The notes beneath the pieces were generated by a model. The model was not told where the DNA came from and searched no databases. It saw nothing but the letters and a program-made list of their open reading frames with translations. The translations under genes and the position numbers were made by a program. Of a DNA stretch of 64,000 bases, positions 1-64,000 are shown one piece after another. This DNA is from an uncultured Pirellulales bacterium (lineage in GTDB: Bacteria > Planctomycetota > Planctomycetia > Pirellulales > S012-138). The first letter of the stretch is position 1; each line of letters begins with the position of its first letter. The stretch covers positions 16,091-80,090 of the forward strand of contig CAZEEG010000008.1 of assembly GCA_964511065.1 (NCBI GenBank), given 5' to 3'.

Positions 1-2992
1 GCGCAGCGATCGAGGTCGCGTCGCGATCCTGTTTGTCGACCCCTTGGCGGATCGTTTCGATGAGCTGCGGGGCGTCTTCACGATAGAAGCCGAACATATC
101 CGCCAGCAGGCCGCGATTGTTGCCCAATCGCGCCAGGGCGCGGTCGAGGTCGCAATGCACGCGCTCGGGAACCTCTAGCGGAGCCTCATCCAGTGATGGG
201 GGAGTCGCCTTGCTGTTCACCGTATCCTCCTTCGTGGGTGGTTCCGGTTCAGCCGTGCCGGGAATCGCCATTTCCGCCACCACGGGCGGTGCCGCGCGCT
301 CCTGGTTTCCGCACTTCTTGGGAGAAGGCTCCGAACCGTTCTCAGGTTGCTGCCTGATGCCGGCACGAAGCGCGGCCCCCGGCGTGCCCGCGGGCGGCAT
401 GCCATGCTTAGCGGGCCATTGTTGGCTATTTTCGTACAACTGGCCAGACGATCCAACCTTGGACGCCGCAGAGGGTTCCCCAGCGGGCGCATCGATCGGC
501 AAGGGTTCAATGGCCGCGGGTCCTGCCTCGTCCATCGACGCCGTTGGCCTTCTGCATGCCACGCTCTCCAGCAATTCGATCAGTTTATGGGCATCGATGG
601 GCTTGGCCAGGTAAGCGTTCATCCCGGCCGCCAGGCAGCGATAGCGGTCGCCCTTCATGGCGTGGGCTGTCATGGCGATGATCGGCACCGGGGGCCGATC
701 GTTTTGTTCTTCATCGGCCCGGATGATGGTGGTGGCTTTTAGCCCATCCATCTCCGGCATCTGCACGTCCATCAAGATGGCATCGAACGACTGCTGCTGC
801 ACGGCCTCGACGGCCTGCTGCCCATCGCTCGCCACGGTCACGCGATGCCCCCGCTTCTGCAGAATGGATCGGACCACGTGGCAGTTGGCCGGTGTGTCTT
901 CCGCCAGCAGCACGTGGAGCGGTGGGCACGATCGCGTATCGGCGGACAGTCGCCCGTGCTGCAAAGGCAGCGGCGGGACGCTCAGCGAAAAGCTGATGGC
1001 ATCGAGAAGGCTAGCCTCATCCCAGGGCTGTGGTAGGCAAGGAATCTGCCAGGCATTGCACCGCTGGCGATCATGGTCCGGCAGCGCGGCCAGCATCACC
1101 ACAGCCATGCCCGATAGCCGCGGATCACGTCGAATCTGCGCGGCCAGTTCGACCGCATCTACCTTTAGGATCGTGGGCCCAATCAACACCAGGCCAAATT
1201 CCGTTTCTCCTGCGCCAGGCCGCTGCGAAGATTGCTGCTGGGTACCAGGAGTCTCCGCAGAGTCAGCGGGGGTAGCTTCGGGCCACGTGGCCTGGCTGGA
1301 CCGGTTCGCCGCGGCCACGTCTCGGAGGATCTTGAGGGCCGTGTTGCCGCTGGTTTCCCAAGTCGTTTCCAATTGCCATTGCTGAAGCAAAGCCTCAAGC
1401 TGCTGCCGATCGGGGCTGTCTTCGCCCACCACCAACACTGGCAGGCCCTGTAGTTCTTCGGCCGAGAGGGCCGGCAGGGCATCGCCAGGGCCAGGTTCCG
1501 GCAGCCCGAACCGGGCGTCGAAATCGAATCGGCTGCCCTGGCCGAGCGTGCTTTGCAGTTCCAGACGGCCTCCGTGCATTCGGATCAGCTCTGAGGAAAT
1601 AGCCAGCCCGAGCCCTGTGCCGCCGTAGCGCCGCGTGGTGGATGTATCGACCTGTGTGAACGGTGCAAAGATGCGTTCCTGGTCGTCTTCGGAGATGCCA
1701 ATCCCCGTATCGATCACCGTAAAATGCAGGACGATTTCATCCGACGTTCTCGAGGCCACCGTAACGTCCAGGGCGACCTGTCCTTCGTTGGTGAACTTGA
1801 TCCCGTTGCCTACCAGATTAATGACCACCTGCCGCAACCGGTGGGCATCGCCGATCAACTCATCGGGCACGTCCCAAGCCACGTCGGCCGACAGTTCCAG
1901 GTTTTTCTCAGCCGCCTGCAAGGCCAGCGAGCGGAAGCTCTCATCGAGCAGCTCCCGCAGTCGAAACGGCGCCATTTCGAGTTCGAACCGGCCCGCCTCC
2001 ATCTTGGAGAAGTCGAGAATTTCGTTCACCAGCGACAGCAGCGACCTTCCCGACTCGTACGCGGTTTCGAGGTATTCGCGAACAGTTGGCGAAAGCTCTT
2101 CATCGAGGGCCAGTTGCGTCATGCCGAGGATGGCGTTCATCGGCGTGCGCAGTTCGTGGCTGATGTTGGCCAGGAAATCGCTCTTGAGCCGGTTGGCATG
2201 TTCTGCCTCGTCCTTGGCTTGTTGAAGTTCCGATTCCGTGGCCTTCTGCTCTGAAAGGTCGATGGCGAACGAGACCGTTTGGCCTTCGCTTTCCGATAGC
2301 AGCGCTGTACCGATGAGGACCGGTAGCCGAGTGCCGTCCTTGCGAATCAGTTCTTTTTCATACGGTTGACAGCGGCCCTCTTGGGCCAGTTCGACCGCCG
2401 CAGCCATCGTCACGTCGATAAATTCGCGCGGCGTGATCTCAGCCACATTCAATCGCCCCTGGCGGACGTCTGCCTCGTCGTACCCCAACAGCGACAGGAA
2501 CGACTGGTTGGCATCAAACACGCGGTCGTCTTCTTCACAAAAGAACACGCCAATGATGTTGGCCTCGACCAGTCGGCGGAATCGGGCTCGCGAGGAGCGC
2601 AGCGACCGGTCGGCCTCTTCGCGTTGCGCAATCGTGGCGGCCGTTTCGCGGCGGCTGTGTTCGGCCCGTTCCCGGGCACGGTGCAGAACGGCGACGAAGC
2701 CGAGAATCAGGCCGCCTTCGACCATGAACAACGTGGCACGTATCGCGCCTTCGGTCCTCCACGTCGGTTCATCGGCGGGGCCGAGAAAGAAGGTCAAACC
2801 GCCCGCCAACAGCAAGGTCACCAGGCCCGCCCGCCAATTGCCAAACCACGCGCTGACCATCACGGCCGCGACGAGAAACAGCAGTGGCGAACGCTCTTGT
2901 TCAACGATCGGATCAAGCAGGTGCTTGAGCCCTACGGTGATCAAGATGACGGCGACTGCGACCACGTAGGGCGTCGCTTGGGCAAATCGCAT
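1..2992 (-). CDS. Hybrid sensor histidine kinase (KdpD-like/DUF4118 TM N-terminus, PAS, HisKA, HATPase, two receiver domains, C-terminal Hpt). The C-terminus runs off the window start.
   Basis: Reverse-strand translation is open from ATG at 2992 (MRFAQATPYVVAVAVILITVGL...) to position 1. It contains the H-box ISHELRTPMNAIL, an HATPase G-box (GTGLGLAIS), a classical REC (HVLLAEDTPANCHVV...FDAILMDVQMPEMDG) and an Hpt-like tail. It is absent from the ORF track only because it is edge-truncated. Confidence 0.85.
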   Translation of the reverse strand, partial: MRFAQATPYVVAVAVILITVGLKHLLDPIVEQERSPLLFLVAAVMVSAWFGNWRAGLVTLLLAGGLTFFLGPADEPTWRTEGAIRATLFMVEGGLILGFVAVLHRARERAEHSRRETAATIAQREEADRSLRSSRARFRRLVEANIIGVFFCEEDDRVFDANQSFLSLLGYDEADVRQGRLNVAEITPREFIDVTMAAAVELAQEGRCQPYEKELIRKDGTRLPVLIGTALLSESEGQTVSFAIDLSEQKATESELQQAKDEAEHANRLKSDFLANISHELRTPMNAILGMTQLALDEELSPTVREYLETAYESGRSLLSLVNEILDFSKMEAGRFELEMAPFRLRELLDESFRSLALQAAEKNLELSADVAWDVPDELIGDAHRLRQVVINLVGNGIKFTNEGQVALDVTVASRTSDEIVLHFTVIDTGIGISEDDQERIFAPFTQVDTSTTRRYGGTGLGLAISSELIRMHGGRLELQSTLGQGSRFDFDARFGLPEPGPGDALPALSAEELQGLPVLVVGEDSPDRQQLEALLQQWQLETTWETSGNTALKILRDVAAANRSSQATWPEATPADSAETPGTQQQSSQRPGAGETEFGLVLIGPTILKVDAVELAAQIRRDPRLSGMAVVMLAALPDHDRQRCNAWQIPCLPQPWDEASLLDAISFSLSVPPLPLQHGRLSADTRSCPPLHVLLAEDTPANCHVVRSILQKRGHRVTVASDGQQAVEAVQQQSFDAILMDVQMPEMDGLKATTIIRADEEQNDRPPVPIIAMTAHAMKGDRYRCLAAGMNAYLAKPIDAHKLIELLESVACRRPTASMDEAGPAAIEPLPIDAPAGEPSAASKVGSSGQLYENSQQWPAKHGMPPAGTPGAALRAGIRQQPENGSEPSPKKCGNQERAAPPVVAEMAIPGTAEPEPPTKEDTVNSKATPPSLDEAPLEVPERVHCDLDRALARLGNNRGLLADMFGFYREDAPQLIETIRQGVDKQDRDATSIAA

Positions 2993-3778
2993 TGCAAATA
3001 GCTATTCGATTCGATCTTGCCGGCAGAATCACGTTAACGTCTACGGTGCAAAACCGCAGCAAGTGCGGTCGGCCACGTTGGGGGGGGGGCGTCCATCAAC
3101 GCCCTGCTGGGCAATCGCCCGTTTACGCGCGGCGACGATGCCCCAAGGTGTGCCCCTGCACGGGCGCGGGCAAATTCTATCATGCAAACCTATTGCCGAA
3201 ACGTAGTATAACCCGCCGACCATCCTGGGAGGTTCGTACCAGGCCCCCCGCGTTTGCGCCGGCGAGGGCTGCCGAAATGGCGCCCCCTCCCGGTGAAAAC
3301 TCGCGGAAAGAGCTAGCCAGCTAGCCCGGCCGCAAGCGTTGAAGGCCATGTTTCAACCGCAGGAATGCACGCGCGGGTGCTCTCCACTGGGGACCGCGGC
3401 GAAATGCGGGCCCACATGGCACGAGCCAAAGCGGGAAATGCGCCCCTGGTTCCTGCGAACGATCCCGAGAGAGCAATCGGGGAGGGAAACCGGCAACCGT
3501 CGTGGCCGTCGTTAGCACAAACCGCCCCTGACCTCCATGTGCTCGTCAAACAATCGCACGCCCTTTTCCACCTGGGTTCAGCGGAGATGCGCCTCACGAT
3601 TGCAAAATATTACGGTGCAACGTTTTAGAGTGGCACCGTTTAAGGTGACGCAGGCCGGAAGGTATTTCCGTTGGCTCACCTGACTCTCATACAGGGTAGG
3701 CTCCCCGGCGTGGTCTTGGCATAGGAGATTTTCTCCCTCTGGGATGGGGGGATTTCTAGCCGAGCGAGCGAACACCGA

Positions 3779-4780
3779 TCAGGTCGGCTGCACAGCGACC
3801 ACGGTCCGGCCCACGATCTTGCCCTGCCGAATGTCGGCTGCTGCCGCCGGTAGCTGCTCCAAGGCGATCTCGCGCGCCAGTTCGTCCAGGTGTCCCACCT
3901 TCCAATCCGACGCCAGGTGCTGCCATAGCTGCTGACGCAGCGGCATGGGGCATGTCGCCGAGTCAATGCCTGTCAGCGTCACGCCTCGCAGGATAAAGGG
4001 GTAAACGGTCAACGGCAGATCGGCTCCGGCAACCAGCCCACAGGCGGCCACGCATCCCCAGGGCTTAACGGCCTTGAGCAGGTTCGCCAGCGGCTGTCCG
4101 CCCACGGTGTCGATGGCGCCGGCCCAACGCCCCGAGAGCAGCGGGCGATCGGCACCTTCGCTGAGCACCTCGCGGCCCAGCACTTCGGCGGCCCCCCAAG
4201 CCTGCAGTTGGGCCTGTTGTGCACGCTTGCCGCTAACGGCCACGACGCGGTATCCCAGCCGGGCCAGGATCGCGACGGCCAAGGAGCCTACCCCGCCGGT
4301 GGCGCCGGTCACCAGCACGTCGCCCGAGGCGGGCAGAATTTCGTGCCGCTTGAGGAGCCATACGCCGAGAGCGGCCGTAAATCCGGCCGTGCCGTAGATC
4401 ATGCTTTCGCGCAAGGTAAGCCCCTGCGGCAGCGGCACAATCCAATCCCCTGGCACGCGGACCATACCGGCGTAGCCGCCCCACTGCCCTGCCCCCAGTT
4501 CATAGCTGGTCACAATGACTTGTTGCCCCGGCTGGAAGCGCGGATCGCTGCTTTCGGCCACGGTGCCGGCCGCATCGATGCCCGGCACGTGCGGCAGACG
4601 GCGCGCAACGCCCGGGTGCCCCTGCATTGCCAAGGCGTCTTTATAGTTGAGCGACGAATAAGCCACGCGGATCAGGACCTCGCCTGGCGGCAGATCCTCT
4701 ACACGGCGCTGGACGATCCCACTTGTCACATCGCCTGCTGCGTTCTTCTCAACTAACAAGCAGGGGAAGGTATCGGTCAT
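3779..4780 (-). CDS. YhdH/YhfP-family NADPH:quinone oxidoreductase (MDR superfamily, acrylyl-CoA reductase-like)
   Basis: ORF 3779..4834. The likely start is MTDTFPCLLVEK at 4780. It has the Rossmann motif VLVTGATGGVGSLAVAILARLG and a YhdH-like N-terminal domain. Confidence 0.8.
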   Translation of the reverse strand: MTDTFPCLLVEKNAAGDVTSGIVQRRVEDLPPGEVLIRVAYSSLNYKDALAMQGHPGVARRLPHVPGIDAAGTVAESSDPRFQPGQQVIVTSYELGAGQWGGYAGMVRVPGDWIVPLPQGLTLRESMIYGTAGFTAALGVWLLKRHEILPASGDVLVTGATGGVGSLAVAILARLGYRVVAVSGKRAQQAQLQAWGAAEVLGREVLSEGADRPLLSGRWAGAIDTVGGQPLANLLKAVKPWGCVAACGLVAGADLPLTVYPFILRGVTLTGIDSATCPMPLRQQLWQHLASDWKVGHLDELAREIALEQLPAAAADIRQGKIVGRTVVAVQPT

Positions 4781-4960
4781 GTCGGCATGCCTTACAGGTG
4801 GAAGGGAAAGACACGGCGACTCATTGTACGCCAAGCCGCGGGCATCGCGATGCAGGCCGCGGCGATGCGTGCGCTACGCCCTGCATGGGCCGGGGGCATG
4901 GCGTGAACGGTCCCGCGCGGTCGCCGCGGCCAAGTCCTGCGGGAAGCTGCCATCACAACG

Positions 4961-5641
4961 TCATGCCATGGACAAGTTGTGGCAGAAGGTAACGACAGCC
5001 TCGATCCCCTGCTGCCAGTTACCGGCCTCGGTTTCCCCCGACGCCTTGCGCGGCTTGAAGCTGTGGTCGCCATCGGGCAGCCAGTGAATGTGAATCTGCG
5101 GCGAAAGCCGATACTGGGCCACCTCGCCGCGATTGCCGAAGCTGTCGCGCTCGCCTTGAACGATCATCGTTGGCGTGGCGATCTGCTCCAGATGCGCGAT
5201 CCGTACACGCTCCGGCTTTCCGGCCGGATGAAAGGGATACCCCAAGCAGACCAGCCCCGAGATCGGCACCGCATCCGACGTGTGAAGGTCGCGTTCGGCG
5301 GCGATCAGGCTGGCGATTCGTCCGCCCATGGATTTACCGCCGATCACCAACCGTTGTTCGGGCCCCGCCAACGACCGGACCTGCTCAATCGCCCGGTGCC
5401 ACGTGTCGCGGAGCACTGGCTCGCGATCGGGCGGTCGGCAGCGGCCATCGGCACGCCGGGCCGACATGTAGGGAAACTCGAATCGCACGCAGCGGATTTC
5501 GCCCTTGGCCATCCCCTCGGCAAAGGCGTTCATGAACGGCGTATCCATGCCGGCACCGGCGCCGTGGGCCAGGATCAGGATGACCCGGGCATCACTGGGG
5601 CCATCGTACAGCATCTTCAGTGGCTGGTGCTGAGCCATCAT
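4961..5641 (-). CDS. Alpha/beta-fold hydrolase (COG3571/dienelactone-hydrolase-like)
   Basis: 226 aa. It contains ILILAHGAGAGMDTPFM and the nucleophile-elbow-like GGKSMGGRIAS. Confidence 0.65.
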   Translation of the reverse strand: MMAQHQPLKMLYDGPSDARVILILAHGAGAGMDTPFMNAFAEGMAKGEIRCVRFEFPYMSARRADGRCRPPDREPVLRDTWHRAIEQVRSLAGPEQRLVIGGKSMGGRIASLIAAERDLHTSDAVPISGLVCLGYPFHPAGKPERVRIAHLEQIATPTMIVQGERDSFGNRGEVAQYRLSPQIHIHWLPDGDHSFKPRKASGETEAGNWQQGIEAVVTFCHNLSMA

Positions 5642-5755
5642 GTGCGGGCCGCTTCGTTCACGTTTACAGTGCCGTGGACCCGGCCTCCAAGCCGCAGCCG
5701 GCGAGATTTCTGACCAGAACGACCAATGTCTCGGCCAGCACGGCCTGGTTCCCCT

Positions 5756-6463
5756 TTACACCGACTCGCGCCGCGACGTCGGCGCCGCCGCTATGGGATT
5801 AAACTCCAGTTCCTTTCCAAAGCTCACCGGCAAGTCGCGCTGGGCGCGAACGCGGGCCAGATATTGGTGCCGGGGGATTTCAATCGCCCCCATGCTGGCC
5901 GTGTGCGCCGAGAGTTGTTGAATATCGAGCGTGCGGAAACCTCGCGCTTGCAGGTGCCGCACCAAGGCGACCAAGGCCACCTTCGAAGCATCACGCATGA
6001 GGTGGAACATTGACTCAGCGCAGAACACGGCTCCCACGGCCACCCCGTAGGTGCCGCCAACCAATTGGCCGTCGTGCCACACCTCAACGCTATGGGCCAT
6101 GCCGTGGCGATGCAGCCGACAATAGGCATCGAGCATCTCACCGGTGATCCACGTATTGCCGGCGCGGCCGCCAGCGGTGCCGCATTCCACCATTACGCCC
6201 CCAAAGTCGCGGTCACACGACAACGTGAAGCGGCCGCTGCGGATCGTTCGCGCCAGCCGGCGACTGACGTACAGGTCGTCCAGTTCGAGCACCGCCCGGG
6301 GGTCGGGCGAGAACCACATCAAGTTCCGCCGGCCATGCGGCCACGGAAAAATGCCGTGGCGATAGGCATCGCGAAGCCACGAAACGGAAAGCTCGCCGCC
6401 CAGGTGAACCAAACCCAGCGGGTTGGCGCACTCGGCTGGGGGAAAATAGCGAGGCTGGTCCAT
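5756..6463 (-). CDS. aat: Leucyl/phenylalanyl-tRNA--protein transferase
   Basis: 235 aa. It carries the family hallmarks AYRHGIFPWP and WFSPDPRAVL, plus a GNAT-like C-terminus. Confidence 0.85.
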   Translation of the reverse strand: MDQPRYFPPAECANPLGLVHLGGELSVSWLRDAYRHGIFPWPHGRRNLMWFSPDPRAVLELDDLYVSRRLARTIRSGRFTLSCDRDFGGVMVECGTAGGRAGNTWITGEMLDAYCRLHRHGMAHSVEVWHDGQLVGGTYGVAVGAVFCAESMFHLMRDASKVALVALVRHLQARGFRTLDIQQLSAHTASMGAIEIPRHQYLARVRAQRDLPVSFGKELEFNPIAAAPTSRRESV

Positions 6464-6666
6464 GAGTCGACTGAAACCGAAAGGGGCAGTTGTGGACGCG
6501 CTAGGCTGGCAGCCCGGCCGATCAACACCCGATGCCGCCTGAGGGTATTTTATCGCCGGATCGGCAGGGCGTCATAAGCCCCGCCGCCAAAGTCATCGCG
6601 ACCGCAGGCGCTGCTATCACCCGATGCGATGATTTCGGCCCCCTCACCCGTCGTGGCGGTGACACC

Positions 6667-8232
6667 TCAATCGGCCTTATGGACCGGCTGGACAGCCGGC
6701 TTGAAGGTGTCCCGTTGAGCGGCCTTGGCCGCGGCCACTACCAGGCTGACCGTGGCGGGAGCGGGTATGGTTCCCGAACCGTTCGCCCCCTGTCCTTGTG
6801 GCATCACCATCTCTTGCTCCGGCGTACCCGACGCATCGGCATCGACCGCACGGCGCCGGGCCACTTCATCACCCGCATTCCGCGGCAGCCGGGCGAACAT
6901 CAAGGCAGAAACCGCCGTCAATGCGGCCACCACCAGGAACGCAGCCGAGAAGTCGATCAACTCGGGCCGCTGTCCACCGCGGAGGATCGACGAGGCCGTT
7001 AGCGTCATCGCCCCGATTCCCACCCCCACCGACAGCGAAAGCTGTTGCGCCATCGAAACCAGGCTGGTTGCGCGTCCCATCTGCCGCGCGTCCAGGTCGG
7101 CATACCCGATGATGTTGATCGCGGTGAACTCCAGCGAGCGGAAGAAGCCGCCGATCAGCAGCACCCCAAACATCACGATTCCCGGCGTGGCCGAGTTGAA
7201 CGTCAGGCACAGCGCGATCGAGGCGGCCGACAGCAGCGCATTCCACACCAGCACGTTGCGGAATCCTAGCCGGTTCAGGATTGGCTGGGCCGCGAACTTC
7301 ATCAACATCGCGCCGGCAGCCGCGGCGAACGTGATCAAGCCCGATGCCAGCGGCGAGCGACCAAATACGGTTTGCAGCATCAACGGCATTAAAAACGGCA
7401 ACGCCCCGATCCCGAACCGAAACAGCGAGCCTCCCAGCACGCTCGCCCGGAGCGTGGGAATCCGAAGCAGCGTCAGATCGAGCAGCGGGTTTGCACGGTT
7501 CCGGGCATGCGCCAGGTACAGCAGGCTGCCCAGCAGGCCCAGCCCCACCAGGGAGAGGTTCAGCCACGGTGGCAGCAGTCCATCGCCCACCGCTTCAAAC
7601 CCAAACACAATCCCCGCAATCGCCACCGAGCAGAGCACGAAACCCCGGGTATCGAACGGTGGAACATCGGGGTCGCGATAGTCTTCGATATAGCGGGTCG
7701 CCAGCGCGAATCCCACGACACCGATCGGCACATTGATGAGGAACACCCAGGGCCACGAGGCATAGGTCACGATGGCCCCGCCTAGCGGCGGTCCAACCAC
7801 CGGCCCCAGCAGTGCTGGCACGGCGACCCAGGTCATGGCCGCAACCAGGTTCGCCTTCGGCACCGCCCGCAGCAGCGCCAAGCGTGCCACCGGAACCATC
7901 ATCGCACCGCCGATGCCCTGGATCACGCGGGCAAGAATCATCATCTCAAGCGATCCGGCAGTCGCGCATGCAACCGAGGCCCCGGTGAAAATCAGGATCG
8001 CCAGGCGAAACACGGTCCGCGTGCCAAAGCGGTCGGCCATCCACCCGCTGATCGGCATGAAAATCGCCAGGCTCATCAGGTAGCTGGTCAGAACCAGGTG
8101 CAAGTGTACGGGCGACTTGCCGAAGGAGCGCGCAATCTGCGGTAACGCCGTCGCCAGGATCGTCGTCTCCAGGTTCTGCATGAACAGCGAGCAGGCGACG
8201 ATCAGGGCTACGATACGGTATCGGGAATGCAC
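6667..8232 (-). CDS. MFS transporter, DHA2 (EmrB/QacA-like, 14-TM) family
   Basis: 521 aa. It has about 14 hydrophobic segments and the MFS signature GWMADRFGTR near the N-terminus. Confidence 0.85.
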   Translation of the reverse strand: MHSRYRIVALIVACSLFMQNLETTILATALPQIARSFGKSPVHLHLVLTSYLMSLAIFMPISGWMADRFGTRTVFRLAILIFTGASVACATAGSLEMMILARVIQGIGGAMMVPVARLALLRAVPKANLVAAMTWVAVPALLGPVVGPPLGGAIVTYASWPWVFLINVPIGVVGFALATRYIEDYRDPDVPPFDTRGFVLCSVAIAGIVFGFEAVGDGLLPPWLNLSLVGLGLLGSLLYLAHARNRANPLLDLTLLRIPTLRASVLGGSLFRFGIGALPFLMPLMLQTVFGRSPLASGLITFAAAAGAMLMKFAAQPILNRLGFRNVLVWNALLSAASIALCLTFNSATPGIVMFGVLLIGGFFRSLEFTAINIIGYADLDARQMGRATSLVSMAQQLSLSVGVGIGAMTLTASSILRGGQRPELIDFSAAFLVVAALTAVSALMFARLPRNAGDEVARRRAVDADASGTPEQEMVMPQGQGANGSGTIPAPATVSLVVAAAKAAQRDTFKPAVQPVHKAD

Positions 8233-8605
8233 GGCGCGTCAGGATTGTGGTTGGGTGAGCGAGGAAGGGGGCAGAAATTGCCCAAGACCGGCGGGAGTGC
8301 AATCCATTGTATCCCGCCAGTGCTTCGAAGACGACCGGCAACGGACCTCAAAATCTGCATGTTTACCGCGATTTTACGGCCATGGGCGGCGTTCCTTGCC
8401 AGCAGCGGCGAGGCTGTATCCCGTTGCTGGCCCCGCCATCGCGTGACTGCTGGCTGCCGGCCCAACTTGGGCGCCGGGCGGCCAGGGAGCGGCCACCCTT
8501 TGCATTTTCGGCTCCGGCGGTACAGCGGCCGCACCGCTAAATACCTCAAGCGGTACGCCCGGATTGACCCCGTCAATTTAACAGCCGGGGGGCCAGCCCC
8601 ACCGA

Positions 8606-10345
8606 TTGGCACCATGCAGAAACTGGCTTGTGTACTGGTGCGGCGCTATAATGGACGCCAATCGCCTCTCACTCTCGTCTATTGAGGCTTGGGTTATGCA
8701 CGAGCAAGCTTGGGACGGCCTGAACGGCCACAGCGCAGGCAACGGCAGCGGCCCGTCGCAAGGCGGGCATGATCGCCCTGCTTCTTCGCCGGACTCGGAC
8801 CGCAGCAGTCGGATTCCCGCTGCCCTTGGCCATTCCCCGGCGCTCCCCAAGGGGTTGCCGGTCGCCGCCTCGCAGAGTTCCCTCGGCGACTCGCGACCGC
8901 AAGGCCATCGGGTACGCCAGAGCGATCCCGATCGTGCATGCGAGATGCTTGCCGCAGCGGCCACGTTTTCGCATCAAACGGCCGCCGCGCCAAGCTCAGT
9001 TTCGCAGGAGCGTCCTGCGCGCTGCCAGCAGGGCGTGCCGCACCCGGAGCATACCGGGTGGGATTCTTTGGAACTTGAGCCCAACCAGGACGAGCAGGCC
9101 GTGATGGACGGCACCCCCGATTCAGACACCGGTTCAGACGCCCATCCCGGGCAGGCCGCGGAAGATGCTGAACGGCGTGGCGATCCTCCCAAGCGATCGT
9201 CCCGCCGTCGCGCACGGTCGGAAACAACAGGTGCTGGCCGCGGTCTGCGCATCGCCTGGATGGCAATGATGGCGGTGCTGCTGCTGGCGCTGTTGCGGCT
9301 CAACATCGGAGCCATCGTGGAAGAAATCTGCTATGGCCTGGAACGCGGCAAGCAACGGGCCAAGTTAGAGGACGCCCGGGTGCAACTGGCCAAGCTGGAA
9401 GATACCTCCACGGCTTTCCGACTGATCGCCCGGAGCATCGGGCCGTGTGTCGTGCATATTGATACCTTGCGCGTGAACCAGACCGCCCGCCGCGACGGCG
9501 ACGACGGTTGGTCGCGGCGTCTGGAAGCCAGCGGCCAAGGTTCCGGAGTGATCGTCGATCCCGAAGGCTTTATCCTCACCAATCACCACGTGATTAAGGA
9601 TGCCACGGAGATCGTGGTTCGATTGAGCGACGGCCGCAACATCCGGGGGGCCAACGTGGTGGGCATCGACCCGCTGACCGACCTGGCCGTCATCAAGATC
9701 GATGCCCAAGGTTTGCAGGCTGCCCCCTGGGGCGACAGCGAAAGCCTCGAAGTCGGTGACTGGGTGGTGGCCGTAGGTAATCCCTTTGGGCTGGATCGCA
9801 GCGTGACCGCAGGGATTGTCAGTGCCAAGGGCCGGCGCAACGTCGTCCATAACATGCCGTACCAGAACTTCCTGCAGACCGATGCCGCCGTGAATCCCGG
9901 CAACAGTGGCGGCCCCCTGATTAACCTGCAAGGCGAAGTGGTCGGCATCAACACGGCGATCGTCGGCTCGTCGTTCCAAGGCGTGAGCTTTGCCATTCCC
10001 AGCACGATCGCCCGCGAGGTTTACACCCGGCTGCGCAGTGAAGGGCAGTTTGTCCGTGGCTGGCTGGGGGTCGCGTTGGAAGAAATCACCCTGCAACGGG
10101 CGGCCGAGCTGGGCGTGGAACCGCAGGGCGTGTTGGTGACCGATGTCGTCGGCGCACCTGCCCGGCAGGCCGGGCTGGAAGCTGGCGATATCGTGCTGAC
10201 ATGGAACGGCCAGAGCGTCAGTAGTCCAGCCGATCTAAGCTGGAAGGTCGCGGCAACCAACGCCGGTAGCCATGCGACCATCAGACTGAAGCGCGGGAAC
10301 GAAGAACTTGAACTGATCGTGCGCGTGGGCGAGCGGCGTCTGTAG
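8606..10345 (+). CDS. HtrA/DegP-family serine protease with PDZ domain. Long low-complexity N-terminal extension and TM anchor. Start codon uncertain (8606-8700).
   Basis: Trypsin-like core TNHHV...D...GNSGGPL. The PDZ region is GVLVTDVVGAPARQAGLEAGDIVL. A hydrophobic anchor MAMMAVLLLALL lies upstream of the protease domain. Confidence 0.85.
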   Translation: MAPCRNWLVYWCGAIMDANRLSLSSIEAWVMHEQAWDGLNGHSAGNGSGPSQGGHDRPASSPDSDRSSRIPAALGHSPALPKGLPVAASQSSLGDSRPQGHRVRQSDPDRACEMLAAAATFSHQTAAAPSSVSQERPARCQQGVPHPEHTGWDSLELEPNQDEQAVMDGTPDSDTGSDAHPGQAAEDAERRGDPPKRSSRRRARSETTGAGRGLRIAWMAMMAVLLLALLRLNIGAIVEEICYGLERGKQRAKLEDARVQLAKLEDTSTAFRLIARSIGPCVVHIDTLRVNQTARRDGDDGWSRRLEASGQGSGVIVDPEGFILTNHHVIKDATEIVVRLSDGRNIRGANVVGIDPLTDLAVIKIDAQGLQAAPWGDSESLEVGDWVVAVGNPFGLDRSVTAGIVSAKGRRNVVHNMPYQNFLQTDAAVNPGNSGGPLINLQGEVVGINTAIVGSSFQGVSFAIPSTIAREVYTRLRSEGQFVRGWLGVALEEITLQRAAELGVEPQGVLVTDVVGAPARQAGLEAGDIVLTWNGQSVSSPADLSWKVAATNAGSHATIRLKRGNEELELIVRVGERRL

Positions 10346-10394
10346 TCGTTCCGCAGGTACTTGGCGCAACCGGTACCCCGCAGGCAATTGCCGC

Positions 10395-11579
10395 TCAAGG
10401 CTGCCCTGCTCGTGGCTGCGTTTCCAAGAGGGCCATCGTTGCCCAACCGGTGGTGGACATCCGCTGGGCGTAGCTTTCGCCGCCAGCGGGGCGCGTGGTT
10501 TCCGGCCAGCTACCATCGTCGTACTGGCTGGCAGCCAGATAATGCCGGCCCCGCTCGATCATCGCGGCCCAACCATCAGTCCCATTCGTCCCATCTTGGG
10601 CAGCGGCTTTGGAACCTGCTGTCCGCACAACACCCGCGGAGTATTCATCCGGGCCGAGCTTATGGAGCGCCAACAGGACCACGGCCGTATCAAACGGCTC
10701 GGCTGCCGAGGTGACAAACGGCCCCCAGCCGCCGTTCTCCCCCTGCCCTCGCCGGATGATCTCGACGCATTCGGCGATTTTCGCCTCGCGGCCCAAGGCG
10801 GAATTCGCTCCCGCTTCCGGCTTAACGTCAACCAACCACAACAGCAGGGCCGCGGCATCGAGGACGCGCTGCGGCCGGAATTGTGCCAGCCAGTGGTCGG
10901 CCTTGGCGATGGATGGGCCAAACCGCGTGGCATCGGCCTGCTGCAATACGGCCCTGGCCACGACGGTCGCCAGCGGAGTGCCGTACGTCACCGGAGAACC
11001 CACCGAGCCTGCGGCGTCAATCGCCCAGGCGCCATCGTCCCCCTGCTGCTCGGCCACCTGCTGAGCCGCAAGGCGTAGTGGGCTCTTGAAACCTGGCATT
11101 TGCGGTGGTTGATCGGCGGCTTGCGGTGCAATGCCCGCTGCGCGGCGAGTGCGCTCCACCTGCGCTAAGGCTGCCGCAAACTGGACGGCGGCCAGCCGGC
11201 GGTCGCTAAATTCCACTTCGCCGCCGTTGTCCTTCCAACCCTGCGGGTTGCGAAGCCATGCGATGGTTTCCGCCAACGATTCCGCCGGAACCGCGCCGGC
11301 AGGGGACTCGTGCGCTCTACCCCCTGACGGGTTACCTGGCGTCTGGGCATTTGCCGTCCGTTGGTTGCGGTCAACCGCTGCCAGGTGCAATGCCCGAAAG
11401 GCATCGCCGTTGTTGTGGCACGAGAAGCAACGATTTTCCTTCGGCCAGGAGGGAACTTCGCGTGCCAGGAAGGCTACTGCCCGCTGAATGGCCCGATCCG
11501 GCGATACCTCAGGCTCCCGACCCACCGCGCCGTTGACGCAGCAGGCGGCCAGCACGATTCCCAGGGCGGCAATTCGCAT
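10395..11579 (-). CDS. Prenyltransferase/squalene-oxidase (alpha-alpha toroid) repeat protein with an N-terminal CxxCH heme-c motif. Secreted.
   Basis: ORF 10395..11705. The likely start is the signal peptide MRIAALGIVLAACCVNGA at 11579. A CFSCH motif follows the signal. QW-type repeats are present: QGDDGAWAI, QGENGGWGPF, QYDDGSWPE. Confidence 0.55.
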   Translation of the reverse strand: MRIAALGIVLAACCVNGAVGREPEVSPDRAIQRAVAFLAREVPSWPKENRCFSCHNNGDAFRALHLAAVDRNQRTANAQTPGNPSGGRAHESPAGAVPAESLAETIAWLRNPQGWKDNGGEVEFSDRRLAAVQFAAALAQVERTRRAAGIAPQAADQPPQMPGFKSPLRLAAQQVAEQQGDDGAWAIDAAGSVGSPVTYGTPLATVVARAVLQQADATRFGPSIAKADHWLAQFRPQRVLDAAALLLWLVDVKPEAGANSALGREAKIAECVEIIRRGQGENGGWGPFVTSAAEPFDTAVVLLALHKLGPDEYSAGVVRTAGSKAAAQDGTNGTDGWAAMIERGRHYLAASQYDDGSWPETTRPAGGESYAQRMSTTGWATMALLETQPRAGQP

Positions 11580-11688
11580 CAGCACGGCTCCTGGTACGCA
11601 AGAACAAGAAAGCGGCGTGGCCCCGTCACTCGACTTCACGGTGGTTTGAAGGCCGCGGCACAGCACGCAGCGTCCAATGCCGCGCTGC

Positions 11689-13056
11689 TTATTCCTGTTC
11701 CTCAATGCAATACAGGTACTGATTACTGCGGAGGAATAGCTGTTTGCCCACGGCGACGGGCGAAGCGTCGATCGGGTCGTTCAGCACGTTGGTGGCCAGC
11801 ACCTCGAGCTTATCGCCGGGCTTGAGCACGGTGGTCGTGCCGTCGCGGCCGGTGATGTAAATCCGCCCGCCCGCAGCAACGGGCGAACCATACAAATTGC
11901 TGATACCGGGAATCCGTGTCGGGCCAAAGATGACGTTGCCCGTGCGAATATCCAGGCTGGTCAGGATGCCGTTGTTGGACGCCGTGAAATACAACTGATC
12001 GCCCAGCAGCAGCGGCGAGGGCACGTAAGGCGTGCTGCGGTCGTGACTCCAGCGGACGGTATCGCTATCGGTGACGTCGCCCTGGGCGTCCAGCGGAATG
12101 GCCTTGGCCGCCGCACCGCGATAACCGCTCATGACGATGGCCATATCGCCAGTAGCGACCGGGGAGGGAATGGCGTTCACGGTCTGCCCCCCACATTCCC
12201 AGATCACTTCGCCGGTGGACAGGTCATAACTTCGGACCCGGTTGGTGCCATTCACGATGACCTGCGTGCGGCCGTTGCGCTCAACCACCAGGGGCGTGGC
12301 CCAGGAGGTCGGCTCATCGCGGTCGGCCCGCCAGCGGACGTTACCGGTTTGGGCATCGAGGGCCACGATGAAGGATGGGTCCTCATGGTCCCAATTCACG
12401 ATCAGCGTTTCGCCGTGCAGGGCCGGAGAGACTCCTTCGCCCCAACCGCGGCGGGTGCGCATCTGGCCGAGGTCGCGCTCCCACTTGAGGTTGCCGTCGA
12501 GATCATAGCAGAAGATGCCGCGCGAACCGAAGGAAACAAACAGCCTCCGGCCATCGGTGACAGGCGACGACGAAGCATAGGTATTGGTGGTATGCTGACC
12601 TTCCTTCGGCACCTCCTCGGTGGCGACTCGCTCCCAAATCCGCTCGCCGGTTTTCCGATCAAGGCACAGCACCACGAACTGGTAATAGTTCTTGGGCGGA
12701 AGGGTACGGGCATCGGGCGCGGGCTCAGGAGGGGGGTCGGCCACGCGGTCGGTCTTCACCGCCGCCACGACAAAAACCTTGTTCTCCCAAACGATCGGCG
12801 TGGCGCTGCCTTCGCCCGGCAGTTCCGCTTTCCACTTGATGTTGGTTTGGGCATCCCAATGCAGCGGCGGGGTTGCGTGCGGCGCGAGTCCGGTGGCTTC
12901 CGGCCCCCGCCATTGATGCCAGTTGTATGGGCGGCGGGCGGCAAAATCGTTCGCCTCGCCGGCAACGGCCCCGGCCGCCATGACCACGACCAGCGCCAAG
13001 CCAGCGGCGGCGAATCCGGCGTTTCTTCGGCCGGCGGTTGGAATCCTGAAGTTCAT
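11689..13056 (-). CDS. PQQ-like beta-propeller repeat protein (BamB-like fold). Secreted.
   Basis: ORF 11689..13311. The likely start is the signal peptide MNFRIPTAGRRNAGFAAAGLALVVVMAAG at 13056. WD/PQQ-like blades repeat (GxxxxxDxxTGxxxW). Confidence 0.7.
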   Translation of the reverse strand: MNFRIPTAGRRNAGFAAAGLALVVVMAAGAVAGEANDFAARRPYNWHQWRGPEATGLAPHATPPLHWDAQTNIKWKAELPGEGSATPIVWENKVFVVAAVKTDRVADPPPEPAPDARTLPPKNYYQFVVLCLDRKTGERIWERVATEEVPKEGQHTTNTYASSSPVTDGRRLFVSFGSRGIFCYDLDGNLKWERDLGQMRTRRGWGEGVSPALHGETLIVNWDHEDPSFIVALDAQTGNVRWRADRDEPTSWATPLVVERNGRTQVIVNGTNRVRSYDLSTGEVIWECGGQTVNAIPSPVATGDMAIVMSGYRGAAAKAIPLDAQGDVTDSDTVRWSHDRSTPYVPSPLLLGDQLYFTASNNGILTSLDIRTGNVIFGPTRIPGISNLYGSPVAAGGRIYITGRDGTTTVLKPGDKLEVLATNVLNDPIDASPVAVGKQLFLRSNQYLYCIEEQE

Positions 13057-13286
13057 GGCAATCGCTCCCTCGCGGATCGTGGGCAATGGACAGGCACGCA
13101 GATGCCCCCCGAACGCGCCCGAATCAATCGCGTGCCGCACTCGGCACTGGCTCGCATGGGCGAGCGGCGTCCATCTTGTTCCGGCGCGCGGTCCGTCAAC
13201 TGTGGCGCAGCATACACATTGCGGCACTTGCTCCGCGACCCCATCTTCCGCCGCGAAAATGGCAGCGGCCCCCCACGCGCGGCCGA

Positions 13287-15329
13287 TCAATCCAGATCGC
13301 GGCCCACCCACGCATGCTCGGTTTGCAGTTCCACCATGTGGCGATAGCGGGTACTGGCCGACATCAACTCGGCGTGCGTCCCCAGTTCCACCAGCCGGCC
13401 ATGCTCCAGAACGGCGATTCGATCGGCCAGCACAATGGTGCTCATGCGGTGCGCGATCACAAAGCAGGTGCGGCCCTGCATCAACGTCCGCAGGCTCTCC
13501 TGGATGAGCTGCTCGCTTTCACTGTCGAGATTGCTCGTGGCTTCGTCCAGAATCAGAATCCGCGGATCGGCCAACAGGGCCCTGGCGATGGCCAATCGCT
13601 GCCGCTGCCCGCCGGAAAGCCGTACCCCGCGCTCGCCAATCAGCGTGTCGTAACCGTGTTCCAGATCGACGATGAACTCATGGGCGTGCGCGGCCTGGGC
13701 AGCGCGTTCGATCTCCTCGCGTGTCGCATGCCGGACGGCGTAGCCGATGTTTTCGGCGATGGTCCCGTCGAACAGAAACACGTCCTGCTCGACAATGCCC
13801 AGCAGTTGCCGATAGCTTTCCACTTGGATATCGCGGAGGTCGCGACCATCGAGACGCACCGCGCCTTCACTGGGATCGTAAAACCGCGCCACCAGGTTGC
13901 AGAGCGTGGTCTTGCCGGCCCCGCTGCGACCTACCAGCGCAATGGTTTCTCCAGGCGCAACGTCCAGGTTGATGTCGTGCAGAATTGTGCGCTCGCTGCC
14001 CGGGTAGCGGAACGACACGTTCTCAAACGTGATGCGTCCGGCCACCTTGTCGCGGGCCAGGCTCACTGCCGCCGGATTCGACGGCAACTCGCGGGGCTCA
14101 TCGAGCAGGTCGAGCACGCGATCCAAGCCGGCCAGGCTGTTCTGGAAGCCCGCAGCGCTGGCGGCCAGTGTCGCCAGCGGTTCCAGCAGCATGGCCAGGT
14201 AGAACAGGAACATCGTCAGGTCGCCGAGCGTCAGGCCGCCTTCGAGGATGCGGTAGCCGCCGTAAACCAGTAAGCCGGTGGACGCCAGCGGGATCAAGGT
14301 TTCCCAAATGACGTCGATGGCCCGAGCCCACCACCAGACGAAAAGCTGCTGGCGGACCATCATGTTGTTGCCGCGGACGAAGCGGCCCGCTTCCACGCGC
14401 TCACCACTGAAGCCGCGGACCACGCGCATGCCGCCAAAGGCCTCGGTGGCATGACCATCGATCTCTTGCCGCTGGGAGCGGACATCGCGGTACAGGGGGC
14501 GAATCCGGTTCACCCAGGTGCGGTGCGTGAAATACACGATCGGCACCAAGAGCAGCCCGCCGACCATCATCCGCCAATCGACAAACACCAGCACGATCAG
14601 GCTGCCCAGCAGTTGCACGATGGCCCGCCAGGGGTTGTACAACATGCTGAAAATGAGATCGGCGGCCGAACCGGCATCTTCGCGGAGCAGGCTGGCAGCA
14701 CCGCCCGATTTAAGCTGGTAAACCCGATGCAGCGGCAGCCGCACCGCATGCTCGAACGCCCGCTTGCGGAGCGAAACCTGCAACCGATTGACCGCCTTGG
14801 TGGCACTCCATCGACCCCAAAGGTGAATGGCCGTCGTTGCGAACGATACCGCGACTACCCCTGCTCCGAGGATGATGAGCAACTGGGGGCGACTTTCAGG
14901 CAGCCCCCAGTCCAGCCAGGCGGCAGGAATGGGGCGATCGGCCAAAACATAGTCGATCGCTACTTTGATCGCCGCTGGCGGAACCAGTTTCAGCAGCGTG
15001 GCCACCGTCAGCGTTGCGAGCGCAAAGATGACCACCCGCCGCTGATCGCGCATCAGCCCCCAAAAAGCCGACAAAAGTTGCCAGAACGATCGCGACCGGC
15101 GGTGGCGTCGGTCCGCGCTGGCTGCCGGGGCCAACGGATGCTGCCCCCCGATGGCGGAGGCCGCTTCCTTTCTGCCGGTCGCCGAAGTTGCCGCAGGCGC
15201 ATCCTCCGCCGTTCCGTGCCCGTTGCTTGAAAGGCCGGCAGCCGCTGGCCCTCCTGGCGAAGCGTCGCGGCGATGGCGTCGGGCAACCTTGGCGCGGTAT
15301 TCTTGAAATCGTCGGCGGCTAGTGGTCAT
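13287..15329 (-). CDS. ABC transporter, fused permease/ATP-binding exporter (MsbA/ABCB-like)
   Basis: The likely start is MTTSRRRFQEY at 15329. It has 6 TM segments, then Walker A GRSGAGKTT, signature LSGGQRQR and Walker B ILILDEAT. Confidence 0.9.
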   Translation of the reverse strand: MTTSRRRFQEYRAKVARRHRRDASPGGPAAAGLSSNGHGTAEDAPAATSATGRKEAASAIGGQHPLAPAASADRRHRRSRSFWQLLSAFWGLMRDQRRVVIFALATLTVATLLKLVPPAAIKVAIDYVLADRPIPAAWLDWGLPESRPQLLIILGAGVVAVSFATTAIHLWGRWSATKAVNRLQVSLRKRAFEHAVRLPLHRVYQLKSGGAASLLREDAGSAADLIFSMLYNPWRAIVQLLGSLIVLVFVDWRMMVGGLLLVPIVYFTHRTWVNRIRPLYRDVRSQRQEIDGHATEAFGGMRVVRGFSGERVEAGRFVRGNNMMVRQQLFVWWWARAIDVIWETLIPLASTGLLVYGGYRILEGGLTLGDLTMFLFYLAMLLEPLATLAASAAGFQNSLAGLDRVLDLLDEPRELPSNPAAVSLARDKVAGRITFENVSFRYPGSERTILHDINLDVAPGETIALVGRSGAGKTTLCNLVARFYDPSEGAVRLDGRDLRDIQVESYRQLLGIVEQDVFLFDGTIAENIGYAVRHATREEIERAAQAAHAHEFIVDLEHGYDTLIGERGVRLSGGQRQRLAIARALLADPRILILDEATSNLDSESEQLIQESLRTLMQGRTCFVIAHRMSTIVLADRIAVLEHGRLVELGTHAELMSASTRYRHMVELQTEHAWVGRDLD

Positions 15330-15705
15330 CGAACCTCGTCGGCCTGGCAAGTTCGGCACGTGGGGTAAGGCGGCAGGGGCCGAAGCGCGGGAGGACGATG
15401 GTCCGCGACGGCAGAACCACACACAAAAATGCCCACGTTCAACTTTACGCCTTAACCCACCAAAAGATAAGGGCCGGCGTTGTGCGACCGCGCCACTGGC
15501 ACCGCCAATGCCGGCTATTGCCCGCCGGTCGCAGGAGTGTAAAACCGGGGACTGCCCACGCGGCAAAGTGACGGGTAAACTTAGCAGCGGCGGCCCGCCT
15601 GCCTTCCTTCCCCCCAAGGGCAACGGCGGCCTATGCGCCCCACGGCCCTCCGGTTCCGCTCCAGGAACCGGCTTCATGGCACTAACGATCAGCGCGAGTT
15701 GAAGG

Positions 15706-15966
15706 ATGCCCAAGCGCAGCAAGCACCAAGAACGGATTATCAAGAATTACTACCAGAACCTCGAAGACATCAGCCTCCAGAAACTTTCGGAGCATGTGAC
15801 CGAGTTGTACCTGGAAGAAGGCAAGGCGCGCGAACGCCGCTGGAAACACATCGTCTCCGCACTCGAAAAATTGGAAATCAAGCCCGAGGAGATTGCGCGA
15901 CTTCGGGCAAACGACAACCCGGCCGAACTGGCCCAACTGGTACAACGGCTGTTGGCACGCAAGTAG
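15706..15966 (+). CDS. Small conserved hypothetical protein (86 aa, K/E-rich, helical)
   Basis: The composition is atypical of spurious GC-rich ORFs (MPKRSKHQERIIKNYYQNLEDISLQKLSEHVTELYLEEGKARERRWKH...). It sits in an intergenic gap between divergent ABC genes. Confidence 0.45.
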   Translation: MPKRSKHQERIIKNYYQNLEDISLQKLSEHVTELYLEEGKARERRWKHIVSALEKLEIKPEEIARLRANDNPAELAQLVQRLLARK

Positions 15967-16228
15967 CCACAGATAGAGTTCTCCCCGGCGGTTGAGCCGG
16001 GGGCGCTCTTTACCGCGACGTTGCCTGGCCGGATCGGCTCCCCAGCGGCTGTGCTGAACCATCCGGTGGATCGAACCCCACGAGCCGATGGTGGGCCATC
16101 GGTCGCCCGGCGCTGCCGGCAAGGGAAGTGCCGACGGCAGCGCCCCTTTGGGGCCTGCCGCTATGTCGTCCTGACCGGTTGTAACGTTCAGCAAGCCCCC
16201 TGCGCCCCCCACGATTCGTGCTGCTGTT

Positions 16229-17326
16229 ATGCCGCTGATTCGCCTCCAAAAAATTTCCCGAAGCTACGGCCGCGTGCAGGCACTCAAAAGTGTCAGCCTG
16301 ACGCTGGAGCCTGGAACGATCGGGCTGGTTGGCAACAACGGCGCCGGCAAGAGCACGCTGCTCAAAATTCTGTTGGGCCTGTTGCGGCCCGACCACGGCA
16401 GCGGCGAGATTCTGGGGCACGACATCCGCCGGCGAAGCAGCGAAATCCGCGGCCGAGTCGGTTACATGGCCGAGGCGGCCGCCGTGATTCCAACCCTTCG
16501 TGGGGTCGAGTTTGTCACGCTCTCCGGTGACCTGTATGGCATGCCGCACCGGCAAGCGAAGCGCAGGGCCCACGAAGTGTTGAACTACGTCGGCCTGGGA
16601 GAACTGCGATACCGGCGGCTCGAAGAATACTCCACCGGCAACCTGCAGCGGCTCAAGTTGGCCGCCGCACTCGTTCACGATCCCGACCTGCTGCTGCTGG
16701 ATGAGCCGACCAATGGTCTCGATCCTCGTGGCCGCCAGGCGATGCTCAAACTGATTCAGGATCTCATCCGCGAGACCGGCAAGAGTGTCGTGTTGTGTAC
16801 GCACCTGCTCGGCGATGTTGAACGCTTGTGCAAGCAGGTCGTGGTCCTGCACCAGGGAACGGTGCTGTTATCGGGCAGCATGGCCGACCTGCGGCGCCGG
16901 GCGAGTAACCATTTCGAGCTTGGCTGGCAGGCCGACGCCCCGCAACGGTTTGAACGAGCGCTGCTCGACCAGGGCGTGCAGTTTCTTAACCGCCGCCGCA
17001 GTGACAGCACGGCCCATGCGGTGGTCCATTTGCCCGGCCAGGGCTCGACGACGCGGCTGTTCCAACTGGCCAATGAATGCGGGGCCGTCATCACGCTCCT
17101 TCGTCCGCAGGAGGAAGACTTACAGCAATTGTTCTTCCGGGTGACCCAGTCGGGGGAGCATGCCAGTACCAGCCAGGAAAGCATTTACACTCCCCAAGCA
17201 GGCGCCGCCATCGGTCAGGCGGCCTCTGAGCCGCCTGACCGATTGAACATTCAATCGCCCATGCCGCCCGAGGCGGAAGGCTCACCCGCCGACGCCCCCC
17301 TGCCCACGCGAAAGCCCCGTCCATGA
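16229..17326 (+). CDS. ABC transporter ATP-binding protein (ABC-2 type)
   Basis: Walker A GNNGAGKST, signature YSTGNLQRL, Walker B LLLLDEPTNGLD. The stop overlaps the next gene by 4 nt (ATGA). Confidence 0.9.
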   Translation: MPLIRLQKISRSYGRVQALKSVSLTLEPGTIGLVGNNGAGKSTLLKILLGLLRPDHGSGEILGHDIRRRSSEIRGRVGYMAEAAAVIPTLRGVEFVTLSGDLYGMPHRQAKRRAHEVLNYVGLGELRYRRLEEYSTGNLQRLKLAAALVHDPDLLLLDEPTNGLDPRGRQAMLKLIQDLIRETGKSVVLCTHLLGDVERLCKQVVVLHQGTVLLSGSMADLRRRASNHFELGWQADAPQRFERALLDQGVQFLNRRRSDSTAHAVVHLPGQGSTTRLFQLANECGAVITLLRPQEEDLQQLFFRVTQSGEHASTSQESIYTPQAGAAIGQAASEPPDRLNIQSPMPPEAEGSPADAPLPTRKPRP

Positions 17327-18207
17327 AGCTCGATACGGCCCATTACCACGGCTGGAACGGCCGGCTCCGCTCGCCCTGGCTCAGCAGTCTGGCCATCGTC
17401 AAGGTGGCGATGCTGCAGCTCTTTCGCCGCAAGAGCTACTGGGTGGTGATCGGCCTGGGCCTGCTCCAGTTTGTGGTGTTCTTTGCCATCATCTACGCGG
17501 TGACGCAGCTAGGCGCCTTCCGAAGCCGCGTGTTGGAGCAACTCAACTTCGTGGCCGAACCAACCGGTGACAGCGAAAACAACGGCTACTTGATGTTCAT
17601 GGAACGGCAAAGCCTGGTGGTCATGATGCTGCTGGCTTTCGCCGGCAGTCTGCTGGTTGGGGCCGATTTCCGATTGAAGTCGCTGCCGTTTTACTTGTCG
17701 CGGCGGATCGACCGCCGCCATTATATCGTTGGCAAGTTGCTGGCGATTTCAGCCATTGTCGCCTTGATGACGGTGATCCCGGCTCTGCTGCTGTACCTGG
17801 AATATGGCGCCTTCACATCCAGCTTTGAATATTGGGTTGAGAACTGGAAACTGGTGCTGTCGATCCTGGGATATGGTCTGGTGCTGTGTACGGTGCTGAG
17901 CATCATGCTGGTGACGCTCTCAGCCTATCTGCAGCGAACCGCGCCCATCGCCATCACCTGGAGCAGCCTGTTCTTCATGCTGGCCGTGGTGGCCCGGCAG
18001 ATGCACGATGTGACAAACAACCCTAACTGGCTACTGCTCGACCCCTGGCGCAACATGCGCTATGTCGGCCGGTATTGTTTCGGCTATTTTCCCGGCGGAG
18101 AGGACCTGGAATTGGGCATGAAAGCCCTGGCAATCCTGTCTGCCGTGTGCGTTGTTTGCCTGGTGGCGTTGGTCTACCGTGTTCGGGCGGTCGACGTGGT
18201 GGAGTAG
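17323..18207 (+). CDS. ABC-2 family transporter permease
   Basis: 294 aa, about 6 TM helices. It is translationally coupled to the upstream ATPase. Confidence 0.75.
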   Translation: MKLDTAHYHGWNGRLRSPWLSSLAIVKVAMLQLFRRKSYWVVIGLGLLQFVVFFAIIYAVTQLGAFRSRVLEQLNFVAEPTGDSENNGYLMFMERQSLVVMMLLAFAGSLLVGADFRLKSLPFYLSRRIDRRHYIVGKLLAISAIVALMTVIPALLLYLEYGAFTSSFEYWVENWKLVLSILGYGLVLCTVLSIMLVTLSAYLQRTAPIAITWSSLFFMLAVVARQMHDVTNNPNWLLLDPWRNMRYVGRYCFGYFPGGEDLELGMKALAILSAVCVVCLVALVYRVRAVDVVE

Positions 18208-18293
18208 CGGCAGCGCACGAGCGGTACCACTTGCAAACGGACCTTCCATACGGAGCGCCGATTGACATTTCGCCCGCCCTGGACTTCTAGATC

Positions 18294-18776
18294 ATGAGGA
18301 AACCAGCAATGACGCATCCCAAGCCGCGGCGGCCACTGCCGGTGATCGGGTGGCGAGAATGGGTGGCGCTTCCGGATTTGGGCATCGACTGGATCAAGTC
18401 CAAGGTCGATAGCGGGGCCCGCACCAGTTGCCTGCACGCATTTGATATCGAGTACGGCCGCAAGAAAGGCGAACCGTACGTGCGATTCAAGGTTCATCCC
18501 GTCCAGCGGGATCCGCACAAGACGGTCATCGCCGAGGCCCCCCTGTTGGAGCGCCGGCACGTAAAAAGTTCCAGCGGCCACTTGTCGTTGCGGCCCGTAA
18601 TCGTTACGCCAGTGCAATTGCTGGGCGAGAACCTGGAGGTCGAACTGACCTTAGCCTCGCGCGATGCGATGGGCTTTCGCATGCTCTTGGGAAGGCAAGC
18701 GGTTCGTGGTAAGTTCTTCATCGATTCCGGGCACTCGTTCCTGGCTGGGCACCCTCCCACCGGACGGTCTGGGTAG
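18294..18776 (+). CDS. RimK-associated putative ATP-dependent zinc protease (retropepsin-like, DUF785/PF05618)
   Basis: 160 aa with the N-terminal motif PVIGWREWVALPDLGI typical of this family. It lies directly upstream of rimK. Confidence 0.7.
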   Translation: MRKPAMTHPKPRRPLPVIGWREWVALPDLGIDWIKSKVDSGARTSCLHAFDIEYGRKKGEPYVRFKVHPVQRDPHKTVIAEAPLLERRHVKSSSGHLSLRPVIVTPVQLLGENLEVELTLASRDAMGFRMLLGRQAVRGKFFIDSGHSFLAGHPPTGRSG

Positions 18777-18798
18777 TCAATCATAGTCGGGGGACTTT

Positions 18799-19704
18799 AT
18801 GAAGATCGCCATCCTTTCCAGGAGGCCATCCCTCTATTCCACAAGACGTTTGAAAGAAGCAGGGCAGGCGCGCGGTCACGAGGTGCGAATCGTCGATTAC
18901 CTGCGCTGCTATATGGATATCACCTCGCACAAGCCACAGGTGCTGTACCAAGGTGAGCCACTGCTGGGATACGACGCCATCATTCCCCGGATCGGCGCAT
19001 CGAACACCTTCTATGGGACGGCGGTCGTCCGGCAGTTCGAAATGATGGGGGTCTACTCGGCCAACGAGTCGCAAGCCATTAGCCGCTCGCGCGACAAGCT
19101 CCGCAGCTTGCAACTGCTGTCGCGGAAGGGGATCGGCCTGCCCGTCACCGGTTTCGCCCACAGCACGAAAGACATCGAGGGGCTCATCAATATCGTCGGC
19201 GGCGCGCCGCTGGTCATCAAGCTGCTGGAGGGTACCCAGGGGATCGGCGTGATCCTGGCCGAAACCCGCAAGGCAGCCGAGGCGGTCATCGAGGCTTTCC
19301 GCGGCCTGCACGCCAACATCCTGGTGCAGGAATACTTGAAAGAAGCCCGCGGGGCCGATATCCGCTGTCTGGTGGTGGGTAACCGCGTGGTTGCCGCCAT
19401 GAAACGCCAGGCACCGCCCGGCGAGTTCCGCTCCAACCTGCACCGGGGTGGTACGGCCGTTAAGATCAAGCTCACGCCCGAGGAACGCAGTACGGCTACC
19501 CGGGCCGCCAAGGCCATGGGGTTGAACGTGGCCGGTGTGGACTTGATCCGCTCTAACCACGGGCCGGTGGTGGTCGAAGTAAACTCCTCGCCCGGCCTGG
19601 AGGGGATCGAAGCGGCCTCCGGCATCGACGTTGCCTCCGAGATCGTGGAATTCCTGGAAAAGAACGCCTCGCCGGGCAACACCAGGGACCGCGTGAAAGG
19701 ATAG
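18799..19704 (+). CDS. rimK: Ribosomal protein S6--L-glutamate ligase (ATP-grasp)
   Basis: 301 aa ATP-grasp protein ([18 protein letters not shown]...). It is similar to RimK along its whole length. Confidence 0.9.
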
Positions 19705-19718
19705 CGCCGCAGCTTGGA

Positions 19719-21011
19719 TTAAGCCCGGGCCGTGGCCGTCACGCGCGCCAGGTCGTCAAAGAACTTGGGATACGTTTTCCCTACGCAGCCAGGGTCGCGG
19801 ATCACGACGCCTTCGCTGCGCAGCCCCACCAGCGCCAGGCTCATCGCCATCCGGTGGTCGTCGTAGGTATCGATGGCCGCGGGCCGCAGCGGGGCCGGCG
19901 TGATATCCAAGCCATCGGGCAATTCAACCACCGAAGCTCCCAACTTGCGCAGTTCCGTGGCCAGCGCAGCCAGGCGGTCGGTTTCCTTATGCCGCATGTG
20001 CGGTACGCCGCGCACCCGAGTGGTGCCTTCGGCAAACAGGGCGACGGCAGCCAAGGTTTGCACCGTGTCGCTGATCGCGTTCATATCGACATCGACGCCG
20101 CGGAGCGGTCCGCCCTGCACCACAATACCGTCGTCGTGCGACGATACCTGGCAACCCATCTTCGCCAATACATCGACAAATGCGACATCACCTTGAAGGC
20201 TTTGCCGGTTGAGGCCGCGAACCTTCACACGCCCCCCGGTGATCGCGGCAGCGCCGAAAAAGTAGCTGGCGGCCGAAGCATCGGGTTCAATCGCGTATTC
20301 CCTACCCTGGTATCGGGCCGGGGCGATGAAATATTGCCGCTGCGGTTGAAGCTGTACATCGGCTTTCACCCCGAATGCGGCCATCACCGCGAGCGTCATA
20401 TCGACGTAGGGTTGCGATACCAGTTCGCCTTCGATAAGCACGGTAACTGGCCCCTGCGCGTTGGGGGCCGCCATCAACAGGCCGCTCAGGAATTGGCTCG
20501 ATACATCGCCGCGGATAGTCGCCGTTCCGCCGGGCAGACCCGATGCGCGTACGGTCACCGGTGGAAAGCCGTCGGTCCCCTCGCAACGAACATCGGCCCC
20601 CAGTTGCCGCAATCCATGAAGCAGGTCGCCGATGGGTCTTTCGCGCATGCGCGGAGTGCCGTCGAGGCGGAAAGTACCTCGGGCAGTTGTCACCATCGCG
20701 GTCAGGAAGCGAATGCTCGTCCCGCTATTGGCGATATACACCTTCAGCGGCTGCGCAACGTCGATGGTTCCTCCTGAACCGTCGACCAAGAGCGTTTCGG
20801 TTGTTCCTTCCGCTTGCACGCCGACCCCCATCGCATTGAGGGCGGCGATCATCACCTGGGTATCTTCGCTATCCAGGGCGCCTAACAAGCGCGACTGGCC
20901 ATTGGCCAAGGCGGCACAAATCAAAGCCCGATTGGTGATGCTCTTGGAACCGGGGGGACGAATCTCGGCGTCAATCGCCCCCGAGGGTTGAATAGCTAGT
21001 TCGTCGGTCAT
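19719..21011 (-). CDS. aroA: 3-phosphoshikimate 1-carboxyvinyltransferase (EPSP synthase)
   Basis: 430 aa. It contains GSKSITNRAL and the two-domain EPSP synthase architecture. Confidence 0.9.
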   Translation of the reverse strand: MTDELAIQPSGAIDAEIRPPGSKSITNRALICAALANGQSRLLGALDSEDTQVMIAALNAMGVGVQAEGTTETLLVDGSGGTIDVAQPLKVYIANSGTSIRFLTAMVTTARGTFRLDGTPRMRERPIGDLLHGLRQLGADVRCEGTDGFPPVTVRASGLPGGTATIRGDVSSQFLSGLLMAAPNAQGPVTVLIEGELVSQPYVDMTLAVMAAFGVKADVQLQPQRQYFIAPARYQGREYAIEPDASAASYFFGAAAITGGRVKVRGLNRQSLQGDVAFVDVLAKMGCQVSSHDDGIVVQGGPLRGVDVDMNAISDTVQTLAAVALFAEGTTRVRGVPHMRHKETDRLAALATELRKLGASVVELPDGLDITPAPLRPAAIDTYDDHRMAMSLALVGLRSEGVVIRDPGCVGKTYPKFFDDLARVTATARA

Positions 21012-21223
21012 AGCGTGGCGTCTGCGCCGGCCGTTGGCAGTGCAAGAAGATGCGCCCCATGATCGGTGGCGGCCAACACTTACCGCCGGTGCCCGTAGTT
21101 GGCCATTGTAGTGGATTGCTCCCGAGGATTAAACCGGGCGATCACGGGGTGAAACAGCGACGATCTCCCGGTTTTTCCGGGGATTTGTGCGGCAACTCCG
21201 GCCGCGCATATCGGGTACGGTCG

Positions 21224-22942
21224 TTAAGCCCCGGCTGCCGCGGCAGGCAGCAAGTAGCTGCCCAGGTGTTCGCCAAGTGCCGCCCCCGAATGCTCGTCGC
21301 CCAAGAAGGCCAGGTACCCATCGGGGCGCACCAGCGCCAGGCCACTGTCGCGCACCCCCAGCCTTGCGTGGACTTCGCCATGCAGGTCCCGGAGGATGGT
21401 TTCGCCCGCAGCGTTTGCAGCGGAAGGCAGTATTTCGCGTGCCACATTGGCCGACTCACCGGGCAGGACAGCGATCGTATGGATCAAGTGTCCGAAACGG
21501 TGTTGAACGTCAGCGACCTGCGCGCGCAGCCGGGCTAGGGCGGTGTGAACCTCGTTCCCTCGCCCCCAAGGGAGCAGTAACAACAGATGTTGATCGCGAT
21601 GGAAGAACGAGTGCAGACGCACCGAATCGGGCGATGTGGGCGTCGCCACCGCCGCATCGGGCAGGCGGTCCCCCGGCTGCACCTGTCCAGACCATGCGCG
21701 ACCAGGACTGGAACCGCTGAGCGGGCTGTCGTGGTAGCAGATGGCAAACTCGGTCAATTGGGCGATTGCTCGCTGCTGGACCGCATCAAACTGGCCGGCA
21801 AAGTGTGCAACCTGGTTGCGAATGAACTGCAGCAGCGGATTACGCAACGTGGCCAGGCGCGTGAGGCGCCCGGCATTGAGCAGCACCTGGTCGCCCACCG
21901 CACTGCGCTCTTGATGGTAACTTGCCAACAGCGTTGGGGAGGCCTGCCCACGTTGCACCAAAGCCAGTTTCCATGCCAGGTTGAAGGCGTCTTGCATGCC
22001 GGTATTCATGCCCTGCCCTCCGGCGGGGCTGTGAATGTGTGCGGCATCGCCGGCCAACAACACGCGGCCACGACCGTACTCGTTGACCTTTCGTTCGTGA
22101 ATCCGAAAGCCGGCCAGCCAGAATGGATCGTGAATGCGAAACTGGTCCAGTCCTCGCTCGTCCAGGCACGCTTGAACCTGAGCCAGCGTGGGATCCGGCG
22201 GCTTGTCCAATCCCAGGGCTGGGCCCTGATCGGCCACCACGCGGAACCGGCCACCGGTGCCGATGGGAAAGAACGCTGCAATGCCCCGGGCGTGCCAGAA
22301 GATGCTGATCTCATCGTGATCGAGCGGCCCGTCGATGCGCACGTCGGCCAGAATCCAATCGTTGGGGTCGAACTGCCCGGCAAACTCGATCCCCAACTGT
22401 TTGCGGCAGACGCTGTGCGCACCATCACAGCCAATCAGCCAGTCGCACCGTACGGTTTCGCGGCGACCGTCGGGCCGCTGGAGTACGGCCTCCACGAATT
22501 GGTCACGATCGGCCAATTCGAGCAGTTCCACGCGGCGTTCGACCATCACCCCGTGCCTGCGCAACCGCTCGGCCAAAATGCGCTCGGTATCCGATTGTGG
22601 GATCATCAGCGGCTGCGCAAAGGCGGTATCGTCGCGTTCAAACCGCACATGCACCAACCGCTGACCGTTGCCAAAGACGCTGACTGCCTGGGCCAGGCGG
22701 CCAGCAGCGAAGAAATCCTGGCGTACATCACCCGATGCTTCCAGCAGTTCCAGCGTGCGGCCCCACACGACCAGCGCCTTGGATTTGTCGGTGGCCGCCG
22801 CGGCTTTATCAACAATCCGGCACCCTAGCCCCAGTCGCCGCAGTTCCAGCGCCATGGTCAAGCCGACAGGACCGGCGCCAACGATCAACACCTCGCAAGC
22901 ATGGTCAGTGGAAGCAGGAGAGGGTATGGCGGCCTCAGACAT
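21224..22942 (-). CDS. FAD-dependent aromatic-ring monooxygenase (PHBH/MhpA-like) with C-terminal thioredoxin-like domain
   Basis: The likely start is MSEAAIPS at 22942. Motifs are GxGxxG (VLIVGAGPVGLTMALEL), DG (CDGAHS) and GD (GDAAHIHSPAGGQGMNTGMQDAFNLAWKL). Confidence 0.85.
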   Translation of the reverse strand: MSEAAIPSPASTDHACEVLIVGAGPVGLTMALELRRLGLGCRIVDKAAAATDKSKALVVWGRTLELLEASGDVRQDFFAAGRLAQAVSVFGNGQRLVHVRFERDDTAFAQPLMIPQSDTERILAERLRRHGVMVERRVELLELADRDQFVEAVLQRPDGRRETVRCDWLIGCDGAHSVCRKQLGIEFAGQFDPNDWILADVRIDGPLDHDEISIFWHARGIAAFFPIGTGGRFRVVADQGPALGLDKPPDPTLAQVQACLDERGLDQFRIHDPFWLAGFRIHERKVNEYGRGRVLLAGDAAHIHSPAGGQGMNTGMQDAFNLAWKLALVQRGQASPTLLASYHQERSAVGDQVLLNAGRLTRLATLRNPLLQFIRNQVAHFAGQFDAVQQRAIAQLTEFAICYHDSPLSGSSPGRAWSGQVQPGDRLPDAAVATPTSPDSVRLHSFFHRDQHLLLLLPWGRGNEVHTALARLRAQVADVQHRFGHLIHTIAVLPGESANVAREILPSAANAAGETILRDLHGEVHARLGVRDSGLALVRPDGYLAFLGDEHSGAALGEHLGSYLLPAAAAGA

Positions 22943-23186
22943 GACGACCTCCCGGCTTGCGCGTCTGGCGCACCACCTGGCTCGCACGAGCAGGCGCGCT
23001 TGAAACATTTATGATTGTGGCGCCGCCAACGTCCGGCCGTCGAGTCCTTGGCGCCGCAATCCTTCCGGTTTCCCGCACCATTGGCCGCATTTTGGTGGTC
23101 CAGTACGAAAGAAAGCGGACATTGGCTGCGCAGGTGACATTGATCCAGGTTGCACGCTTGGCGCTGCCCTACCCGCAGGCCGATCG

Positions 23187-23531
23187 CTACGCTTGCTGCC
23201 GCTGCCGCGCTGCTTCGCCAGCGGCGCATTCGGCCACGGTGTCGCGGGCCGGTTGCCCGTCAGGCTGTGGAATTTCACGCCGCGCCTGCTGTTCGCTTTC
23301 GACCTGGGTCGCCAGATACTCTAGCTGCCGGGCGGCCTCGACTTCTTCCATCGTACGATACTTCGGCCCTGGCCGCAGCGAGTGCAATTCTACCTGGGGC
23401 GTTTCGCCATTGGCGGCATCCCCGCGCTGTACACGGCTGCCCTGAAGGACTTCTTCAGGCATCATACGACGCGCGACGAGGACGGCCACCGCCGCTGCTG
23501 TCGTGCCTACCAATGCTAACGATATCGCCAA
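23187..23531 (-). CDS. Hypothetical small membrane-anchored protein. Start uncertain: the frame is open upstream to ~23680 through further hydrophobic segments.
   Basis: TTG-start ORF with an N-terminal TM segment (AISLALVGTTAAAVAVLVA) and a charged C-terminus. No recognisable family. Confidence 0.3.
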   Translation of the reverse strand: MAISLALVGTTAAAVAVLVARRMMPEEVLQGSRVQRGDAANGETPQVELHSLRPGPKYRTMEEVEAARQLEYLATQVESEQQARREIPQPDGQPARDTVAECAAGEAARQRQQA

Positions 23532-23950
23532 GAACCCGAAATGATACCAAAGCGTGACGGCAATGATTCGGGTCAGCGAAACTTCGAACAGCAGCGTGGC
23601 CAGGGCGATGAGACCCCCCCCACACCGCGCCTCGCGACGGAGTGTGCATCCTTGCGGCTCCAGTCAACTTTGGGTCAGCCATTCGTCCGGAGAGGGAGTC
23701 CCTCCGGAACGATTTGGTAGGCTATAGGCGGGAAGTCATTGCCAGCAGTATCCGCAGCTCGGGGAATGGGGCAAGGTCAGTTGCTTTCACTCGGAGTAGG
23801 GACCAGCGAAGGGGTTGTCCACAGGCAAATTGGCTCAGTGCCAGCGAAAGCAGCCCCAGTTTCTAGCAGGCCAGCAGCGGTCCGCTACCGTCCCCCGCGA
23901 CGAATTAAGCGACGACTGACATAGCGGTTGGAACAAGCACGATGCGTTCT

Positions 23951-24847
23951 TCAGCGATCGGCTGTCGCGCGTTCATCGATCAGGCCGCGCAGCAACCGGA
24001 TATGCTCGGGCGTCGTACCGCAGCAACCGCCGACCAGTCGCGCACCATCGGCCAGCCACTGCCTCACGTAATCAAGATAAACGAGCGGGTCTTCCGCGCC
24101 GGTATTTCGCCAGCCCTGCACGGGATCCTTCTCGCCGATATTGGCATATCCGCCGCGGGGAACATCGGGCGCGGCGGCGTGTAGGGCTTGAAGCAACGCT
24201 GCCGTCTGCGGCGCAGGGCAGCAATTCACCATCATGGCATCGGGACCGAGCGGCCGCACCGCAGCCACGGCAGCGGCCACCGATTCGCCCGATAGCAGCT
24301 TGCCGTCGCTGCCACAGACAAAACTCACCAGCACCGGCAAGCGGCTTCCGACAGCCGCTTTCGTGGCGGCGACCGCCTCGCGAATCGTGGGCTGCGTCTC
24401 CACGATGATGAGATCCACTCCGGCCTCGGCCAGGTTCGCAGCCATTGCCGCATGCTCGGCCGCAAGCGCCGCATCAGGCGGTGTAAGCCGCGGTTCGTAA
24501 CAATCTTCAAGCGGAGCTTGCGAACCGGCTATATAGGCGCGGCCCTGGGCCGCCTCGCGGGCAAGTTCCACCGCGCGGGCCGTCCACAGCGCGGCCTGGC
24601 CGGCAAGCCCCGCTTTCGCAAGCGTGCGGGCATGTGTGCGAAACGTGTTGGCGGTAATCACCTCGGCGCCGGCGGCCAGATAATCGGCGTGAATCTGCCG
24701 CACAACGTCGGGGGCATCGCGCAATGCGGCCGCCGACCACAGCGGCAGCACGGTGCTGATGCCGCGGCGGGTCAATTCCGTGCCGGTAGCTCCATCGAGC
24801 AGCACCGGCCGCGACACATCTTGCAATCGACTGCGAAAGTCTTCCAT
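23951..24847 (-). CDS. Homocysteine S-methyltransferase family protein
   Basis: The likely start is MEDFRSRLQD at 24847. It contains LLDGATGTEL and the C-terminal zinc site GGCCGTTPEHI. Confidence 0.85.
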   Translation of the reverse strand: MEDFRSRLQDVSRPVLLDGATGTELTRRGISTVLPLWSAAALRDAPDVVRQIHADYLAAGAEVITANTFRTHARTLAKAGLAGQAALWTARAVELAREAAQGRAYIAGSQAPLEDCYEPRLTPPDAALAAEHAAMAANLAEAGVDLIIVETQPTIREAVAATKAAVGSRLPVLVSFVCGSDGKLLSGESVAAAVAAVRPLGPDAMMVNCCPAPQTAALLQALHAAAPDVPRGGYANIGEKDPVQGWRNTGAEDPLVYLDYVRQWLADGARLVGGCCGTTPEHIRLLRGLIDERATADR

Positions 24848-25285
24848 CGGCGCGGTAAGCGAGGTTTTGGGATCGGGGCGTCTGCCGATTGTGGGATTAT
24901 AGCCGGTTTGCGCCGCAGCAACCGCGGCAAGGCGGCTGCCACCGGTCAAAATGGGCGGAGGGGGGACCCGTCACAAGCGGCGGTTCGCAGCGACCGACCT
25001 GCCCGGAAAATGCGGCCTGCGACAACCTTCCCGATTTTCTTGAGCTACATTTCAGTTGCGGCAAGTTTTTCTCGAGGGCTGCCCCCTCACGCGCTTAGCG
25101 AGCGTAACCTGGCGACGCGAGGTTGGCAGCACGAGCGGGAAGCTAAGACCAGCCATCCCCAGGGGCGCAACTGGCCGTACTCATCCTTGCTGAAAGTTGG
25201 CGTTTGCGGCCGTGGCTGTCCCGGGAGGGACGGTTTCGGCAAGCAGGCTTACCGCTCTTTCTCGCGTGATGTGTAAGGTGCCCCT

Positions 25286-26692
25286 ATGCGCGCTTCCTCT
25301 GTCGCCGACCGCCGATCTCGGCGTTACGGTACCGTCCTGGTGTTAATTTCGGTGATGATCGTGGTCGTCGCGGGCTTTGTAGCCTTGGGCGTCGACGTGG
25401 GTTATGTGGCGGCCGTGCGCACGGAATTGAAGCGCTCACTCGATGCCGGCGCGCTGGCCGGGGCGGGAGCGCTGGTCGATGGACCCGACGTGGCCATCAA
25501 CCGGGTGCACGAATTCCTCCAGAGCAATCCCGTGGGGGGGCGCGATATCGACCCCGCCCGCGTTCAGATCGAACTGGGGCATTGGAACCTTGATACGCGG
25601 AGCTTTACCCCAAGCGATGAATTGCCTTCGGCCATTCGTGTGCGGGTGCAGCACGTGGATCAGCCGCTGTTCTTTGCCAGGGTGCTCGGACAGGACGACT
25701 TTGACCTGGCCGACGAATCGATCGCCATGTACCAGCCCCGCGACATTATGCTGGTACTGGACTGCTCGGCCTCGATGAACGACGACAGCGAACTGCGGTC
25801 CATTCCCAGAATGGGACAATCGAACGTCTTGGCGAACCTCCAGCAAATCTACCAGGAATTGGGTTCTCCGAAGTTCGGCAACATGAAGTGGAGCGAAAAG
25901 TTGTCGTCGAGCTGGTCGGCAACCACCATTCGCAATCACCTCAAGTTGGACTACGTGCCGTACCCTTTCCCGAGCGGTAGCTGGAACGACTACATCAATT
26001 ACGTGAAAGGCAGCGGCGGCAGCCAACTACCCAGTAGCTATCGCCACGACTATGGCTATCTGACGTTCATGAATTACCTGCTTGAGCGGCAACCCCAGCA
26101 CGATCAAACACCGGGGCTGTGGCAGACGAGCCAGCAACCGATCACGGCCGTGAAAAACGCCGTAACCGTGTTCATGGCCTACCTGCAGGAGGTGGACACC
26201 GACGACCGCTTGGGGTTGTCGATCTACACGGCTTCCGACGGTACGGCAGTGCTGGAAGAACCACTTACGCGGAACTTCAATATCATCGAAACCAAGAGCC
26301 GCCAGCGCCAGGCCGGTCACTACGACAATTACACGAACATCGGCGACGGCATGAAGGTTGCCCGGCAGGAAATCATCAATCATGGCCGGACCGGCGCTTT
26401 CCGGATGATTGTTCTGATGACCGACGGCATCGCTAACCGGCCGCACAATGAAAGCTATGGCCGCGCCTACGCCATCCAGGAAGCCTACCGCGCGGCCGAC
26501 GCCCGCATCCCGATTGTTACCGTCAGCTTTGGCATCGGGGCGGATAAGAACCTGATGCAGGAGATTGCCGACATCACCGGCGGAGTTCACTTCAACGTGC
26601 CCGGCGGCTCCAACGTCGCCCAGTACGAAGAAGAGCTTAAGGACGTATTCCGCCAGATTGCCGACGATCGACCGCTCAAACTGGTGAAGTGA
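25286..26692 (+). CDS. TadE/TadG-like N-terminal domain protein with von Willebrand factor A domain
   Basis: N-terminal TM plus TadE-like segment (VLVLISVMIVVVAGFVALGVDVGYVAAVRTEL). The vWA MIDAS motif is DCSASMND, followed by a T-residue motif (TNIGDG). Confidence 0.7.
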   Translation: MRASSVADRRSRRYGTVLVLISVMIVVVAGFVALGVDVGYVAAVRTELKRSLDAGALAGAGALVDGPDVAINRVHEFLQSNPVGGRDIDPARVQIELGHWNLDTRSFTPSDELPSAIRVRVQHVDQPLFFARVLGQDDFDLADESIAMYQPRDIMLVLDCSASMNDDSELRSIPRMGQSNVLANLQQIYQELGSPKFGNMKWSEKLSSSWSATTIRNHLKLDYVPYPFPSGSWNDYINYVKGSGGSQLPSSYRHDYGYLTFMNYLLERQPQHDQTPGLWQTSQQPITAVKNAVTVFMAYLQEVDTDDRLGLSIYTASDGTAVLEEPLTRNFNIIETKSRQRQAGHYDNYTNIGDGMKVARQEIINHGRTGAFRMIVLMTDGIANRPHNESYGRAYAIQEAYRAADARIPIVTVSFGIGADKNLMQEIADITGGVHFNVPGGSNVAQYEEELKDVFRQIADDRPLKLVK

Positions 26693-26724
26693 AGCGGCAT
26701 CTCAAGAAAGGTGCGAAGCAACAG

Positions 26725-26754
26725 AAAGCGGCGGCGCATGAGCGCCGCCGCTTT
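26725..26754. terminator. Perfect 13-bp stem / 4-nt loop hairpin between convergent genes (bidirectional terminator candidate)
   Basis: The sequence is AAAGCGGCGGCGC-ATGA-GCGCCGCCGCTTT. It sits in the 150-nt gap between the vWA gene stop (26692) and the RidA stop (26845). Confidence 0.5.
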
Positions 26755-26844
26755 CCATATGATGAACATCTGCGCAGCGAATGTCCGCTTGCGTTCGTGC
26801 GCGGCACGCGCACGCAATCGGTGATCGACAATCAACCGCGCGCC

Positions 26845-27288
26845 TTAGGCGCCTTTGATCTCGAAGATGGCTTCGATCTCAACGGCGGCACCCGTGGGCA
26901 GGGCCGCAAACCCCAAGGCGCTCCGCGCGTGGTAGCCGTCGCCCTCCTTGCCATATAGTTCGTGCAACAGGTCGGATGCGCCGTTAATGACCAGGTGCTG
27001 GTCCGTAAACTCCAGCGTGGAGTTGACGCAGCCCAGCAGCTTGATAACCCGCAGGTTGTCGAGCGTGCCGTGCGTGTGCCGGACCGAGCGCAGAATCTTG
27101 ATCGCGCAATCGCGGGCAGCGGCGTAACCTTCTTCCACGGTCATGCCGGCCCCCAACTTGCCCTTGGCATCGCTCACGTGCCCGGAGGTAATGAGCAGGT
27201 TGCCGGTCCGGGCGCACAGGTTGAGGTATCCTGGCACCAGCGGTTCGAAAGTGAGTCCGAGTTCCTTCGCTTTTTTCTCGGGGGTCAT
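26845..27288 (-). CDS. ridA: RidA/YjgF/TdcF-family reactive-intermediate deaminase
   Basis: 147 aa. It has the chorismate-mutase-like fold signature (...AVEIEAIFEI at the C-terminus). Confidence 0.85.
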   Translation of the reverse strand: MTPEKKAKELGLTFEPLVPGYLNLCARTGNLLITSGHVSDAKGKLGAGMTVEEGYAAARDCAIKILRSVRHTHGTLDNLRVIKLLGCVNSTLEFTDQHLVINGASDLLHELYGKEGDGYHARSALGFAALPTGAAVEIEAIFEIKGA

Positions 27289-27369
27289 GCGGCCGCTCTC
27301 CCTTGCTGAAGTCGATGGTCAATCGGGCAGTTCGTAACTACGTCGGTGAATCCGTCCCGGGCTGATGCC

Positions 27370-28875
27370 TTATTGAGACGCCTTGTCTTTTGCCTGTTCG
27401 AGCAATTGGATCAAGGTATCGGCGATCTTGTGGGCCGCCTCGACTTCCACCCGGTTGGTGCCCAGCCAGGTTTCGTATCCGCCCAGCTTGTGCTGGCTCC
27501 GAGTCGGCAAGTATCCGTAAGAACCGTTTGCCAGCGAGATGGTGAAGGTCTTGGCCAGCGGAGTACGGTCCTTCAGTTCCAGGCCCGTTTCCGTAAACAC
27601 CTCAAAAGGAATAGCCGTGATGCCCAGGTCGCCTAGCCGGAAGACTTGCAACGGGCAAGCGATCTGGTCGGGCCATTGGGCCATGTCGAGCGTGCGCTGT
27701 GCGTAGATCCGCTCGCGGACGTGGCTTTGCGGCGAATCCTCCGGGCGAGCCAAGACTTCCTTGGCCCAGGCGATGAGTTTGTCGTCGGGCTTGCGAACCT
27801 GCAGCGGAATCTCCGTGTACTGGGCCACCAGCGGCACCCAGTCGGCGTACTGCACCTTGCCCAATTGCTCAAAGACGGCGGCAGCGGCTTCATCGGCCAC
27901 GATCTGCATTTTCTCGTAGGGCTGATAGCGCTTCTGCTCCTTGGGCTGGAAGTTGATGTTGTTGACATCGCCGCTGGTACCGTTGGTCATGATGCCGACA
28001 AAGGGCGGATCCTGACGGCGGGTTTCCAGCAATTCGGCCATTCGCTCCGCAAACACGCCAAAGTAATCCGCCGAGATCGTGTTGGGCCGAATCCCACCCA
28101 CGTAATGCAGCGAATAGTTGGCCAGCAGCGCAAGCGGCTTGCCATCGGTCGACTGGATGCTGAGGAAGCAGATTTCAGGATCAACAGGTCCGGCCGGCTT
28201 TACCAGGGCTGGGTTGTTCACACCCGGGTTCATCCGAACCAACTCCTGCACTCCAAACGGGCTGAGGTTGGGCGTACCTGGCTTGAGATGCCAGCGGCGA
28301 TTGAAGACCTGGCCGGGCAATTGGGCCGAGCCCCAACCGATGCGGGCCGGCTGCAGATTGTTTTGCGCCCGGCGCAGACCGTCGGCAATCCGGCGCGCCA
28401 GGAACAGTTGATACTCGTCCAGCGGAACTCCCATAGCCAGGGCGTTCGTTCCCCGCGCACTGGGGCCTGAGTGCGTGTGGGTGGCCGACATCAGCAGGTT
28501 CGAGGCGGGGATGCCGGTTTCTCGCTCCGCGAGCCGCTTGGCCAGGTCGAACACCTCGCGAGGAATTCCGACATTGTCGCAAATGGCGAATCCCAACTGC
28601 GTCGTGCCGTCGTCCAACACCAGGCACTTGGCGTACAGTTCGTCGTGAACGTGCAATGCCTCGGGCCTGCCCCAGCCGCCCACGATAATGGCCCCCAGCG
28701 ACGGTGTAATGTTGCTCGCCGCGGCGCCGGCGCGAAACACCTTCTTCGGTTGGGTCGCGTCAACCTGTTTTGCAGCAGGTTCGGCCGCTTGTGCCGCCAA
28801 GGGCACCATCGCCGCGCACAGCGATGCCGCCACAAACCACCGGGCCACGCCATAGAATCGGGAAAACATTCGCAA
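27370..28875 (-). CDS. Neutral/alkaline non-lysosomal ceramidase-like hydrolase. Secreted.
   Basis: Signal peptide followed by GFAICDNVG...SATHTHSGP, typical of the neutral ceramidase N-terminal domain. Confidence 0.6.
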   Translation of the reverse strand: MRMFSRFYGVARWFVAASLCAAMVPLAAQAAEPAAKQVDATQPKKVFRAGAAASNITPSLGAIIVGGWGRPEALHVHDELYAKCLVLDDGTTQLGFAICDNVGIPREVFDLAKRLAERETGIPASNLLMSATHTHSGPSARGTNALAMGVPLDEYQLFLARRIADGLRRAQNNLQPARIGWGSAQLPGQVFNRRWHLKPGTPNLSPFGVQELVRMNPGVNNPALVKPAGPVDPEICFLSIQSTDGKPLALLANYSLHYVGGIRPNTISADYFGVFAERMAELLETRRQDPPFVGIMTNGTSGDVNNINFQPKEQKRYQPYEKMQIVADEAAAAVFEQLGKVQYADWVPLVAQYTEIPLQVRKPDDKLIAWAKEVLARPEDSPQSHVRERIYAQRTLDMAQWPDQIACPLQVFRLGDLGITAIPFEVFTETGLELKDRTPLAKTFTISLANGSYGYLPTRSQHKLGGYETWLGTNRVEVEAAHKIADTLIQLLEQAKDKASQ

Positions 28876-29190
28876 GCCTCGTCAATAGAATCAACCGTCT
28901 GCCAGCCGTCTTGCGCGCGGTGCATCGGCCTCTGCAGGAGCCAAGCCACACGCATGATGCTGGTGAAATTCTCCCACCATGTAAACTGCTGCCTGTAGGA
29001 CGCTGCGCCGCCCTGCGGCGGTGGCCATCCCCACGGCAACACCGATGAGTGTACTCGCTCGCAGCGCCGGGTAAACCACTTGGTGACAGAGGCCCGCGAG
29101 CGGCAACGCATCTGCGGCCACCCAAAATGGCTGACGGGCGTGCGCTGCCCTTTCGTGGCCCGCTGTAGCATCGCCTTCTGCCGCGGCTGC

Positions 29191-30138
29191 TTATTGGATG
29201 AGGCCCAAATGAACGATGGCATCGCCGCGGCTGACCAGTGGATTGTTGCTGAGGCCAAGCAACAGCCCCGCCGCGGGCGAGCGGACCGTGGTCGAGTTTT
29301 CGCCAAATGCATCGGCAATGAAGCCCAGCGGTTGCCGGGGTTCCACGACCTCACCCAACCTGGTCTGAAGCCGGAGAATACCGCTGCGGCGAGCGCGAAT
29401 CCAGGTGGTCTGGTCGATCCGCCGCGGCTTGTAGCGCGGCCGAGGGTGATATTTGCCCATCCCCAGCGCGGCCATGACACGCAGCACCCCGCGGACGCCC
29501 AATTCGATGGCAGCTTCGTCGAAGCGGAGCGGTTCACCCGCCTCGTACAACAGTACGTGCTTGCCCAGTTGACTGGCTGCTTGCCGCAGCGAGCCGTCAC
29601 GCAGTTCCGAATGCATCAGCACCGGCGGAGCAAACGCTTCCGCGCAGCGGACGGTTTCGGCGTCGTGAAAATTGGCCCGAATCTGCGGGAGGTTGTTCCG
29701 GTGCAAACTGCCGGTATGCAGGTCGATCCCATAGCTGCATTGCTGGACCACCTCAGTCATAAACAGGTGGGCCAGCCGGGCAGCCGTCGAACCGGTAGCC
29801 GATCCGGGAAAACAGCGGTTCAAATCGCGGCGGTCCGGCAGGTAGCGGTTCTGGTTGATGAAGCCGAACACATTCACAATCGGTACGGCAATCACCGCTC
29901 CGGCCAGGTCCTCCGGTTTCAACTTCTGGAGCACCCGGCGGATGATCTCAACCCCGTTGAGCTCATCGCCGTGAACCGCCGCGCTCAACCAAAGGTTCGG
30001 TCCCGATCGAATCCCGTTGACGACTTCAATCGGCAGTGACAGCCACGTTTGCGTGGGAAGCCGGGCTACCGGCAAATCGAACCGCTGTCGCTGCCCCGGT
30101 TCGACCACCATCCCCCGGATGCGAATTCTTTCGGGCAT
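29191..30138 (-). CDS. Succinylglutamate desuccinylase/aspartoacylase (AstE/AspA) family zinc hydrolase
   Basis: The likely start is MPERIRIRG at 30138. Motifs are AVHGDELNG (HxxE zinc site) and DLNRCFPG. Confidence 0.75.
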   Translation of the reverse strand: MPERIRIRGMVVEPGQRQRFDLPVARLPTQTWLSLPIEVVNGIRSGPNLWLSAAVHGDELNGVEIIRRVLQKLKPEDLAGAVIAVPIVNVFGFINQNRYLPDRRDLNRCFPGSATGSTAARLAHLFMTEVVQQCSYGIDLHTGSLHRNNLPQIRANFHDAETVRCAEAFAPPVLMHSELRDGSLRQAASQLGKHVLLYEAGEPLRFDEAAIELGVRGVLRVMAALGMGKYHPRPRYKPRRIDQTTWIRARRSGILRLQTRLGEVVEPRQPLGFIADAFGENSTTVRSPAAGLLLGLSNNPLVSRGDAIVHLGLIQ

Positions 30139-30655
30139 GATCTCGCGAGATGTTCGGGAGGGGAAAGCCGAAGCGGCGCGTCGGCACCGCGCCGGTGTGT
30201 ATTGGAAGCGCCCCTCATTCAAGCGTAACTCCAAACTGCGCGGCGGGCGAATGGGCCGCGGTCAGAGGCGCTGATGCCATGGATTTCCCAGAAGCAGCCG
30301 TTGGTGGTGCTCACAACCGGCGCCATCTCTACGACCTTCACATGCAACCAACCGGCAAATGACGTACCCTTCCCTGGTGCATGAGAAATTGCCCTGAACC
30401 GCCGATCACAGCCCCTTGTGCGTTTTTTTGGGGGGACGCGATGCCAATGGCTCAGGAACCAGGTGCCAAGACGACAAACCGGCCGATCAAAGCACCTGTT
30501 AGCGCGGTTGGCACAGGGCAGTTCGTTGATTCTTAGGTCCAATACCGGCACGATGAGCCGTAGGGACACTGACTGTCCAAGATTTTGTGTCCCCGGACGA
30601 ATCATCAGATGCCCAGGGGTCGTTTTCGTTTGCTTTCGCCGGGGGAGAGCCGTCC

Positions 30656-31276
30656 ATGCAATCGGTATTTCTGGTATGCGCGATCGCCGGCAGCGCCATT
30701 TTGGTGATTCAGTTTCTGATGACGCTCATCGGGTTCGATGGCGACGAATCAGGTTTGGACTCCATGGCCGGTGGCGAGGCCTCGCTGGGCGACACATCGC
30801 TGGGGGACGACGTGGCCAGCGGCCACGATGGCCTGGATCACGATCCCAACAGCCTGTTCAAGAAGATCACATTCCGTTCAGTTGTTGCCGCGACCGCGTT
30901 CTTCGGCATTGCCGGTATGGCGGCTTCGAGTGCTGGCTTGAGCCCGTTCCCCACGATGGCGATTGCCGTCGCTGCCGGCGGCGGGGCGTTGTACGCCGTG
31001 GGCTGGTTATTCCATTCGCTACGCCACTTGTCCGAGGAGGGCAATTTGCAAATTTCGCAGGCGGTGGGCCGGCCCGGCACCGTCTACATTCCCATCCCGG
31101 GCGAAAAATCCGGAGCGGGGAAAATCCAGCTTAACCTGCAAAACCGGATCGTAGAGTTGCGGGCCGTCACTTCCGAGAAAGACAGGCTTCCGACCGGCGC
31201 CAGCGTGGTCGTGGTGGAAGTTGTCAGTTCCAACACCGTCGCCGTTGAATTGGCTCGCGAGGCAGCCAAGACCTAG
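30656..31276 (+). CDS. NfeD-like membrane protein (short form; TM segments plus C-terminal OB-fold)
   Basis: ORF 30587..31276. The likely start is MQSVFLVCAIAG at 30656. It has hydrophobic helices, then a beta-rich OB tail (GTVYIPIPGEKSGAGKIQL...VVVVEVV). It lies upstream of a flotillin gene, the canonical pairing. Confidence 0.65.
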   Translation: MQSVFLVCAIAGSAILVIQFLMTLIGFDGDESGLDSMAGGEASLGDTSLGDDVASGHDGLDHDPNSLFKKITFRSVVAATAFFGIAGMAASSAGLSPFPTMAIAVAAGGGALYAVGWLFHSLRHLSEEGNLQISQAVGRPGTVYIPIPGEKSGAGKIQLNLQNRIVELRAVTSEKDRLPTGASVVVVEVVSSNTVAVELAREAAKT

Positions 31277-31531
31277 GGTTTGATGGCCCTCCCGCGGGTT
31301 TGACGTCTTCCGCCCTCTGCCGCGTGGCGGCCACGGTCAGTCTGCCTGGTCAGCCAGGACCACCGCTCCCGCACATCAGCGGGTAGCGGCCTGAAAGCCG
31401 TACCGCGCCCCTGCCATGGACTGGGGGCCGGTCCCTACCGGGGCAGACGTCACCCATTTGGGTAGCGCGGCGACCGCAAGAACGCCGCAAGGCGATCCGT
31501 TATTTCCCCCCCTTAGCCGGAGTAAGCAGCA

Positions 31532-33172
31532 ATGGCAGCCTCAATCCTCTTGGCGCAAGTGGAACCTTGGATGGCATGGACCGTTGGCGGGCTCGTGCTT
31601 GGGTTCATCGTCGTAGCCGGCTTTGCGATGCTCATTGCTAACTGCGTTAAGCGCTGCCCCAGCAATCGCGTGCTGGTTATTTACGGAAAGACATTCACCC
31701 GGGGAAACGTCGCCAAGACCGTTCACGGCGGGGCGGCATTCGTGGTGCCGCTGATCCAGGGTTACGAGTACCTCAGCCTGGAACCGCTCCAGATCGAGAT
31801 TCCGCTCCGCGGCGCGCTCTCGTCCGAAAATATCCGCGTTAACGTGCCCAGCGTGTTCACGGTCGCCGTGGGCGCTGAGCCGGAAGTCATGGCCAACGCC
31901 GCGATCCGTCTGCTGGGCCTGGGCGTGAACGATGTCCGCAAGTTGGCCGAGGAAATCATTTTCGGCCAGTTACGGCAAGTGATCGCTTCGATGGGGATCG
32001 AGGAAATCAACCGCGATCGCGACACCTTCCTGGAACACATCCAGCAGTCACTTGAGCCCGAACTGAACAAGGTCGGCCTGGTGCTGATCAACGTGAACAT
32101 TACGGACATCACCGACGAGTCGGGCTATATCGACGCCATCGGCCAGAAGGCCGCGTCGCACGCCATCCAGAAGGCGCGTGCCGACGTGGCCGAGAACGAG
32201 CAGATGGGCGAAACCAAGGTCGCCGCCGCCGAGCGCGACAAGTCGATCCAAGTGGCTCTCGCCTACAAAGAGCAGGCAATTGGCACCCGATCAGCCGAGA
32301 AGGAGCAGGCGGTGCAAATCGCCCAGCTTCAAAGGGACCAGACCATCGGCGAGCAGAAGGCCGCTTTCGAGCGTGAAGCGGAAGTGAAAGCTGAGGAACG
32401 CGACAAGCGTATCCGCGTGGCCGCGGCCGATGCCGAAGCCATCACCGGCGAAAACGAAGCCCAGGCCCGCATCGCGGCCTCGCAAGCCGAACTGGCCGTC
32501 AAACGGGCGGAAGCATATGAGTTGGGCGAAGGCCGGAAGCGCGAGGCGGAAGCCGCCGTGCTGGAGACGCAGAACCGCGCCCTGGCCAAGACCGCGTTGG
32601 CTCAAGCCGAGCGGATCGAAGCCGAGAAGCGGGCCGAACTGGAGGCCCCCGCCAAGGCCGAGAAAGCACGCATCATCGTCGCCGCCGAAGCCGAGGCGGA
32701 GCGCAAACGGATCGACGCCCAGGCCGAAGCCGACGCCATCTTCGCCAAGCTTGAAGCGGAAGCACGCGGCCAATACGAAATCCTCGCCAAGAAGGGTGAA
32801 GGGTTGCGGGCCATTGTCCAGTCGTGCGGCAGCGCCAAGGAAGCGTTCCAACTGTTGTTGCTGGAGCACCTGGATACGCTCGCGGAAACCTCGGCCAAGG
32901 CCATCTCCAACATCAAGTTCGACAAGGTGGTGGTTTGGGAGAACGGCACCGCCAACGGCCACAACAGCACCACCGGATTCCTCAACAACATGGCCCGTAC
33001 CTTGCCCCCCATGATGCAAGTCATGAAGGACATCGGCGGTGTGGAGTTCCCCGAATCACTGATCAAGTTCAGCGAAGAAGAGGAACCCGTCGCCTCGGCC
33101 GGCCACCGGGCAGCCCCGGAAGTGGTCCCCAACGGCGGCAGCACCGTTGAAAGCAACACCGTCGAGAATTGA
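31532..33172 (+). CDS. Flotillin / SPFH (band 7) family protein with long E/A-rich coiled-coil (YqiK/FloT-like)
   Basis: N-terminal TM, then an SPFH domain (VLVIYGKTF...GGAAFVVPLIQGYEYLSLEPLQIEI). A long EA-repeat coiled-coil follows (AEAEAERKRIDAQAEADAIFAKLEAEA). Confidence 0.85.
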   Translation: MAASILLAQVEPWMAWTVGGLVLGFIVVAGFAMLIANCVKRCPSNRVLVIYGKTFTRGNVAKTVHGGAAFVVPLIQGYEYLSLEPLQIEIPLRGALSSENIRVNVPSVFTVAVGAEPEVMANAAIRLLGLGVNDVRKLAEEIIFGQLRQVIASMGIEEINRDRDTFLEHIQQSLEPELNKVGLVLINVNITDITDESGYIDAIGQKAASHAIQKARADVAENEQMGETKVAAAERDKSIQVALAYKEQAIGTRSAEKEQAVQIAQLQRDQTIGEQKAAFEREAEVKAEERDKRIRVAAADAEAITGENEAQARIAASQAELAVKRAEAYELGEGRKREAEAAVLETQNRALAKTALAQAERIEAEKRAELEAPAKAEKARIIVAAEAEAERKRIDAQAEADAIFAKLEAEARGQYEILAKKGEGLRAIVQSCGSAKEAFQLLLLEHLDTLAETSAKAISNIKFDKVVVWENGTANGHNSTTGFLNNMARTLPPMMQVMKDIGGVEFPESLIKFSEEEEPVASAGHRAAPEVVPNGGSTVESNTVEN

Positions 33173-33493
33173 GGGGGTGCCACGCCAAGGGGGAATCGCC
33201 TGGGGTGAGCCGCGTAGACCAGGCGGTTTGGGGGGGCCGTGCCCACCTGCGTTGCCTTTATTAGTCCGGCCATTCCCGGCACGCGGATTGCAAACCATGG
33301 TGACTGCTTGCCATGATGGCGGGCGTGGCCCCCACTGTCTGCCGCAGTGCTGTCAGTCGTGGAGCGGGCGGCGGAATGGATGCCGGCGCGTTGATGGCAG
33401 CCACCAAGAGGGGGTAATCAGCTTCTTGCCGACGCATTTCGCCCACGATAGACTGACAGTCAGTTGATTCGCTACTCGATTGAGGACGAGAGT

Positions 33494-33658
33494 ATGACCA
33501 CCCAACTGGCCCAGGACCAGCATTACGCGGCGCCCTCGCTGCCAGAATCCCCCTCGACTCCAACCCGCGAAGATGCCATTCGCAGCATCTTGGCCGACAG
33601 CCAGCGCGCCCCTCGCACCTTCTTGAACGAGGTGGTTGTCCCCTACGGTGGCGAATAG
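33494..33658 (+). CDS. pup: Prokaryotic ubiquitin-like protein (Pup)-like small protein, 54 aa, C-terminal GGE
   Basis: MTTQLAQDQHYAAPSLPESPSTPTREDAIRSILADSQRAPRTFLNEVVVPYGGE is predicted disordered and ends in F-L-x-E-V-V-x-x-Y-GGE (compare M. tuberculosis Pup ...FVRAYVQKGGQ). It lies immediately upstream of a PafA/Dop homologue and overlaps it. Confidence 0.6.
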   Translation: MTTQLAQDQHYAAPSLPESPSTPTREDAIRSILADSQRAPRTFLNEVVVPYGGE

Positions 33659-35366
33659 CGTACACCCGCTTCGGCGGTTAGCAGGTCTCGAAACCGAATA
33701 TGCGATCCGCATTCCGTCATCCGCGGCTTCGCCCCGCTCGCATTACGAACTGTACGAGTGCCTGATCCCGGCACTCCGGATGCGAATCCCGCTAGCCGAC
33801 GCGGCCCTGGACAAGATGGGCCACTTCCTGGCCAACGGCGGGGCCGTGTGGTTCGAAATGGTCCGCCTGACCGGCGAATTTGGGCTGATCGAAGGTTCCA
33901 CGCCCGAGTGCCGCGGCCCCCGCCAACTGCTCACCTACCAGCGGGCGCAGGATCGACTGTTCGCCGCATCGGCGGCCGATGCCAAGCCCCGCCCTTTTGC
34001 GCTGCTCAAGAATTGCCGGGATAGCGTCGGCAATTATTACGGGGCGCAGGAAAACTACGAGTTCCCCATCGCCTCGGGCGTGCGGTTGGCCATCTGGCGG
34101 GTGGGGCTGGTACTGCTGGCCCCCTTGATCCCGTTGACCTGGATCGGCCTGCTGGCCCGGGTGCTGCTGTATATCGTCATCCTGCTGATTTACATTGTCG
34201 TCAGCCATCTCGCGTTCTTGCTGCTGCTGCCGTTCATGCGCGACAGGATTCCGCTCCGGCGGTGGCTGTTCGACGGCCTGTTGACCGCGCAGGGCACACC
34301 CATCGAAAACGGGATCGAAAGCGCGCTCAACATGCTGGCTCTGCTGGTCTGCTTCCCGTTGGCCAGCAGCATGTACCTGCTGCTGCGTTTCACGGCGTTT
34401 GTCGGAGTGCGCAAGCAACTGACCGCCTTTCTCGTCTCGCGGTCGATCTTTGCCGGGGCCGGCACGCTCGACGATAACGGCGAGTTCCACGTGGCCGAAA
34501 AAGCGCACGGGCTGAACTGCCTGACCGGCCTGGGCGGCTTCATCGACGATCGGCCCGTCTATACCTTCGGGCATTTCCTCAAGGCGGCCTTGAGCGAAGC
34601 CTGGAATCTGCATCGTCGTTACGTGCGTTTGTTTCGCCGGAGGCAGCGTCTGCAGATCGCCCTGGGCGACTCAAACATGGCGCAGACGGCCGAGTTCCTT
34701 CGCATCGGCACTACGATGCTCGTGTTGGACATGCTGGAGGACGGCGCCCTGGCCGATGCGCCACGGTTGCGCCGCCCGCTGGCCGCCCTAAAGACATTTG
34801 CGGCCGATCCGGGCTTGCGGGAGCACGTCGAGATGCTTGATGGAACCCGCCGCACGGCCCTGGAAATTCAGCAATGGTACCTCGATGCCGCCAAAGCGTG
34901 GCTGGCCAGGCGACCATGGCACGAGGAGGCCAGCGAGATCGTCGAGCTTTGGGAACAAACGCTCGAAATGCTGGCCGGCAACCAGGAACCGTTGGTCGGC
35001 CGCATCGACTGGATCACCAAGCGATTCCTGATGGAGCAAGCCGGGAATGACGCATCGTTCGCAGTGAAGAAAAAGATCGACCTCAAGTACCACCAACTCG
35101 GCCCGGACGGATACTACGCCCAGCTCGAGGCCTGCGGTGCCACTCCGGTCCTGGTCCCCGCTGAAGAAATCGACCGCGCCGCCCGCACGCCGCCGCCAGG
35201 ATCACCTGCCTCCGCAAGGGGCCGTTTCATCCGGGAGTTTGCGGGCGAAGGCCTCGCGGTGAACTGGGATTTTGTGCTGCTGCGCCGCCGCTTCCGCACC
35301 CAGATCATCGACCTGGACCACTACTTCCACCAGCAACCCCCGCAGGAAGAAGCGGCATCGAAGTAG
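33636..35366 (+). CDS. PafA/Dop-family Pup ligase/deamidase homologue (carboxylate-amine ligase fold) with an inserted three-helix transmembrane segment
   Basis: It matches M. tuberculosis PafA across the whole length: GLETEYAIR vs [27 protein letters not shown] vs [34 protein letters not shown] vs [44 protein letters not shown] vs [41 protein letters not shown] vs [20 protein letters not shown]...[17 protein letters not shown] vs LDLAYHDI...PPQTTRARLRGEFI. An ~110-aa hydrophobic insertion (residues ~148-256) sits between the ENYEF and FLVSRS motifs. It uses a non-ATG start (TTG 33636 or GTG 33648). Confidence 0.8.
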   Translation: [576 protein letters not shown]

Positions 35367-35598
35367 TCGGCTCGTGTGCCGCAAAAGGGAAGCGGCCAAA
35401 CACGCGGCAACGCTCAGCCTTCAGGACTGGCGCCGGACGCTCTTTGCCGTTCTTCCAGGCGCGCGGTACGCATCGTGCAAAGCTCGTCGACATCGGCATC
35501 GTTGAAGCTCGAGGCGATCACAACGGGGCTACTTCTTGTTGGAGCCAATGACCACGGAACTGGCCGAGTGGTCCATGTCGTACCCCGGTATGGCTGGC

Positions 35599-37590
35599 CT
35601 ACAGGCTACGCAGGAACGCCAGCAGGCGGCGCAGTTCCTCGTCGCTCAGCGGCTCCTCAAGCTGATGGCGGAATTTGATCAGCACATCTTCCAGTGATTT
35701 GGCTCGCCCGTCGTGAAACAGCGGCCCCCTTTGGCTCACCCCGCGCAGGGAAGGCGGGTTGTAAAGGCGATTGCCGAGCTTGTCGGCCAGCCCCACATCG
35801 TATGCCCCCTCGGATGTGTAATGCGGCGGCTGGTGACAGTTGACGCAGCCCCGCGCTTCGAAAATCTGCCTGCCAGCCGCCACGGCGGTTTCGTTCACTT
35901 CGTCGCGGGCGACCGATAGCGACGGCGGCGGTTCAATCGTTTTGAGATACGCGACCAACGCGGCAATGTCGTCATCGGGCAGCGGTTGCCCTTGCATGGT
36001 GCTTTGCACGGAGACGCGTACTTGGGCAGCGAGGTCGGTTTGCAGTCCGTTCCAGGCCCAGGGACCGGTTTGGCCGACGGCCCCCAGCGGCAAGATGCGC
36101 TTGGCGTCGCCAAAGGACTGGTCGCTCAGATTGTCGGTCAGGTGACCGGTGGTATGCCCATCGGTGTGGCAACTGTGGCAACTGAACCAGCCATCGAGGG
36201 CCAGCCGTGCGTCGTAAAACAAGCGTTCGCCCCGCTCCACTTCACTGGGCTGCGGCCGGCGTCCCGGCACCAGCACCCGCTCGACCTTGCCCTGGGCAAG
36301 ATCAATCACGCTCAACGTATCGTCAAACGTATTGGCGACGACAGCCGAGGTGCCGTCGGCGGTGACGGCCGTGGCGGATGGCCGCTGGCCCACGTGGACG
36401 CGGCGCAAGGTGAAATCCGACTCGAAGCCGATGCCGACTTCGTTCACGCCGGCCAAAGCCACGATAGCGCGGCCATCGGTCGTAACGGCAACTTCGGCCG
36501 GGTCGCCGCCGGCCGACGTGTTATCGCCCGTTAAGTGCGAATGGCTGCCGGCCAGGATCGTCTTTTCGGGATCGAGGATGCTCGACAGCGGAATCCAGCG
36601 GAGCACGTTTGTCATCAGCACGCCCCAATGAACGTCGTTGTGACTGGTTTCCGCCAGGTCGTTCAGAATCTGGTGGGAGATCAGCACCCGGTTGCCATCG
36701 GCGGTCAGCGCCATGCCTCGGATGTTATGCGCGGGCAATTGCCGTACGGTTTCCAGCGTGGCGCGTGCCGTGTCGAAGATGCCCAGGCTGCCGCCGAAGG
36801 CATCGGCCACAATCATCCGGCGGCCGTCTTCGACCAGCAGGAGCCTCCGCGGCGCATAGGGCAGGTCGATCACCTTGGTGAGTCGGAGTGGCTGCGTCTC
36901 GCACCCTGGCTGTACGTCGAGAACGGACAACCGGCGAGACCAGAGCGATGCCACGTAGGCCGTGCCGCGTGCCGGATCAACTGCCAGACCTACCGGCGTG
37001 TGCGGCACCTTCAGCCTTTGGGCAACGCGAAAGCCCGACTGCGTGCGCTCGATGAGCAAAACGGTATGCGCGGCCTCGTCGGCAGCCAGCAGCCAGCGGT
37101 CGCCGTCCCAGGCCACTAACTGGCTCAAGCGGCGTCCCACGGTCGATTCGTGATAAACGTGGCCGGACGTTCGATCGACTTCCATGATTGAACCAGCGGC
37201 CGCATGGGCCACAACGATGCGGCGATCGCCATCAACCAGAACAATGGATATCGGATCGCGGCGCACGGCGGGTAGCGCATCGTCGGCGTCGCCTTTTGCC
37301 CCCGGTTGAACCGCGCCTGGGCCGACACGCGGAATCGCCTGATTCGCCGCGGCGGCGCCACCATACTCGTAATCTTCGGCCGCCGCCGTACCGACCCCCA
37401 GTGCCATGACCAGGGCGGTCACCACCCACGACAGCGGCCCATACCAGGCCGCAAGGCGCCGCCCCTTTGTCGTCCGATATTCGAAGGCGCCGCGGGTTTG
37501 CCGGCGGCACACGTGGGGATCGGGCAACGCAGCGTGCAGTGACGCGGATTGCGGCTGACACTTCCGAGGGGCAATTCGTCCGCGAGGCAT
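35599..37590 (-). CDS. Di-heme cytochrome c peroxidase/MauG-like domain fused to an N-terminal beta-propeller. Secreted or anchored.
   Basis: ORF to 37644. It has an N-terminal hydrophobic anchor, YVTN-like beta-propeller repeats, then two CxxCH motifs (CHSCH, CVNCH) about 110 aa apart. The C-terminus reads GPLFHDGRAKSLEDV, typical of the CCP family. Confidence 0.7.
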   Translation of the reverse strand: MPRGRIAPRKCQPQSASLHAALPDPHVCRRQTRGAFEYRTTKGRRLAAWYGPLSWVVTALVMALGVGTAAAEDYEYGGAAAANQAIPRVGPGAVQPGAKGDADDALPAVRRDPISIVLVDGDRRIVVAHAAAGSIMEVDRTSGHVYHESTVGRRLSQLVAWDGDRWLLAADEAAHTVLLIERTQSGFRVAQRLKVPHTPVGLAVDPARGTAYVASLWSRRLSVLDVQPGCETQPLRLTKVIDLPYAPRRLLLVEDGRRMIVADAFGGSLGIFDTARATLETVRQLPAHNIRGMALTADGNRVLISHQILNDLAETSHNDVHWGVLMTNVLRWIPLSSILDPEKTILAGSHSHLTGDNTSAGGDPAEVAVTTDGRAIVALAGVNEVGIGFESDFTLRRVHVGQRPSATAVTADGTSAVVANTFDDTLSVIDLAQGKVERVLVPGRRPQPSEVERGERLFYDARLALDGWFSCHSCHTDGHTTGHLTDNLSDQSFGDAKRILPLGAVGQTGPWAWNGLQTDLAAQVRVSVQSTMQGQPLPDDDIAALVAYLKTIEPPPSLSVARDEVNETAVAAGRQIFEARGCVNCHQPPHYTSEGAYDVGLADKLGNRLYNPPSLRGVSQRGPLFHDGRAKSLEDVLIKFRHQLEEPLSDEELRRLLAFLRSL

Positions 37591-38292
37591 GGTCGATTCC
37601 TCAGCGCGGCAGGTGGGCAACGCGGGCGGGGATTCATCCATCAATCTTGATGGCTACTACGACCAGAATAGAGAACCGGCCCCAGGCGGTCAATTTGAAC
37701 TGCCCCGCCGCCGATCGCGGCAAGCAAGAATGCTTTGCGAAGCCGGCTATTTCCATCCATGATGCAGCTTGATCCGCCCCCTCAATGAGCTGCCCAGGTA
37801 TCAATCATCTATCAATCATCGCTGGGACTGGCCGCGACGATCAGCTTGCCGGTTCGGCCGCAGCGTTCGTTTGTCGGCCGCAGCGCATCTCTGACACGCC
37901 CCATTTCTGACATGCGCCTTAGAAGGTCGCCATCATGAGCACGATCCGGCCGCTTCACGATTCTTCCGAGATCATACACTGAGGCGCCCATCCCTTTTGT
38001 CTTCAGCCAGGCGGCGAGCGCCCCCTGGGGACCATTGCCAACGAACCTCATGTCGCGATTAGCCGGCGTGGTTTCTTGCAACAGGTGGGCACCTGCGCCT
38101 CAGCGGTACTGGCGCTGTTGGCTGATTCCAAACTTTCTGCTGCGGAACCAGAACGGCCCCCGGCCTACGCTTTGCTGCGCTGCGAACTGATGAAACGGTA
38201 ATCGCCAGTCCGCCGTGCCGGGGTGTGGACGTTAGCCGCTGCGAGCCGGATGCCGCACGTGCCTAGCCGACGGCGAACGTTGACGCCCGTGG

Positions 38293-39387
38293 TTATCGCA
38301 GGTCGCGCATGAAGCGAAGGAACTGTGCATCCAAGTGCCGCAGGTTGTTGCCAAAGATCGCTGTAAAATCGGCCAGTCGGTCCTGCGACGGGTACGACTG
38401 GAAATCAGGCCGGGCGGCGACCTTGGCCAGGTATCGCGCGTACTCACGCGGCCGCGTCTCCGAGAGGAAGAACGTCAACGCCCAGGCTTCCGCGTAGGCA
38501 TTTTGCACAGATTGGCGAAAGGGCTGATCGCCTGCAATCAACTCCACCAGGGCATCTTCGCCACGGCCACGTTGCATGTATTGGCGGAAATCGGCCAACC
38601 GCTGCTGATTGATCCGTTCCGATTGCGGCCCGCCAGCGCGGCCGGTCCACACGCCGCGAGACTCAAACAGCATGCCGAGTCCCTCGGCCACCCAGCGAGG
38701 TGTGACACCGAAGCGATTGTGGATGCCGGTATTGAACGCCGTTTGATGAGTGGCTTCGTGGATGATGGTTTCGGCGTTTACGTGCCAGTTGGCGTCCTGG
38801 CCTCCCGCGGCATCGTACAGCAGCACCCGATTGGTCGCTGGCATGTAGAAGCCCAGCGTCGAGGTTGGCGTGCTTGGCGCGTACCGTTGCAAATATCGCA
38901 GGTACTCTTCACGGCTGCCCAGCACCACGGCTACCAAGGGGAACTGCGGTTGTTTAAGCGCGAAGCCGCGCACGCTGAAGTAGCGCTGGAAGCCGCGGAA
39001 CAGTTCGTCGAACCGGCTGGCCCATACCCGGCCTTGTCCTCGCGGATGGACCACCAGGTAAAGCCCGGCGGCCGTCACCTCGTACTCGGGTCCAAACTCC
39101 CGCTCCAGCGATCGCCGCATGGACATCGCGGTATCGGGCTGGAACGTTCGGGTGGTGCGTTCTACCGACACTTCACGGGGATCGAACGTGAACAGAACGC
39201 CGTCGCCGCGCAGCAAAGCAGCGTAGTTATCGCTCCAGACGAGCGGGAGCCCTTCGACGATACCATCTCCTTTGCGCACCTTCACGACCGGCGATGCTGC
39301 CGTGGCGGCCGCGGTGCAGCAGGCGAAGGCCAAAGTGGCCACCAGAATCGCCGCTATAGGGCAATGGGGCCGCCGCACGTGCAACAT
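38293..39387 (-). CDS. DUF1570-like secreted protein with HExxH motif (putative metallopeptidase). Planctomycete-restricted family.
   Basis: ORF to 39441. The signal peptide is AILVATLAFACCTAAATAASP. It contains IIHEATHQTAF. Confidence 0.55.
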   Translation of the reverse strand: MLHVRRPHCPIAAILVATLAFACCTAAATAASPVVKVRKGDGIVEGLPLVWSDNYAALLRGDGVLFTFDPREVSVERTTRTFQPDTAMSMRRSLEREFGPEYEVTAAGLYLVVHPRGQGRVWASRFDELFRGFQRYFSVRGFALKQPQFPLVAVVLGSREEYLRYLQRYAPSTPTSTLGFYMPATNRVLLYDAAGGQDANWHVNAETIIHEATHQTAFNTGIHNRFGVTPRWVAEGLGMLFESRGVWTGRAGGPQSERINQQRLADFRQYMQRGRGEDALVELIAGDQPFRQSVQNAYAEAWALTFFLSETRPREYARYLAKVAARPDFQSYPSQDRLADFTAIFGNNLRHLDAQFLRFMRDLR

Positions 39388-39702
39388 GCCCTGGTCTCCT
39401 GCCGGTGTTAGGTTCGGTGGCGGCAGGCGCGCGGTCTGCATCAGGGTACGCCGCTTTGCCAGCTAGGGAACGCGGCGCCGACCGTGAGCCCACTTTCCTT
39501 CAACCCTAGCATGGAATCGGCAGCAGCGCCGGAGGCGAGGGTACAACTTCCTCGGGCAGCCCCTCAAAGTCAATGAGGCACCCTTGGCCAGCCGCCAAGG
39601 GTGCCTCGCGTGGTTTCCCACGTATGGATATCTGTCTTGTTACCAGTTGCCAACGCACACTTCCCAGCAGCGGGAAGCACACTGGCCAAGCGTACTGGTT
39701 GC

Positions 39703-40971
39703 CTACTGGTAGCTGGTGCCAGGGAGGCTGGCGCTGGTCGTTCCGCCAGTGCCGCCGTAGGGCGAAGCGACCGTAGCACCGGCAGGACTGCCAAAGCGTC
39801 CCGTGCTGCCCGGCGCGTAGTCCGCGCTGCTGCCGGCGGTGAGGGTTGCCGCCGCTGCGGCATCGTAGGGCGCCTGGTATTGTCCCACGGTCATCGGCTT
39901 ATTGTCCGACATGTTACCAGGCTGGTAGCCGGTTTGGCCCAGCGTGCTGGCCTGTTGAGGACTACCGTAAGGACTCGCGGCGCCACTGTTGTATGCAGCA
40001 CCGCTGTTGTATGCCGGTGCGGTTGCTCCCGGGACCGTGGCTGCTCCTTGGGGTGGTGTGGATGGATAACTTCCGCCATAGCCGGGAGCCGTCGTCCCGG
40101 CGGGGCTGCCGTACGGCGACCCAACCGTGGCCCCCGCACCCGATTGATCCCAACCGGTGTTGCCGGCGGGCGGAACCATGCTATTGCGGGCATCGGCAGT
40201 GCTGTAGCCACCAGCGTTCGGCGTGGTGCCATAGGCAGGCACGGTTGCACCGGCCGGGTTATAGGCCGTGTTGCCGTACGCGGTCGCATCATATCCGGCG
40301 GTGCCGTATCCGCTTGTGTCATAACCGCTGGCACCCTGATTGCCGGCCGCATATTCCTGACCATAGCGAGGCTGGAAGCTGGCCGGCGAGGCCGTCGCAC
40401 CAGCGCCGTAGGCGGTGGGGTTGTATGCCGTTGCGGCCGTGCCATACGGATCGCTGGTCATCCCGTAAGCGGCACCCGTCGTGTCGTAACCGGCAGGTGC
40501 GGTGGTGCCAGCGCCGTAGGCGGTGTTCCCTGCGCCGTACGGGGTATTCCCGTATCCGCTCGCGGTTGCGTTGTATCCGCCGGCGCCGGTCGAGGCGTAA
40601 TCGGCTCCGCCGCTGTAGTTGCCGGCGCCGGTCGCCGTGCTGTTGTACCCGTTATACGGCGGTGTGGTGTCGGTCGCGGCGTAGCCGGGCTTGCCCCACG
40701 CATCGGCTCCGGCGCTAGCCGTTTGATTTGTGGAGGCCGACGACCCGCTATCGGTGGACGTGCCAGCCAAGGTGGTCGGCTTGGTCTTGGACGATGGCAA
40801 CTCAACCTTGGAGTCGGCGTAGGTGCTCTTGGGAGCGGCGGCCACGGCCGGTTCGGAAGATTTCTTCTTGCCCCAGGGCCACGACTTCGCCAACCCGTCG
40901 CCACCACGACAACCCGTCATGATGACAATACTCAGACCGACAACGGTCAATCGCGCGATCGGGATTCGCAT
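39703..40971 (-). CDS. Lipoprotein with extended low-complexity Tyr/Gly/Ala/Thr-rich repeats
   Basis: Signal peptide with lipobox (LSIVIMTGC). About 380 aa are dominated by A/G/T/Y/S/P/N with recurring AYG, GYD and TAYG units. The overlapping plus-strand long ORFs are antisense artefacts. Confidence 0.55.
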   Translation of the reverse strand: MRIPIARLTVVGLSIVIMTGCRGGDGLAKSWPWGKKKSSEPAVAAAPKSTYADSKVELPSSKTKPTTLAGTSTDSGSSASTNQTASAGADAWGKPGYAATDTTPPYNGYNSTATGAGNYSGGADYASTGAGGYNATASGYGNTPYGAGNTAYGAGTTAPAGYDTTGAAYGMTSDPYGTAATAYNPTAYGAGATASPASFQPRYGQEYAAGNQGASGYDTSGYGTAGYDATAYGNTAYNPAGATVPAYGTTPNAGGYSTADARNSMVPPAGNTGWDQSGAGATVGSPYGSPAGTTAPGYGGSYPSTPPQGAATVPGATAPAYNSGAAYNSGAASPYGSPQQASTLGQTGYQPGNMSDNKPMTVGQYQAPYDAAAAATLTAGSSADYAPGSTGRFGSPAGATVASPYGGTGGTTSASLPGTSYQ

Positions 40972-41465
40972 GGGCTCAGCCTCGCTATTTGGTTCATGTC
41001 GCCGGTCGAGAAGTGACCGTCAACGTATCTTCCGTGACGTTTGACGAAGGGAAACCAACGCTATCGCTGCTTGCCAACCAAAACAAACCGCGACGCACCT
41101 TGGTTAGTTGTCGGCCGTCCAAGACCTATAGTTGATTCAATCCTGAAAATTCCGGTATTCGCGCCAGCCGTCAAAATCGGAACGCGGTCGGGGCGGGACT
41201 ATAGGACTGGCCGAACCGGGCGTCAACGTCAAATCCCAGTCAATCGGGCGGTTAAGCCGCGGCCGTACGCCGATGAATTGCCCGAACTCCTACCGGCGCA
41301 GCGGTCGATGGTATCGCTGACATCACAACTGCCAGCACCAGCGCAATGACCGATGGTGGGTGGTTGCGGCGCACCGTGGCTGGGGGGACCTGAAACCTGG
41401 CAGCAGCGGCCGTTCGTTTCACCTCGCGAGAGTAGCGCCAGAAGTGGCTGTTGCGATCCAACCGT

Positions 41466-42356
41466 TTAAGGGCTCGCCATGTCACCACCGGCCCGGGTTG
41501 AGAGTGCCCGATACACGTTGATATCCAGGTTCTCGTTGTACATCCGGACGGAGCCGTCGCCCTGCAGGAAGTTGGCCCCCATCGGGTGATTGCTGCTGAA
41601 GTCTTCAAAGTGCCCGTGCGCGTCGTTGGGTGGGTGGTCGGTTACGCCAACGACGCGAGCCATGGCTTCTTCGCCCTCGGGCACGGCGCCCACCCAAGTG
41701 GAGTAGTCGATTTTGCTGGACCGTTCGCCCACGAGAATGGTGTAGCTCAGGCCGTCGCTGATGGCGCCGAAAGTGATCCGGCTGTTGTGGTAGAACACGC
41801 CATCGCCGCTGCACTGCTGCCCTGGCCCAAGGTCCTCGCATGCTTCCAACTCGGTCGTTCCAAACATGCCCACGTAGTTGCTCTTGGCGAGCGTGGCCAG
41901 TGCCGAGCCGTTCTCACGATGCAGCGTAAACGTGGTGGAGGGGTCGCCGTCGGAGCTGCAGAAGAACAGGTCGATTGCCGTTTCGCGGGCCGCGGCATGC
42001 CGGGCGTCGGTGATGGCGGTATTGAATTGGACGCCGTCGGCCAGTGGCCGCTGCTCGATGTATGGCAACAGCCGACTCCCCCAGGCCCAACCAGGTTGGC
42101 CATGGGGATCGGGCTGGCCCGAGGTGGTATAGGCGGTCCAACCGGCGGGCAAGAATCCTTGCTGGTCGTGATGCACGTGCAACGCCACACCGAGTTGCCG
42201 CAGGTTGCTTTGGCACGAGGTGCGCCGCGACGATTCGCGAGCCGCCTGCACCGCAGGTAACAGCAACGCAAGCAGAATAGCGATGATGGCAACCACGACC
42301 AATAGCTCAACCAGGGTAAAGGCCAATCGGGCCTGGGTTCGATTCGGGACGTTCAT
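41466..42356 (-). CDS. DUF1559 (H-X9-DG) protein with prepilin-type N-terminal methylation/cleavage domain
   Basis: The likely start is MNVPNRTQARLAFTLVELLVVVAIIAILLALLLPAVQAARE (type IV pilin-like leader) at 42356. The C-terminal DUF1559 region ends ...HPMGANFLQGDGSV. Confidence 0.8.
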   Translation of the reverse strand: MNVPNRTQARLAFTLVELLVVVAIIAILLALLLPAVQAARESSRRTSCQSNLRQLGVALHVHHDQQGFLPAGWTAYTTSGQPDPHGQPGWAWGSRLLPYIEQRPLADGVQFNTAITDARHAAARETAIDLFFCSSDGDPSTTFTLHRENGSALATLAKSNYVGMFGTTELEACEDLGPGQQCSGDGVFYHNSRITFGAISDGLSYTILVGERSSKIDYSTWVGAVPEGEEAMARVVGVTDHPPNDAHGHFEDFSSNHPMGANFLQGDGSVRMYNENLDINVYRALSTRAGGDMASP

Positions 42357-42736
42357 CCGGCGATCCTTATGATCTTGCGACCGCTGGGCTGCGGCCATGC
42401 CGCAGGCTCAGCGCGCGGTTCTTGGGGTAGAAAAAGGGAAGCGTGACCGCGACTGCCGCTTGGCAAGTACGTGAGGCGGCAGCGCGGAATCCTCGACGCT
42501 CCAAAGCGCTCTCACAACAGGCATCGCCTGCCTTTTGAAGCGACGGTTCAAAGGGCCTGCGGCCGCGCTGCGGACGCTGCGGGCATCGCATGACAGGGCG
42601 GGTTGACCGGGGGGGTGGCTTGTGCGGTCAGCATCGGGCCATCGCAGCATTGCACCCAAACGGCAACGCGAGCGATCGCTACATGAAACTTGGCCGACCT
42701 GGCCAAGGCACAAGCGGCACGCCGGCAACCGGCGTC

Positions 42737-43339
42737 CTACAGAACCGCGATTTCGGGAGGAGCCCGAGAAGAAAAGCCTCGGATCGAAGCAACGGCCTGG
42801 CCCTGGCAAACCGGGCCGATCCAGCGAGCGACCAGCGGTACAGAATCCGCAAGCCGTATCTGTTCGGCCATGGCGGCGGCCATGCCCAAGAACTGGCAAG
42901 CGAGGCAGCCATCGGCACTACCAGCAGGCCCGGCCGGCTGAAACAAGCTGGCCGTTTCGCCCGGCGGCACGGTACGATCTGGTGCTGCTTCCTGTGGCGC
43001 CGCGTCCCGTGATTCTGCCTCCTGTGGTGCTGCACCATCGGCGGCGGCGATGGTTTCTGCCGAAACCTTATTCAGGGGGTGGTGATGGGAACAGCCGCAG
43101 CCGGAACGACCTCGATCCTGCTGAGCGCTTCGGGCCGCGATTGCGGCCCCGCCGTCCCGAGTATCCACCGGGCAAATGCCGCTGGAACAGGCGCCACTGG
43201 CACACAGACCATGAGCGTGGTTGTGCATCCGGCCGGCGAACAACGTCGCCGCAAGGTACACGACCAATGAGGCCCAAAGAATGTGAGAACGCTGAACCAC
43301 GGTTAGGCTGCCTGGAAGCGAACGTTTTTCACGGCACAC
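42737..43339 (-). CDS. Hypothetical Cys/His-rich small protein with N-terminal hydrophobic segment
   Basis: 200-aa ORF. The hydrophobic N-terminus (ILWASLVVYLAATLFAG) is followed by HNHAHGLCASGACSSGICPVD and GCGCSHHHP. Codon usage is coding-like. No family assigned. Confidence 0.4.
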   Translation of the reverse strand: MCREKRSLPGSLTVVQRSHILWASLVVYLAATLFAGRMHNHAHGLCASGACSSGICPVDTRDGGAAIAARSAQQDRGRSGCGCSHHHPLNKVSAETIAAADGAAPQEAESRDAAPQEAAPDRTVPPGETASLFQPAGPAGSADGCLACQFLGMAAAMAEQIRLADSVPLVARWIGPVCQGQAVASIRGFSSRAPPEIAVL

Positions 43340-43725
43340 GCCAAATGCAATTGAATTGCAACTACGCCGAAAATAACGGCTGTGCCGCCATCATGCAAGC
43401 GCACCCCGCCAAACCTTCGTTTCCACGAAAGCAAGCATCGCTGTCTGCATGGCAAATGATGGCTTCGTTACGTTCCAAGCCCGCCGACATGCTGCGAAGG
43501 GTACTGGAAGGCAGCAGACTGGCGGCGCCGCTCGTTCACCGGCCGCACATTGGCCGCGTAAAGGTCCATCGGTATGCCCCGAGCCAAGTTGCGGGGGGCA
43601 GTCGGCCCCTTGGACAGGGGTAGCGTCCCCTGCTAGAACCAAAGAAATGCCCCAGTGGCCTGTTGTGCAGCGCAAGCCAATCCTGCATCGGCCTTTGCTC
43701 ATCCTGCTACGGAGAGAAGCCAGCT

Positions 43726-44502
43726 ATGTCCGCTCAACTGCTGTCGCCGGAGGAATTAGAGGCTTATCAACGAGATGGCTATATCCTCGTGAAGCAACTG
43801 TTCGATGCTGAGGAAATCGGGCAGTTGGCACGGTACGCGCGGGCCGATGCCAAACTGGAAGAAGGCGTCTATGGCCGCCGCGACGCCACGGGCCAACCGG
43901 TTCGCCTGGCCCTGTGGAACACGCCCGGCGACGATTTGTATGGGTTGTTCAGCCGCTCGGCGCGGATCGTCCGCCGCATGGAACAGTTGCTGGGCGGGGA
44001 GGTGTACCACTGGCATGCCAAGATGATCCTCAAGGAGCCGCGCGTGGGCGGGGCCTGGGAGTGGCACCAGGATTACGGCTACTGGTATCACAACGGTTGC
44101 CTGGCGCCGCTGCTGGCGAGCTGCTGGATTGCCATTGATCCGGCAACGCGCGAGAACGGCTGCTTGCAGGTCCTCAGTGGCACCCATCACCTGGGACGGA
44201 TCGATCACGGCCAAACCGGCGATCAGACCGGGGCCGACCTGGAGCGGGTGGCCGTGGCCGAACAGCGTTTCGAGAAGCATTACGTCGAAGCCGAACCAGG
44301 CGATGCGTTCTTCTTCCACTGTAATCTCCTGCACCGCTCGGATCAGAACCGCTCGGAAAAACCCCGCTGGTCCCTGATCTGCTGCTACAACGCCGCTCGC
44401 AACGATCCCTACAAGGAATCGCGGCATCCGCGGTACACCCCGCTGGATGTGGTGGACGACGACGCCATCCGCCGCTGGATGGCTGAACAGCCGGCCTCCT
44501 GA
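43726..44502 (+). CDS. Phytanoyl-CoA dioxygenase (PhyH)-family Fe(II)/2-oxoglutarate-dependent oxygenase
   Basis: The likely start is MSAQLLSPEEL at 43726. Motifs are WHQDYGYW (HxD) and FFFHCNLLHRS (distal His). Confidence 0.8.
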   Translation: MSAQLLSPEELEAYQRDGYILVKQLFDAEEIGQLARYARADAKLEEGVYGRRDATGQPVRLALWNTPGDDLYGLFSRSARIVRRMEQLLGGEVYHWHAKMILKEPRVGGAWEWHQDYGYWYHNGCLAPLLASCWIAIDPATRENGCLQVLSGTHHLGRIDHGQTGDQTGADLERVAVAEQRFEKHYVEAEPGDAFFFHCNLLHRSDQNRSEKPRWSLICCYNAARNDPYKESRHPRYTPLDVVDDDAIRRWMAEQPAS

Positions 44503-44774
44503 GTGGGCGTCAACCAGGCATTGGCCAGCCCCCCCTGATGCCACGGGGCATCGCGGCCTGGCCCTCTTCCGTTTTGCACACTCGATGCATTTGCCAGGTC
44601 GCCAAATGTGACCTAGGGTTCCCGTGGCGGATTGCAAGCGGCGGGCGCCCATGGGTGCCCCCCGCGCGAGCCGCCGATACCCATCGCACAAATTCAGGGG
44701 GCGTTCTGCCTCTTGGTTGACGTTCGTTCCGATTCGCTACGCCATTCCACGCTTGTTACGGCCGATGCCGGCGT

Positions 44775-45821
44775 GTGCGCATGTCTGTGCAGCATGACGG
44801 AGAACTTGTGGCTGCCACCAACTGCAATCCCGGCTGGGAAAGTGTCAAAGGACTGGTCGCTGATTTGACCGCCGATCGCGAGCGGTTCGACCAGTTGTTG
44901 GCCGCGCAGCGCCAATGGCTCGACGAGTTGCGCCAGCGGCAGCAGCGTCAGGCCCAGGCGCTGGCCCGACTTCAATCGCAGAACGAGGCCCTGGCCCGCA
45001 ACGAAGCCGAACACGAGGAGCAATTGGCCGAGCAGGCCGAACAGGTAGCCAGGCTCCAGCAACAACTCAAGGAGGCCCAGCGGTTGGCCGATGAGGCCGC
45101 GGCTGAAGCCGACGCGCTCCGCGAACAAATGGAGGCCGAACGCCGGGAGTTTCAACAGGAGCAACAGGCTGCTAAGAAGTCTCGCCGCCAACTCGAAGAA
45201 CGCTGCACCACTTTGGAAAAGGAACGCGATGCGTTCGAACAGCAGTTGGCGAAACTGGAGGAGCAATGCCGGCAGCTTGAACATCAGCGCGAGTCGCTCC
45301 AGCAGGAACTGGCTTCCGTCCAGCAGCAGCAGACCAAAGATCAAAAGCAACTGGAAAAACTGCAGCAACAGCAGCAGCACAGCGAGTCGGACTACAACCA
45401 GCTTCAAGATCGCCTCAAGCGCGAACAGCAGGCGCTCAAAGAGGCTCGCGAAGACCAGGCCCGGGTCGAGGAGCTGCTTCAAAAACGGATCGACGAGGCC
45501 AAGCGATTGAGGGAAGAACTGGCCGAAGTCCGCGAGCGCGCCAACGAAGAACGGGCCGAATGGACTGCCGAACTGAAATTGCTCAGGCGGGCGCTGGAGG
45601 TCAAGTCCGACGACCGCGACGACACACTGCTGGATCGGCTCGCACCTGCCGCCGCTGAGGAGACGCTTGAACCGGTGGCCGTTGGCGCCGACTCCAGCCA
45701 AGCAGAAAAGGATACGGCGGCCTCGACGCCGCAACCTCGCAAGGCCCAGCGATCCGACCCGGTGCTCGACGCCGTGCGGGCACAATTTGAACGACTACAG
45801 GCCAACATTCTCGGAGAGTAA
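44775..45821 (+). CDS. Long Q/E/R-rich coiled-coil protein
   Basis: 348 aa, nearly all heptad-like charged helix (LDELRQRQQRQAQALARLQSQNEALARNEAEHEEQLAEQ...). It is the first gene of a same-strand cluster. Confidence 0.6.
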   Translation: MRMSVQHDGELVAATNCNPGWESVKGLVADLTADRERFDQLLAAQRQWLDELRQRQQRQAQALARLQSQNEALARNEAEHEEQLAEQAEQVARLQQQLKEAQRLADEAAAEADALREQMEAERREFQQEQQAAKKSRRQLEERCTTLEKERDAFEQQLAKLEEQCRQLEHQRESLQQELASVQQQQTKDQKQLEKLQQQQQHSESDYNQLQDRLKREQQALKEAREDQARVEELLQKRIDEAKRLREELAEVRERANEERAEWTAELKLLRRALEVKSDDRDDTLLDRLAPAAAEETLEPVAVGADSSQAEKDTAASTPQPRKAQRSDPVLDAVRAQFERLQANILGE

Positions 45822-45912
45822 GCCGCCTCCGGTGTCTTGGCCCCCAGGCACCGTTGTGAACGCCCTCTGAGTTTGCAGCCAAACCATCATCCAGGCCGAG
45901 GAGATTACCCAC

Positions 45913-47103
45913 GTGAAACCGACGGCATTGCCAGCCGCCTCGCGGCGATTTGGGCAGTTGCTGATGGCTTGGGGCACGGCCATCACCGTGATCTGTATGT
46001 TGGCGCTCTTGTTCTGGGCCCGGCCGCAGCTTGATACGGCTATTTACTGCGGCATCGCCGCGGTATTTGCCTTGGCGTTCCTGGTGATCCGCAACCGTGC
46101 GCGCCGGCGGCAGAAAGCAGCATCGCCTTCCGCGCCGCGTTTGAAGTCGGCGGCCCGGCCGCAGCCAACTCCGCTGCCTTCCGACGCCAAGCAACTCGTC
46201 GCCCACATGCTGGAGCAAGGGAGATATGCGTTGCTCTTGCGGCCGGAGATTCGCTCGAACCTGGACGAAGACCAGATGGTCATGGCGTTGGAAACGCTCA
46301 TGAACGAAATGGCCGCGGTTACAGGCGGGGTTGTAGGCCCGTATTCCAATGCCATCGACCTGGCATGCGACGACGACGATCAACCCCAGCGCGGCTGGAC
46401 CACGGTAGCGCCGTTCTACCTGGACCGTTGCGCGGTCACCAATCGCCAATATGCCTTGTTTGTCGAAGCCGGCGGATACGATGCCTACGAGCTATGGCTG
46501 CCGGAGGTCATTCCGGCCATTCCCTCGCTCGTCGACCGCAGCGGCCATCCGGGCCCCCGCCACTGGCAAGGGGGTACGTTCCCGGCGGGCGACGACGAAC
46601 GGCCCGTGGTCGGCATCAACTGGTACGAAGCGGCCGCCTACGCCCGCTGGGTTGGAAAGCGGCTGCCGACCGATGCCGAATGGCAGAAGGCGGGCAGTTG
46701 CCCCGTGATGGTGGCTCCCGGCCAGATGGTCGATCGCCGCTTCCCCTGGGGCGATGCCGTGGATCGCTCGCGAGCCAATATCTGGGGCTCCGACGCGGGT
46801 GGAATCGTTGCGGTCAACCACTACGCGGAAAAATCCATCGGCGGCTTACAGCAGCTTGTCGGCAACATTTGGGAATGGGTTGCCGACGATTTCGGCCTGG
46901 AGGAACGTGGCCCACGCAACAGCATCGTCTTGCCCACTCCGATGAAGGCCATTCGAGGCGGAGCGTTTGATACCTACTTCGACAGCCAGGCCACGTGCCA
47001 GTTTCAGAGCGGCGAAAACCCAATGGCCCGGCGTCACAACATCGGCTTTCGGCTAGCGCTATCGGTGCGCGACCTGGAGATGCCGCCCCCCGCCGAGGAA
47101 TAA
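45913..47103 (+). CDS. Membrane-anchored formylglycine-generating-enzyme (FGE/SUMF1) domain protein
   Basis: Two N-terminal TM segments. The FGE-domain hallmarks are INWYEAAAYARWVGKRLPTDAEWQKAG and GNIWEWVADD. Confidence 0.8.
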   Translation: MKPTALPAASRRFGQLLMAWGTAITVICMLALLFWARPQLDTAIYCGIAAVFALAFLVIRNRARRRQKAASPSAPRLKSAARPQPTPLPSDAKQLVAHMLEQGRYALLLRPEIRSNLDEDQMVMALETLMNEMAAVTGGVVGPYSNAIDLACDDDDQPQRGWTTVAPFYLDRCAVTNRQYALFVEAGGYDAYELWLPEVIPAIPSLVDRSGHPGPRHWQGGTFPAGDDERPVVGINWYEAAAYARWVGKRLPTDAEWQKAGSCPVMVAPGQMVDRRFPWGDAVDRSRANIWGSDAGGIVAVNHYAEKSIGGLQQLVGNIWEWVADDFGLEERGPRNSIVLPTPMKAIRGGAFDTYFDSQATCQFQSGENPMARRHNIGFRLALSVRDLEMPPPAEE

Positions 47104-47256
47104 CCCCCGCAGGCCGTCCGGGGGGCACCGTACCTGCCGCCTGTGGAGCAAAGTCGGCGCCCCCGTGCAGTCTTGCAAGCAGCATTTAGAAACATCGAAT
47201 TTCCCGTCTTGGGGCAAAGTCGCGTTGTTGCCAACTTTCACCAACCGGAACAACAC

Positions 47257-48165
47257 ATGACCCGTGGCGAAGTGATCCTTGATTCGTACCGGCTGGCCAA
47301 ATATGCCGTGTCGGTACCCTGCCACATCTGCGGCGAACCTAACACGGTAGACGCGGAATTGTGCCGCGTCTGCTTCGCCCCCATGGCACTGGCCCACCAA
47401 ATCCGCAGCACCAAAGTGGCACCGACGATGATCGCCACGATCGGCTCCAGCGGCGTGGGCAAGACGGTCTACTTGGGCATGTTGATGGACATGATCAGCC
47501 GCCGCACCGACGGCACTCAACTGCTTGCCCGCGGGGCGTTCTCCGTCAATCTGCAACAGAAGACGATCCACGCGCTCCAGCAAGGCAGGTTTCCGGAAAA
47601 AACACCGAACGAACCGGATCGCTGGAACTGGGTTCACTGCCAGTTCAAAAGCGAAGCCTGCCCTAAGCCGGTCGAATTCATCATGCCCGACCTGGCAGGC
47701 GAAGCCCTCCTGGAGGAAGTCGATCATCCGGCCTCGTACCAGGTGGTGCGTTCCTTCCTGTCCAAGTGTGCCGGGGCGATGATCCTGATCGACGCCCTCC
47801 AATTGTTCAACGGCACGTTTGAACAGGACTTCTTCACCATGAAACTGCTCAGTTACCTGGTGGAGTTGGTCGACGATCCCAAGCGCGGCTGGAGGAACCG
47901 GCCGATCGCCGTGGTCTTCAGCAAGGCCGACCAGTGCGACGAAGTCTTCAGCGACCCCGAAGGCTACGCCCGGCAGTATGCCGCGGGCTTGTGGCGGCAT
48001 TGCCGCGAACGCTTCAAGCGGCACAAGTTCTTTGCCGCCAGCGTGGTCGGTCGCTGCATTACCCGGCACAACGTGTACGACGGCGAAATGCAGGTGCCCC
48101 TGCGGGTGGAACCTCGCGGGATTGAGCCTCCCTTTGAATGGATGATCGAACAGACCCGCCGCTGA
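47257..48165 (+). CDS. Ras-like small GTPase with N-terminal zinc-ribbon
   Basis: ORF 47143..48165. The likely ATG is at 47257 (MTRGEVILDSYR). Zinc ribbon is CHICGEPNTVDAELCRVC. G1 is GSSGVGKT, G3 is DLAGE, G4 is SKAD. Confidence 0.7.
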   Translation: MTRGEVILDSYRLAKYAVSVPCHICGEPNTVDAELCRVCFAPMALAHQIRSTKVAPTMIATIGSSGVGKTVYLGMLMDMISRRTDGTQLLARGAFSVNLQQKTIHALQQGRFPEKTPNEPDRWNWVHCQFKSEACPKPVEFIMPDLAGEALLEEVDHPASYQVVRSFLSKCAGAMILIDALQLFNGTFEQDFFTMKLLSYLVELVDDPKRGWRNRPIAVVFSKADQCDEVFSDPEGYARQYAAGLWRHCRERFKRHKFFAASVVGRCITRHNVYDGEMQVPLRVEPRGIEPPFEWMIEQTRR

Positions 48166-48198
48166 GGCCGGCCGGTTTCCGGCCGCCCCCTGGTCGTT

Positions 48199-49182
48199 GT
48201 GTCAGAACCTCCCCCCGAGTCGAGCAGTTTCCACCAGCCGAGGAGCGCAGCGTTGAACAACTCTGGATCGGCGACTCGTCAGCCAGGGCAAGACGTCGTG
48301 CCGGCTCAATCCTCGCCTGAATTCGGCGGCCGCGCCGCTCAACAGCCGGCCCGATGTGCCGAGGCCTCCTGCCAGCCAACCACAGAGGCCGACCAGGCTA
48401 TCTTTACGTCGATCGAGTCGGCGCGGGGCGGTGGTTATCAGCTTGCGGCCACCAGTCCCGGCGTCAGCCCTGCCGAGGCCCGGGAGCTTTCCGCCTGGGG
48501 GCCCTCGCACGATTCGCTTTGGGAGACCAGCGAAGCAGCGCGCAGTTACAACTTTCACCGTTTGCAAAGCGGGCGGCTGGCCATATCACGCAGTATTCAC
48601 GGCGAGGCCGAGTACAGCGGACGCGGAGGCCGGTCGGTCTATACGCACTTCCTCCTTTTCAGCCCTGCCGACTTCGCCCATTGGAGCGGCAATCCGTTCG
48701 CCATCTTGCGGGCCGCCAGCCAAACGGAAACACCGCTGCAACCCGTCCCGCAGCTTCTTTCCCGCTGGCGGTGCGAACCGCCCGATCCCTGCGACCGCCT
48801 GGGCCAGATATCCCACCTGGTGGAAGCAGCGGGAGGGCCGTTGAATGTGGCCTCGGCCCTGGATGCGGCCATACACCACGAAGCCGTAGCGTTTGTGGGG
48901 CCGCCCTTGGTGATCGAGGCGGCGATGGAAGTACTATTCCTGCTGCTGCCCGAATCGTCCAGGACGAATGTCTCGTTTGCGACAGGCTTGAAGTATTCGC
49001 CGCGCCGCCCGGCCCGCTGGATCGGCCTGCACGGCGATCTGCACCTGAGGCGGCGGCTTGCCCGCCAGTACCAATTCCAACTGGCCGATCTGACCCAAGG
49101 AACTGCCGACGTTCGGGCCTTGGAAGCCTTGGGCAGCCTGCTGGAAGAAGTGGCCCAAGACTTGGCATGCGAGAACACTTAG
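48199..49182 (+). CDS. Hypothetical protein, last gene of the GTPase cluster (possible GTPase partner)
   Basis: 327 aa, 34 nt downstream of the GTPase gene. No recognisable motif. Region-wide coding-like composition. Confidence 0.5.
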   Translation: MSEPPPESSSFHQPRSAALNNSGSATRQPGQDVVPAQSSPEFGGRAAQQPARCAEASCQPTTEADQAIFTSIESARGGGYQLAATSPGVSPAEARELSAWGPSHDSLWETSEAARSYNFHRLQSGRLAISRSIHGEAEYSGRGGRSVYTHFLLFSPADFAHWSGNPFAILRAASQTETPLQPVPQLLSRWRCEPPDPCDRLGQISHLVEAAGGPLNVASALDAAIHHEAVAFVGPPLVIEAAMEVLFLLLPESSRTNVSFATGLKYSPRRPARWIGLHGDLHLRRRLARQYQFQLADLTQGTADVRALEALGSLLEEVAQDLACENT

Positions 49183-49382
49183 CAGGACCGGTCACTCGGC
49201 ATTAGTCTTAAGCCAGGGCAACCTTAGCTCGTGACAGCGGCAATACGGCTTGCCGGATCGAGGTACCTGGTGCGCTCCCCAACCACCTATAGGGAAGCGT
49301 TTTCAACCGGCACATGAACGCCAAAGAAACAGGCCGCCGATCGACTTCGATTGGCGGCCCGCGCTAGCAAAGAAGAATCGAG

Positions 49383-49456
49383 TGGGCGGTACTGGACTCG
49401 AACCAGTGACCTCAACGATGTCAACGTTGCGCGCTAACCAACTGCGCCAACCGCCC
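49383..49456 (-). tRNA. tRNA-Val (anticodon GAC)
   Basis: Minus-strand sequence GGGCGGT-TG-GCGC-AGTTGGTTA-GCGC-G-CAACG-TTGACAT-CGTTG-AGGTC-ACTGG-TTCGAGT-CCAGT-ACCGCCC-A folds into a canonical cloverleaf. All four stems are Watson-Crick paired. There is a T-loop TTCGAGT. CCA is not encoded. Confidence 0.9.
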
Positions 49457-49736
49457 TGTTTGTCGTACTTGCGTCATTGCCCGGTACGGCCGTGCTCAAC
49501 CGACCGCCGAAGCAAGTGCCGCTTTGATACGAATTTTCGTCTTCCAGGCCCAGACGTCAAGAGTACCAATCTGGAAACCTGCGAATGTCGCTCAACCCTC
49601 ATAGCCGAACCGGCCCATCATCGGGGGCAATTTCCCCCAAAGGCGTTTAACAGTACACCGCCATTGTAGCGACGCGTGCACTTTCGGCGAGGTTCGCTGA
49701 GCTTTCCTCCCTGCCAAGGCGGGATGCCCGAGGCCG

Positions 49737-50246
49737 TCACTCCATTTCGGACAGAAGTTCATCGGGCAACGGGATGCCCTTAAGGATGCCTTCGCAAACC
49801 AGGTTTCGATCAACGAAAAGCTGGAAATTGCAGTTGATCATGGCTCCGCGCCGCACTTTCAGCAGTTTGCAGACGATGATCAGCCGGTCGCCAGGCCGGA
49901 CAATGCCGCGAAAGCGGACGTCCTGCAGCCCACCAAACCCCAGCATCCGGGCACCCAGCAGGTCGTGGCGTTGGACGTAGTAACTGGCCAGTTGTGCGGC
50001 CGCCTCGCACATCAGCACGCCCGGCATCAACGGGAGCCCGGGCATGTGTCCACGCACCCAGAACTCGTCGTCGGTCAGGTCCTTAAAACCGACACACATC
50101 ATGTTCTCGGGATCTTCGTGCAAAATGCCGGAGAGCTGCTCCATCTCGAACCGCTGCGGGTTATAGCGGCGGATATCGTCGATGGTGGCGAGAACTTCAG
50201 CATTTTCGACGAGCGACAAGTCGATCAGTTCATCACGCGCGGCCAC
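49737..50246 (-). CDS. FabZ/FabA-like hot-dog fold 3-hydroxyacyl-ACP dehydratase
   Basis: 169 aa with the FabZ active-site region WVRGHMPGLPLMPGVLMCEAAAQ. Confidence 0.7.
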   Translation of the reverse strand: MAARDELIDLSLVENAEVLATIDDIRRYNPQRFEMEQLSGILHEDPENMMCVGFKDLTDDEFWVRGHMPGLPLMPGVLMCEAAAQLASYYVQRHDLLGARMLGFGGLQDVRFRGIVRPGDRLIIVCKLLKVRRGAMINCNFQLFVDRNLVCEGILKGIPLPDELLSEME

Positions 50247-50321
50247 ACAAGGCTCCTTACGATCGCAACCTTCACTCCCACTGCCTTCGGCGGGGATTCA
50301 AGTCAGGCAGGGAAGCAGGCG

Positions 50322-50420
50322 TCAGGTTTTGACCTGCTGGCGCTTGGCTTTCCGGGCCTTGCTGTTGGCGGGCCGGCGGCCGTGGTTGGCTTTTTTCAGT
50401 TGGCGATGTGGCTTCGCCAT
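50322..50420 (-). CDS. 32-aa highly basic small protein (MAKPHRQLKKANHGRRPANSKARKAKRQQVKT)
   Basis: ATG start is preceded by a strong Shine-Dalgarno (CAGGAGAACTAATGCC-ATG). It is 75 nt upstream of the fabZ-like gene on the same strand. It is below the ORF-track length cutoff. Confidence 0.45.
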   Translation of the reverse strand: MAKPHRQLKKANHGRRPANSKARKAKRQQVKT

Positions 50421-50631
50421 GGCATTAGTTCTCCTGCAAGAAGATTGAAGATTAAGGCGTAAGTTCTATCGGATTGTAACGGCCACGGCACGCGCCGGGA
50501 AGGACGTTGAACCGCGACTGGGCGACGATCCGATCCCCCACGATGACGGAAATACCTGTTTATCGTCAAGCGAGCTTCCCCTGCGCCACGCCGTTTTCGC
50601 GGCAATCCTTGCAACCCATCCACACTCCCTT

Positions 50632-51633
50632 ATGGCCCGCAGCCTCACCGAGCGTTCTGGCCCCGCAACATCCTCCCAGCCGGGACGGGTGGCCACCCCA
50701 CATTTGGGCAAGCCGGCTGGGTCAACGGTCCCACGAACCAGCGCGCAGGTGCCCTCCGCGGCGACCGCTACCGGCCAACAACGAATACCGCTGCGCCCGG
50801 CCTGGAATGCTACCGGAGCCTGGCAACACGCCGAAACGCTGCACGACGGCCCCCTGACGGTGGTTTTTCGGGCCCGGCCCATCGCAGGTGGCGAGGCCGC
50901 CTACGTGCTGAAGCGCCTGCAACCGCACTGGGTCGATGATCCCAGGGCGGTCGCCATGCTGAAGCGTGAAGCCATCGTCGGGCAGACCGTTCATCACCGC
51001 AACCTCGTCCCCGTGCTGGATGCTGGGCTGGACCATGAACCCTATTATGTCGTGACACCGCTGCTGGAAGGGCACACGCTTGAGACCTTGCTGGTCGGCC
51101 AACCCCGCCCCGCCCTAGCGCAAGCGCTGTGGATCGTTCGGCAAGTCGCCGACGCACTAAACGCCTTGGATGCGGCCGGGTGGATGCACGGCGACGTGAA
51201 ACCCTCGAACATCATCGTTTCGCCGCGCGGCCACGTTACGCTGATCGACCTGGGATTTGCCCGGCGGCGCGACGAGATGCGGGGAGAAACCGACCGGCCC
51301 TTGCCCGGTACGCCGCATTACATGGCCCCGGAAATGCTCATTTCGCGGCTACGACCCGACGCCCGCAGCGATCTCTACAGCCTGGGGACTGTGCTGTATC
51401 GTATGCTGGCTGGGCGATTGCCGTTTGACGGCGATGCGGCGACCGTACTCGCTCAGCAGTTACAAGGCCGGCCGCCCGCGCTCCGCGCGTTGGATCGCTC
51501 CATACCCGAGGAAATTTCGGCGCTGGTGCAACGGTTGCTGGCAAAGGACCCTCTGCGCCGTCCAAACTCGCCGGCCGAATTGGTCCGTCAACTGGTTGCG
51601 CTGGAGTTGGCGTATTTTGAGGATCGCGGGTAG
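50632..51633 (+). CDS. Hanks-type serine/threonine protein kinase
   Basis: Catalytic loop is HGDVKPSNIIV. It also has DLGFA (DFG-equivalent) and an APE motif (YMAPEM). Confidence 0.85.
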   Translation: MARSLTERSGPATSSQPGRVATPHLGKPAGSTVPRTSAQVPSAATATGQQRIPLRPAWNATGAWQHAETLHDGPLTVVFRARPIAGGEAAYVLKRLQPHWVDDPRAVAMLKREAIVGQTVHHRNLVPVLDAGLDHEPYYVVTPLLEGHTLETLLVGQPRPALAQALWIVRQVADALNALDAAGWMHGDVKPSNIIVSPRGHVTLIDLGFARRRDEMRGETDRPLPGTPHYMAPEMLISRLRPDARSDLYSLGTVLYRMLAGRLPFDGDAATVLAQQLQGRPPALRALDRSIPEEISALVQRLLAKDPLRRPNSPAELVRQLVALELAYFEDRG

Positions 51634-51689
51634 GGCAAACCTCTTGTGCCCGCCCGAACGATCCCGGTCCGTTCGCGAATACCTGGCGG

Positions 51690-52832
51690 TTACCGCACCT
51701 TGTCGGCCACCCATTGCACCAGTTGGTTGGGTGTCATGGCGGCGACTTCTGCCCCGGCGTGGACCATTCGCGCGGCCAGGTTGCGGTCGTAATTGGGTTC
51801 TGCGCGGTCGTCCAAGGCGGCCAGTCCTAGTACATTCACGCCGGACTCGCACAAGCCCTTGGTGACGGAAAGCAAATGCGCCTCTGAGCCGCCTTCATAG
51901 AAATCGGTCACCAGAACCACGATGGTTTGCCGCGGGTTCTCGACCAGGCCGGCCGCGTATTGCATGGCCGAGGCGATATCGGTCCCCCCGCCCAGTTGCA
52001 CCTTCATCAGCGTTTCTACCGGATCGGTGCAGTCGGCAGTTACGTCCACCACAGCCGTATCAAACAGCACCAGATGCGCGCGGAGCGAGCCCATTCCCCA
52101 GAAAATGGCGGCCATGATCGCCGAATGCATCACGCTATCGAGCATGCTGCCGGACTGGTCGACCAGGATGATGATCTGCCAGCGGTCGGCTTGTCGGCGA
52201 ATTCGCGAGAAGAAATAGGGCGTTCTCAAATACAACCGCTTTTCCCGCGGGTTGTAGTGGACCAGGTTGCGGCGCAGTGTCGTCTTGGCGTCGAAATTCT
52301 TGGCTACCTTCATGGGGCTGCGGCGGCGGCGATCCACCGCACCAGTGAAGATCGACTGCACTTCCCGGGCCAGCTTTTCGATCAGTTCTTCCACCACCTT
52401 GCGGACCAGGGTTCGGGCCATCGCCAGCACCTCTTGATTCATCAGGTGCTTGGTTTGCAAAATCGCCTTCAGCAGCGTCTGGCTGGGCTCGGCCCGCTGC
52501 AACACCTCGGGATTAGTGACCATCTCGTCGAGTTGGTACCGCTCCAGGGCGTCGCGTTCCAACCGTTCGATCGTCGAGGTGGGAAACAACTCGTGAATCT
52601 GGTTGATCCAGTCGGGCACCGTAAGCTGCGAGGCTTGCAATCCAGCCGACCGGGCTGTTTGGTTCTTCTGGCTGCGGCGGATGTGGCGGCCAGCGCCATA
52701 TTCGCGGTCGTACAAAAAAGCGAGCGCCTGGTCCTGCTGGGCCGCCTCACCTTGCGGCGTGCAACCCAGCGCTTGTTCGGCGCCTTCGCCCAACACCAGC
52801 CGCCAACGCAACAGCCGCGCGCGATCACTCAT
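51690..52832 (-). CDS. von Willebrand factor A protein, CoxE-like (PF05762-type)
   Basis: N-terminal RWRLVLGEG motif typical of CoxE-type vWA proteins. The C-terminal vWA MIDAS is DQSGSM...T...D. It overlaps the upstream gene by 4 nt (ATGA). Confidence 0.75.
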   Translation of the reverse strand: MSDRARLLRWRLVLGEGAEQALGCTPQGEAAQQDQALAFLYDREYGAGRHIRRSQKNQTARSAGLQASQLTVPDWINQIHELFPTSTIERLERDALERYQLDEMVTNPEVLQRAEPSQTLLKAILQTKHLMNQEVLAMARTLVRKVVEELIEKLAREVQSIFTGAVDRRRRSPMKVAKNFDAKTTLRRNLVHYNPREKRLYLRTPYFFSRIRRQADRWQIIILVDQSGSMLDSVMHSAIMAAIFWGMGSLRAHLVLFDTAVVDVTADCTDPVETLMKVQLGGGTDIASAMQYAAGLVENPRQTIVVLVTDFYEGGSEAHLLSVTKGLCESGVNVLGLAALDDRAEPNYDRNLAARMVHAGAEVAAMTPNQLVQWVADKVR

Positions 52833-55492
52833 GGAGATTTCTCCTGAATAGGTTCCGGCGGTAACCGCAAACCGTAGCGCTCCAGGGCCGCAAACAGCTC
52901 GGCCTCCCAGGCCAATGCCGCGGCCGCTTGCTCAGGACGGACGGCCAGGGCTGCCGATTCCGCCGTGGCGGCCGGCTGCACCCCCAGCACCTGGAGCAGC
53001 GTGGTCGCCAGGTAATGCTTCTCGCGCGGCGTGAAATACGTGAACGCCAACCGCAGCGACGGCAATGCCTGCAGGAACTGCTGGTCGCTGTAATCCACCA
53101 GCAGCCGGTCGATGCTTGCCACTAGCTGAGGGTTGCGCTGGACGACTTCGCGAGCCAGACAGAACAGGCCGGTGAGGAAGTCGCCAAGCTGCTGCGGATC
53201 GGCAAATTGCGCCAGCGCTTCGGCCGTGTGCGCGGCATCGGTGGCTCCCAGCGCCCATAAACCGCCCCAGGCCGCTCCACGCGTAAGGGGCAATTGGCCG
53301 TGGTCCTGCTGGACCCGGGCCAGCACGTCGAGCAGTTCGTCGTGCAGATCGGCCAGGGCTTCTCCGGCCGCCTCCAGCGTTTGCACGAGCGCCGAAACAC
53401 CGCTGAGAATTTCGCGATCCTGGCCAGACACTTGTCCCAGGCTCTCCAAGAGCCACATGCCACGGATGAAGGCTTCGCGCAGCAGGGCACCGATATCGTC
53501 GCGGTTGGCGGTAGCGAGCACCTCGTCGTAGCGGAACAAGTACAGCAGATGGCCCAGGGCCGCCGTGTTGGTAAAGAAGTTGACGTCCTGCCGGAAGATG
53601 GAGAGCAATTGACGCTGGAAGTCGGCACGCAATCGCGGCAGCCCGGCTAGCGCGGCATCGAGCAATAGCAGCGCCGCCGATTCGGCATCGCGCTGGATGG
53701 TTTTCGCCTGCTCAAGCAATTGCTCTTGTGCGGCCTCCTCCAGGCGTGGTCCGTATCGGGACGCTTCAATGGCCGAGCTTTCAAAGTCGGGCGACCAATG
53801 CAGTCGCCACTGCTCCCAAAGATGCGCCAGATCGTCGCGCTGCTGAAGATCAACCCCATCGGTCTGCCTGAAGCCGGCAATCTTCAAGATTCGCAGGCGG
53901 TGCAACACGCTGCTCCGCCGACGGTCGCGCGGCTCGTGCAAATGCAACTCAATGTCGCACGCCCGAAGTGGTGGTTCCAAGTCGAGCTGCGCCAGCGTGT
54001 GGCGAATGTCCTGCACCAGCGGGGGCACTCGGGCGCCCTCGGCGATCAGGCCGCGGCGATTGCCGCGCAGGGCCTCGTGAACTGCCTCGAGGAACGGATG
54101 CGCGGCACCGATGGCCAATTCTTCCTTGACCAGGGCCCCGGTCACAGCATCGACCAGGTCCCACCGCCAAACCTCAGAATGACCGCGCAGGGCCGCTAGC
54201 CCCAGGGCGGTGGTTTCTACTGCAATCAAGTCGGCCGTACTGACACGTTGGCCGCGTTGCCGCAACTGACGCGACACCTCAGCCAACAACTGCCGATAGG
54301 TTTGGCCACGGCCCGACCTTCGCCCCCCGGCATGGCCCTCCGCCGCAGCATGGCCCTGCTTTGCGGGGGGAGCCTCACCATGTGGTGTTTGCCGGTCCAG
54401 CCAAACCTGGTGGTAAAAACCGGGGTTCGGCATGCCGGCTTCATAGCCGCGCAGGCTATCCAACCGCTCGTAGGAGTAGGGAGTGAGTGCAATACCTGTC
54501 GTTTCGTCCGCGGCGTTCGCATCGCTTGGCGCAGCGCCGCCGGGTTCGTCCTGGTCCAATGGACCATCTGGCGGTGTGGCACCTACTGGAGCGTCCTGGA
54601 CCGTTGGCTCGGCCGAAGTCGGAATGGTGGGGTTCAGGCTTTCGTGAACCATGGAGTGCCACTCATCAGGCGTGGGATCGTCCAAGCCGACAAACGGTTG
54701 TCCGTTGAGCCGCGCGAACAGGGCGTAACTGTGATAGGCCCCGGTTACCACGACCAGCGGCCCTTCAAGTTCAGCCGCCGCCTGCTGGATTTGCTCGGCC
54801 ATGTATGCTTCGCGGCGCCGGTCCTCGGCAGGTACATGCCCATCGGCCAGGCGGATCAGCCCACAGAGGGTATGTGCTCGGCGCAGGTACTCTTCCAAGG
54901 GAAGATTCGCATCAATCTCGCAAAGCGTGTCCCAGAGCGCGTTGAAGTCCTCCACGCCCAGTTCGCGGCACAACACCTCGACATAGCCGCTGCAGCGCAA
55001 TTCGGCATCGGCATACCGGTGGCTGAGGCTCTTGGCCGTGGCGATCTCCGACCAGGGCAGGTCGATGAATCGCGCCTCGGCTCCCTGTGCCCTGGCCGCC
55101 TGAAGTGCCTGCCATTCCGGCGAATATTCGCAGAATGGATAGAACGCCCCGCGGCGCAGCCCATCGGCCAAACGCACGTAACTGTAAATGGCGATCGGCA
55201 GTTCGTGCGGAAGCCACAACTCCTGCATATAAGGGTTGAAGTCCGCGGGCCCTTCGATCAGCACTGCCGCCGGACGCACCCGGCCGATCAGTTCGCGCAC
55301 CAATCGGGCACAAGCGGGGCTATGATGCCGCACGGGGAAATACACCACCGGCGCCGACAGGTCCAGCAGCGGTTCAACATCCAGTGCCCCATCCGGTGCC
55401 GCGCCCTGTGGAGCGCCGCCGGACTTGGCCGGGTTGTCGTTGGCGTTGATCGGCGCCGCTTGGCGCGCGGCCGAGTATTCTTCCATGGCCAC
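52829..55492 (-). CDS. Large (887 aa) uncharacterised conserved protein translationally coupled to the CoxE-like vWA gene (DUF5682-like context)
   Basis: Long ORF with coherent composition. The N-terminal ~250 aa carries paired His motifs (VVYFPVRHHSP ... VVVTGAYHSYAL). The rest is mostly helical. Confidence 0.6.
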   Translation of the reverse strand: MAMEEYSAARQAAPINANDNPAKSGGAPQGAAPDGALDVEPLLDLSAPVVYFPVRHHSPACARLVRELIGRVRPAAVLIEGPADFNPYMQELWLPHELPIAIYSYVRLADGLRRGAFYPFCEYSPEWQALQAARAQGAEARFIDLPWSEIATAKSLSHRYADAELRCSGYVEVLCRELGVEDFNALWDTLCEIDANLPLEEYLRRAHTLCGLIRLADGHVPAEDRRREAYMAEQIQQAAAELEGPLVVVTGAYHSYALFARLNGQPFVGLDDPTPDEWHSMVHESLNPTIPTSAEPTVQDAPVGATPPDGPLDQDEPGGAAPSDANAADETTGIALTPYSYERLDSLRGYEAGMPNPGFYHQVWLDRQTPHGEAPPAKQGHAAAEGHAGGRRSGRGQTYRQLLAEVSRQLRQRGQRVSTADLIAVETTALGLAALRGHSEVWRWDLVDAVTGALVKEELAIGAAHPFLEAVHEALRGNRRGLIAEGARVPPLVQDIRHTLAQLDLEPPLRACDIELHLHEPRDRRRSSVLHRLRILKIAGFRQTDGVDLQQRDDLAHLWEQWRLHWSPDFESSAIEASRYGPRLEEAAQEQLLEQAKTIQRDAESAALLLLDAALAGLPRLRADFQRQLLSIFRQDVNFFTNTAALGHLLYLFRYDEVLATANRDDIGALLREAFIRGMWLLESLGQVSGQDREILSGVSALVQTLEAAGEALADLHDELLDVLARVQQDHGQLPLTRGAAWGGLWALGATDAAHTAEALAQFADPQQLGDFLTGLFCLAREVVQRNPQLVASIDRLLVDYSDQQFLQALPSLRLAFTYFTPREKHYLATTLLQVLGVQPAATAESAALAVRPEQAAAALAWEAELFAALERYGLRLPPEPIQEKSP

Positions 55493-55674
55493 TGTGACGG
55501 AATGTTACGTTGCCCATGCCCGGCGAACGAACGAGTTGTGCTTTCAAACCTGCTGGTTTTCCAGCGGCATCAACAATCTTTCGGCGGTTCGACACGAGGC
55601 GACGCGGAAGCCCCCCGTGCTGGAACCAATCGCCTTGAGCAGGCCAGGCCCGCTGGCGGCCCCCCTGGTTAGGA

Positions 55675-57504
55675 CTACATACCCGAGAGCAGTTGGTCCA
55701 GTTCGTCGACCAGCTCGCCAAAGTACGTGAGCGTGGTTTCCACCGGTTCGGGGCTGGCCATGTCCACGCCGGCATCGCGCAGCAGTTCCAGCGGGAACTT
55801 GGAACAACCGGCCTTGAGGAATCCCAGGTAATCGTTCAACTCGCGCTCGCCGCCCGAAAGCACCTTCTGGCTCAAGGCCACGGCCGCCGACAAGCCGGTG
55901 GCATATTTGTACACGTAGAAGGCGCGATAGAAATGCGGGATGCGGAAGCATTCCAGGCGAAGCTGTTCATCGATGGCGAAATTGGGGCCAAAGTAGGCGT
56001 CCAGCAGTTCGCGATAGACGCTGGTGAAACTCTCCACCGTAAGCGGCTCGCCCTGCTCGGCCATGGCATGCGTGATCTTCTCGAACTCGGCGAACATCGT
56101 CTGCCGGACCACGGTGCCGCGGATAGCGTCGATCTCGCGGTTGATCAGGTAGGCCCGCTCCCTGTCGTCCGTAGCCTCGGCCATCATATGCCGGCTGAGC
56201 AGTTGCTCGTTGAAGGTGCTGGCGACCTCGGCCACGAAGATCACGTAGTTGTAATACTGGAACGGCTGATGCCGGGCCGAGTAATACGAGTGCATGGAGT
56301 GCCCTGCCTCGTGGGCAAGGGTGAACACGTGGTCCAGCACGCGCTGCTGGTAATTCATGAGGATGTACGGGTCGCCGTCGTAGCTGCCACAACTGAAGGC
56401 GCCGCTCTGCTTGCCCTGGTTCTCGTATCGGTCGCACCAGCGGCCGCGCAGCCCCGCTTCCAGCGCATGGCAATAGTCCCTGCCCAGCGGTTGCAGCGAC
56501 TCGATCACCAGGTCGACGGCGTCATCCCAGGGATAGTCGACCTTGAGGTCGCTGAGGATCGGCACGTAGGTGTCGTAGTGGTGGATGTCGTCGAGCTTCA
56601 TCGCCCGGCGGCGCAGATCGTAGTACCGGTGGACCGACGGCAAATGCTTGCGCACGGCCGCAATCAGGTTGTCGTACACCGTCTGCGGAACGTCGTCGGC
56701 AAACAGGGCCTGTTGCAGGGCGCTGTCGTAGCCGCGTGCCCGGGCGTAGTAGACGTCGCGCTGGATGGACCCGTTCAGCGTGGCCGCCAGCGTATTGCGG
56801 TGAGCGTCGAACGCCTCGTAGTACTGGTGGAACGCCTGGCGGCGGACCTCGCGACTGGGGGAATGCAGAAACGCCGAAAACGAAGCATGGCTCAACTCGA
56901 TCCGCTCGCCCTCTTCGTTCTCCAGATCGCCAAACCGGAGATCGGCATTGTTAAGCTGCCGGAATGTCTGCTCAGCCGCCTGGGCCATTTCGGCCTGCAT
57001 CGCCAGCAGGCGTTCTTCCCGGTCGCTCAGCGTGTACGGCTTGTAGCGAAGCACGCGCTTGAGCAGCAACCGGTAAGGCTCTAAAGAATCGTCGGTCAGG
57101 AACTGCTGCATGGCCGCATCGTCGATCGCCATCAACTCCGGCCGAATGTAGCTCGATGCCTGCCCTGCCCGGCTCGCGACGTTCAGATACCGGGCCTGCA
57201 TGCGCTGGTACGTGCTGTTGGCCGTGTCTTCCGCCGTCTTGAGGAAGGCGTACGTTCCCAGCCGCTCTCCCAGCCGATCGAACTGGAGATCGAATTCCAG
57301 GCAGGCCGCGATCGCGGCGGCACCGCTGGCCAGCGTTCCCCGAAAGCTCTCGTAGCGCGCAATCTGCGACTCCCACGCTTTGAAGTCCGCCTCCCACGCA
57401 TCGTCGTTGGGATACAGGCTCGAAAGGTCCCAACGATCGCTCTCGGGAATCTCGCTTCGGGCTGGAAGCTTTTTGACGGGGGAAGGCTCCGCAGTGCTCG
57501 ACAT
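55675..57504 (-). CDS. pepF: Oligoendopeptidase F (M3B family zinc metallopeptidase)
   Basis: ORF to 57609. The likely start is MSSTAEPS at 57504. HEAGH zinc motif plus a downstream E. Full-length M3B-like. Confidence 0.85.
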   Translation of the reverse strand: MSSTAEPSPVKKLPARSEIPESDRWDLSSLYPNDDAWEADFKAWESQIARYESFRGTLASGAAAIAACLEFDLQFDRLGERLGTYAFLKTAEDTANSTYQRMQARYLNVASRAGQASSYIRPELMAIDDAAMQQFLTDDSLEPYRLLLKRVLRYKPYTLSDREERLLAMQAEMAQAAEQTFRQLNNADLRFGDLENEEGERIELSHASFSAFLHSPSREVRRQAFHQYYEAFDAHRNTLAATLNGSIQRDVYYARARGYDSALQQALFADDVPQTVYDNLIAAVRKHLPSVHRYYDLRRRAMKLDDIHHYDTYVPILSDLKVDYPWDDAVDLVIESLQPLGRDYCHALEAGLRGRWCDRYENQGKQSGAFSCGSYDGDPYILMNYQQRVLDHVFTLAHEAGHSMHSYYSARHQPFQYYNYVIFVAEVASTFNEQLLSRHMMAEATDDRERAYLINREIDAIRGTVVRQTMFAEFEKITHAMAEQGEPLTVESFTSVYRELLDAYFGPNFAIDEQLRLECFRIPHFYRAFYVYKYATGLSAAVALSQKVLSGGERELNDYLGFLKAGCSKFPLELLRDAGVDMASPEPVETTLTYFGELVDELDQLLSGM

Positions 57505-57890
57505 CGTCCGGCAATCCTCCATGGGAGTGAGGTGAATCCTACGTGCTTGGGCTGAAAATGGCCCAGGGAAGTGCGTTCCGCAACGTGGCCCCAAGCGGCA
57601 CCTGGCCAACGCCGGTATCGCGGGCTGTCTTCCCTATCCTCGCAGCATACCAGAATCGGCCGAGCGTGGAATCGGGGACGCCGCCAGATGGCCGCCGGCC
57701 TTGCACCAGCGACTGGATGTAGAACCCGGCGGATGTCGCGTGGACGCTGGCCTTATGCCAGCGGGGCAATTTCGCCCCGCCCATCCCCGCGGTCCCCTGG
57801 GCCGTGGCTAAACGCGAAGGGGACATATAACGTGGTTGCTTGAAACCGCCTTATGAATGAACACAGTCACCGTGCAGGTCGCGCGGCAGG

Positions 57891-59378
57891 CTACCGCTCG
57901 GGAATATAGTTGAGCGTGTAATAAGCCTGGGGGTGCAGCAGCGGCAAGCCATCGGCCGATCGCACGCCCTCGGCATGCAACTCGTGGACGTGCCCTGCCT
58001 GCAGGCCGTCTACGATCAGTCGCGCGTGCAATCCATCGTCGGAAACCTCGATCGCCTTGATCGTGGGACTGGTATGGTCCACCTCGGGGCTGCCGTACGA
58101 CGCCTGGTAAATGTAGGTGTAGGTTTGCAGCTTGTAGCTCTCGGGCTTACCGGCTGACGCGCGATCAGCGGGCCTCGTAAAGACCAGTTCAAAGCCGTCG
58201 GGCCGGGCCTTCATTTCCTTGATTTCAAAGGGGACCTTGTCGGTCCACGTGAGGCGATCCAGCGAATACGGTTTGTTGCCGCGCGAGCCCCAACCCCGGT
58301 TGGTTCCGCCGACGAACATCGTGCCTGACTCGGTCATCAGCACCGACAGCGCTCCGGAGCCGAACCCCGAGCGGAACGGGAAACAAGCTCCCTGGTAGCG
58401 GCCGTTCACCTTCTCAAGGTAGCAGCGCATCACGGTGCTGAAGGTCTGGTCGGCCACGAACAGTTGATTCTCGAACGGCCCGAATTTGCCGCCAGTGGTA
58501 TCGCAGGCAACGCCCGCCGCCGATTGGCCCATCTTCTTATAAGGGAATAGGATGGCCGGTGGCAGCAATTGAGGAATCTTGGCGGCCTCGGTGATGATGC
58601 GGCTACCGCTCTCGGGCTCCTGCGGCTTTTCGCCAAGATTCGGGGCATGGTCGTACCAGCGATTACCGGCCGGGTGGCCCATGAAGTGCCCCGGCGCCAG
58701 GTGCCGCAGGCTGCATGTACCGTTCCACGGGCCCTGGTTGTCGGTATAGAACACATCGCCTGCGGCGTTCATGCCCATCCCACCTGGTGAGCGAATCCCG
58801 CTGCACGTGGGGATCGCCTCGCCATCGGGCGTGATGCGGAGGCACCATCCCCGGAACAATACGTTGCTATTGAACGAACCGGTCAAACAGAGCGTAACCC
58901 ACAGGTGGCCCTGGGGGTCGAACTTGCTGCCGAAAGCGTACTCGTGATAGTCGCCACTGAGGCCCCAACCGTCGTACACGGTTTCAAAGACGTCGGCCGT
59001 TCCATCGTTGTTCCCATCCTTGATCCGGGTGACCTCGCCCCGCTGTGTGGCATACAGCCAGCCATCGCGATGGGCCAATCCCAGCACTTCGTGCATCCCT
59101 TCCGCATACCGTTGAAAACGGATTTCGTCCAAATCCTCAGCGAGCGGATTGTGAATCATGTAGATATCACCGCGACGGCTTGACATGGCCAACCGCCCGT
59201 CGGGCATCCACTCCAAGTCGCCGGCTTCGAGCACCACGCCCTCGGGAATCGGAAGGGGTGTCAGGCGGTAGTAGTCGTCCTCGGTTGGCCCTTCTTGCGC
59301 GGCGGCGTAACCGATGGCCAAGTTCAACGTTGCCACGGCGATGAAGCCGCACAGCACACAGTTGCGATTCATATTCAT
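57891..59378 (-). CDS. PVC-type putative membrane-bound dehydrogenase domain protein (glucose/sorbosone-dehydrogenase-like beta-propeller). Secreted.
   Basis: ORF to 59537. The signal peptide [28 protein letters not shown] starts at 59378. Beta-propeller blades are present. This architecture typically pairs with PVC CxxCH cytochrome proteins, and one lies directly upstream. Confidence 0.55.
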
Positions 59379-59416
59379 ATCAATCAATCCTTTGCTGGGC
59401 GGATGGTCGTTATGGA

Positions 59417-59545
59417 CACCTGCGCAGTTCATGTCCGCTTTCGTTCGCGCTAGCTCACCGAAATGTGGCCGATACTGCTGAAAAACGGAGAATTTGCGGC
59501 GCCGACCGTTCGATGCCCTGCGTTGGCGGTGCAACAATCAATAGC
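59417..59545. repeat. Copy A of a diverged ~130-nt intergenic repeat (conserved ends, variable centre)
   Basis: CACCTGCGCAGTTCATGTCCGCTTTCGTTCGCGCTAGCTCACCGAAATGTGGCC...TTGGCGGTGCAACAATCAATAGC is about 75-80% identical to 63788..63918. It lies 33 nt past the stop of the minus-strand cytochrome gene. Confidence 0.6.
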
Positions 59546-59578
59546 CATAACAGTATGAAAGCACTATGACCGTGCATC

Positions 59579-62365
59579 TCACCACATATACAACTGCACG
59601 ATCTCGGCTTCGCCCTTTTCAAATTGTATTGGGACAAGCAGTTCGCTGCGGCCTCCGCTGGTACGAATCGTTGGCTCCCCGCCTCCGCTGGCCGTAATCT
59701 GAACCTTCAGTCCGCCGTCGATCTGCCAGGTGTTCTCACCCGCGGACTCGATCTTGTTGCCCACGGCAGCGCGATAGTACCAGTCGGCCGCTCCGTTCTT
59801 GGCGTCGAAGCGCAGGGTTCGTTTGAACCAGGGATCAAATTCCTGCGGCACCGGCACGAACAAGTCGCGCACCTGGGTGCCATCGCTGAGAGCATAACGG
59901 AACTCGGGCCGCTTGCTTTCATTCAGCACATAGCCGCGGAACTGATAGCCCAATTCGCGAGCCGATTGGCCCGGCCAAGGCGCCGCCTGACTGTTCAGTT
60001 GGGCGAAGGCGACCCCCTCGGGCAAGTTCACCACATGATCGCCCAGCGGCGGTTGAAAACCCTGTCCCCGGCCCGACCAGTGCCGGCCAGCGTCGATAAA
60101 GCCGGAATGCCAGATCAGCGCCAACCGGAGATTCTCGGCGTCAAAGGCCAAGTTGGCCCGCTCCGGATAGCCCACGCCGATGGCGCGGGTCCCGGCGCCT
60201 TCAATGAAGTTCCGGTAGATGCGCGGCGCAAAGAAGGGTTTCAACTCGATCGCCGAGCGGATCAGCCCCTCGGGGATACGTGCTTGTTCGCCGTCAGACA
60301 GGTACTCCCAAATCGCATTAATCTGCGTAATCGGCTGACCATCGAGTACGTTCTTCAATAACGACTTTCCGTCCGGCCAGGCCGACGGCATCCGCGTACC
60401 GGGCCGATAGGCCTGCGGGTTAAGCATATATTGGGCGAACCAATCGTGGTTCAACCGTTTCGTCATAATGGTAAGGTCGATGGACTGGATGCCGGTGGCC
60501 TCATATTTTCCAAATGAATGGCATTTGATACATGCGAAGGCCTGGCCGCCCACCATGAACCGACCATAGCCTTTAACGCGGTCCAGCGGTTCAGCGAACT
60601 GGTAACCTTGGCCTGGTTCGCCGCGATCGGCCGCGATGAATGCCGCCGCCAGATGCCCCACGTTTGCGCTCCCGTACTTGGGCATGCGGGTGTGCATGTA
60701 AGGTCGATCCTTGGCGCCGTCGGCGAAGATGTGCTTTAGCCAGGCCTCGGTGAGCTTGGCCCCCACGCCGTTGAGCGCAGGCGGGATTCGGCCCTCGTCA
60801 CCCATCTCCTGCGTGGTGCCCTGAAACCAGGCATTGCGCTGCGGTTCCACACCGCCGCGCCCGCCCCGTTCATGGCAGGCGTAGCAGTTGAACGCGACCA
60901 TGGAGTGCGCGATGGCGGCCTCTCCAGTTATCGGTTCAGCCGATTGGATGGCACGATTCCCCAGGGCCGCAACCAGGGCCGCCCGTTGGCGGTCGTCCAA
61001 CCCGTAGCGAGGAGCCTTGCCAGCAGGCTGTTCGGCCAGGCAGCCTTGATCCACCTTTAGCGAGGCCAACGCCGGCGCCGATAGCTGGTTCGGCAGCGGC
61101 GCGTCATTTTGCTTGAGCTGATGGCAGGCCGCACAGCCCAGTGAGCTGAACAGCATCTTGCCTTGCGCAGCCAGGGTCGCGTCGATCTCAAAACGGTTTT
61201 CAGGTTCCGGCGGTTCCTTCGTCGCCTGGAGCAGCAAGCCAAGCGACTGCCGCCCCAAGCCGGGGCCCTCGATTTCGGCCGTAAGGGCAACGTCGGCGCT
61301 GGCCTGGAAGAAATCGACGCGTATCTCGTGCAGCCCGGCAGACAGCTTTTTCGTTTGGCTGCGCTGCTGGTAGGGATGCAGGCCGTCGACCGTAATCAGC
61401 GCCTGTCCGTCGATGCTTAACCGGCTGCCATCGTCGGATCCCAAGTGGAAACGGTATTCGCCTTCGCGCGCAATGGGCAAGAAGCCTTCAAACCGCAGGC
61501 CGAAGTTCTCCTTCCGCTCGGCCACCTGCCAGTCAATACCGACCGTCGTCCCCTGCACCTTGGGCTCCAGCTTGCCGAAGTCGGGCAGCTTATCCCACCG
61601 GCCCTCGTAATAGGCAAATCGCACATTCGCGGGCGCCTTCACGTCCTTGAGAAAATAACTCGCAATATCGCGAGCCTCGGCGGCCGAAAGATTCAGGTCG
61701 GGCATCCGTCCAGCCGGGCGCACGTGCAGCGGATCGATCAGAAATGCCGTAAGGCTGTTGATGGTGTATTTGGCCGCGAGATCGGGCAGTGGGACCGACG
61801 TGGCCACCTGGGCATCGCCCTCGCGCTGCGAAGCGTGGCAGGCTACGCAGCCCACGCTATGAAACAATGCCTCGCCGCGCTTCACCCCGGCCGCATCGGG
61901 CGCTGTTTCATGTACGGAGCCTGTCGAAGCCAGAAAATGCACCAGGGCTTCGGCGTGTTGCTTCCGTTGTTCCTCGGAAAGATGACCTAGCACGTGCGGC
62001 ATGGTCGTGCCCGGCTTGACCGACTGGGGGTCAAGCAGCATCTGCCGAATCGCCTCGGGCCGGATGCGTGAACCAACCTGGTCGAGAATCGGGCCGCCCT
62101 TGGTGAGCACGGTCCCGGCTTCGAAGTCCTTGCCGCGATGGCACGCCAGGCAGCTCAGTTCGCCCAAGAGAACCCGGCCAGCCTGCTCCAGTGACAGCAC
62201 ATCGCTCTCGGCGCGGCCGAACCGCTCAAAGCCCGGCACCTTGGGGTGCGCGGCCTGGGCCGCTTGCGACGTCAGCCAACTGGCCGCCAGGAACACGGTG
62301 GCAAATGCGCCAACCGCCAACCAATGCAACGGTGAAGAGACAACGACGCGTGGAGTGCTCGGCAT
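59579..62365 (-). CDS. Multi-heme c-type cytochrome (PVC-type CxxCH heme-binding domains) with PA14 domain. Secreted.
   Basis: ORF to 62476. The signal peptide starts at 62365 (MPSTPRVVVSSPLHWLAVGAFATVFLAASW). There are five CxxCH motifs (CLACH, CVACH, CAACH, CYACH, CIKCH). The PA14-like segment is FGLRFEGFLPIAREGEYRFHLGSDDGSRLSIDG. Confidence 0.75.
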   Translation of the reverse strand: MPSTPRVVVSSPLHWLAVGAFATVFLAASWLTSQAAQAAHPKVPGFERFGRAESDVLSLEQAGRVLLGELSCLACHRGKDFEAGTVLTKGGPILDQVGSRIRPEAIRQMLLDPQSVKPGTTMPHVLGHLSEEQRKQHAEALVHFLASTGSVHETAPDAAGVKRGEALFHSVGCVACHASQREGDAQVATSVPLPDLAAKYTINSLTAFLIDPLHVRPAGRMPDLNLSAAEARDIASYFLKDVKAPANVRFAYYEGRWDKLPDFGKLEPKVQGTTVGIDWQVAERKENFGLRFEGFLPIAREGEYRFHLGSDDGSRLSIDGQALITVDGLHPYQQRSQTKKLSAGLHEIRVDFFQASADVALTAEIEGPGLGRQSLGLLLQATKEPPEPENRFEIDATLAAQGKMLFSSLGCAACHQLKQNDAPLPNQLSAPALASLKVDQGCLAEQPAGKAPRYGLDDRQRAALVAALGNRAIQSAEPITGEAAIAHSMVAFNCYACHERGGRGGVEPQRNAWFQGTTQEMGDEGRIPPALNGVGAKLTEAWLKHIFADGAKDRPYMHTRMPKYGSANVGHLAAAFIAADRGEPGQGYQFAEPLDRVKGYGRFMVGGQAFACIKCHSFGKYEATGIQSIDLTIMTKRLNHDWFAQYMLNPQAYRPGTRMPSAWPDGKSLLKNVLDGQPITQINAIWEYLSDGEQARIPEGLIRSAIELKPFFAPRIYRNFIEGAGTRAIGVGYPERANLAFDAENLRLALIWHSGFIDAGRHWSGRGQGFQPPLGDHVVNLPEGVAFAQLNSQAAPWPGQSARELGYQFRGYVLNESKRPEFRYALSDGTQVRDLFVPVPQEFDPWFKRTLRFDAKNGAADWYYRAAVGNKIESAGENTWQIDGGLKVQITASGGGEPTIRTSGGRSELLVPIQFEKGEAEIVQLYMW

Positions 62366-62761
62366 AATGCGATTCCGAGGTGTGACAACATCGAGAGCTT
62401 TGCTACGACATGGCCCGGCAGGTACGGCTGGAACGTGGTCGCAGGCCAGTGCCTGCCGGTGGGCATGCCGCGTCAACTATGGCCCCCAAGTGGGGCGGTT
62501 GTCAAATCCAGCCGGGGCGGAATCGCGGCCCCGGTACAAGGAACAGCAGCGGCGGGCGCTGCTGCCTTACGCGCCAACAGAACGCCGCGAGCCGATTCCG
62601 GCAATCCATATCGGGCGAAGCTGCCCTTGCCACGGCGGAGGCCGCAGGCAACGATGAGCCTGCGATCGCAGGGAATGCCGCCGCGCGACCGATGCGCTGC
62701 TCAGTATGGTTCTGCGCTCGACCGTCTGCTGTTCTGCCAGAAGTGTTTGATATCGCCCGAG

Positions 62762-63742
62762 ATGGAACCTAGCGCCGCACCTGCTGACCCGTTGGAGCCC
62801 AAGCGGCGACACCGTCGCTGGCTGGTGCCGTGCATGAAGCTGGGCCTGATCGCCGTGGTGGCGGTTTTTATCGGACTGACGATCCAGCGAAGCTGGAGTG
62901 AAATCGCGGCGTATCGCTGGAACCTCTCGTGGCCCTGGCTCGCATTGGCAGGCGTCTTGTACCTGGCCGGCCTGCTCCCCTGCGGACTGTATTGGCACCG
63001 AACGCTGCTGGCCCTGGGGCAAAATCCAGGGTTGGCCGAAACGCTGCGGGCGTACTATATCGGGCACCTGGGTAAGTACGTGCCCGGCAAGGCCCTGGTG
63101 GTGTTATTGCGAACCGGGCTGATTCGCAGCGATCGGGTGGCAACGGGGATTGCAGCCGCAAGCGTTTTCTATGAAACGCTCACGATGATGGCGGTGGGGG
63201 CGTTTCTGGCCGCGGCGATCCTGGCGGGCTGGTTCCGCGACCATTGGGGCTTTGCGGCCATCGCCGCTTCGCTTTCGCTCGCGGCGGTGCTGCCCACGCT
63301 GCCGCCGGTTTTTCGCCGGTTGGCGAGGCTGGCCGGAATTGGCCGCAAGAGTGCCGATGTGGAAGCCCGGTTGGCAGGATTGGGCTACGCCACCCTCACC
63401 TGGGGCTGGGTGGCCATCGCCGGTGGCTGGTTTCTGATGGGCCTAAGCCTGTGGGCGACCTTGCGCGGAATGGGCATCACCCAGGCGGCCTCCGGTCCCC
63501 TGCATGCCTGGAGCCAATGGCCGCTGTTCACAGCCGCCGTATCGTTGGCCACGGTGGCCGGTTTCCTGTCGCTGATTCCTGGTGGCGCCCTGGTGCGTGA
63601 AACGGTGCTGCTGGGGTTGATGCAGCCGGAGCTAGGCGAGGGACTGGCGCTGCTTTCAGCCGTGATGCTGCGACTGGTTTGGCTAGCTGCCGAAGTTGTG
63701 CTCTCGGCCGGGCTCTACTGGTCGGCCGGCCGCCGTAAGTAG
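62762..63742 (+). CDS. Flippase-like (LPG-synthase TM domain / UPF0104) integral membrane protein
   Basis: ORF from 62435. The likely ATG is at 62762 (MEPSAAPADP). It has about 8 TM helices. Motifs are YYIGHLGKYVPGKALVV and LIPGGALVRE, typical of the family. Confidence 0.65.
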   Translation: MEPSAAPADPLEPKRRHRRWLVPCMKLGLIAVVAVFIGLTIQRSWSEIAAYRWNLSWPWLALAGVLYLAGLLPCGLYWHRTLLALGQNPGLAETLRAYYIGHLGKYVPGKALVVLLRTGLIRSDRVATGIAAASVFYETLTMMAVGAFLAAAILAGWFRDHWGFAAIAASLSLAAVLPTLPPVFRRLARLAGIGRKSADVEARLAGLGYATLTWGWVAIAGGWFLMGLSLWATLRGMGITQAASGPLHAWSQWPLFTAAVSLATVAGFLSLIPGGALVRETVLLGLMQPELGEGLALLSAVMLRLVWLAAEVVLSAGLYWSAGRRK

Positions 63743-63787
63743 TCACCGAGTACGGTCCCCCACCGCACACGGACGCCGGCTGGTTGG

Positions 63788-63918
63788 CACCTGCGCAGTT
63801 CAGGTCCGCTCTCTTTCGTGCTAGCCCACCGAAATGCGGCCAGTTTGCGCTGGAGCACGGAAGACTTCCGCCTCCGATCGGTCGACGAGCAGACATTGGC
63901 GGCGCAACCATCAATAGC
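63788..63918. repeat. Copy B of the diverged ~130-nt intergenic repeat
   Basis: CACCTGCGCAGTTCAGGTCCGCTCTCTTTCGTGCTAGCCCACCGAAATGCGGCC...TTGGCGGCGCAACCATCAATAGC. It lies 5 nt past the stop of a minus-strand thiolase gene. It contains the palindrome CGGAAGACTTCCG. Confidence 0.6.
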
Positions 63919-63923
63919 GCTCA

Positions 63924-64000
63924 TTAAACCCGTTCAAACAGCGTTGCGATGCCTTGGCCCACGCCGATGCACATGGTCGCCAGGCCGATGTTGGCGTCGC
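63924..64000 (-). CDS. Thiolase (acetyl-CoA C-acyltransferase) C-terminal fragment. The gene continues beyond the window end.
   Basis: Reverse translation ends ...DANIGLATMCIGVGQGIATLFERV*, the canonical thiolase C-terminal active-site region (CIGxGxG). Confidence 0.55.
   Translation of the reverse strand, partial: DANIGLATMCIGVGQGIATLFERV

Follow-up and report, generated by a model that had tools for sequence, protein, structure and literature searches.

To our knowledge, pupylation is understood in Actinobacteria only, where it mostly feeds the proteasome. In 2008, a Pup together with a Pup ligase carrying a transmembrane (TM) insertion was predicted for Rhodopirellula baltica and Plesiocystis pacifica, with no linkage to proteasome genes and with the pupylation of membrane-associated proteins as its suggested role (Iyer, Burroughs and Aravind 2008, PMC2588565). 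In that work, a Pup was recognized by a length of 50 to 90 aa, a C-terminal G[EQ], and a gene beside that of the ligase, and its layout was described as a bihelical unit with an extended tail of 6 to 7 residues, the rest being disordered (PMC2588565). Hecht et al. later reported that Planctomycetes have a single PafA/Dop-like copy, 29 to 31% identical to both enzymes, and placed these planctomycete proteins outside both clades (Hecht et al. 2020, PMC7947786). Here, we analyzed a pair of this kind in a 64-kb stretch of DNA from a Pirellulales-type planctomycete, hereafter the window. The pair is real and widely conserved, far more so than chance would allow, and its kind was already predicted from genomes in 2008. 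On balance, we think it probable that it forms a two-gene, proteasome-independent Pup-like conjugation module, the same kind of system as in the 2008 prediction.

The first gene of the pair, encoding the Pup-like modifier, lies at 33494..33658 on the forward strand, as do all features of the pair described below. It encodes 54 aa between an ATG at 33494 and a TAG at 33656-58, while an alternative start, TTG at 33464, would yield a protein of 64 aa; NCBI/ENA already carry a gene call for the identical 54-aa protein. Its translation ends in FLNEVVVPYGGE, with VVPYGGE as the final residues. This Pup-like terminus, which the original prediction had picked out, is widely shared: A small upstream ORF ending in GGE was found in 79 of 81 non-redundant related planctomycete loci, so that a GG[EQ] end is indeed conserved in related Planctomycetes, with GGE in all 79 of these ORFs and GGQ in none. 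Their consensus reads [IV]xxD[SA]...[YF]LxE[TS]x[VT]P[HYF]GGE, where GGE and D(-20) were invariant and P(-5), L(-11), and Y/F(-12) near-invariant, at a pairwise identity of merely 15 to 50% (36-sequence subset). AlphaFold, run on the single sequence, predicted helices at residues 25-38 and 41-46, an extended tail at 47-54, and a disordered N-terminal half (pLDDT about 60 for residues 1-24), a layout that agrees with the published description of Pup (PMC2588565).

Sequence homology between the small ORF and Pup was nevertheless rejected, as every search for it came back negative. The small ORF of the window had no Pfam or NCBIfam match at E ≤ 1, none of its 36 relatives matched Pup at E ≤ 10 in a profile search, the family profile recovered no Pup chain from the PDB, and an hhalign comparison with M. 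tuberculosis Pup (sequence verified against 7px9) returned a probability of 0.2%. The protein is thus a putative tag by its position, size, layout, and GGE end, while its sequence shows no recognizable kinship to established Pup proteins; its 54 aa, its GGE terminus, and the overlap of its gene with the ligase start fit the functional description of a Pup given in 2008. The missing profile similarity would also fit an ORF that arose by chance, a leader peptide, or a noncovalent regulatory subunit of the enzyme, which would then act on another substrate, and so would the one relative that lacks the ORF, a Fuerstiella MAG (locus L085) with no Pup-like ORF within 21 kb. We hold such a nonconjugated product to be highly improbable, since the ORF is kept in 79 of 81 loci despite its low identity, since a variable N-terminal half joined to a conserved C-terminal half is exactly the pattern of Pup, and since a γ-carboxylate-activating enzyme from this family needs a terminal Gly-Gly-Glu (PMC2588565).

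As claimed at the outset, the 3′ end of the small gene overlaps the large one. The large ORF (33636..35366) encodes 576 aa when read from a TTG at 33636 and 572 aa when read from a GTG at 33648. The GTG is the likelier start of the ligase gene, because the 11-nt overlap that it creates (33648..33658) recurs in related loci and because the ENA call on the identical sequence uses it. The identical overlap geometry was present in 33 of 67 analyzable related loci, and independent gene calls in loci L001, L004, and L086 let the ligase start within the small ORF, 11 nt from its end. This GTG sits within the GGT-GGC codons that specify the Gly-Gly of the Pup-like protein, which implies translational coupling of the two genes. 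A scan of 33100..35700 for promoters and terminators gave nothing above shuffled expectation.

The second gene (33648..35366) encodes an enzyme of the Pup ligase (PafA/Dop) family, as assigned by Pfam, AlphaFold, and Foldseek; residue numbers are counted from the TTG at 33636. The Pfam profile Pup_ligase (PF03136) matched the protein strongly over its full length (E = 2.5e-82, 277.7 bits versus a cut-off of 25), in a single stretch of residues 14-547 that covers profile positions 1-440 of 441. All of the motifs quoted in the original prediction were found, i.e., ETEY (19-22), QENYEF (138-143), GDSNM (344-348), IDW (457-459), and YH (485-486), with further ones at 265-276 and, starting with PP, at 520-532. 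The claim of a motif-for-motif alignment with PafA thus stands as far as the motifs are concerned, but the scores favor Dop and the enzyme belongs to neither orthologous group. Conserved positions include GxExE (G17, E19, E21), E74, E86, T89-P-E91, Q138-E-N140-Y, R269, R338, Q340, and D345, and among 120 homologues G17-L-E19-T-E21, Q138-E-N140, Q340...D345, R269, and R338 were invariant or near-invariant. The enzyme thus has the nucleotide/Mg and carboxylate-activating residues conserved in its superfamily, with the nucleotide/Mg motif GhExE in strand 1, [HQ]x[NH] in strand 4, [QH]x4D in strand 6, and the arginines (Iyer 2008, PMC2588565). The catalytic Asp position is occupied by Glu74 (Glu in 119 of 120 homologues), which retains the acidic character, lies next to a hairpin insertion of 6 to 7 residues, and stands opposite the catalytic residue of C. 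glutamicum PafA in the alignment (LYLD versus wfE). That residue, an Asp on strand 2, is D64 of the C. glutamicum enzyme; in A. cellulolyticus Dop, the catalytic Asp of LYVDHAHPE is residue 93-94 by alignment. The nearest named genomes were those of Anatilimnocola (44 to 47% identity).

The AlphaFold model of the enzyme (pLDDT 92.5, pTM 0.92) adopts the two-domain PafA/Dop fold and leaves the ligase fold intact despite the insertion discussed below. Its first 11 Foldseek matches were Dop or PafA without exception, and GCS2-type ligases came next. Among these 11 were Dop 7oxy (TM 0.80) and PafA 4bjr (TM 0.73), with target-normalized TM scores of 0.80 to 0.85 for Dop versus 0.70 to 0.73 for PafA (E 1e-26 to 1e-18) and an rmsd of about 3 Å versus 8 to 10 Å. 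A search of the PDB with the family profile retrieved only Dop (E = 2e-68, 234 bits) and PafA (E = 3e-50, 174 bits), and the NCBIfam equivalogs ranked likewise, at 178.7 bits for Dop (TIGR03688, cut-off 492.3) and 161.3 bits for PafA (TIGR03686, cut-off 551.3), each below its cut-off. At the residue level, Pro90 of the S/A-T-P-E motif and the G-L of the alpha-loop both resemble Dop. This loop (299-306, GGxLxDRP) was modeled as a loop and not as a helix, a predicted conformation that counts as weak evidence; it retains the Arg and has replaced the Thr-Thr of the helical alpha-loop that marks PafA (Hecht 2020, PMC7947786).

These likenesses would suit a Dop-type hydrolase that strips the Pup-like peptide, or another γ-glutamyl amide, from membrane-associated substrates, a reading that we consider unlikely. 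The Dop-loop, about 37 to 40 residues inserted behind strand 1 and ahead of the catalytic-Asp strand, is absent: Residues 30-76 of the query (47 aa) stand opposite residues 19-89 of Dop (71 aa), and the first 140 residues can be aligned to PafA 6-134 without a large gap, a region in which Dop is ~24 residues longer. Both equivalog cut-offs were missed about threefold, and a tag that always ends in GGE needs no deamidation. Furthermore, a lone hydrolase would have nothing to hydrolyze, given the single family member reported per planctomycete genome (PMC7947786) and no other in the window. Nor can the similarity scores assign a direction to the reaction, because Hecht et al. place the planctomycete proteins outside both clades. 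By its sequence, the enzyme is orthologous to neither PafA nor Dop: It falls short of both NCBIfam cut-offs, has no Dop-loop, and carries Glu74 where the catalytic Asp would be.

Directly after core strand 4 (QENY), the enzyme carries a family-specific insertion of ~105 residues (142-246; 34059..34373). In the phmmer alignment to Dop, the query skips from residue 141 to 247 with Dop still at residue 158, which leaves ~105 residues without a counterpart in Dop; likewise, phmmer and hmmsearch alignments gave no counterpart in either Dop 4b0r or PafA 4b0t. The extra ~110 residues noted earlier behind ENYEF are therefore borne out, as ~105 mostly hydrophobic ones kept in 120 aligned homologues. 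One could suspect a frameshift, an assembly error, or a gene-calling artifact, the chance of which we put close to nil. The reading frame is uninterrupted, the best 120 of 752 homologues are nearly all 560 to 620 aa long and come from independent assemblies, and W154, P163, and P241 within the insertion are invariant among the aligned homologues, in a region modeled at pLDDT 92-98. In 34 of the 120 homologues, both QENY and SRxxxAGAG matched the search pattern, and there the two motifs were 123 to 126 aa apart. With its length conserved wherever it could be measured and a confident model, the insertion is no frameshift.

The hydropathy and charge profile of the 120 homologues resolved two conserved charge-free blocks separated by a polar loop of ~30 residues. 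Block 1 comprises residues 151-199 (34086..34232; pLDDT 92-98, helical by DSSP of the model), the polar loop residues 200-229 (34233..34322; pLDDT lower, 73-89), and block 2 residues 230-253 (34323..34394). AlphaFold placed four helices here, at 148-161, 164-200, 205-216 (short, within the polar loop), and 222-253 (containing block 2). The first of them has conserved R150, W154, and R155, and is separated from the second by the invariant P163. The polar loop has a family mean of 3.6 K/R and 4.5 D/E, and behind block 2, which has the invariant P241, come a K/R-rich stretch (254-263, net +2.7), the putative cytoplasmic exit, and the core helix 256-268. From hydropathy, charge distribution, and model helices, the sole basis for the topology as well as for how the active site faces the membrane, we propose that block 1 spans the membrane outward after an interfacial helix, that the polar loop 200-229 lies on the periplasmic side, and that block 2 is the return span. 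The insertion would then most likely be a helical hairpin that crosses the membrane twice and has interfacial helices in addition; the hydrophobic moment of the insertion helices did not discriminate the interfacial ones. The three TM helices of the original prediction do not hold up, as hydropathy gives two blocks, AlphaFold gives four helices, and with an odd number of crossings, the two halves of a single catalytic domain would be parted by the membrane. Two (or four) crossings are compatible with an insertion inside one cytoplasmic domain.

Because the insertion leaves the fold just after the active-site strand, beside the catalytic cradle, the acceptor of the tag might instead, or in addition, be an amine-bearing lipid (phosphatidylethanolamine, ornithine lipid, or lysine lipid) or another small amine, much as Atg8 is joined to PE. 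The superfamily would allow for this, since its GCS2 and glutamine synthetase members join γ-glutamyl carboxylates to small amines (PMC2588565) and GCS2-type enzymes are the next Foldseek neighbors. The alpha-loop and Asp region, which resemble neither of the two protein-directed enzymes, and the lack of a conserved partner or reader gene point the same way. Yet the proposal is purely speculative, with no lipid-binding site identifiable from the sequence, and the nearest characterized relatives all modify protein lysines, which makes a lipid acceptor quite improbable in our view. Planctomycetes are endomembrane-rich bacteria, and lipid tagging, if true, would amount to a bacterial counterpart of Atg8/LC3 lipidation, based on Pup and marking membrane regions. 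In a milder version, the enzyme would be bifunctional and ancestral, both writing and erasing a mark that a nonproteasomal machine reads.

The surroundings of the pair agree with a module that works apart from the proteasome. The original prediction had found no 20S proteasome subunit, Mpa/ARC ATPase, or second PafA/Dop paralogue in the window, and this was upheld: No proteasome gene, AAA ATPase, or second paralogue was seen among the 40 ORFs scanned, out of 46 non-overlapping ones of at least 150 aa, and tblastn across the 64 kb detected no second PafA/Dop paralogue. When every ORF of 100 aa or more lying up to 6 kb from the ligase was clustered across 81 loci, no third conserved gene emerged, the largest cluster occurring in 9 of the 81, and no 20S proteasome or Mpa/ARC genes were among the recurrent neighbors. 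Just upstream in the window, on the same strand as the pair, lie an SPFH/Band_7 (flotillin) gene (31532..33172) and an NfeD-looking ORF (30587..31276). The flotillin gene is unique to this window among the loci compared. A link between flotillin microdomains and pupylation was considered and rejected, as tblastn located neither gene near the ligase in 85 other loci; a 79%-identical relative has MnmE in place of the flotillin and NfeD-like genes. A reading as anti-phage defense was likewise dropped, PADLOC being negative for the ligase, the tag, the flotillin, and the NfeD-like ORF.

For the conjugation module that we favor, the chemistry of PafA and of carboxylate-amine ligases suggests that the enzyme would bind the helical C-terminal half of the peptide and that the activated peptide would be transferred to the ε-amino group of a lysine on a target protein. 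No deamidase would be required, because the tag is born as GGE; with a single enzyme and an invariable GGE, the earlier suggestion that a ligase suffices without Dop is supported. The membrane hairpin would hold the catalytic domain at the cytoplasmic face of the inner membrane, which would direct it to membrane or membrane-proximal proteins. As the lone family member reported per genome, and nearer to Dop than to PafA, the enzyme may also remove or transfer the tag and so act as a reversible writer and eraser; PafA itself is reported to be able to transfer Pup between substrates (PMC5358908). Without a proteasome, the tag would probably serve as a regulatory or localization mark or as a handle for an AAA+ machine, e.g., FtsH, this fate of the tag being the weakest step of the scheme. 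The literature searched contained no experiments on planctomycete pupylation for any family member.

The window brings no new principle; what it contributes is a further member and a set of family-wide details, namely that the tag always ends in GGE, that Glu replaces the catalytic Asp, that the ligase start codon lies in the Gly-Gly codons, and that no third gene is conserved. With one enzyme, a ligation-ready tag, a membrane anchor, and no proteasome, the planctomycete version would be the simplest natural form of the pathway. Standing outside the PafA/Dop split, the pair could reveal the role of the ancestral enzyme, and it could show what purpose a Pup-type mark has when there is no proteasome. 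Cultured carriers exist in Rhodopirellula and Anatilimnocola, as do genetic tools for Planctomycetes.

Compared with known systems, the enzyme is only a remote match to the GCS2/YbdK ligases (1R8G, 1TT4), with which it shares a glutamine-synthetase-like β-sheet cradle and the activation of a γ-glutamyl carboxylate (PMC2588565), at TM 0.36 to 0.39 and 8 to 10% identity; moreover, those ligases act on small molecules and have neither the PafA/Dop C-terminal domain nor a peptide tag. The small protein resembles Pup (M. tuberculosis Rv2111c, PF05639) in its length within 50 to 90 aa, its disordered N-terminal half, its two short helices, its extended tail ending in Gly-Gly-Glu/Gln, its gene adjoining that of the ligase, and an aromatic-aliphatic pair ~11 to 12 residues from the end (EDFV...GGQ versus xxYL...GGE). 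It differs in having no significant profile similarity, in ending always in Glu and never in Gln, in a conserved Pro-His before the GGE of its family, and in the absence from that family of a conserved N-terminal region for Mpa-type recognition.

Dop (A. cellulolyticus 4B0R, 5LRT, 7OXY) is the best match of the enzyme in sequence and structure, and shares the Pro of the STPE motif as well as the G-L and the loop conformation of the alpha-loop. In contrast to Dop, the enzyme has the membrane insertion and no Dop-loop, its tag is born as Glu and needs no deamidation, and, as the sole paralogue, it cannot be an eraser only. With PafA (C. glutamicum 4B0T/4BJR), it has in common the fold, the two-domain architecture, the lack of a Dop-loop, the conserved GxExE, [HQ]x[NH], [QH]x4D, and Arg residues, and, by analogy, an expected ATP-dependent activation of the γ-carboxylate of a C-terminal Glu. 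It departs from PafA in being only about 20% identical, in its 105-residue membrane insertion, in its Glu for the catalytic Asp with a 6-residue hairpin insertion beside it, in an alpha-loop that is nonhelical in the model and lacks the TT pair, and in having no proteasome or Mpa partner.

The closest likeness, drawn from the published description, is to the systems of R. baltica and P. pacifica, and the original prediction went too far in setting the protein apart from known PafA/Dop enzymes, as the same architecture had already been described by Iyer et al. in 2008. Four TM segments were given in that paper, whereas hydropathy and the model here favor two long spans and two shorter helices; a linkage to a membrane-protein gene was reported there, whereas here no neighbor is conserved across the 81 loci. 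Common to both are a small G[EQ]-ended gene beside a single Pup-ligase homologue, a TM insertion directly C-terminal to core strand 4, a suggested role in marking membrane-associated proteins, proteasome genes that are unlinked, and a planctomycete host.

The Pup-like gene and the adjoining ligase gene described in the original prediction were confirmed as a pair by a Pfam match, by the conservation of the GGE-ending open reading frame (ORF), and by the conservation of the insertion within the ligase. The gene for the small protein (54 aa, MTTQLAQDQHYAAPSLPESPSTPTREDAIRSILADSQRAPRTFLNEVVVPYGGE) runs from an ATG at 33494 to a TAG at 33658 (+), and its 3′ end is overlapped in another frame by the ligase ORF, which spans either 33648..35366 (+) from a GTG (572 aa) or 33636..35366 (+) from a TTG that is the first in-frame start (576 aa; residue numbers count from this codon). 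The GTG at 33648 lies inside the GGT-GGC codons for the Gly-Gly of the peptide, an identical 11-nt overlap was found in 33 of the 67 related loci that could be analyzed, and the start that produces it was used by independent gene calls, both in relatives and on the identical ENA contig. Because of these features, the sequence indicates that the two genes are almost certainly translationally coupled, and that 33648 is the likelier start.

In a scan of 185,579 species, each represented by a single genome, we found relatives of the enzyme in 227 genomes, where the best 80 comprised 77 labeled as Planctomycetota lineages, 2 labeled “bacterium,” and 1 “Alcaligenaceae” MAG that is probably mis-binned. 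Of 81 non-redundant loci, 79 have a small + strand ORF immediately before the enzyme gene, and this ORF ends in GGE in all 79 and in GGQ in none. One exception is a contig that begins inside the ligase gene (L051). The other, a Fuerstiella MAG (L085, JBDNHJ010000167.1), is the only complete locus in which no GGE-ended small ORF occurs within 21 kb of a ligase of the transmembrane-insertion type (10001..11665, 40% identity), and its tag gene may lie in another place, have been lost, or take a different form. The “uncultured Alcaligenaceae” MAG (L083, CAYYUU010000058.1) carries a Pup-like/ligase pair (39% identity) with a tag ending in VPHGGE, and the contig is either planctomycete and mis-binned or the result of a rare transfer to outside the phylum. 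Across the family, the C-terminal 24 residues of the tag follow the motif [IV]xxD[SA]xxx[PA]xx[YF]LxE[TS]x[VT]P[HYF]GGE, with D(-20) in 78 of the 79 tags and near-invariant P(-5), L(-11), and Y/F(-12), and the N-terminal half is variable. This conservation pattern contradicts the reading of the small peptide as non-conjugated or as a chance ORF, which we consider highly improbable.

A single-sequence AlphaFold prediction of the tag left residues 1-24 unstructured, followed by helices at 25-38 and 41-46 and an extended tail at 47-54, i.e., the layout of Pup given by Iyer et al. (PMC2588565). Searches of Pfam and NCBIfam gave no match for the 54-aa protein or 36 of its relatives, a tag profile recovered no Pup chain from the PDB, and hhalign against Mycobacterium tuberculosis Pup (sequence verified against 7px9) returned a probability of 0.2%. 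Since no sequence similarity to Pup was detected, the assignment of the small protein as a Pup-type tag rests on its position, size, layout, and GGE end.

The large protein gave a single match to Pfam Pup_ligase (residues 14-547 versus profile positions 1-440/441; E = 2.5e-82, 277.7 bits), and it fell about threefold short of both NCBIfam equivalogs (178.7 versus a cut-off of 492.3 bits for Dop, and 161.3 versus 551.3 bits for PafA). A PDB search with a profile of 120 homologues had no matches besides Dop (234 bits) and PafA (174 bits). The fold is clear from an AlphaFold model built on the same alignment (pLDDT 92.5, pTM 0.92), which Foldseek ranked closest to Dop (7oxy, TM 0.80, rmsd 3.0 Å), then PafA (4bjr, TM 0.73), and then GCS2-type ligases. 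The active-site residues are conserved, as the superfamily catalytic motifs G17-x-E19-x-E21, Q138-E-N140-Y, R269, R338, and Q340...D345 are invariant in the 120 homologues. By these comparisons, the protein is a PafA/Dop-family enzyme that is neither PafA nor Dop. In the alignment with Corynebacterium glutamicum PafA, “NGSRLYLD” faces “NGGavwfE” in our enzyme, so that Glu74 (119 of 120 homologues) stands in place of the catalytic Asp, with a 6-7-residue hairpin extension after it. The enzyme also lacks the Dop-loop: Its first 140 residues can be aligned to PafA 6-134 without interruption, and Dop is ~24 residues longer in this region. The “alpha-loop,” which tells ligase from hydrolase (Hecht et al. 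2020, PMC7947786), reads GGxLxDRP, with the Arg retained and both Thr gone, and is modeled as a loop, as in Dop. Public annotations name the relatives “PafA2 family protein” or “Depupylase.” While the similarity scores favor Dop and would suit a pure Dop-like hydrolase, such an enzyme would be a lone eraser without a substrate, and we regard this option as unlikely.

The membrane-type insertion is apparent from the Dop alignments, in which the query passes from residue 141 (in QENY, core strand 4) to residue 247 with no advance in Dop beyond residue 158, so that ~105 residues have no counterpart. In the 34 homologues with a pattern match to both QENY and SRxxxAGAG, the two motifs lay 123-126 residues apart, W154, P163, and P241 within the insertion were invariant, and AlphaFold modeled it at pLDDT 92-98 except for a loop. 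The conserved spacing, invariant residues, and confident model exclude a frameshift or assembly error as its source, and the notion that the pair or its insertion is an artifact is refuted. Family hydropathy and charge profiles revealed a charge-free block (residues 151-199), a polar loop (200-229; mean 3.6 K/R and 4.5 D/E over the family), a second charge-free block (230-253), and a K/R-rich exit (254-263; net +2.7), and the model placed helices at 148-161, 164-200, 205-216, and 222-253, followed by the core helix 256-268. A naive count indeed yields the three transmembrane helices first proposed, but the insertion starts and ends in one and the same folded domain, which requires an even number of crossings. 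The count given by Iyer et al. (PMC2588565) is four transmembrane segments. Given the need for an even number, and given that 164-200 and 222-253 are each modeled as one helix (an unbroken 37 residues and a single 32 residues, respectively), hydropathy, charge, and model helices favor a two-span helical hairpin as the likely anchor. Helix 148-161, with conserved R150, W154, and R155, would then rest at the cytoplasmic interface, with the polar loop across the membrane.

As originally stated, partner genes are absent from the window: Pfam detected no proteasome subunit or AAA+ unfoldase in the 40 ORFs scanned (of 46 that do not overlap and reach 150 aa), and tblastn found no second paralogue. 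Families such as DUF1559, DUF1570, and PSCyt-type, taken with the labels of the homologues, assign the window to a Pirellulales-type planctomycete. Just upstream of the Pup-like gene lie an SPFH/Band_7 (flotillin-like) gene (31532..33172, +; Pfam E = 2e-28) and a 229-aa ORF (30587..31276, +) that has a hydrophobic N-terminal half, a C-terminal part that is NfeD-like by eye, and no Pfam match. We rejected both as module partners, as they occur near the ligase in no other locus. Likewise, the downstream genes for a beta-propeller/di-haem cytochrome c peroxidase (CCP_MauG; 35599..37644, −) and a DUF1570 protein (38293..39441, −) were dismissed, as synteny for them is confined to the closest relative (L004/L006, 74-80% identity). 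With no ORF family recurring in more than 9 of 81 neighborhoods and the flotillin/NfeD-like pair unique to this locus, the tag and ligase thus form a self-contained two-gene module. PADLOC returned no match for the ligase, the tag, or the two upstream ORFs, and hence there is no sign of a defense role.

Elsewhere in the window, we observed a RimK-type ATP-grasp glutamate ligase (18799..19704, +; RimK E = 1e-66, plus Rimk_N), an enzyme type acting on protein C-terminal glutamates, with a 160-aa ORF directly upstream (18294..18776). The N-degron pathway enzyme Aat, a leucyl/phenylalanyl-tRNA protein transferase (5756..6463, −; E = 2e-65), lies near an HtrA-like trypsin-PDZ protease (8606..10345). 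Genes with DO-GTPase2 and GAP1-N2 domains are neighbors and precede a Ser/Thr protein kinase gene (47143..49182, + and 50632..51633, +), an arrangement that looks like a GTPase-centered conflict or signaling system. Tandem VWA CoxE-like and DUF5682 genes (51690..55492, −; DUF5682, 887 aa, E = 3e-121) are of a type usually accompanied by a MoxR-type AAA ATPase, and none was found among the window ORFs scanned. Two long ORFs overlap on opposite strands, where the minus-strand one (39703..40971) has no Pfam match and the plus-strand one (39601..41016) has a low third-position GC (0.57).

By analogy to PafA and carboxylate-amine ligase chemistry, the likeliest course is that the enzyme would grip the peptide by its C-terminal half, which is helical, use ATP to form a gamma-glutamyl phosphate on the terminal Glu, and then join the tag to a lysine of a target protein in or close to the membrane. 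As the tag gene already specifies GGE, a deamidase would be unnecessary. That the acceptor is instead a non-protein amine, e.g., an amino-lipid, is speculative and quite improbable. The enzyme may act as both writer and eraser, since it is the only family member reported, is at least as Dop-like as PafA-like, and PafA is able to move Pup between substrates (PMC5358908). What the tag does to its targets is a matter of guesswork: It may serve to regulate them or offer a grip to another AAA+ protease. The functional reading in the original prediction was sound.

The architecture itself is not, as had been assumed, unprecedented: Genes for Pup and for a Pup ligase with a transmembrane insertion, without proteasome linkage, were already predicted in Rhodopirellula and Plesiocystis (Iyer, Burroughs and Aravind 2008, PMC2588565). 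No experiments on a system of this kind turned up in the literature searched. The proteasome is described as largely restricted to Actinobacteria, where proteasome-independent roles of pupylation are known (PMC8223512). The present pair is a further member of the kind predicted in 2008, sharing 79% identity with its closest counterpart in public data (an uncultured MAG), and the family-wide details (a tag that is only GGE, Glu for the catalytic Asp, a start codon in the Gly-Gly codons, no Dop-loop, no conserved neighbor, and a likely two-span hairpin anchor) are small additions and no new principle. The underlying questions are real and testable, namely the role of a Pup-type tag in a Gram-negative-type bacterium that is free of a proteasome, and the activity of a pre-PafA/Dop enzyme. 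The mixed PafA/Dop traits agree with Hecht et al. (PMC7947786), where the single PafA/Dop-like copy of some Planctomycetes, with 29-31% identity to both enzymes, served as the outgroup.

Follow-up and report, generated by a model that had tools for sequence, protein, structure and literature searches.

A planctomycete operon assigned by sequence to the FGS-type DO-GTPase/GAP1-N2 systems behaves as a core chromosomal gene set

Introduction

What is encoded by a four-gene cluster built around a zinc-ribbon GTPase, lying beside a tRNA gene in an uncultured Pirellulales bacterium, and was it acquired as an island? The original prediction proposed an undescribed membrane-associated GTPase module at a typical island insertion point. 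We examined the cluster in the window, the whole 64,000-nucleotide stretch of contig CAZEEG010000008.1 that was analysed, and in related loci gathered with peptide patterns; counts of related loci are among the matches listed.

The DO-GTPase and GAP1-N2 families were defined from sequence by Kaur et al. 2020 in eLife (PMC7159879), and that paper explicitly mentions GAP1-N2 systems of planctomycetes that carry FGS (FGE-like) domains. A literature search returned solely this in-silico paper, and no experimental work on any family member was found.

Results

Four plus-strand ORFs occupy positions 44775-49182 of the window, encoding a coiled-coil protein, a membrane-hairpin FGE-like protein, a zinc-ribbon GTPase and GAP1.

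44775-45821, plus: coiled-coil protein ORF, 348 aa
45561-45599, plus: conserved W..ELK.LR.ALE segment, coiled-coil protein
45756-45800, plus: conserved C-terminal amphipathic helix DPVLDAVRAQFERLQ, coiled-coil protein
45913-47103, plus: membrane-hairpin FGE-like (FGS) protein, 396 aa, PF03781
45958-46089, plus: hydrophobic hairpin, FGE-like protein
46186-46254, plus: conserved linker helix, FGE-like protein
46372-47058, plus: FGE-sulfatase fold, FGE-like protein
47257-48165, plus: zinc-ribbon DO-GTPase, 302 aa from ATG; alternative GTG start at 47143
47320-47373, plus: zinc ribbon CHICGEPNTVDAELCRVC, GTPase
47443-47466, plus: G1/P-loop GSSGVGKT, GTPase
47689-47703, plus: G3/Walker B DLAGE, GTPase
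47920-47931, plus: G4 SKAD, GTPase
C-terminal, plus: beta-rich extension, GTPase
48199-49182, plus: GAP1 (GTPase-associated protein 1), short form, 327 aa from GTG; 309 aa from TTG at 48253
N-terminal, plus: tail of GAP1, poorly conserved, low-confidence
48388-48738, plus: GAP1-N2 domain, predicted longin fold, GAP1
48610-48630, plus: EYSGRGG signature including the invariant Arg, GAP1
48880-49095, plus: GAP1-M domain, predicted DENN-core-like alpha/beta fold, GAP1
49382-49456, minus: tRNA-Val(GAC), adjoining gene outside the system

All four genes were found where they had been described, and the short spacers originally given as 92, about 150 and 34 nt were computed as 91 nt (coiled-coil to FGE-like gene), 153 nt (FGE-like gene to GTPase; 39 nt from the GTPase GTG start) and 33 nt (GTPase to GAP1; 87 nt from the GAP1 TTG start). 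The true GTPase start is ATG 47257, because homologues are all approximately 302 aa and the stretch upstream is not conserved in frame in L005, a relative that is 88% identical. A VWA_CoxE/DUF5682 pair lies 2.5 kb downstream of the cluster in the same window.

Judged by its sequences, the cluster is a planctomycete FGS-type DO-GTPase/GAP1-N2 'GTPase-centric' system. Pfam places the GTPase in DO-GTPase1/2 and the last protein in GAP1-N2, and the Pfam matches supporting family identity exceed gathering scores. GAP1 matched PF20013 at E = 1e-16 and reached 18.3 bits against PF20014, under the cutoff of 24. The family-defining traits of PMC7159879, namely the Walker B glutamate, the zinc ribbon and a downstream GAP1, are all present. 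The module is thus not undescribed, as DO-GTPase1/2 and GAP1-N2 were already named and their FGS planctomycete versions mentioned (PMC7159879). Public pipelines annotate homologues as 'double-GTPase-like protein' and 'GTPase-associated protein 1'.

The linkage of the genes was conserved among relatives. The order FGE-GTPase-GAP1 was collinear in 80 of the 84 related loci, among the loci listed, and in approximately 65 of those 80 the end of the FGE gene and the beginning of the GTPase gene share 1-4 nt. A coiled-coil gene with the conserved C-terminal helix lies upstream on the same strand in at least 66 related loci. The four genes co-occur far above chance, as the original prediction needed them to do in other genomes, and the likely operon it proposed is borne out as a real, conserved and co-inherited unit. 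One MAG carried an additional solo GTPase paralogue.

The G1, G3 and G4 motifs and the zinc ribbon of the GTPase were all located intact. An alignment of 66 family sequences shows the four Cys, G63, G68, K69, T70, D145, G148, K223 and D225 to be invariant and S65, A147 and E149 nearly so. The zinc-ribbon fusion originally called uncommon is indeed present; the rarity does not stand, since a zinc ribbon is reported in 60% of DO-GTPases (PMC7159879). Profile matches to Ras, Arf or MglA, on which the Ras-like assignment had been staked, did not materialise: these profiles gave no match to the GTPase sequence, and TIGR00231 alone was returned (E = 0.14). The structure model is Rag- and Rab-like, with RagD, Rab32 and Rab28 as its nearest matches, and by this model the protein is a TRAFAC, Ras-like GTPase and not a G3E metallochaperone.

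The FGE-like protein matched PF03781 (FGE-sulfatase) at E = 6e-38 and carries a hydrophobic stretch of approximately 40 residues at its N-terminus, confirming the anchored FGE/SUMF1-domain protein that had been described. Basic residues flank this stretch on both sides and, by the positive-inside rule, therefore predict an N-in/C-in topology with the FGE domain facing the cytoplasm. When the protein was aligned with S. coelicolor FGE, the catalytic CxxxxC pair was deleted or replaced, and it was absent in 71 of 71 FGE-like family members. The FGE domain is thus predicted to be non-catalytic, lacking the catalytic cysteines; together with the hairpin and its basic flanks, this agrees with the earlier view of a non-enzymatic module at the membrane. 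The domain is 45-55% identical among relatives, with long invariant motifs, and is not hypervariable; C362 is conserved in 99% of the 71 members.

GAP1 here lacks a C-terminal helical domain that most homologues have; both short and long forms exist, and the d-DENN lobe is missing from this short one. Its AF2 model (pLDDT 86.9, pTM 0.81) has the beta-beta-alpha-beta-beta-beta-alpha-alpha topology of a longin domain. Foldseek matched this model to DENND1A-Rab35 (E = 1.7e-4) and TagF (4.4e-4), followed by FLCN, FNIP2 and DENND10; further structural matches include longin domains and NPRL2/3. The predicted fold of GAP1 is thus like those of eukaryotic DENN/longin GTPase regulators, a point new to this work, and the longin/DENN-type fold makes the 327-aa protein the credible GAP or GEF candidate originally suggested. 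The invariant Arg in the longin-domain loop recalls the arginine fingers of FLCN and Nprl2.

The coiled-coil protein is, by sequence conservation, the fourth conserved component. The upstream ORFs of 66 related loci share the motif DP[VA]L[DEG]SVMAQFEMLQKD..RRR in proteins of 146-644 aa, and the C-terminal helix conserved in related loci is DPVLDSVMAQFEMLQKD. The length of the rod varies among relatives, and profile searches gave weak coiled-coil-type matches alone (SMC, JetC).

The chromosomal setting was that of a core locus. Recurrent neighbours in relatives were AspRS-rhodanese-GT2-LutCB upstream and CarA downstream, and an assembly of Blastopirellula marina (GCA_002967755.1) also has the AspRS-rhodanese part of this synteny. 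Identity of the GTPase was 67%, compared with 73% for CarA, 71% for AspRS and 63% for LutB in the same genome pairs; the cluster evolves at roughly the slow pace of CarA and AspRS. IMG/VR viral contigs yielded no relatives of the cluster, and a plasmid collection gave a single match at 26% identity and nothing closer. The locus has the character of a core set of chromosomal genes and not of a mobile island, a further point new to this work.

Discussion

Several features distinguish this cluster within its family. Like the GAP1-N2 DO-GTPase systems of PMC7159879, it has a Walker B glutamate and N-terminal zinc ribbon in the GTPase, an immediately downstream GAP1-N2 gene, a TM-bearing partner and, as in other planctomycete versions, a linked FGS/FGE-domain protein. 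It differs from them in having one GTPase and one zinc ribbon where two are usual, no FNIII-repeat protein, a GAP1 that in this clade is without any C-terminal domain, no component varying among relatives, the behaviour of a syntenic core locus, and a conserved coiled-coil gene with a predicted C-terminal docking helix, which PMC7159879 does not mention.

The predicted longin plus alpha/beta DENN-core-like lobe of GAP1 resembles DENND1-Rab35, FLCN-FNIP-RagC and GATOR1 Nprl2/3, and the partner GTPase model is likewise nearest to Rab and Rag proteins. By contrast, no sequence homology to these eukaryotic regulators is detectable, the d-DENN lobe is absent, and the GTPase has a switch II Glu instead of the catalytic Gln. 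TagF, a type VI secretion-associated regulator (PDB 9t0n, 6iz8), matches the GAP1 model but shares only 6-11% sequence identity, and no T6SS genes were seen in the window flanks or seven annotated related neighbourhoods. Unlike the MglA/MglB polarity switch of Myxococcus, a Ras-like GTPase with a Roadblock-fold GAP, this cluster has a GTPase without an MglA/Ras profile match, a regulator predicted to be two-lobed (longin and DENN-like) and not a Roadblock dimer, and an added membrane anchor and coiled-coil partner.

We lean modestly towards an inner-membrane-tethered GTPase switch with a housekeeping role. The FGE-like protein would insert its helical hairpin into the membrane, leaving the linker helix and a lectin-like, non-catalytic FGE domain in the cytoplasm, and the switch would be anchored on the cytoplasmic side of the inner membrane. 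The FGE-like and GTPase genes are translationally coupled in most relatives, and their products are therefore likely to be synthesised in balanced amounts and to interact directly. GAP1 would be the cognate regulator of nucleotide state, either as a DENN-like GEF or as a GAP acting through the invariant Arg of EYSGRGG in the manner of FLCN or Nprl2. The coiled-coil protein may be a variable-length scaffold or effector that docks via its C-terminal helix. The analysis establishes the family assignment, the linkage and conservation of the genes, the predicted folds and the lost catalytic cysteines of the FGE domain. From gene order we infer physical contacts among the cluster proteins, and we also infer the direction of regulation, topology and output of the switch. 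Points that weigh against this reading are the missing d-DENN lobe of the short GAP1, the transposase and ternary-system markers near the cluster of the relative L001, and the additional solo GTPase paralogue of one MAG.

An active FGE-like enzyme performing oxidative chemistry (FGE-, EgtB- or OvoA-like) on a cytoplasmic substrate, matured or regulated by the GTPase and GAP1, is improbable. In sequence the protein strongly resembles FGE and the catalytic folds of EgtB, SenA and OvsA, the domain has the conserved C362 and many invariant polar residues, the translational coupling points to a tight pair, and GTPase metallochaperones offer an analogy. However, the missing Cys pair is the copper-binding pair of true FGEs, and the GTPase is Ras-like, not G3E. 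EgtB and OvoA require a DinB-like N-terminal iron domain, whereas here the FGE-like part alone aligns, and no linked sulfatase or thiol-histidine pathway gene occurs in the flanks and neighbourhoods examined. The protein shares the FGE/EgtB fold (PF03781), including conserved structural motifs, but is tethered by a membrane hairpin, predicted cytoplasmic, and linked to a GTPase instead of sulfatases or a kinase. We give hardly any credence to a previously undescribed Ras-like module gained as an island at tRNA-Val. The 3' end of the tRNA does face the cluster from 199 nt away, and flanks differ among several relatives, but a tRNA adjoins the cluster in none of 38 related loci, L005 included; the closest one lies approximately 1.5 kb past GAP1, in L078. 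The tRNA-Val adjacency is coincidental: neither a second copy nor an att-like repeat of the tRNA 3' end occurs in the window, the cluster and its flanks have the same GC content, relatives lie in recurrent synteny with housekeeping genes, and no integrase-like domain was found in 10 flanking ORFs scanned, as originally noted. With the families already named, and homologues so labelled by public pipelines, the island reading was rejected.

An anti-invader or abortive-infection system, in which GAP1 couples invader sensing to the DO-GTPase switch and FGS is a membrane sensor or effector, is possible but doubtful. It is the published reading by Kaur et al. for all GTPase-centric systems, and their paper counts FGS domains among the effectors that these have in common with MoxR-vWA ternary systems (PMC7159879). 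FGS domains are also variable ligand binders in diversity-generating retroelements, the relative L001 has a transposase and the FtsH-vWA-MoxR ternary system markers fvmX3 and fvmX7 a few kb off, the VWA_CoxE/DUF5682 pair lies downstream, and a conserved core is compatible with immunity. Against this, the system has no variable component: at least 80 loci share the same four proteins in one fixed order, and conservation of the FGE domain is good. Neither the cluster nor the flanking ORFs scanned contained a toxin-like enzyme, an FNIII sensor or a second GTPase, and PADLOC models yield coiled-coil noise alone. The surrounding genes are of the housekeeping kind and partly syntenic, the cluster diverges at the pace of core genes, and the system is absent from IMG/VR viral contigs.

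The membrane-tethered switch in a housekeeping role thus remains the reading we prefer. In the present Pirellulales lineage the operon has the behaviour of a core-genome module passed on by vertical descent, and a housekeeping membrane- or envelope-associated role is therefore favoured over a diversifying defence island.

Organisation and conservation of the four-gene cluster

The cluster consists of four genes on the forward strand, separated in gene order by spacers of 91 nt, 153 nt and 33 nt, with a tRNA gene beyond them on the reverse strand.

Features of the cluster and the neighbouring tRNA gene
44775-45821, + strand, coiled-coil gene (gene 1), 348 aa
45913-47103, + strand, FGE-like gene (gene 2), 396 aa
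47143 (GTG) or 47257 (ATG) to 48165, + strand, GTPase gene (gene 3)
48199-49182, + strand, GAP1 gene (gene 4), 327 aa
49382-49456, - strand, tRNA-Val(GAC)

The original prediction described these four same-strand genes, with a zinc ribbon and P-loop, DLAGE and SKAD motifs in the third. The ORFs and all of the motifs are present in the window and the key residues are invariant or nearly so in 66 family members, confirming that observation. Our scan found no sigma-70 promoters or intrinsic terminators within the cluster above shuffled expectation. The stop codons of the FGE and GTPase genes are each followed by a GC-rich hairpin; neither these nor the region following GAP1 folds better than shuffled sequence (z +1.1 to -1.3), and they were dropped as candidates. 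An antisense ORF of 363 aa (44694-45785, - strand) lies opposite the coiled-coil gene; it was rejected as a shadow of the + strand gene, whose coiled-coil coding sequence is repetitive and GC-rich and which is conserved in 66 loci.

Related loci numbered 84, comprising at least 80 from a scan of species-representative genomes and 4 from contig look-ups. Nearly all of the scanned loci were labelled as Pirellulales, Thermoguttaceae or other planctomycete MAGs, and an isolate assembly of Blastopirellula marina (GCA_002967755.1) also has the four-gene cluster. Using the four window proteins as tblastn queries, we found the order FGE, GTPase, GAP1 on one strand in 80 of the 84 loci. The four non-collinear loci mostly have scant sequence beyond the GTPase, and include one solo paralogue. 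In about 65 of the 80 collinear loci the FGE stop codon and the GTPase start share 1 or 4 nt, a sign of probable translational coupling. Loci of the window's clade instead have a gap between the two genes.

The coiled-coil protein gave only weak matches of coiled-coil type in Pfam, NCBIfam and PADLOC. Its gene was poorly detected by BLAST across the related loci, and its C-terminal signature is recognisable: DPVLDAVRAQFERLQ in the window protein and DPVLDSVMAQFEMLQKD.ARRR in most relatives, preceded by W..ELK.MR.LLE. A relaxed motif search recovered an ORF carrying the signature in 66 loci, with a rod ranging from 146 to 644 aa. The coiled-coil protein is thus a fourth constant component of the cluster, and the expectation that all four genes would co-occur in other genomes holds.

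Relationship to published GTPase-centric systems

Kaur et al. (eLife 2020; PMC7159879) defined DO-GTPase and GAP1 as families that form part of 'GTPase-centric systems'. Such systems contain a TRAFAC GTPase whose Walker B motif has a glutamate, are frequently associated with the membrane, and encode downstream a 'GTPase-associated protein 1' that is either N1 or N2 in type. The same paper reports N-terminal zinc ribbons in 60% of DO-GTPases, usually two in GAP1-N2 systems, and describes a FNIII-repeat protein that goes with GAP1-N2 systems. Planctomycete versions with the FGE-sulfatase domain, there named FGS, are set out as a separate variant, with no mention of a coiled-coil protein for that subtype. 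Public pipelines label the homologues 'double-GTPase-like protein' and 'GTPase-associated protein 1'. The cluster had been put forward as an undescribed module; with the family computationally defined and its homologues already labelled, this view has to be given up. Judged by sequence, the cluster is a member of that computationally described family.

Compared with the type GAP1-N2 systems, the window cluster has one zinc ribbon, one GTPase and a short GAP1; it also lacks the FNIII protein and has the coiled-coil protein as an added partner. No fn3 match was found in the four cluster proteins, ten flanking ORFs or seven annotated related neighbourhoods. Neither NCBIfam nor PADLOC had anything specific for the cluster proteins. 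For gene 1 the PADLOC matches (JetC, LmuB) were no more than coiled-coil noise, and the other three genes had none; thus no catalogued defence system was matched. Not found in the literature, and resting on predictions, are a DENN/longin-like fold for GAP1, a docking motif in the coiled-coil protein and the core-genome behaviour of the locus.

The GTPase has intact nucleotide-binding motifs

The GTPase matched the Pfam families DO-GTPase2 (E = 1.6e-11) and DO-GTPase1 (E = 7.6e-11), both over gathering scores (44.8 bits for PF19993 and 42.2 bits for PF19975; gathering score 27). All 120 GTPase homologues among the matches listed had the same two assignments and were 295-316 aa long. Compared with L005, an 88%-identical relative, the sequence from the FGE stop to ATG 47257 carries out-of-frame indels. 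Together, the homologue lengths and these indels indicate that the GTPase starts at ATG 47257. The alternative start, GTG 47143, was rejected, as the 5' extension has no in-frame conservation in L005.

In a family alignment of 66 sequences the zinc-ribbon cysteines C22, C25, C36 and C39 are all invariant, as are K115 and T116, the latter a plausible switch-I threonine. Walker B reads DLAGE (residues 145-149), with D145 and G148 invariant and E149 nearly so; the key residues of the P-loop GSSGVGKT and of SKAD are likewise invariant or nearly invariant. The window GTPase has one CxxC...CxxC zinc ribbon where GAP1-N2 systems usually have two, a small deviation. Residues 1-55 (47257-47421) align over about 52 residues to ribosomal uS14 type Z (PDB 7nhn_o, E = 8.6e-4), and the N-terminus matched NCBIfam PRK08061 at E = 2.3e-4, far below the cutoff. 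This uS14-like ribbon may reflect shared zinc-ribbon ancestry or convergence.

The GTPase has G1, G3 and G4 motifs, a predicted G-domain fold and a beta-rich C-terminal extension. Its model compared best with Rag and Rab GTPases.

Matches in the comparison of the GTPase model, with scores
RagD, 17.2
Rab32, 17.1
Rab28, 16.5
YcjX, bacterial stress GTPase, 16.4 (longest alignment, 225 residues)
Asgard Rag-like protein, 16.2
MglA, 13.8

The protein had no Pfam match to Ras, Arf, Roc or MglA. Its match to TIGR00231 small_GTP was far below the cutoff (E = 0.14; 11.9 bits against 42.5), and the GTPase family profile found no small GTPases among PDB sequences. Describing it as Ras-like is thus apt for the fold and not for the family, with no sequence-profile match to Ras, Arf or MglA.

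A solo DO-GTPase paralogue was also seen, in a 443-aa ORF of locus L055 (2355-3686). Neither FGE nor GAP1 neighbours it, and an adjacent gene encodes an FG-GAP repeat protein; a full four-gene cluster (L075) is present in that MAG as well.

GAP1 is predicted to resemble longin and DENN regulators

GAP1 matched PF20013 (GAP1-N2) at E = 1e-16 (61.7 bits, cutoff 24). The GAP1-M match was below threshold (18.3 bits against 24), and the AlphaFold2 (AF2) model still has a folded second lobe. Gene callers start the protein at TTG 48253, giving 309 aa (P0121); its first 45-60 residues are weakly conserved and modelled with low confidence. Ending at 327 aa, the window protein is without the C domain of tripartite (N, M, C) GAP1, region 49095-49182 being the GAP1 end directly after the M domain. 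Most homologues are 440-510 aa long, with a low-complexity linker and then an extra helical C-terminal domain of about 100 aa that has no Pfam match (e.g. in the long GAP1 proteins P0170, P0214 and P0149). The window protein belongs to a clade, shared with L001, L005 and a few further loci, whose GAP1 is a short form of about 225-310 aa ending after the M domain.

From an alignment of 115 homologues we built an AF2 model that is confident for residues 44-304 (mean pLDDT 86.9, pTM 0.81). The first lobe is beta-beta-alpha-beta-beta-beta-alpha-alpha, which is longin topology, and is followed by an alpha/beta second lobe. Foldseek against the PDB placed the Rab35-bound DENND1A GEF domain first (E = 1.7e-4), then TagF (4.4e-4), FLCN, FNIP2 and DENND10. 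All but TagF act on Rab or Rag GTPases as longin or longin plus DENN regulators. The TM-scores were modest. The DENN module has an all-helical C-terminal d-DENN lobe, whereas in the model the window GAP1 has a single terminal helix (287-304) after its second lobe. A 115-sequence GAP1 profile found no DENN, FLCN or TagF sequences in the PDB at E <= 10, and no Pfam DENN match to GAP1 was obtained. The GAP1 and GTPase profiles found no solved homologue among PDB sequences and the fold claims thus rest on AF2 models. The link between GAP1 and DENN/longin proteins is structural only. DENN, longin and Roadblock are nowhere mentioned in PMC7159879, and our literature searches found no published DENN link for DO-GTPase or GAP1.

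The GAP1 family has an invariant arginine (R142) in the loop signature EYSGRGG. In FLCN and Nprl2, longin domains supply an arginine finger. By analogy, a GAP mechanism for GAP1 would be as plausible as a DENN-like GEF. The original guess that the last protein may be a GAP or GEF of Roadblock/longin type is therefore supported at the level of predicted fold by AF2 and Foldseek.

The FGE-like protein has lost its catalytic cysteines

Gene 2 matched PF03781 (FGE-sulfatase) at E = 6.4e-38 and PDB FGE sequences at E = 1e-17, its domain aligning well with bacterial and human FGEs, EgtB and OvsA. In the alignment, the catalytic site LCHDSYCNRY of S. coelicolor FGE corresponds to F---DTYFDSQ in the window protein. 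At the positions of the copper-binding CxxxxC pair before the RYR motif, no cysteine-rich column was found in 71 family members. With the catalytic cysteine positions lost across the family, the domain is not a formylglycine-generating enzyme. A different cysteine, C362, is kept in 99% of the 71 members, and long motifs are conserved too. Identity to the window protein is 45-55% in most loci and 37-70% overall, and the FGE-like domain is not hypervariable.

Membrane segments were assigned by column-wise family hydropathy, as single-sequence counts gave 0-3 segments owing to uncertain ORF starts. In the profile, about 40 positions form a hydrophobic segment, briefly interrupted at its centre and bordered on either side by basic residues. 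Applying the positive-inside rule to those residues predicts a helical hairpin with both ends cytoplasmic. Between this hairpin and the FGE domain comes a conserved helix, LVEQMLAQGRYALLLRPQI. We infer that the FGE domain is cytoplasmic, as are the GTPase and GAP1.

Genomic context of the cluster

In the window the cluster is flanked by genes for DUF1559, PhyH, a FabA-like protein, a Ser/Thr kinase, VWA_CoxE/DUF5682 and an M3 peptidase. A housekeeping neighbourhood is common to several relatives, with AspRS-rhodanese-glycosyltransferase-LutC/LutB upstream and a convergent CarA downstream. It was seen in L085-L088, L002, L009 and other loci from several Pirellulales lineages, and pieces of it in about 30 of 88 sequences; the B. 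marina assembly GCA_002967755.1 has the AspRS-rhodanese part. The window's own lineage has lost it. Measured against L086, one of the loci with this neighbourhood, in the same genome pairs, mean identity was 67% for the GTPase, 73% for CarA, 71% for AspRS, 63% for LutB, 53% for FGE and 39% for GAP1. A scan of IMG/VR viral contigs found no relatives, and the sole tblastn match in a plasmid collection was of 26% identity. This evidence points to a vertically inherited locus, probably under purifying selection, and not to a mobile, diversifying defence island. Two observations fit this picture less well: a transposase and ternary-system markers near the cluster of one relative (L001), and the extra solo GTPase gene in the MAG of L055.

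Just past the tRNA gene lie a FabA-like dehydratase (49737-50246, - strand) and a stand-alone Ser/Thr protein kinase (50632-51633, + strand; Pkinase E = 8.5e-33). Neither a kinase nor a FabA-like gene was linked to the cluster in the seven annotated related neighbourhoods. A separate vWA-centred pair lies 2.5 kb downstream of the cluster (51690-55492, - strand), a VWA_CoxE protein (380 aa, E = 5e-54) with a start/stop overlap with a DUF5682 protein (887 aa, E = 3e-121). A gene for a MoxR ATPase was not seen beside the pair.

Proposed mechanism and alternative readings

We suggest that the cluster encodes a membrane-tethered GTPase switch. The hairpin protein would tether the complex to the inner membrane face, offering its FGE-like domain for ligand binding, and the zinc-ribbon GTPase would bind this protein. 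GAP1, as GEF or GAP, would set the nucleotide state of the GTPase, and the coiled-coil protein may be recruited via its C-terminal amphipathic helix as scaffold or output. Taken as a whole, this is the mechanism towards which we lean slightly.

The main alternative is the published reading of a conflict system, which we take seriously and consider doubtful for this cluster. It predicts a variable sensor or effector, whereas in this subtype the same four components recur in the same order across related loci. Among the loci inspected, the surroundings of the cluster hinted at a conflict system in L001 alone, where a region 2.6-8 kb downstream of the cluster (13562-20927) holds a DDE transposase and the FtsH-vWA-MoxR ternary markers fvmX3-analog and fvmX7. 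Rather unlikely, in our estimate, is a vertically inherited Pirellulales housekeeping module without immune function, in which a Rag/Rab-like GTPase, a true longin plus DENN-type regulator, a hairpin receptor and a coiled-coil tether would organise the cytoplasmic membrane or endomembrane invaginations.

An enzymatic role for the FGE domain is very improbable: the domain aligns well with active FGEs and lacks their catalytic cysteines. For the same reason, a GTPase acting as metallochaperone or enzyme-maturation factor was ranked low. The original prediction also proposed an island inserted at the tRNA-Val gene. That gene does lie beside the cluster in the window, yet a tRNA was adjacent in none of 38 related loci, the closest relative included. 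The 10 flanking ORFs scanned have no integrase-like domains, the 23-mer at the tRNA 3' end occurs only once in the window with up to 3 mismatches allowed, and cluster GC (0.61-0.645) is that of the flanks (0.60-0.656). The island scenario is scarcely credible on these data.

As the result of a genome scan, the finding is mostly a re-discovery. DO-GTPase/GAP1 systems are known from the comparative genomics of PMC7159879 alone; our literature searches found no subsequent experiments on either family and no member with a solved structure or a tested function. The window locus and its roughly 80 relatives represent a clean, invariant four-gene version, which, together with the B. marina isolate assembly that carries the cluster (L088), makes for a convenient experimental entry point; genetic tools for B. 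marina have been published.

Parallels between the cell biology of these bacteria and that of eukaryotes have long been drawn. If the housekeeping reading were true, the cluster would offer a bacterial parallel to the way in which a small GTPase, a DENN/longin regulator and a coiled-coil tether work together in eukaryotes, and might be a distant homologue of that arrangement. If the cluster is an immune device instead, the subtype would show that such systems can turn into fixed core genes. Should GAP1 prove to be a DENN/longin-type regulator of a membrane Rag/Rab-like GTPase, regulation of this kind would extend to bacteria and the whole GAP1 family would gain a testable biochemical role.
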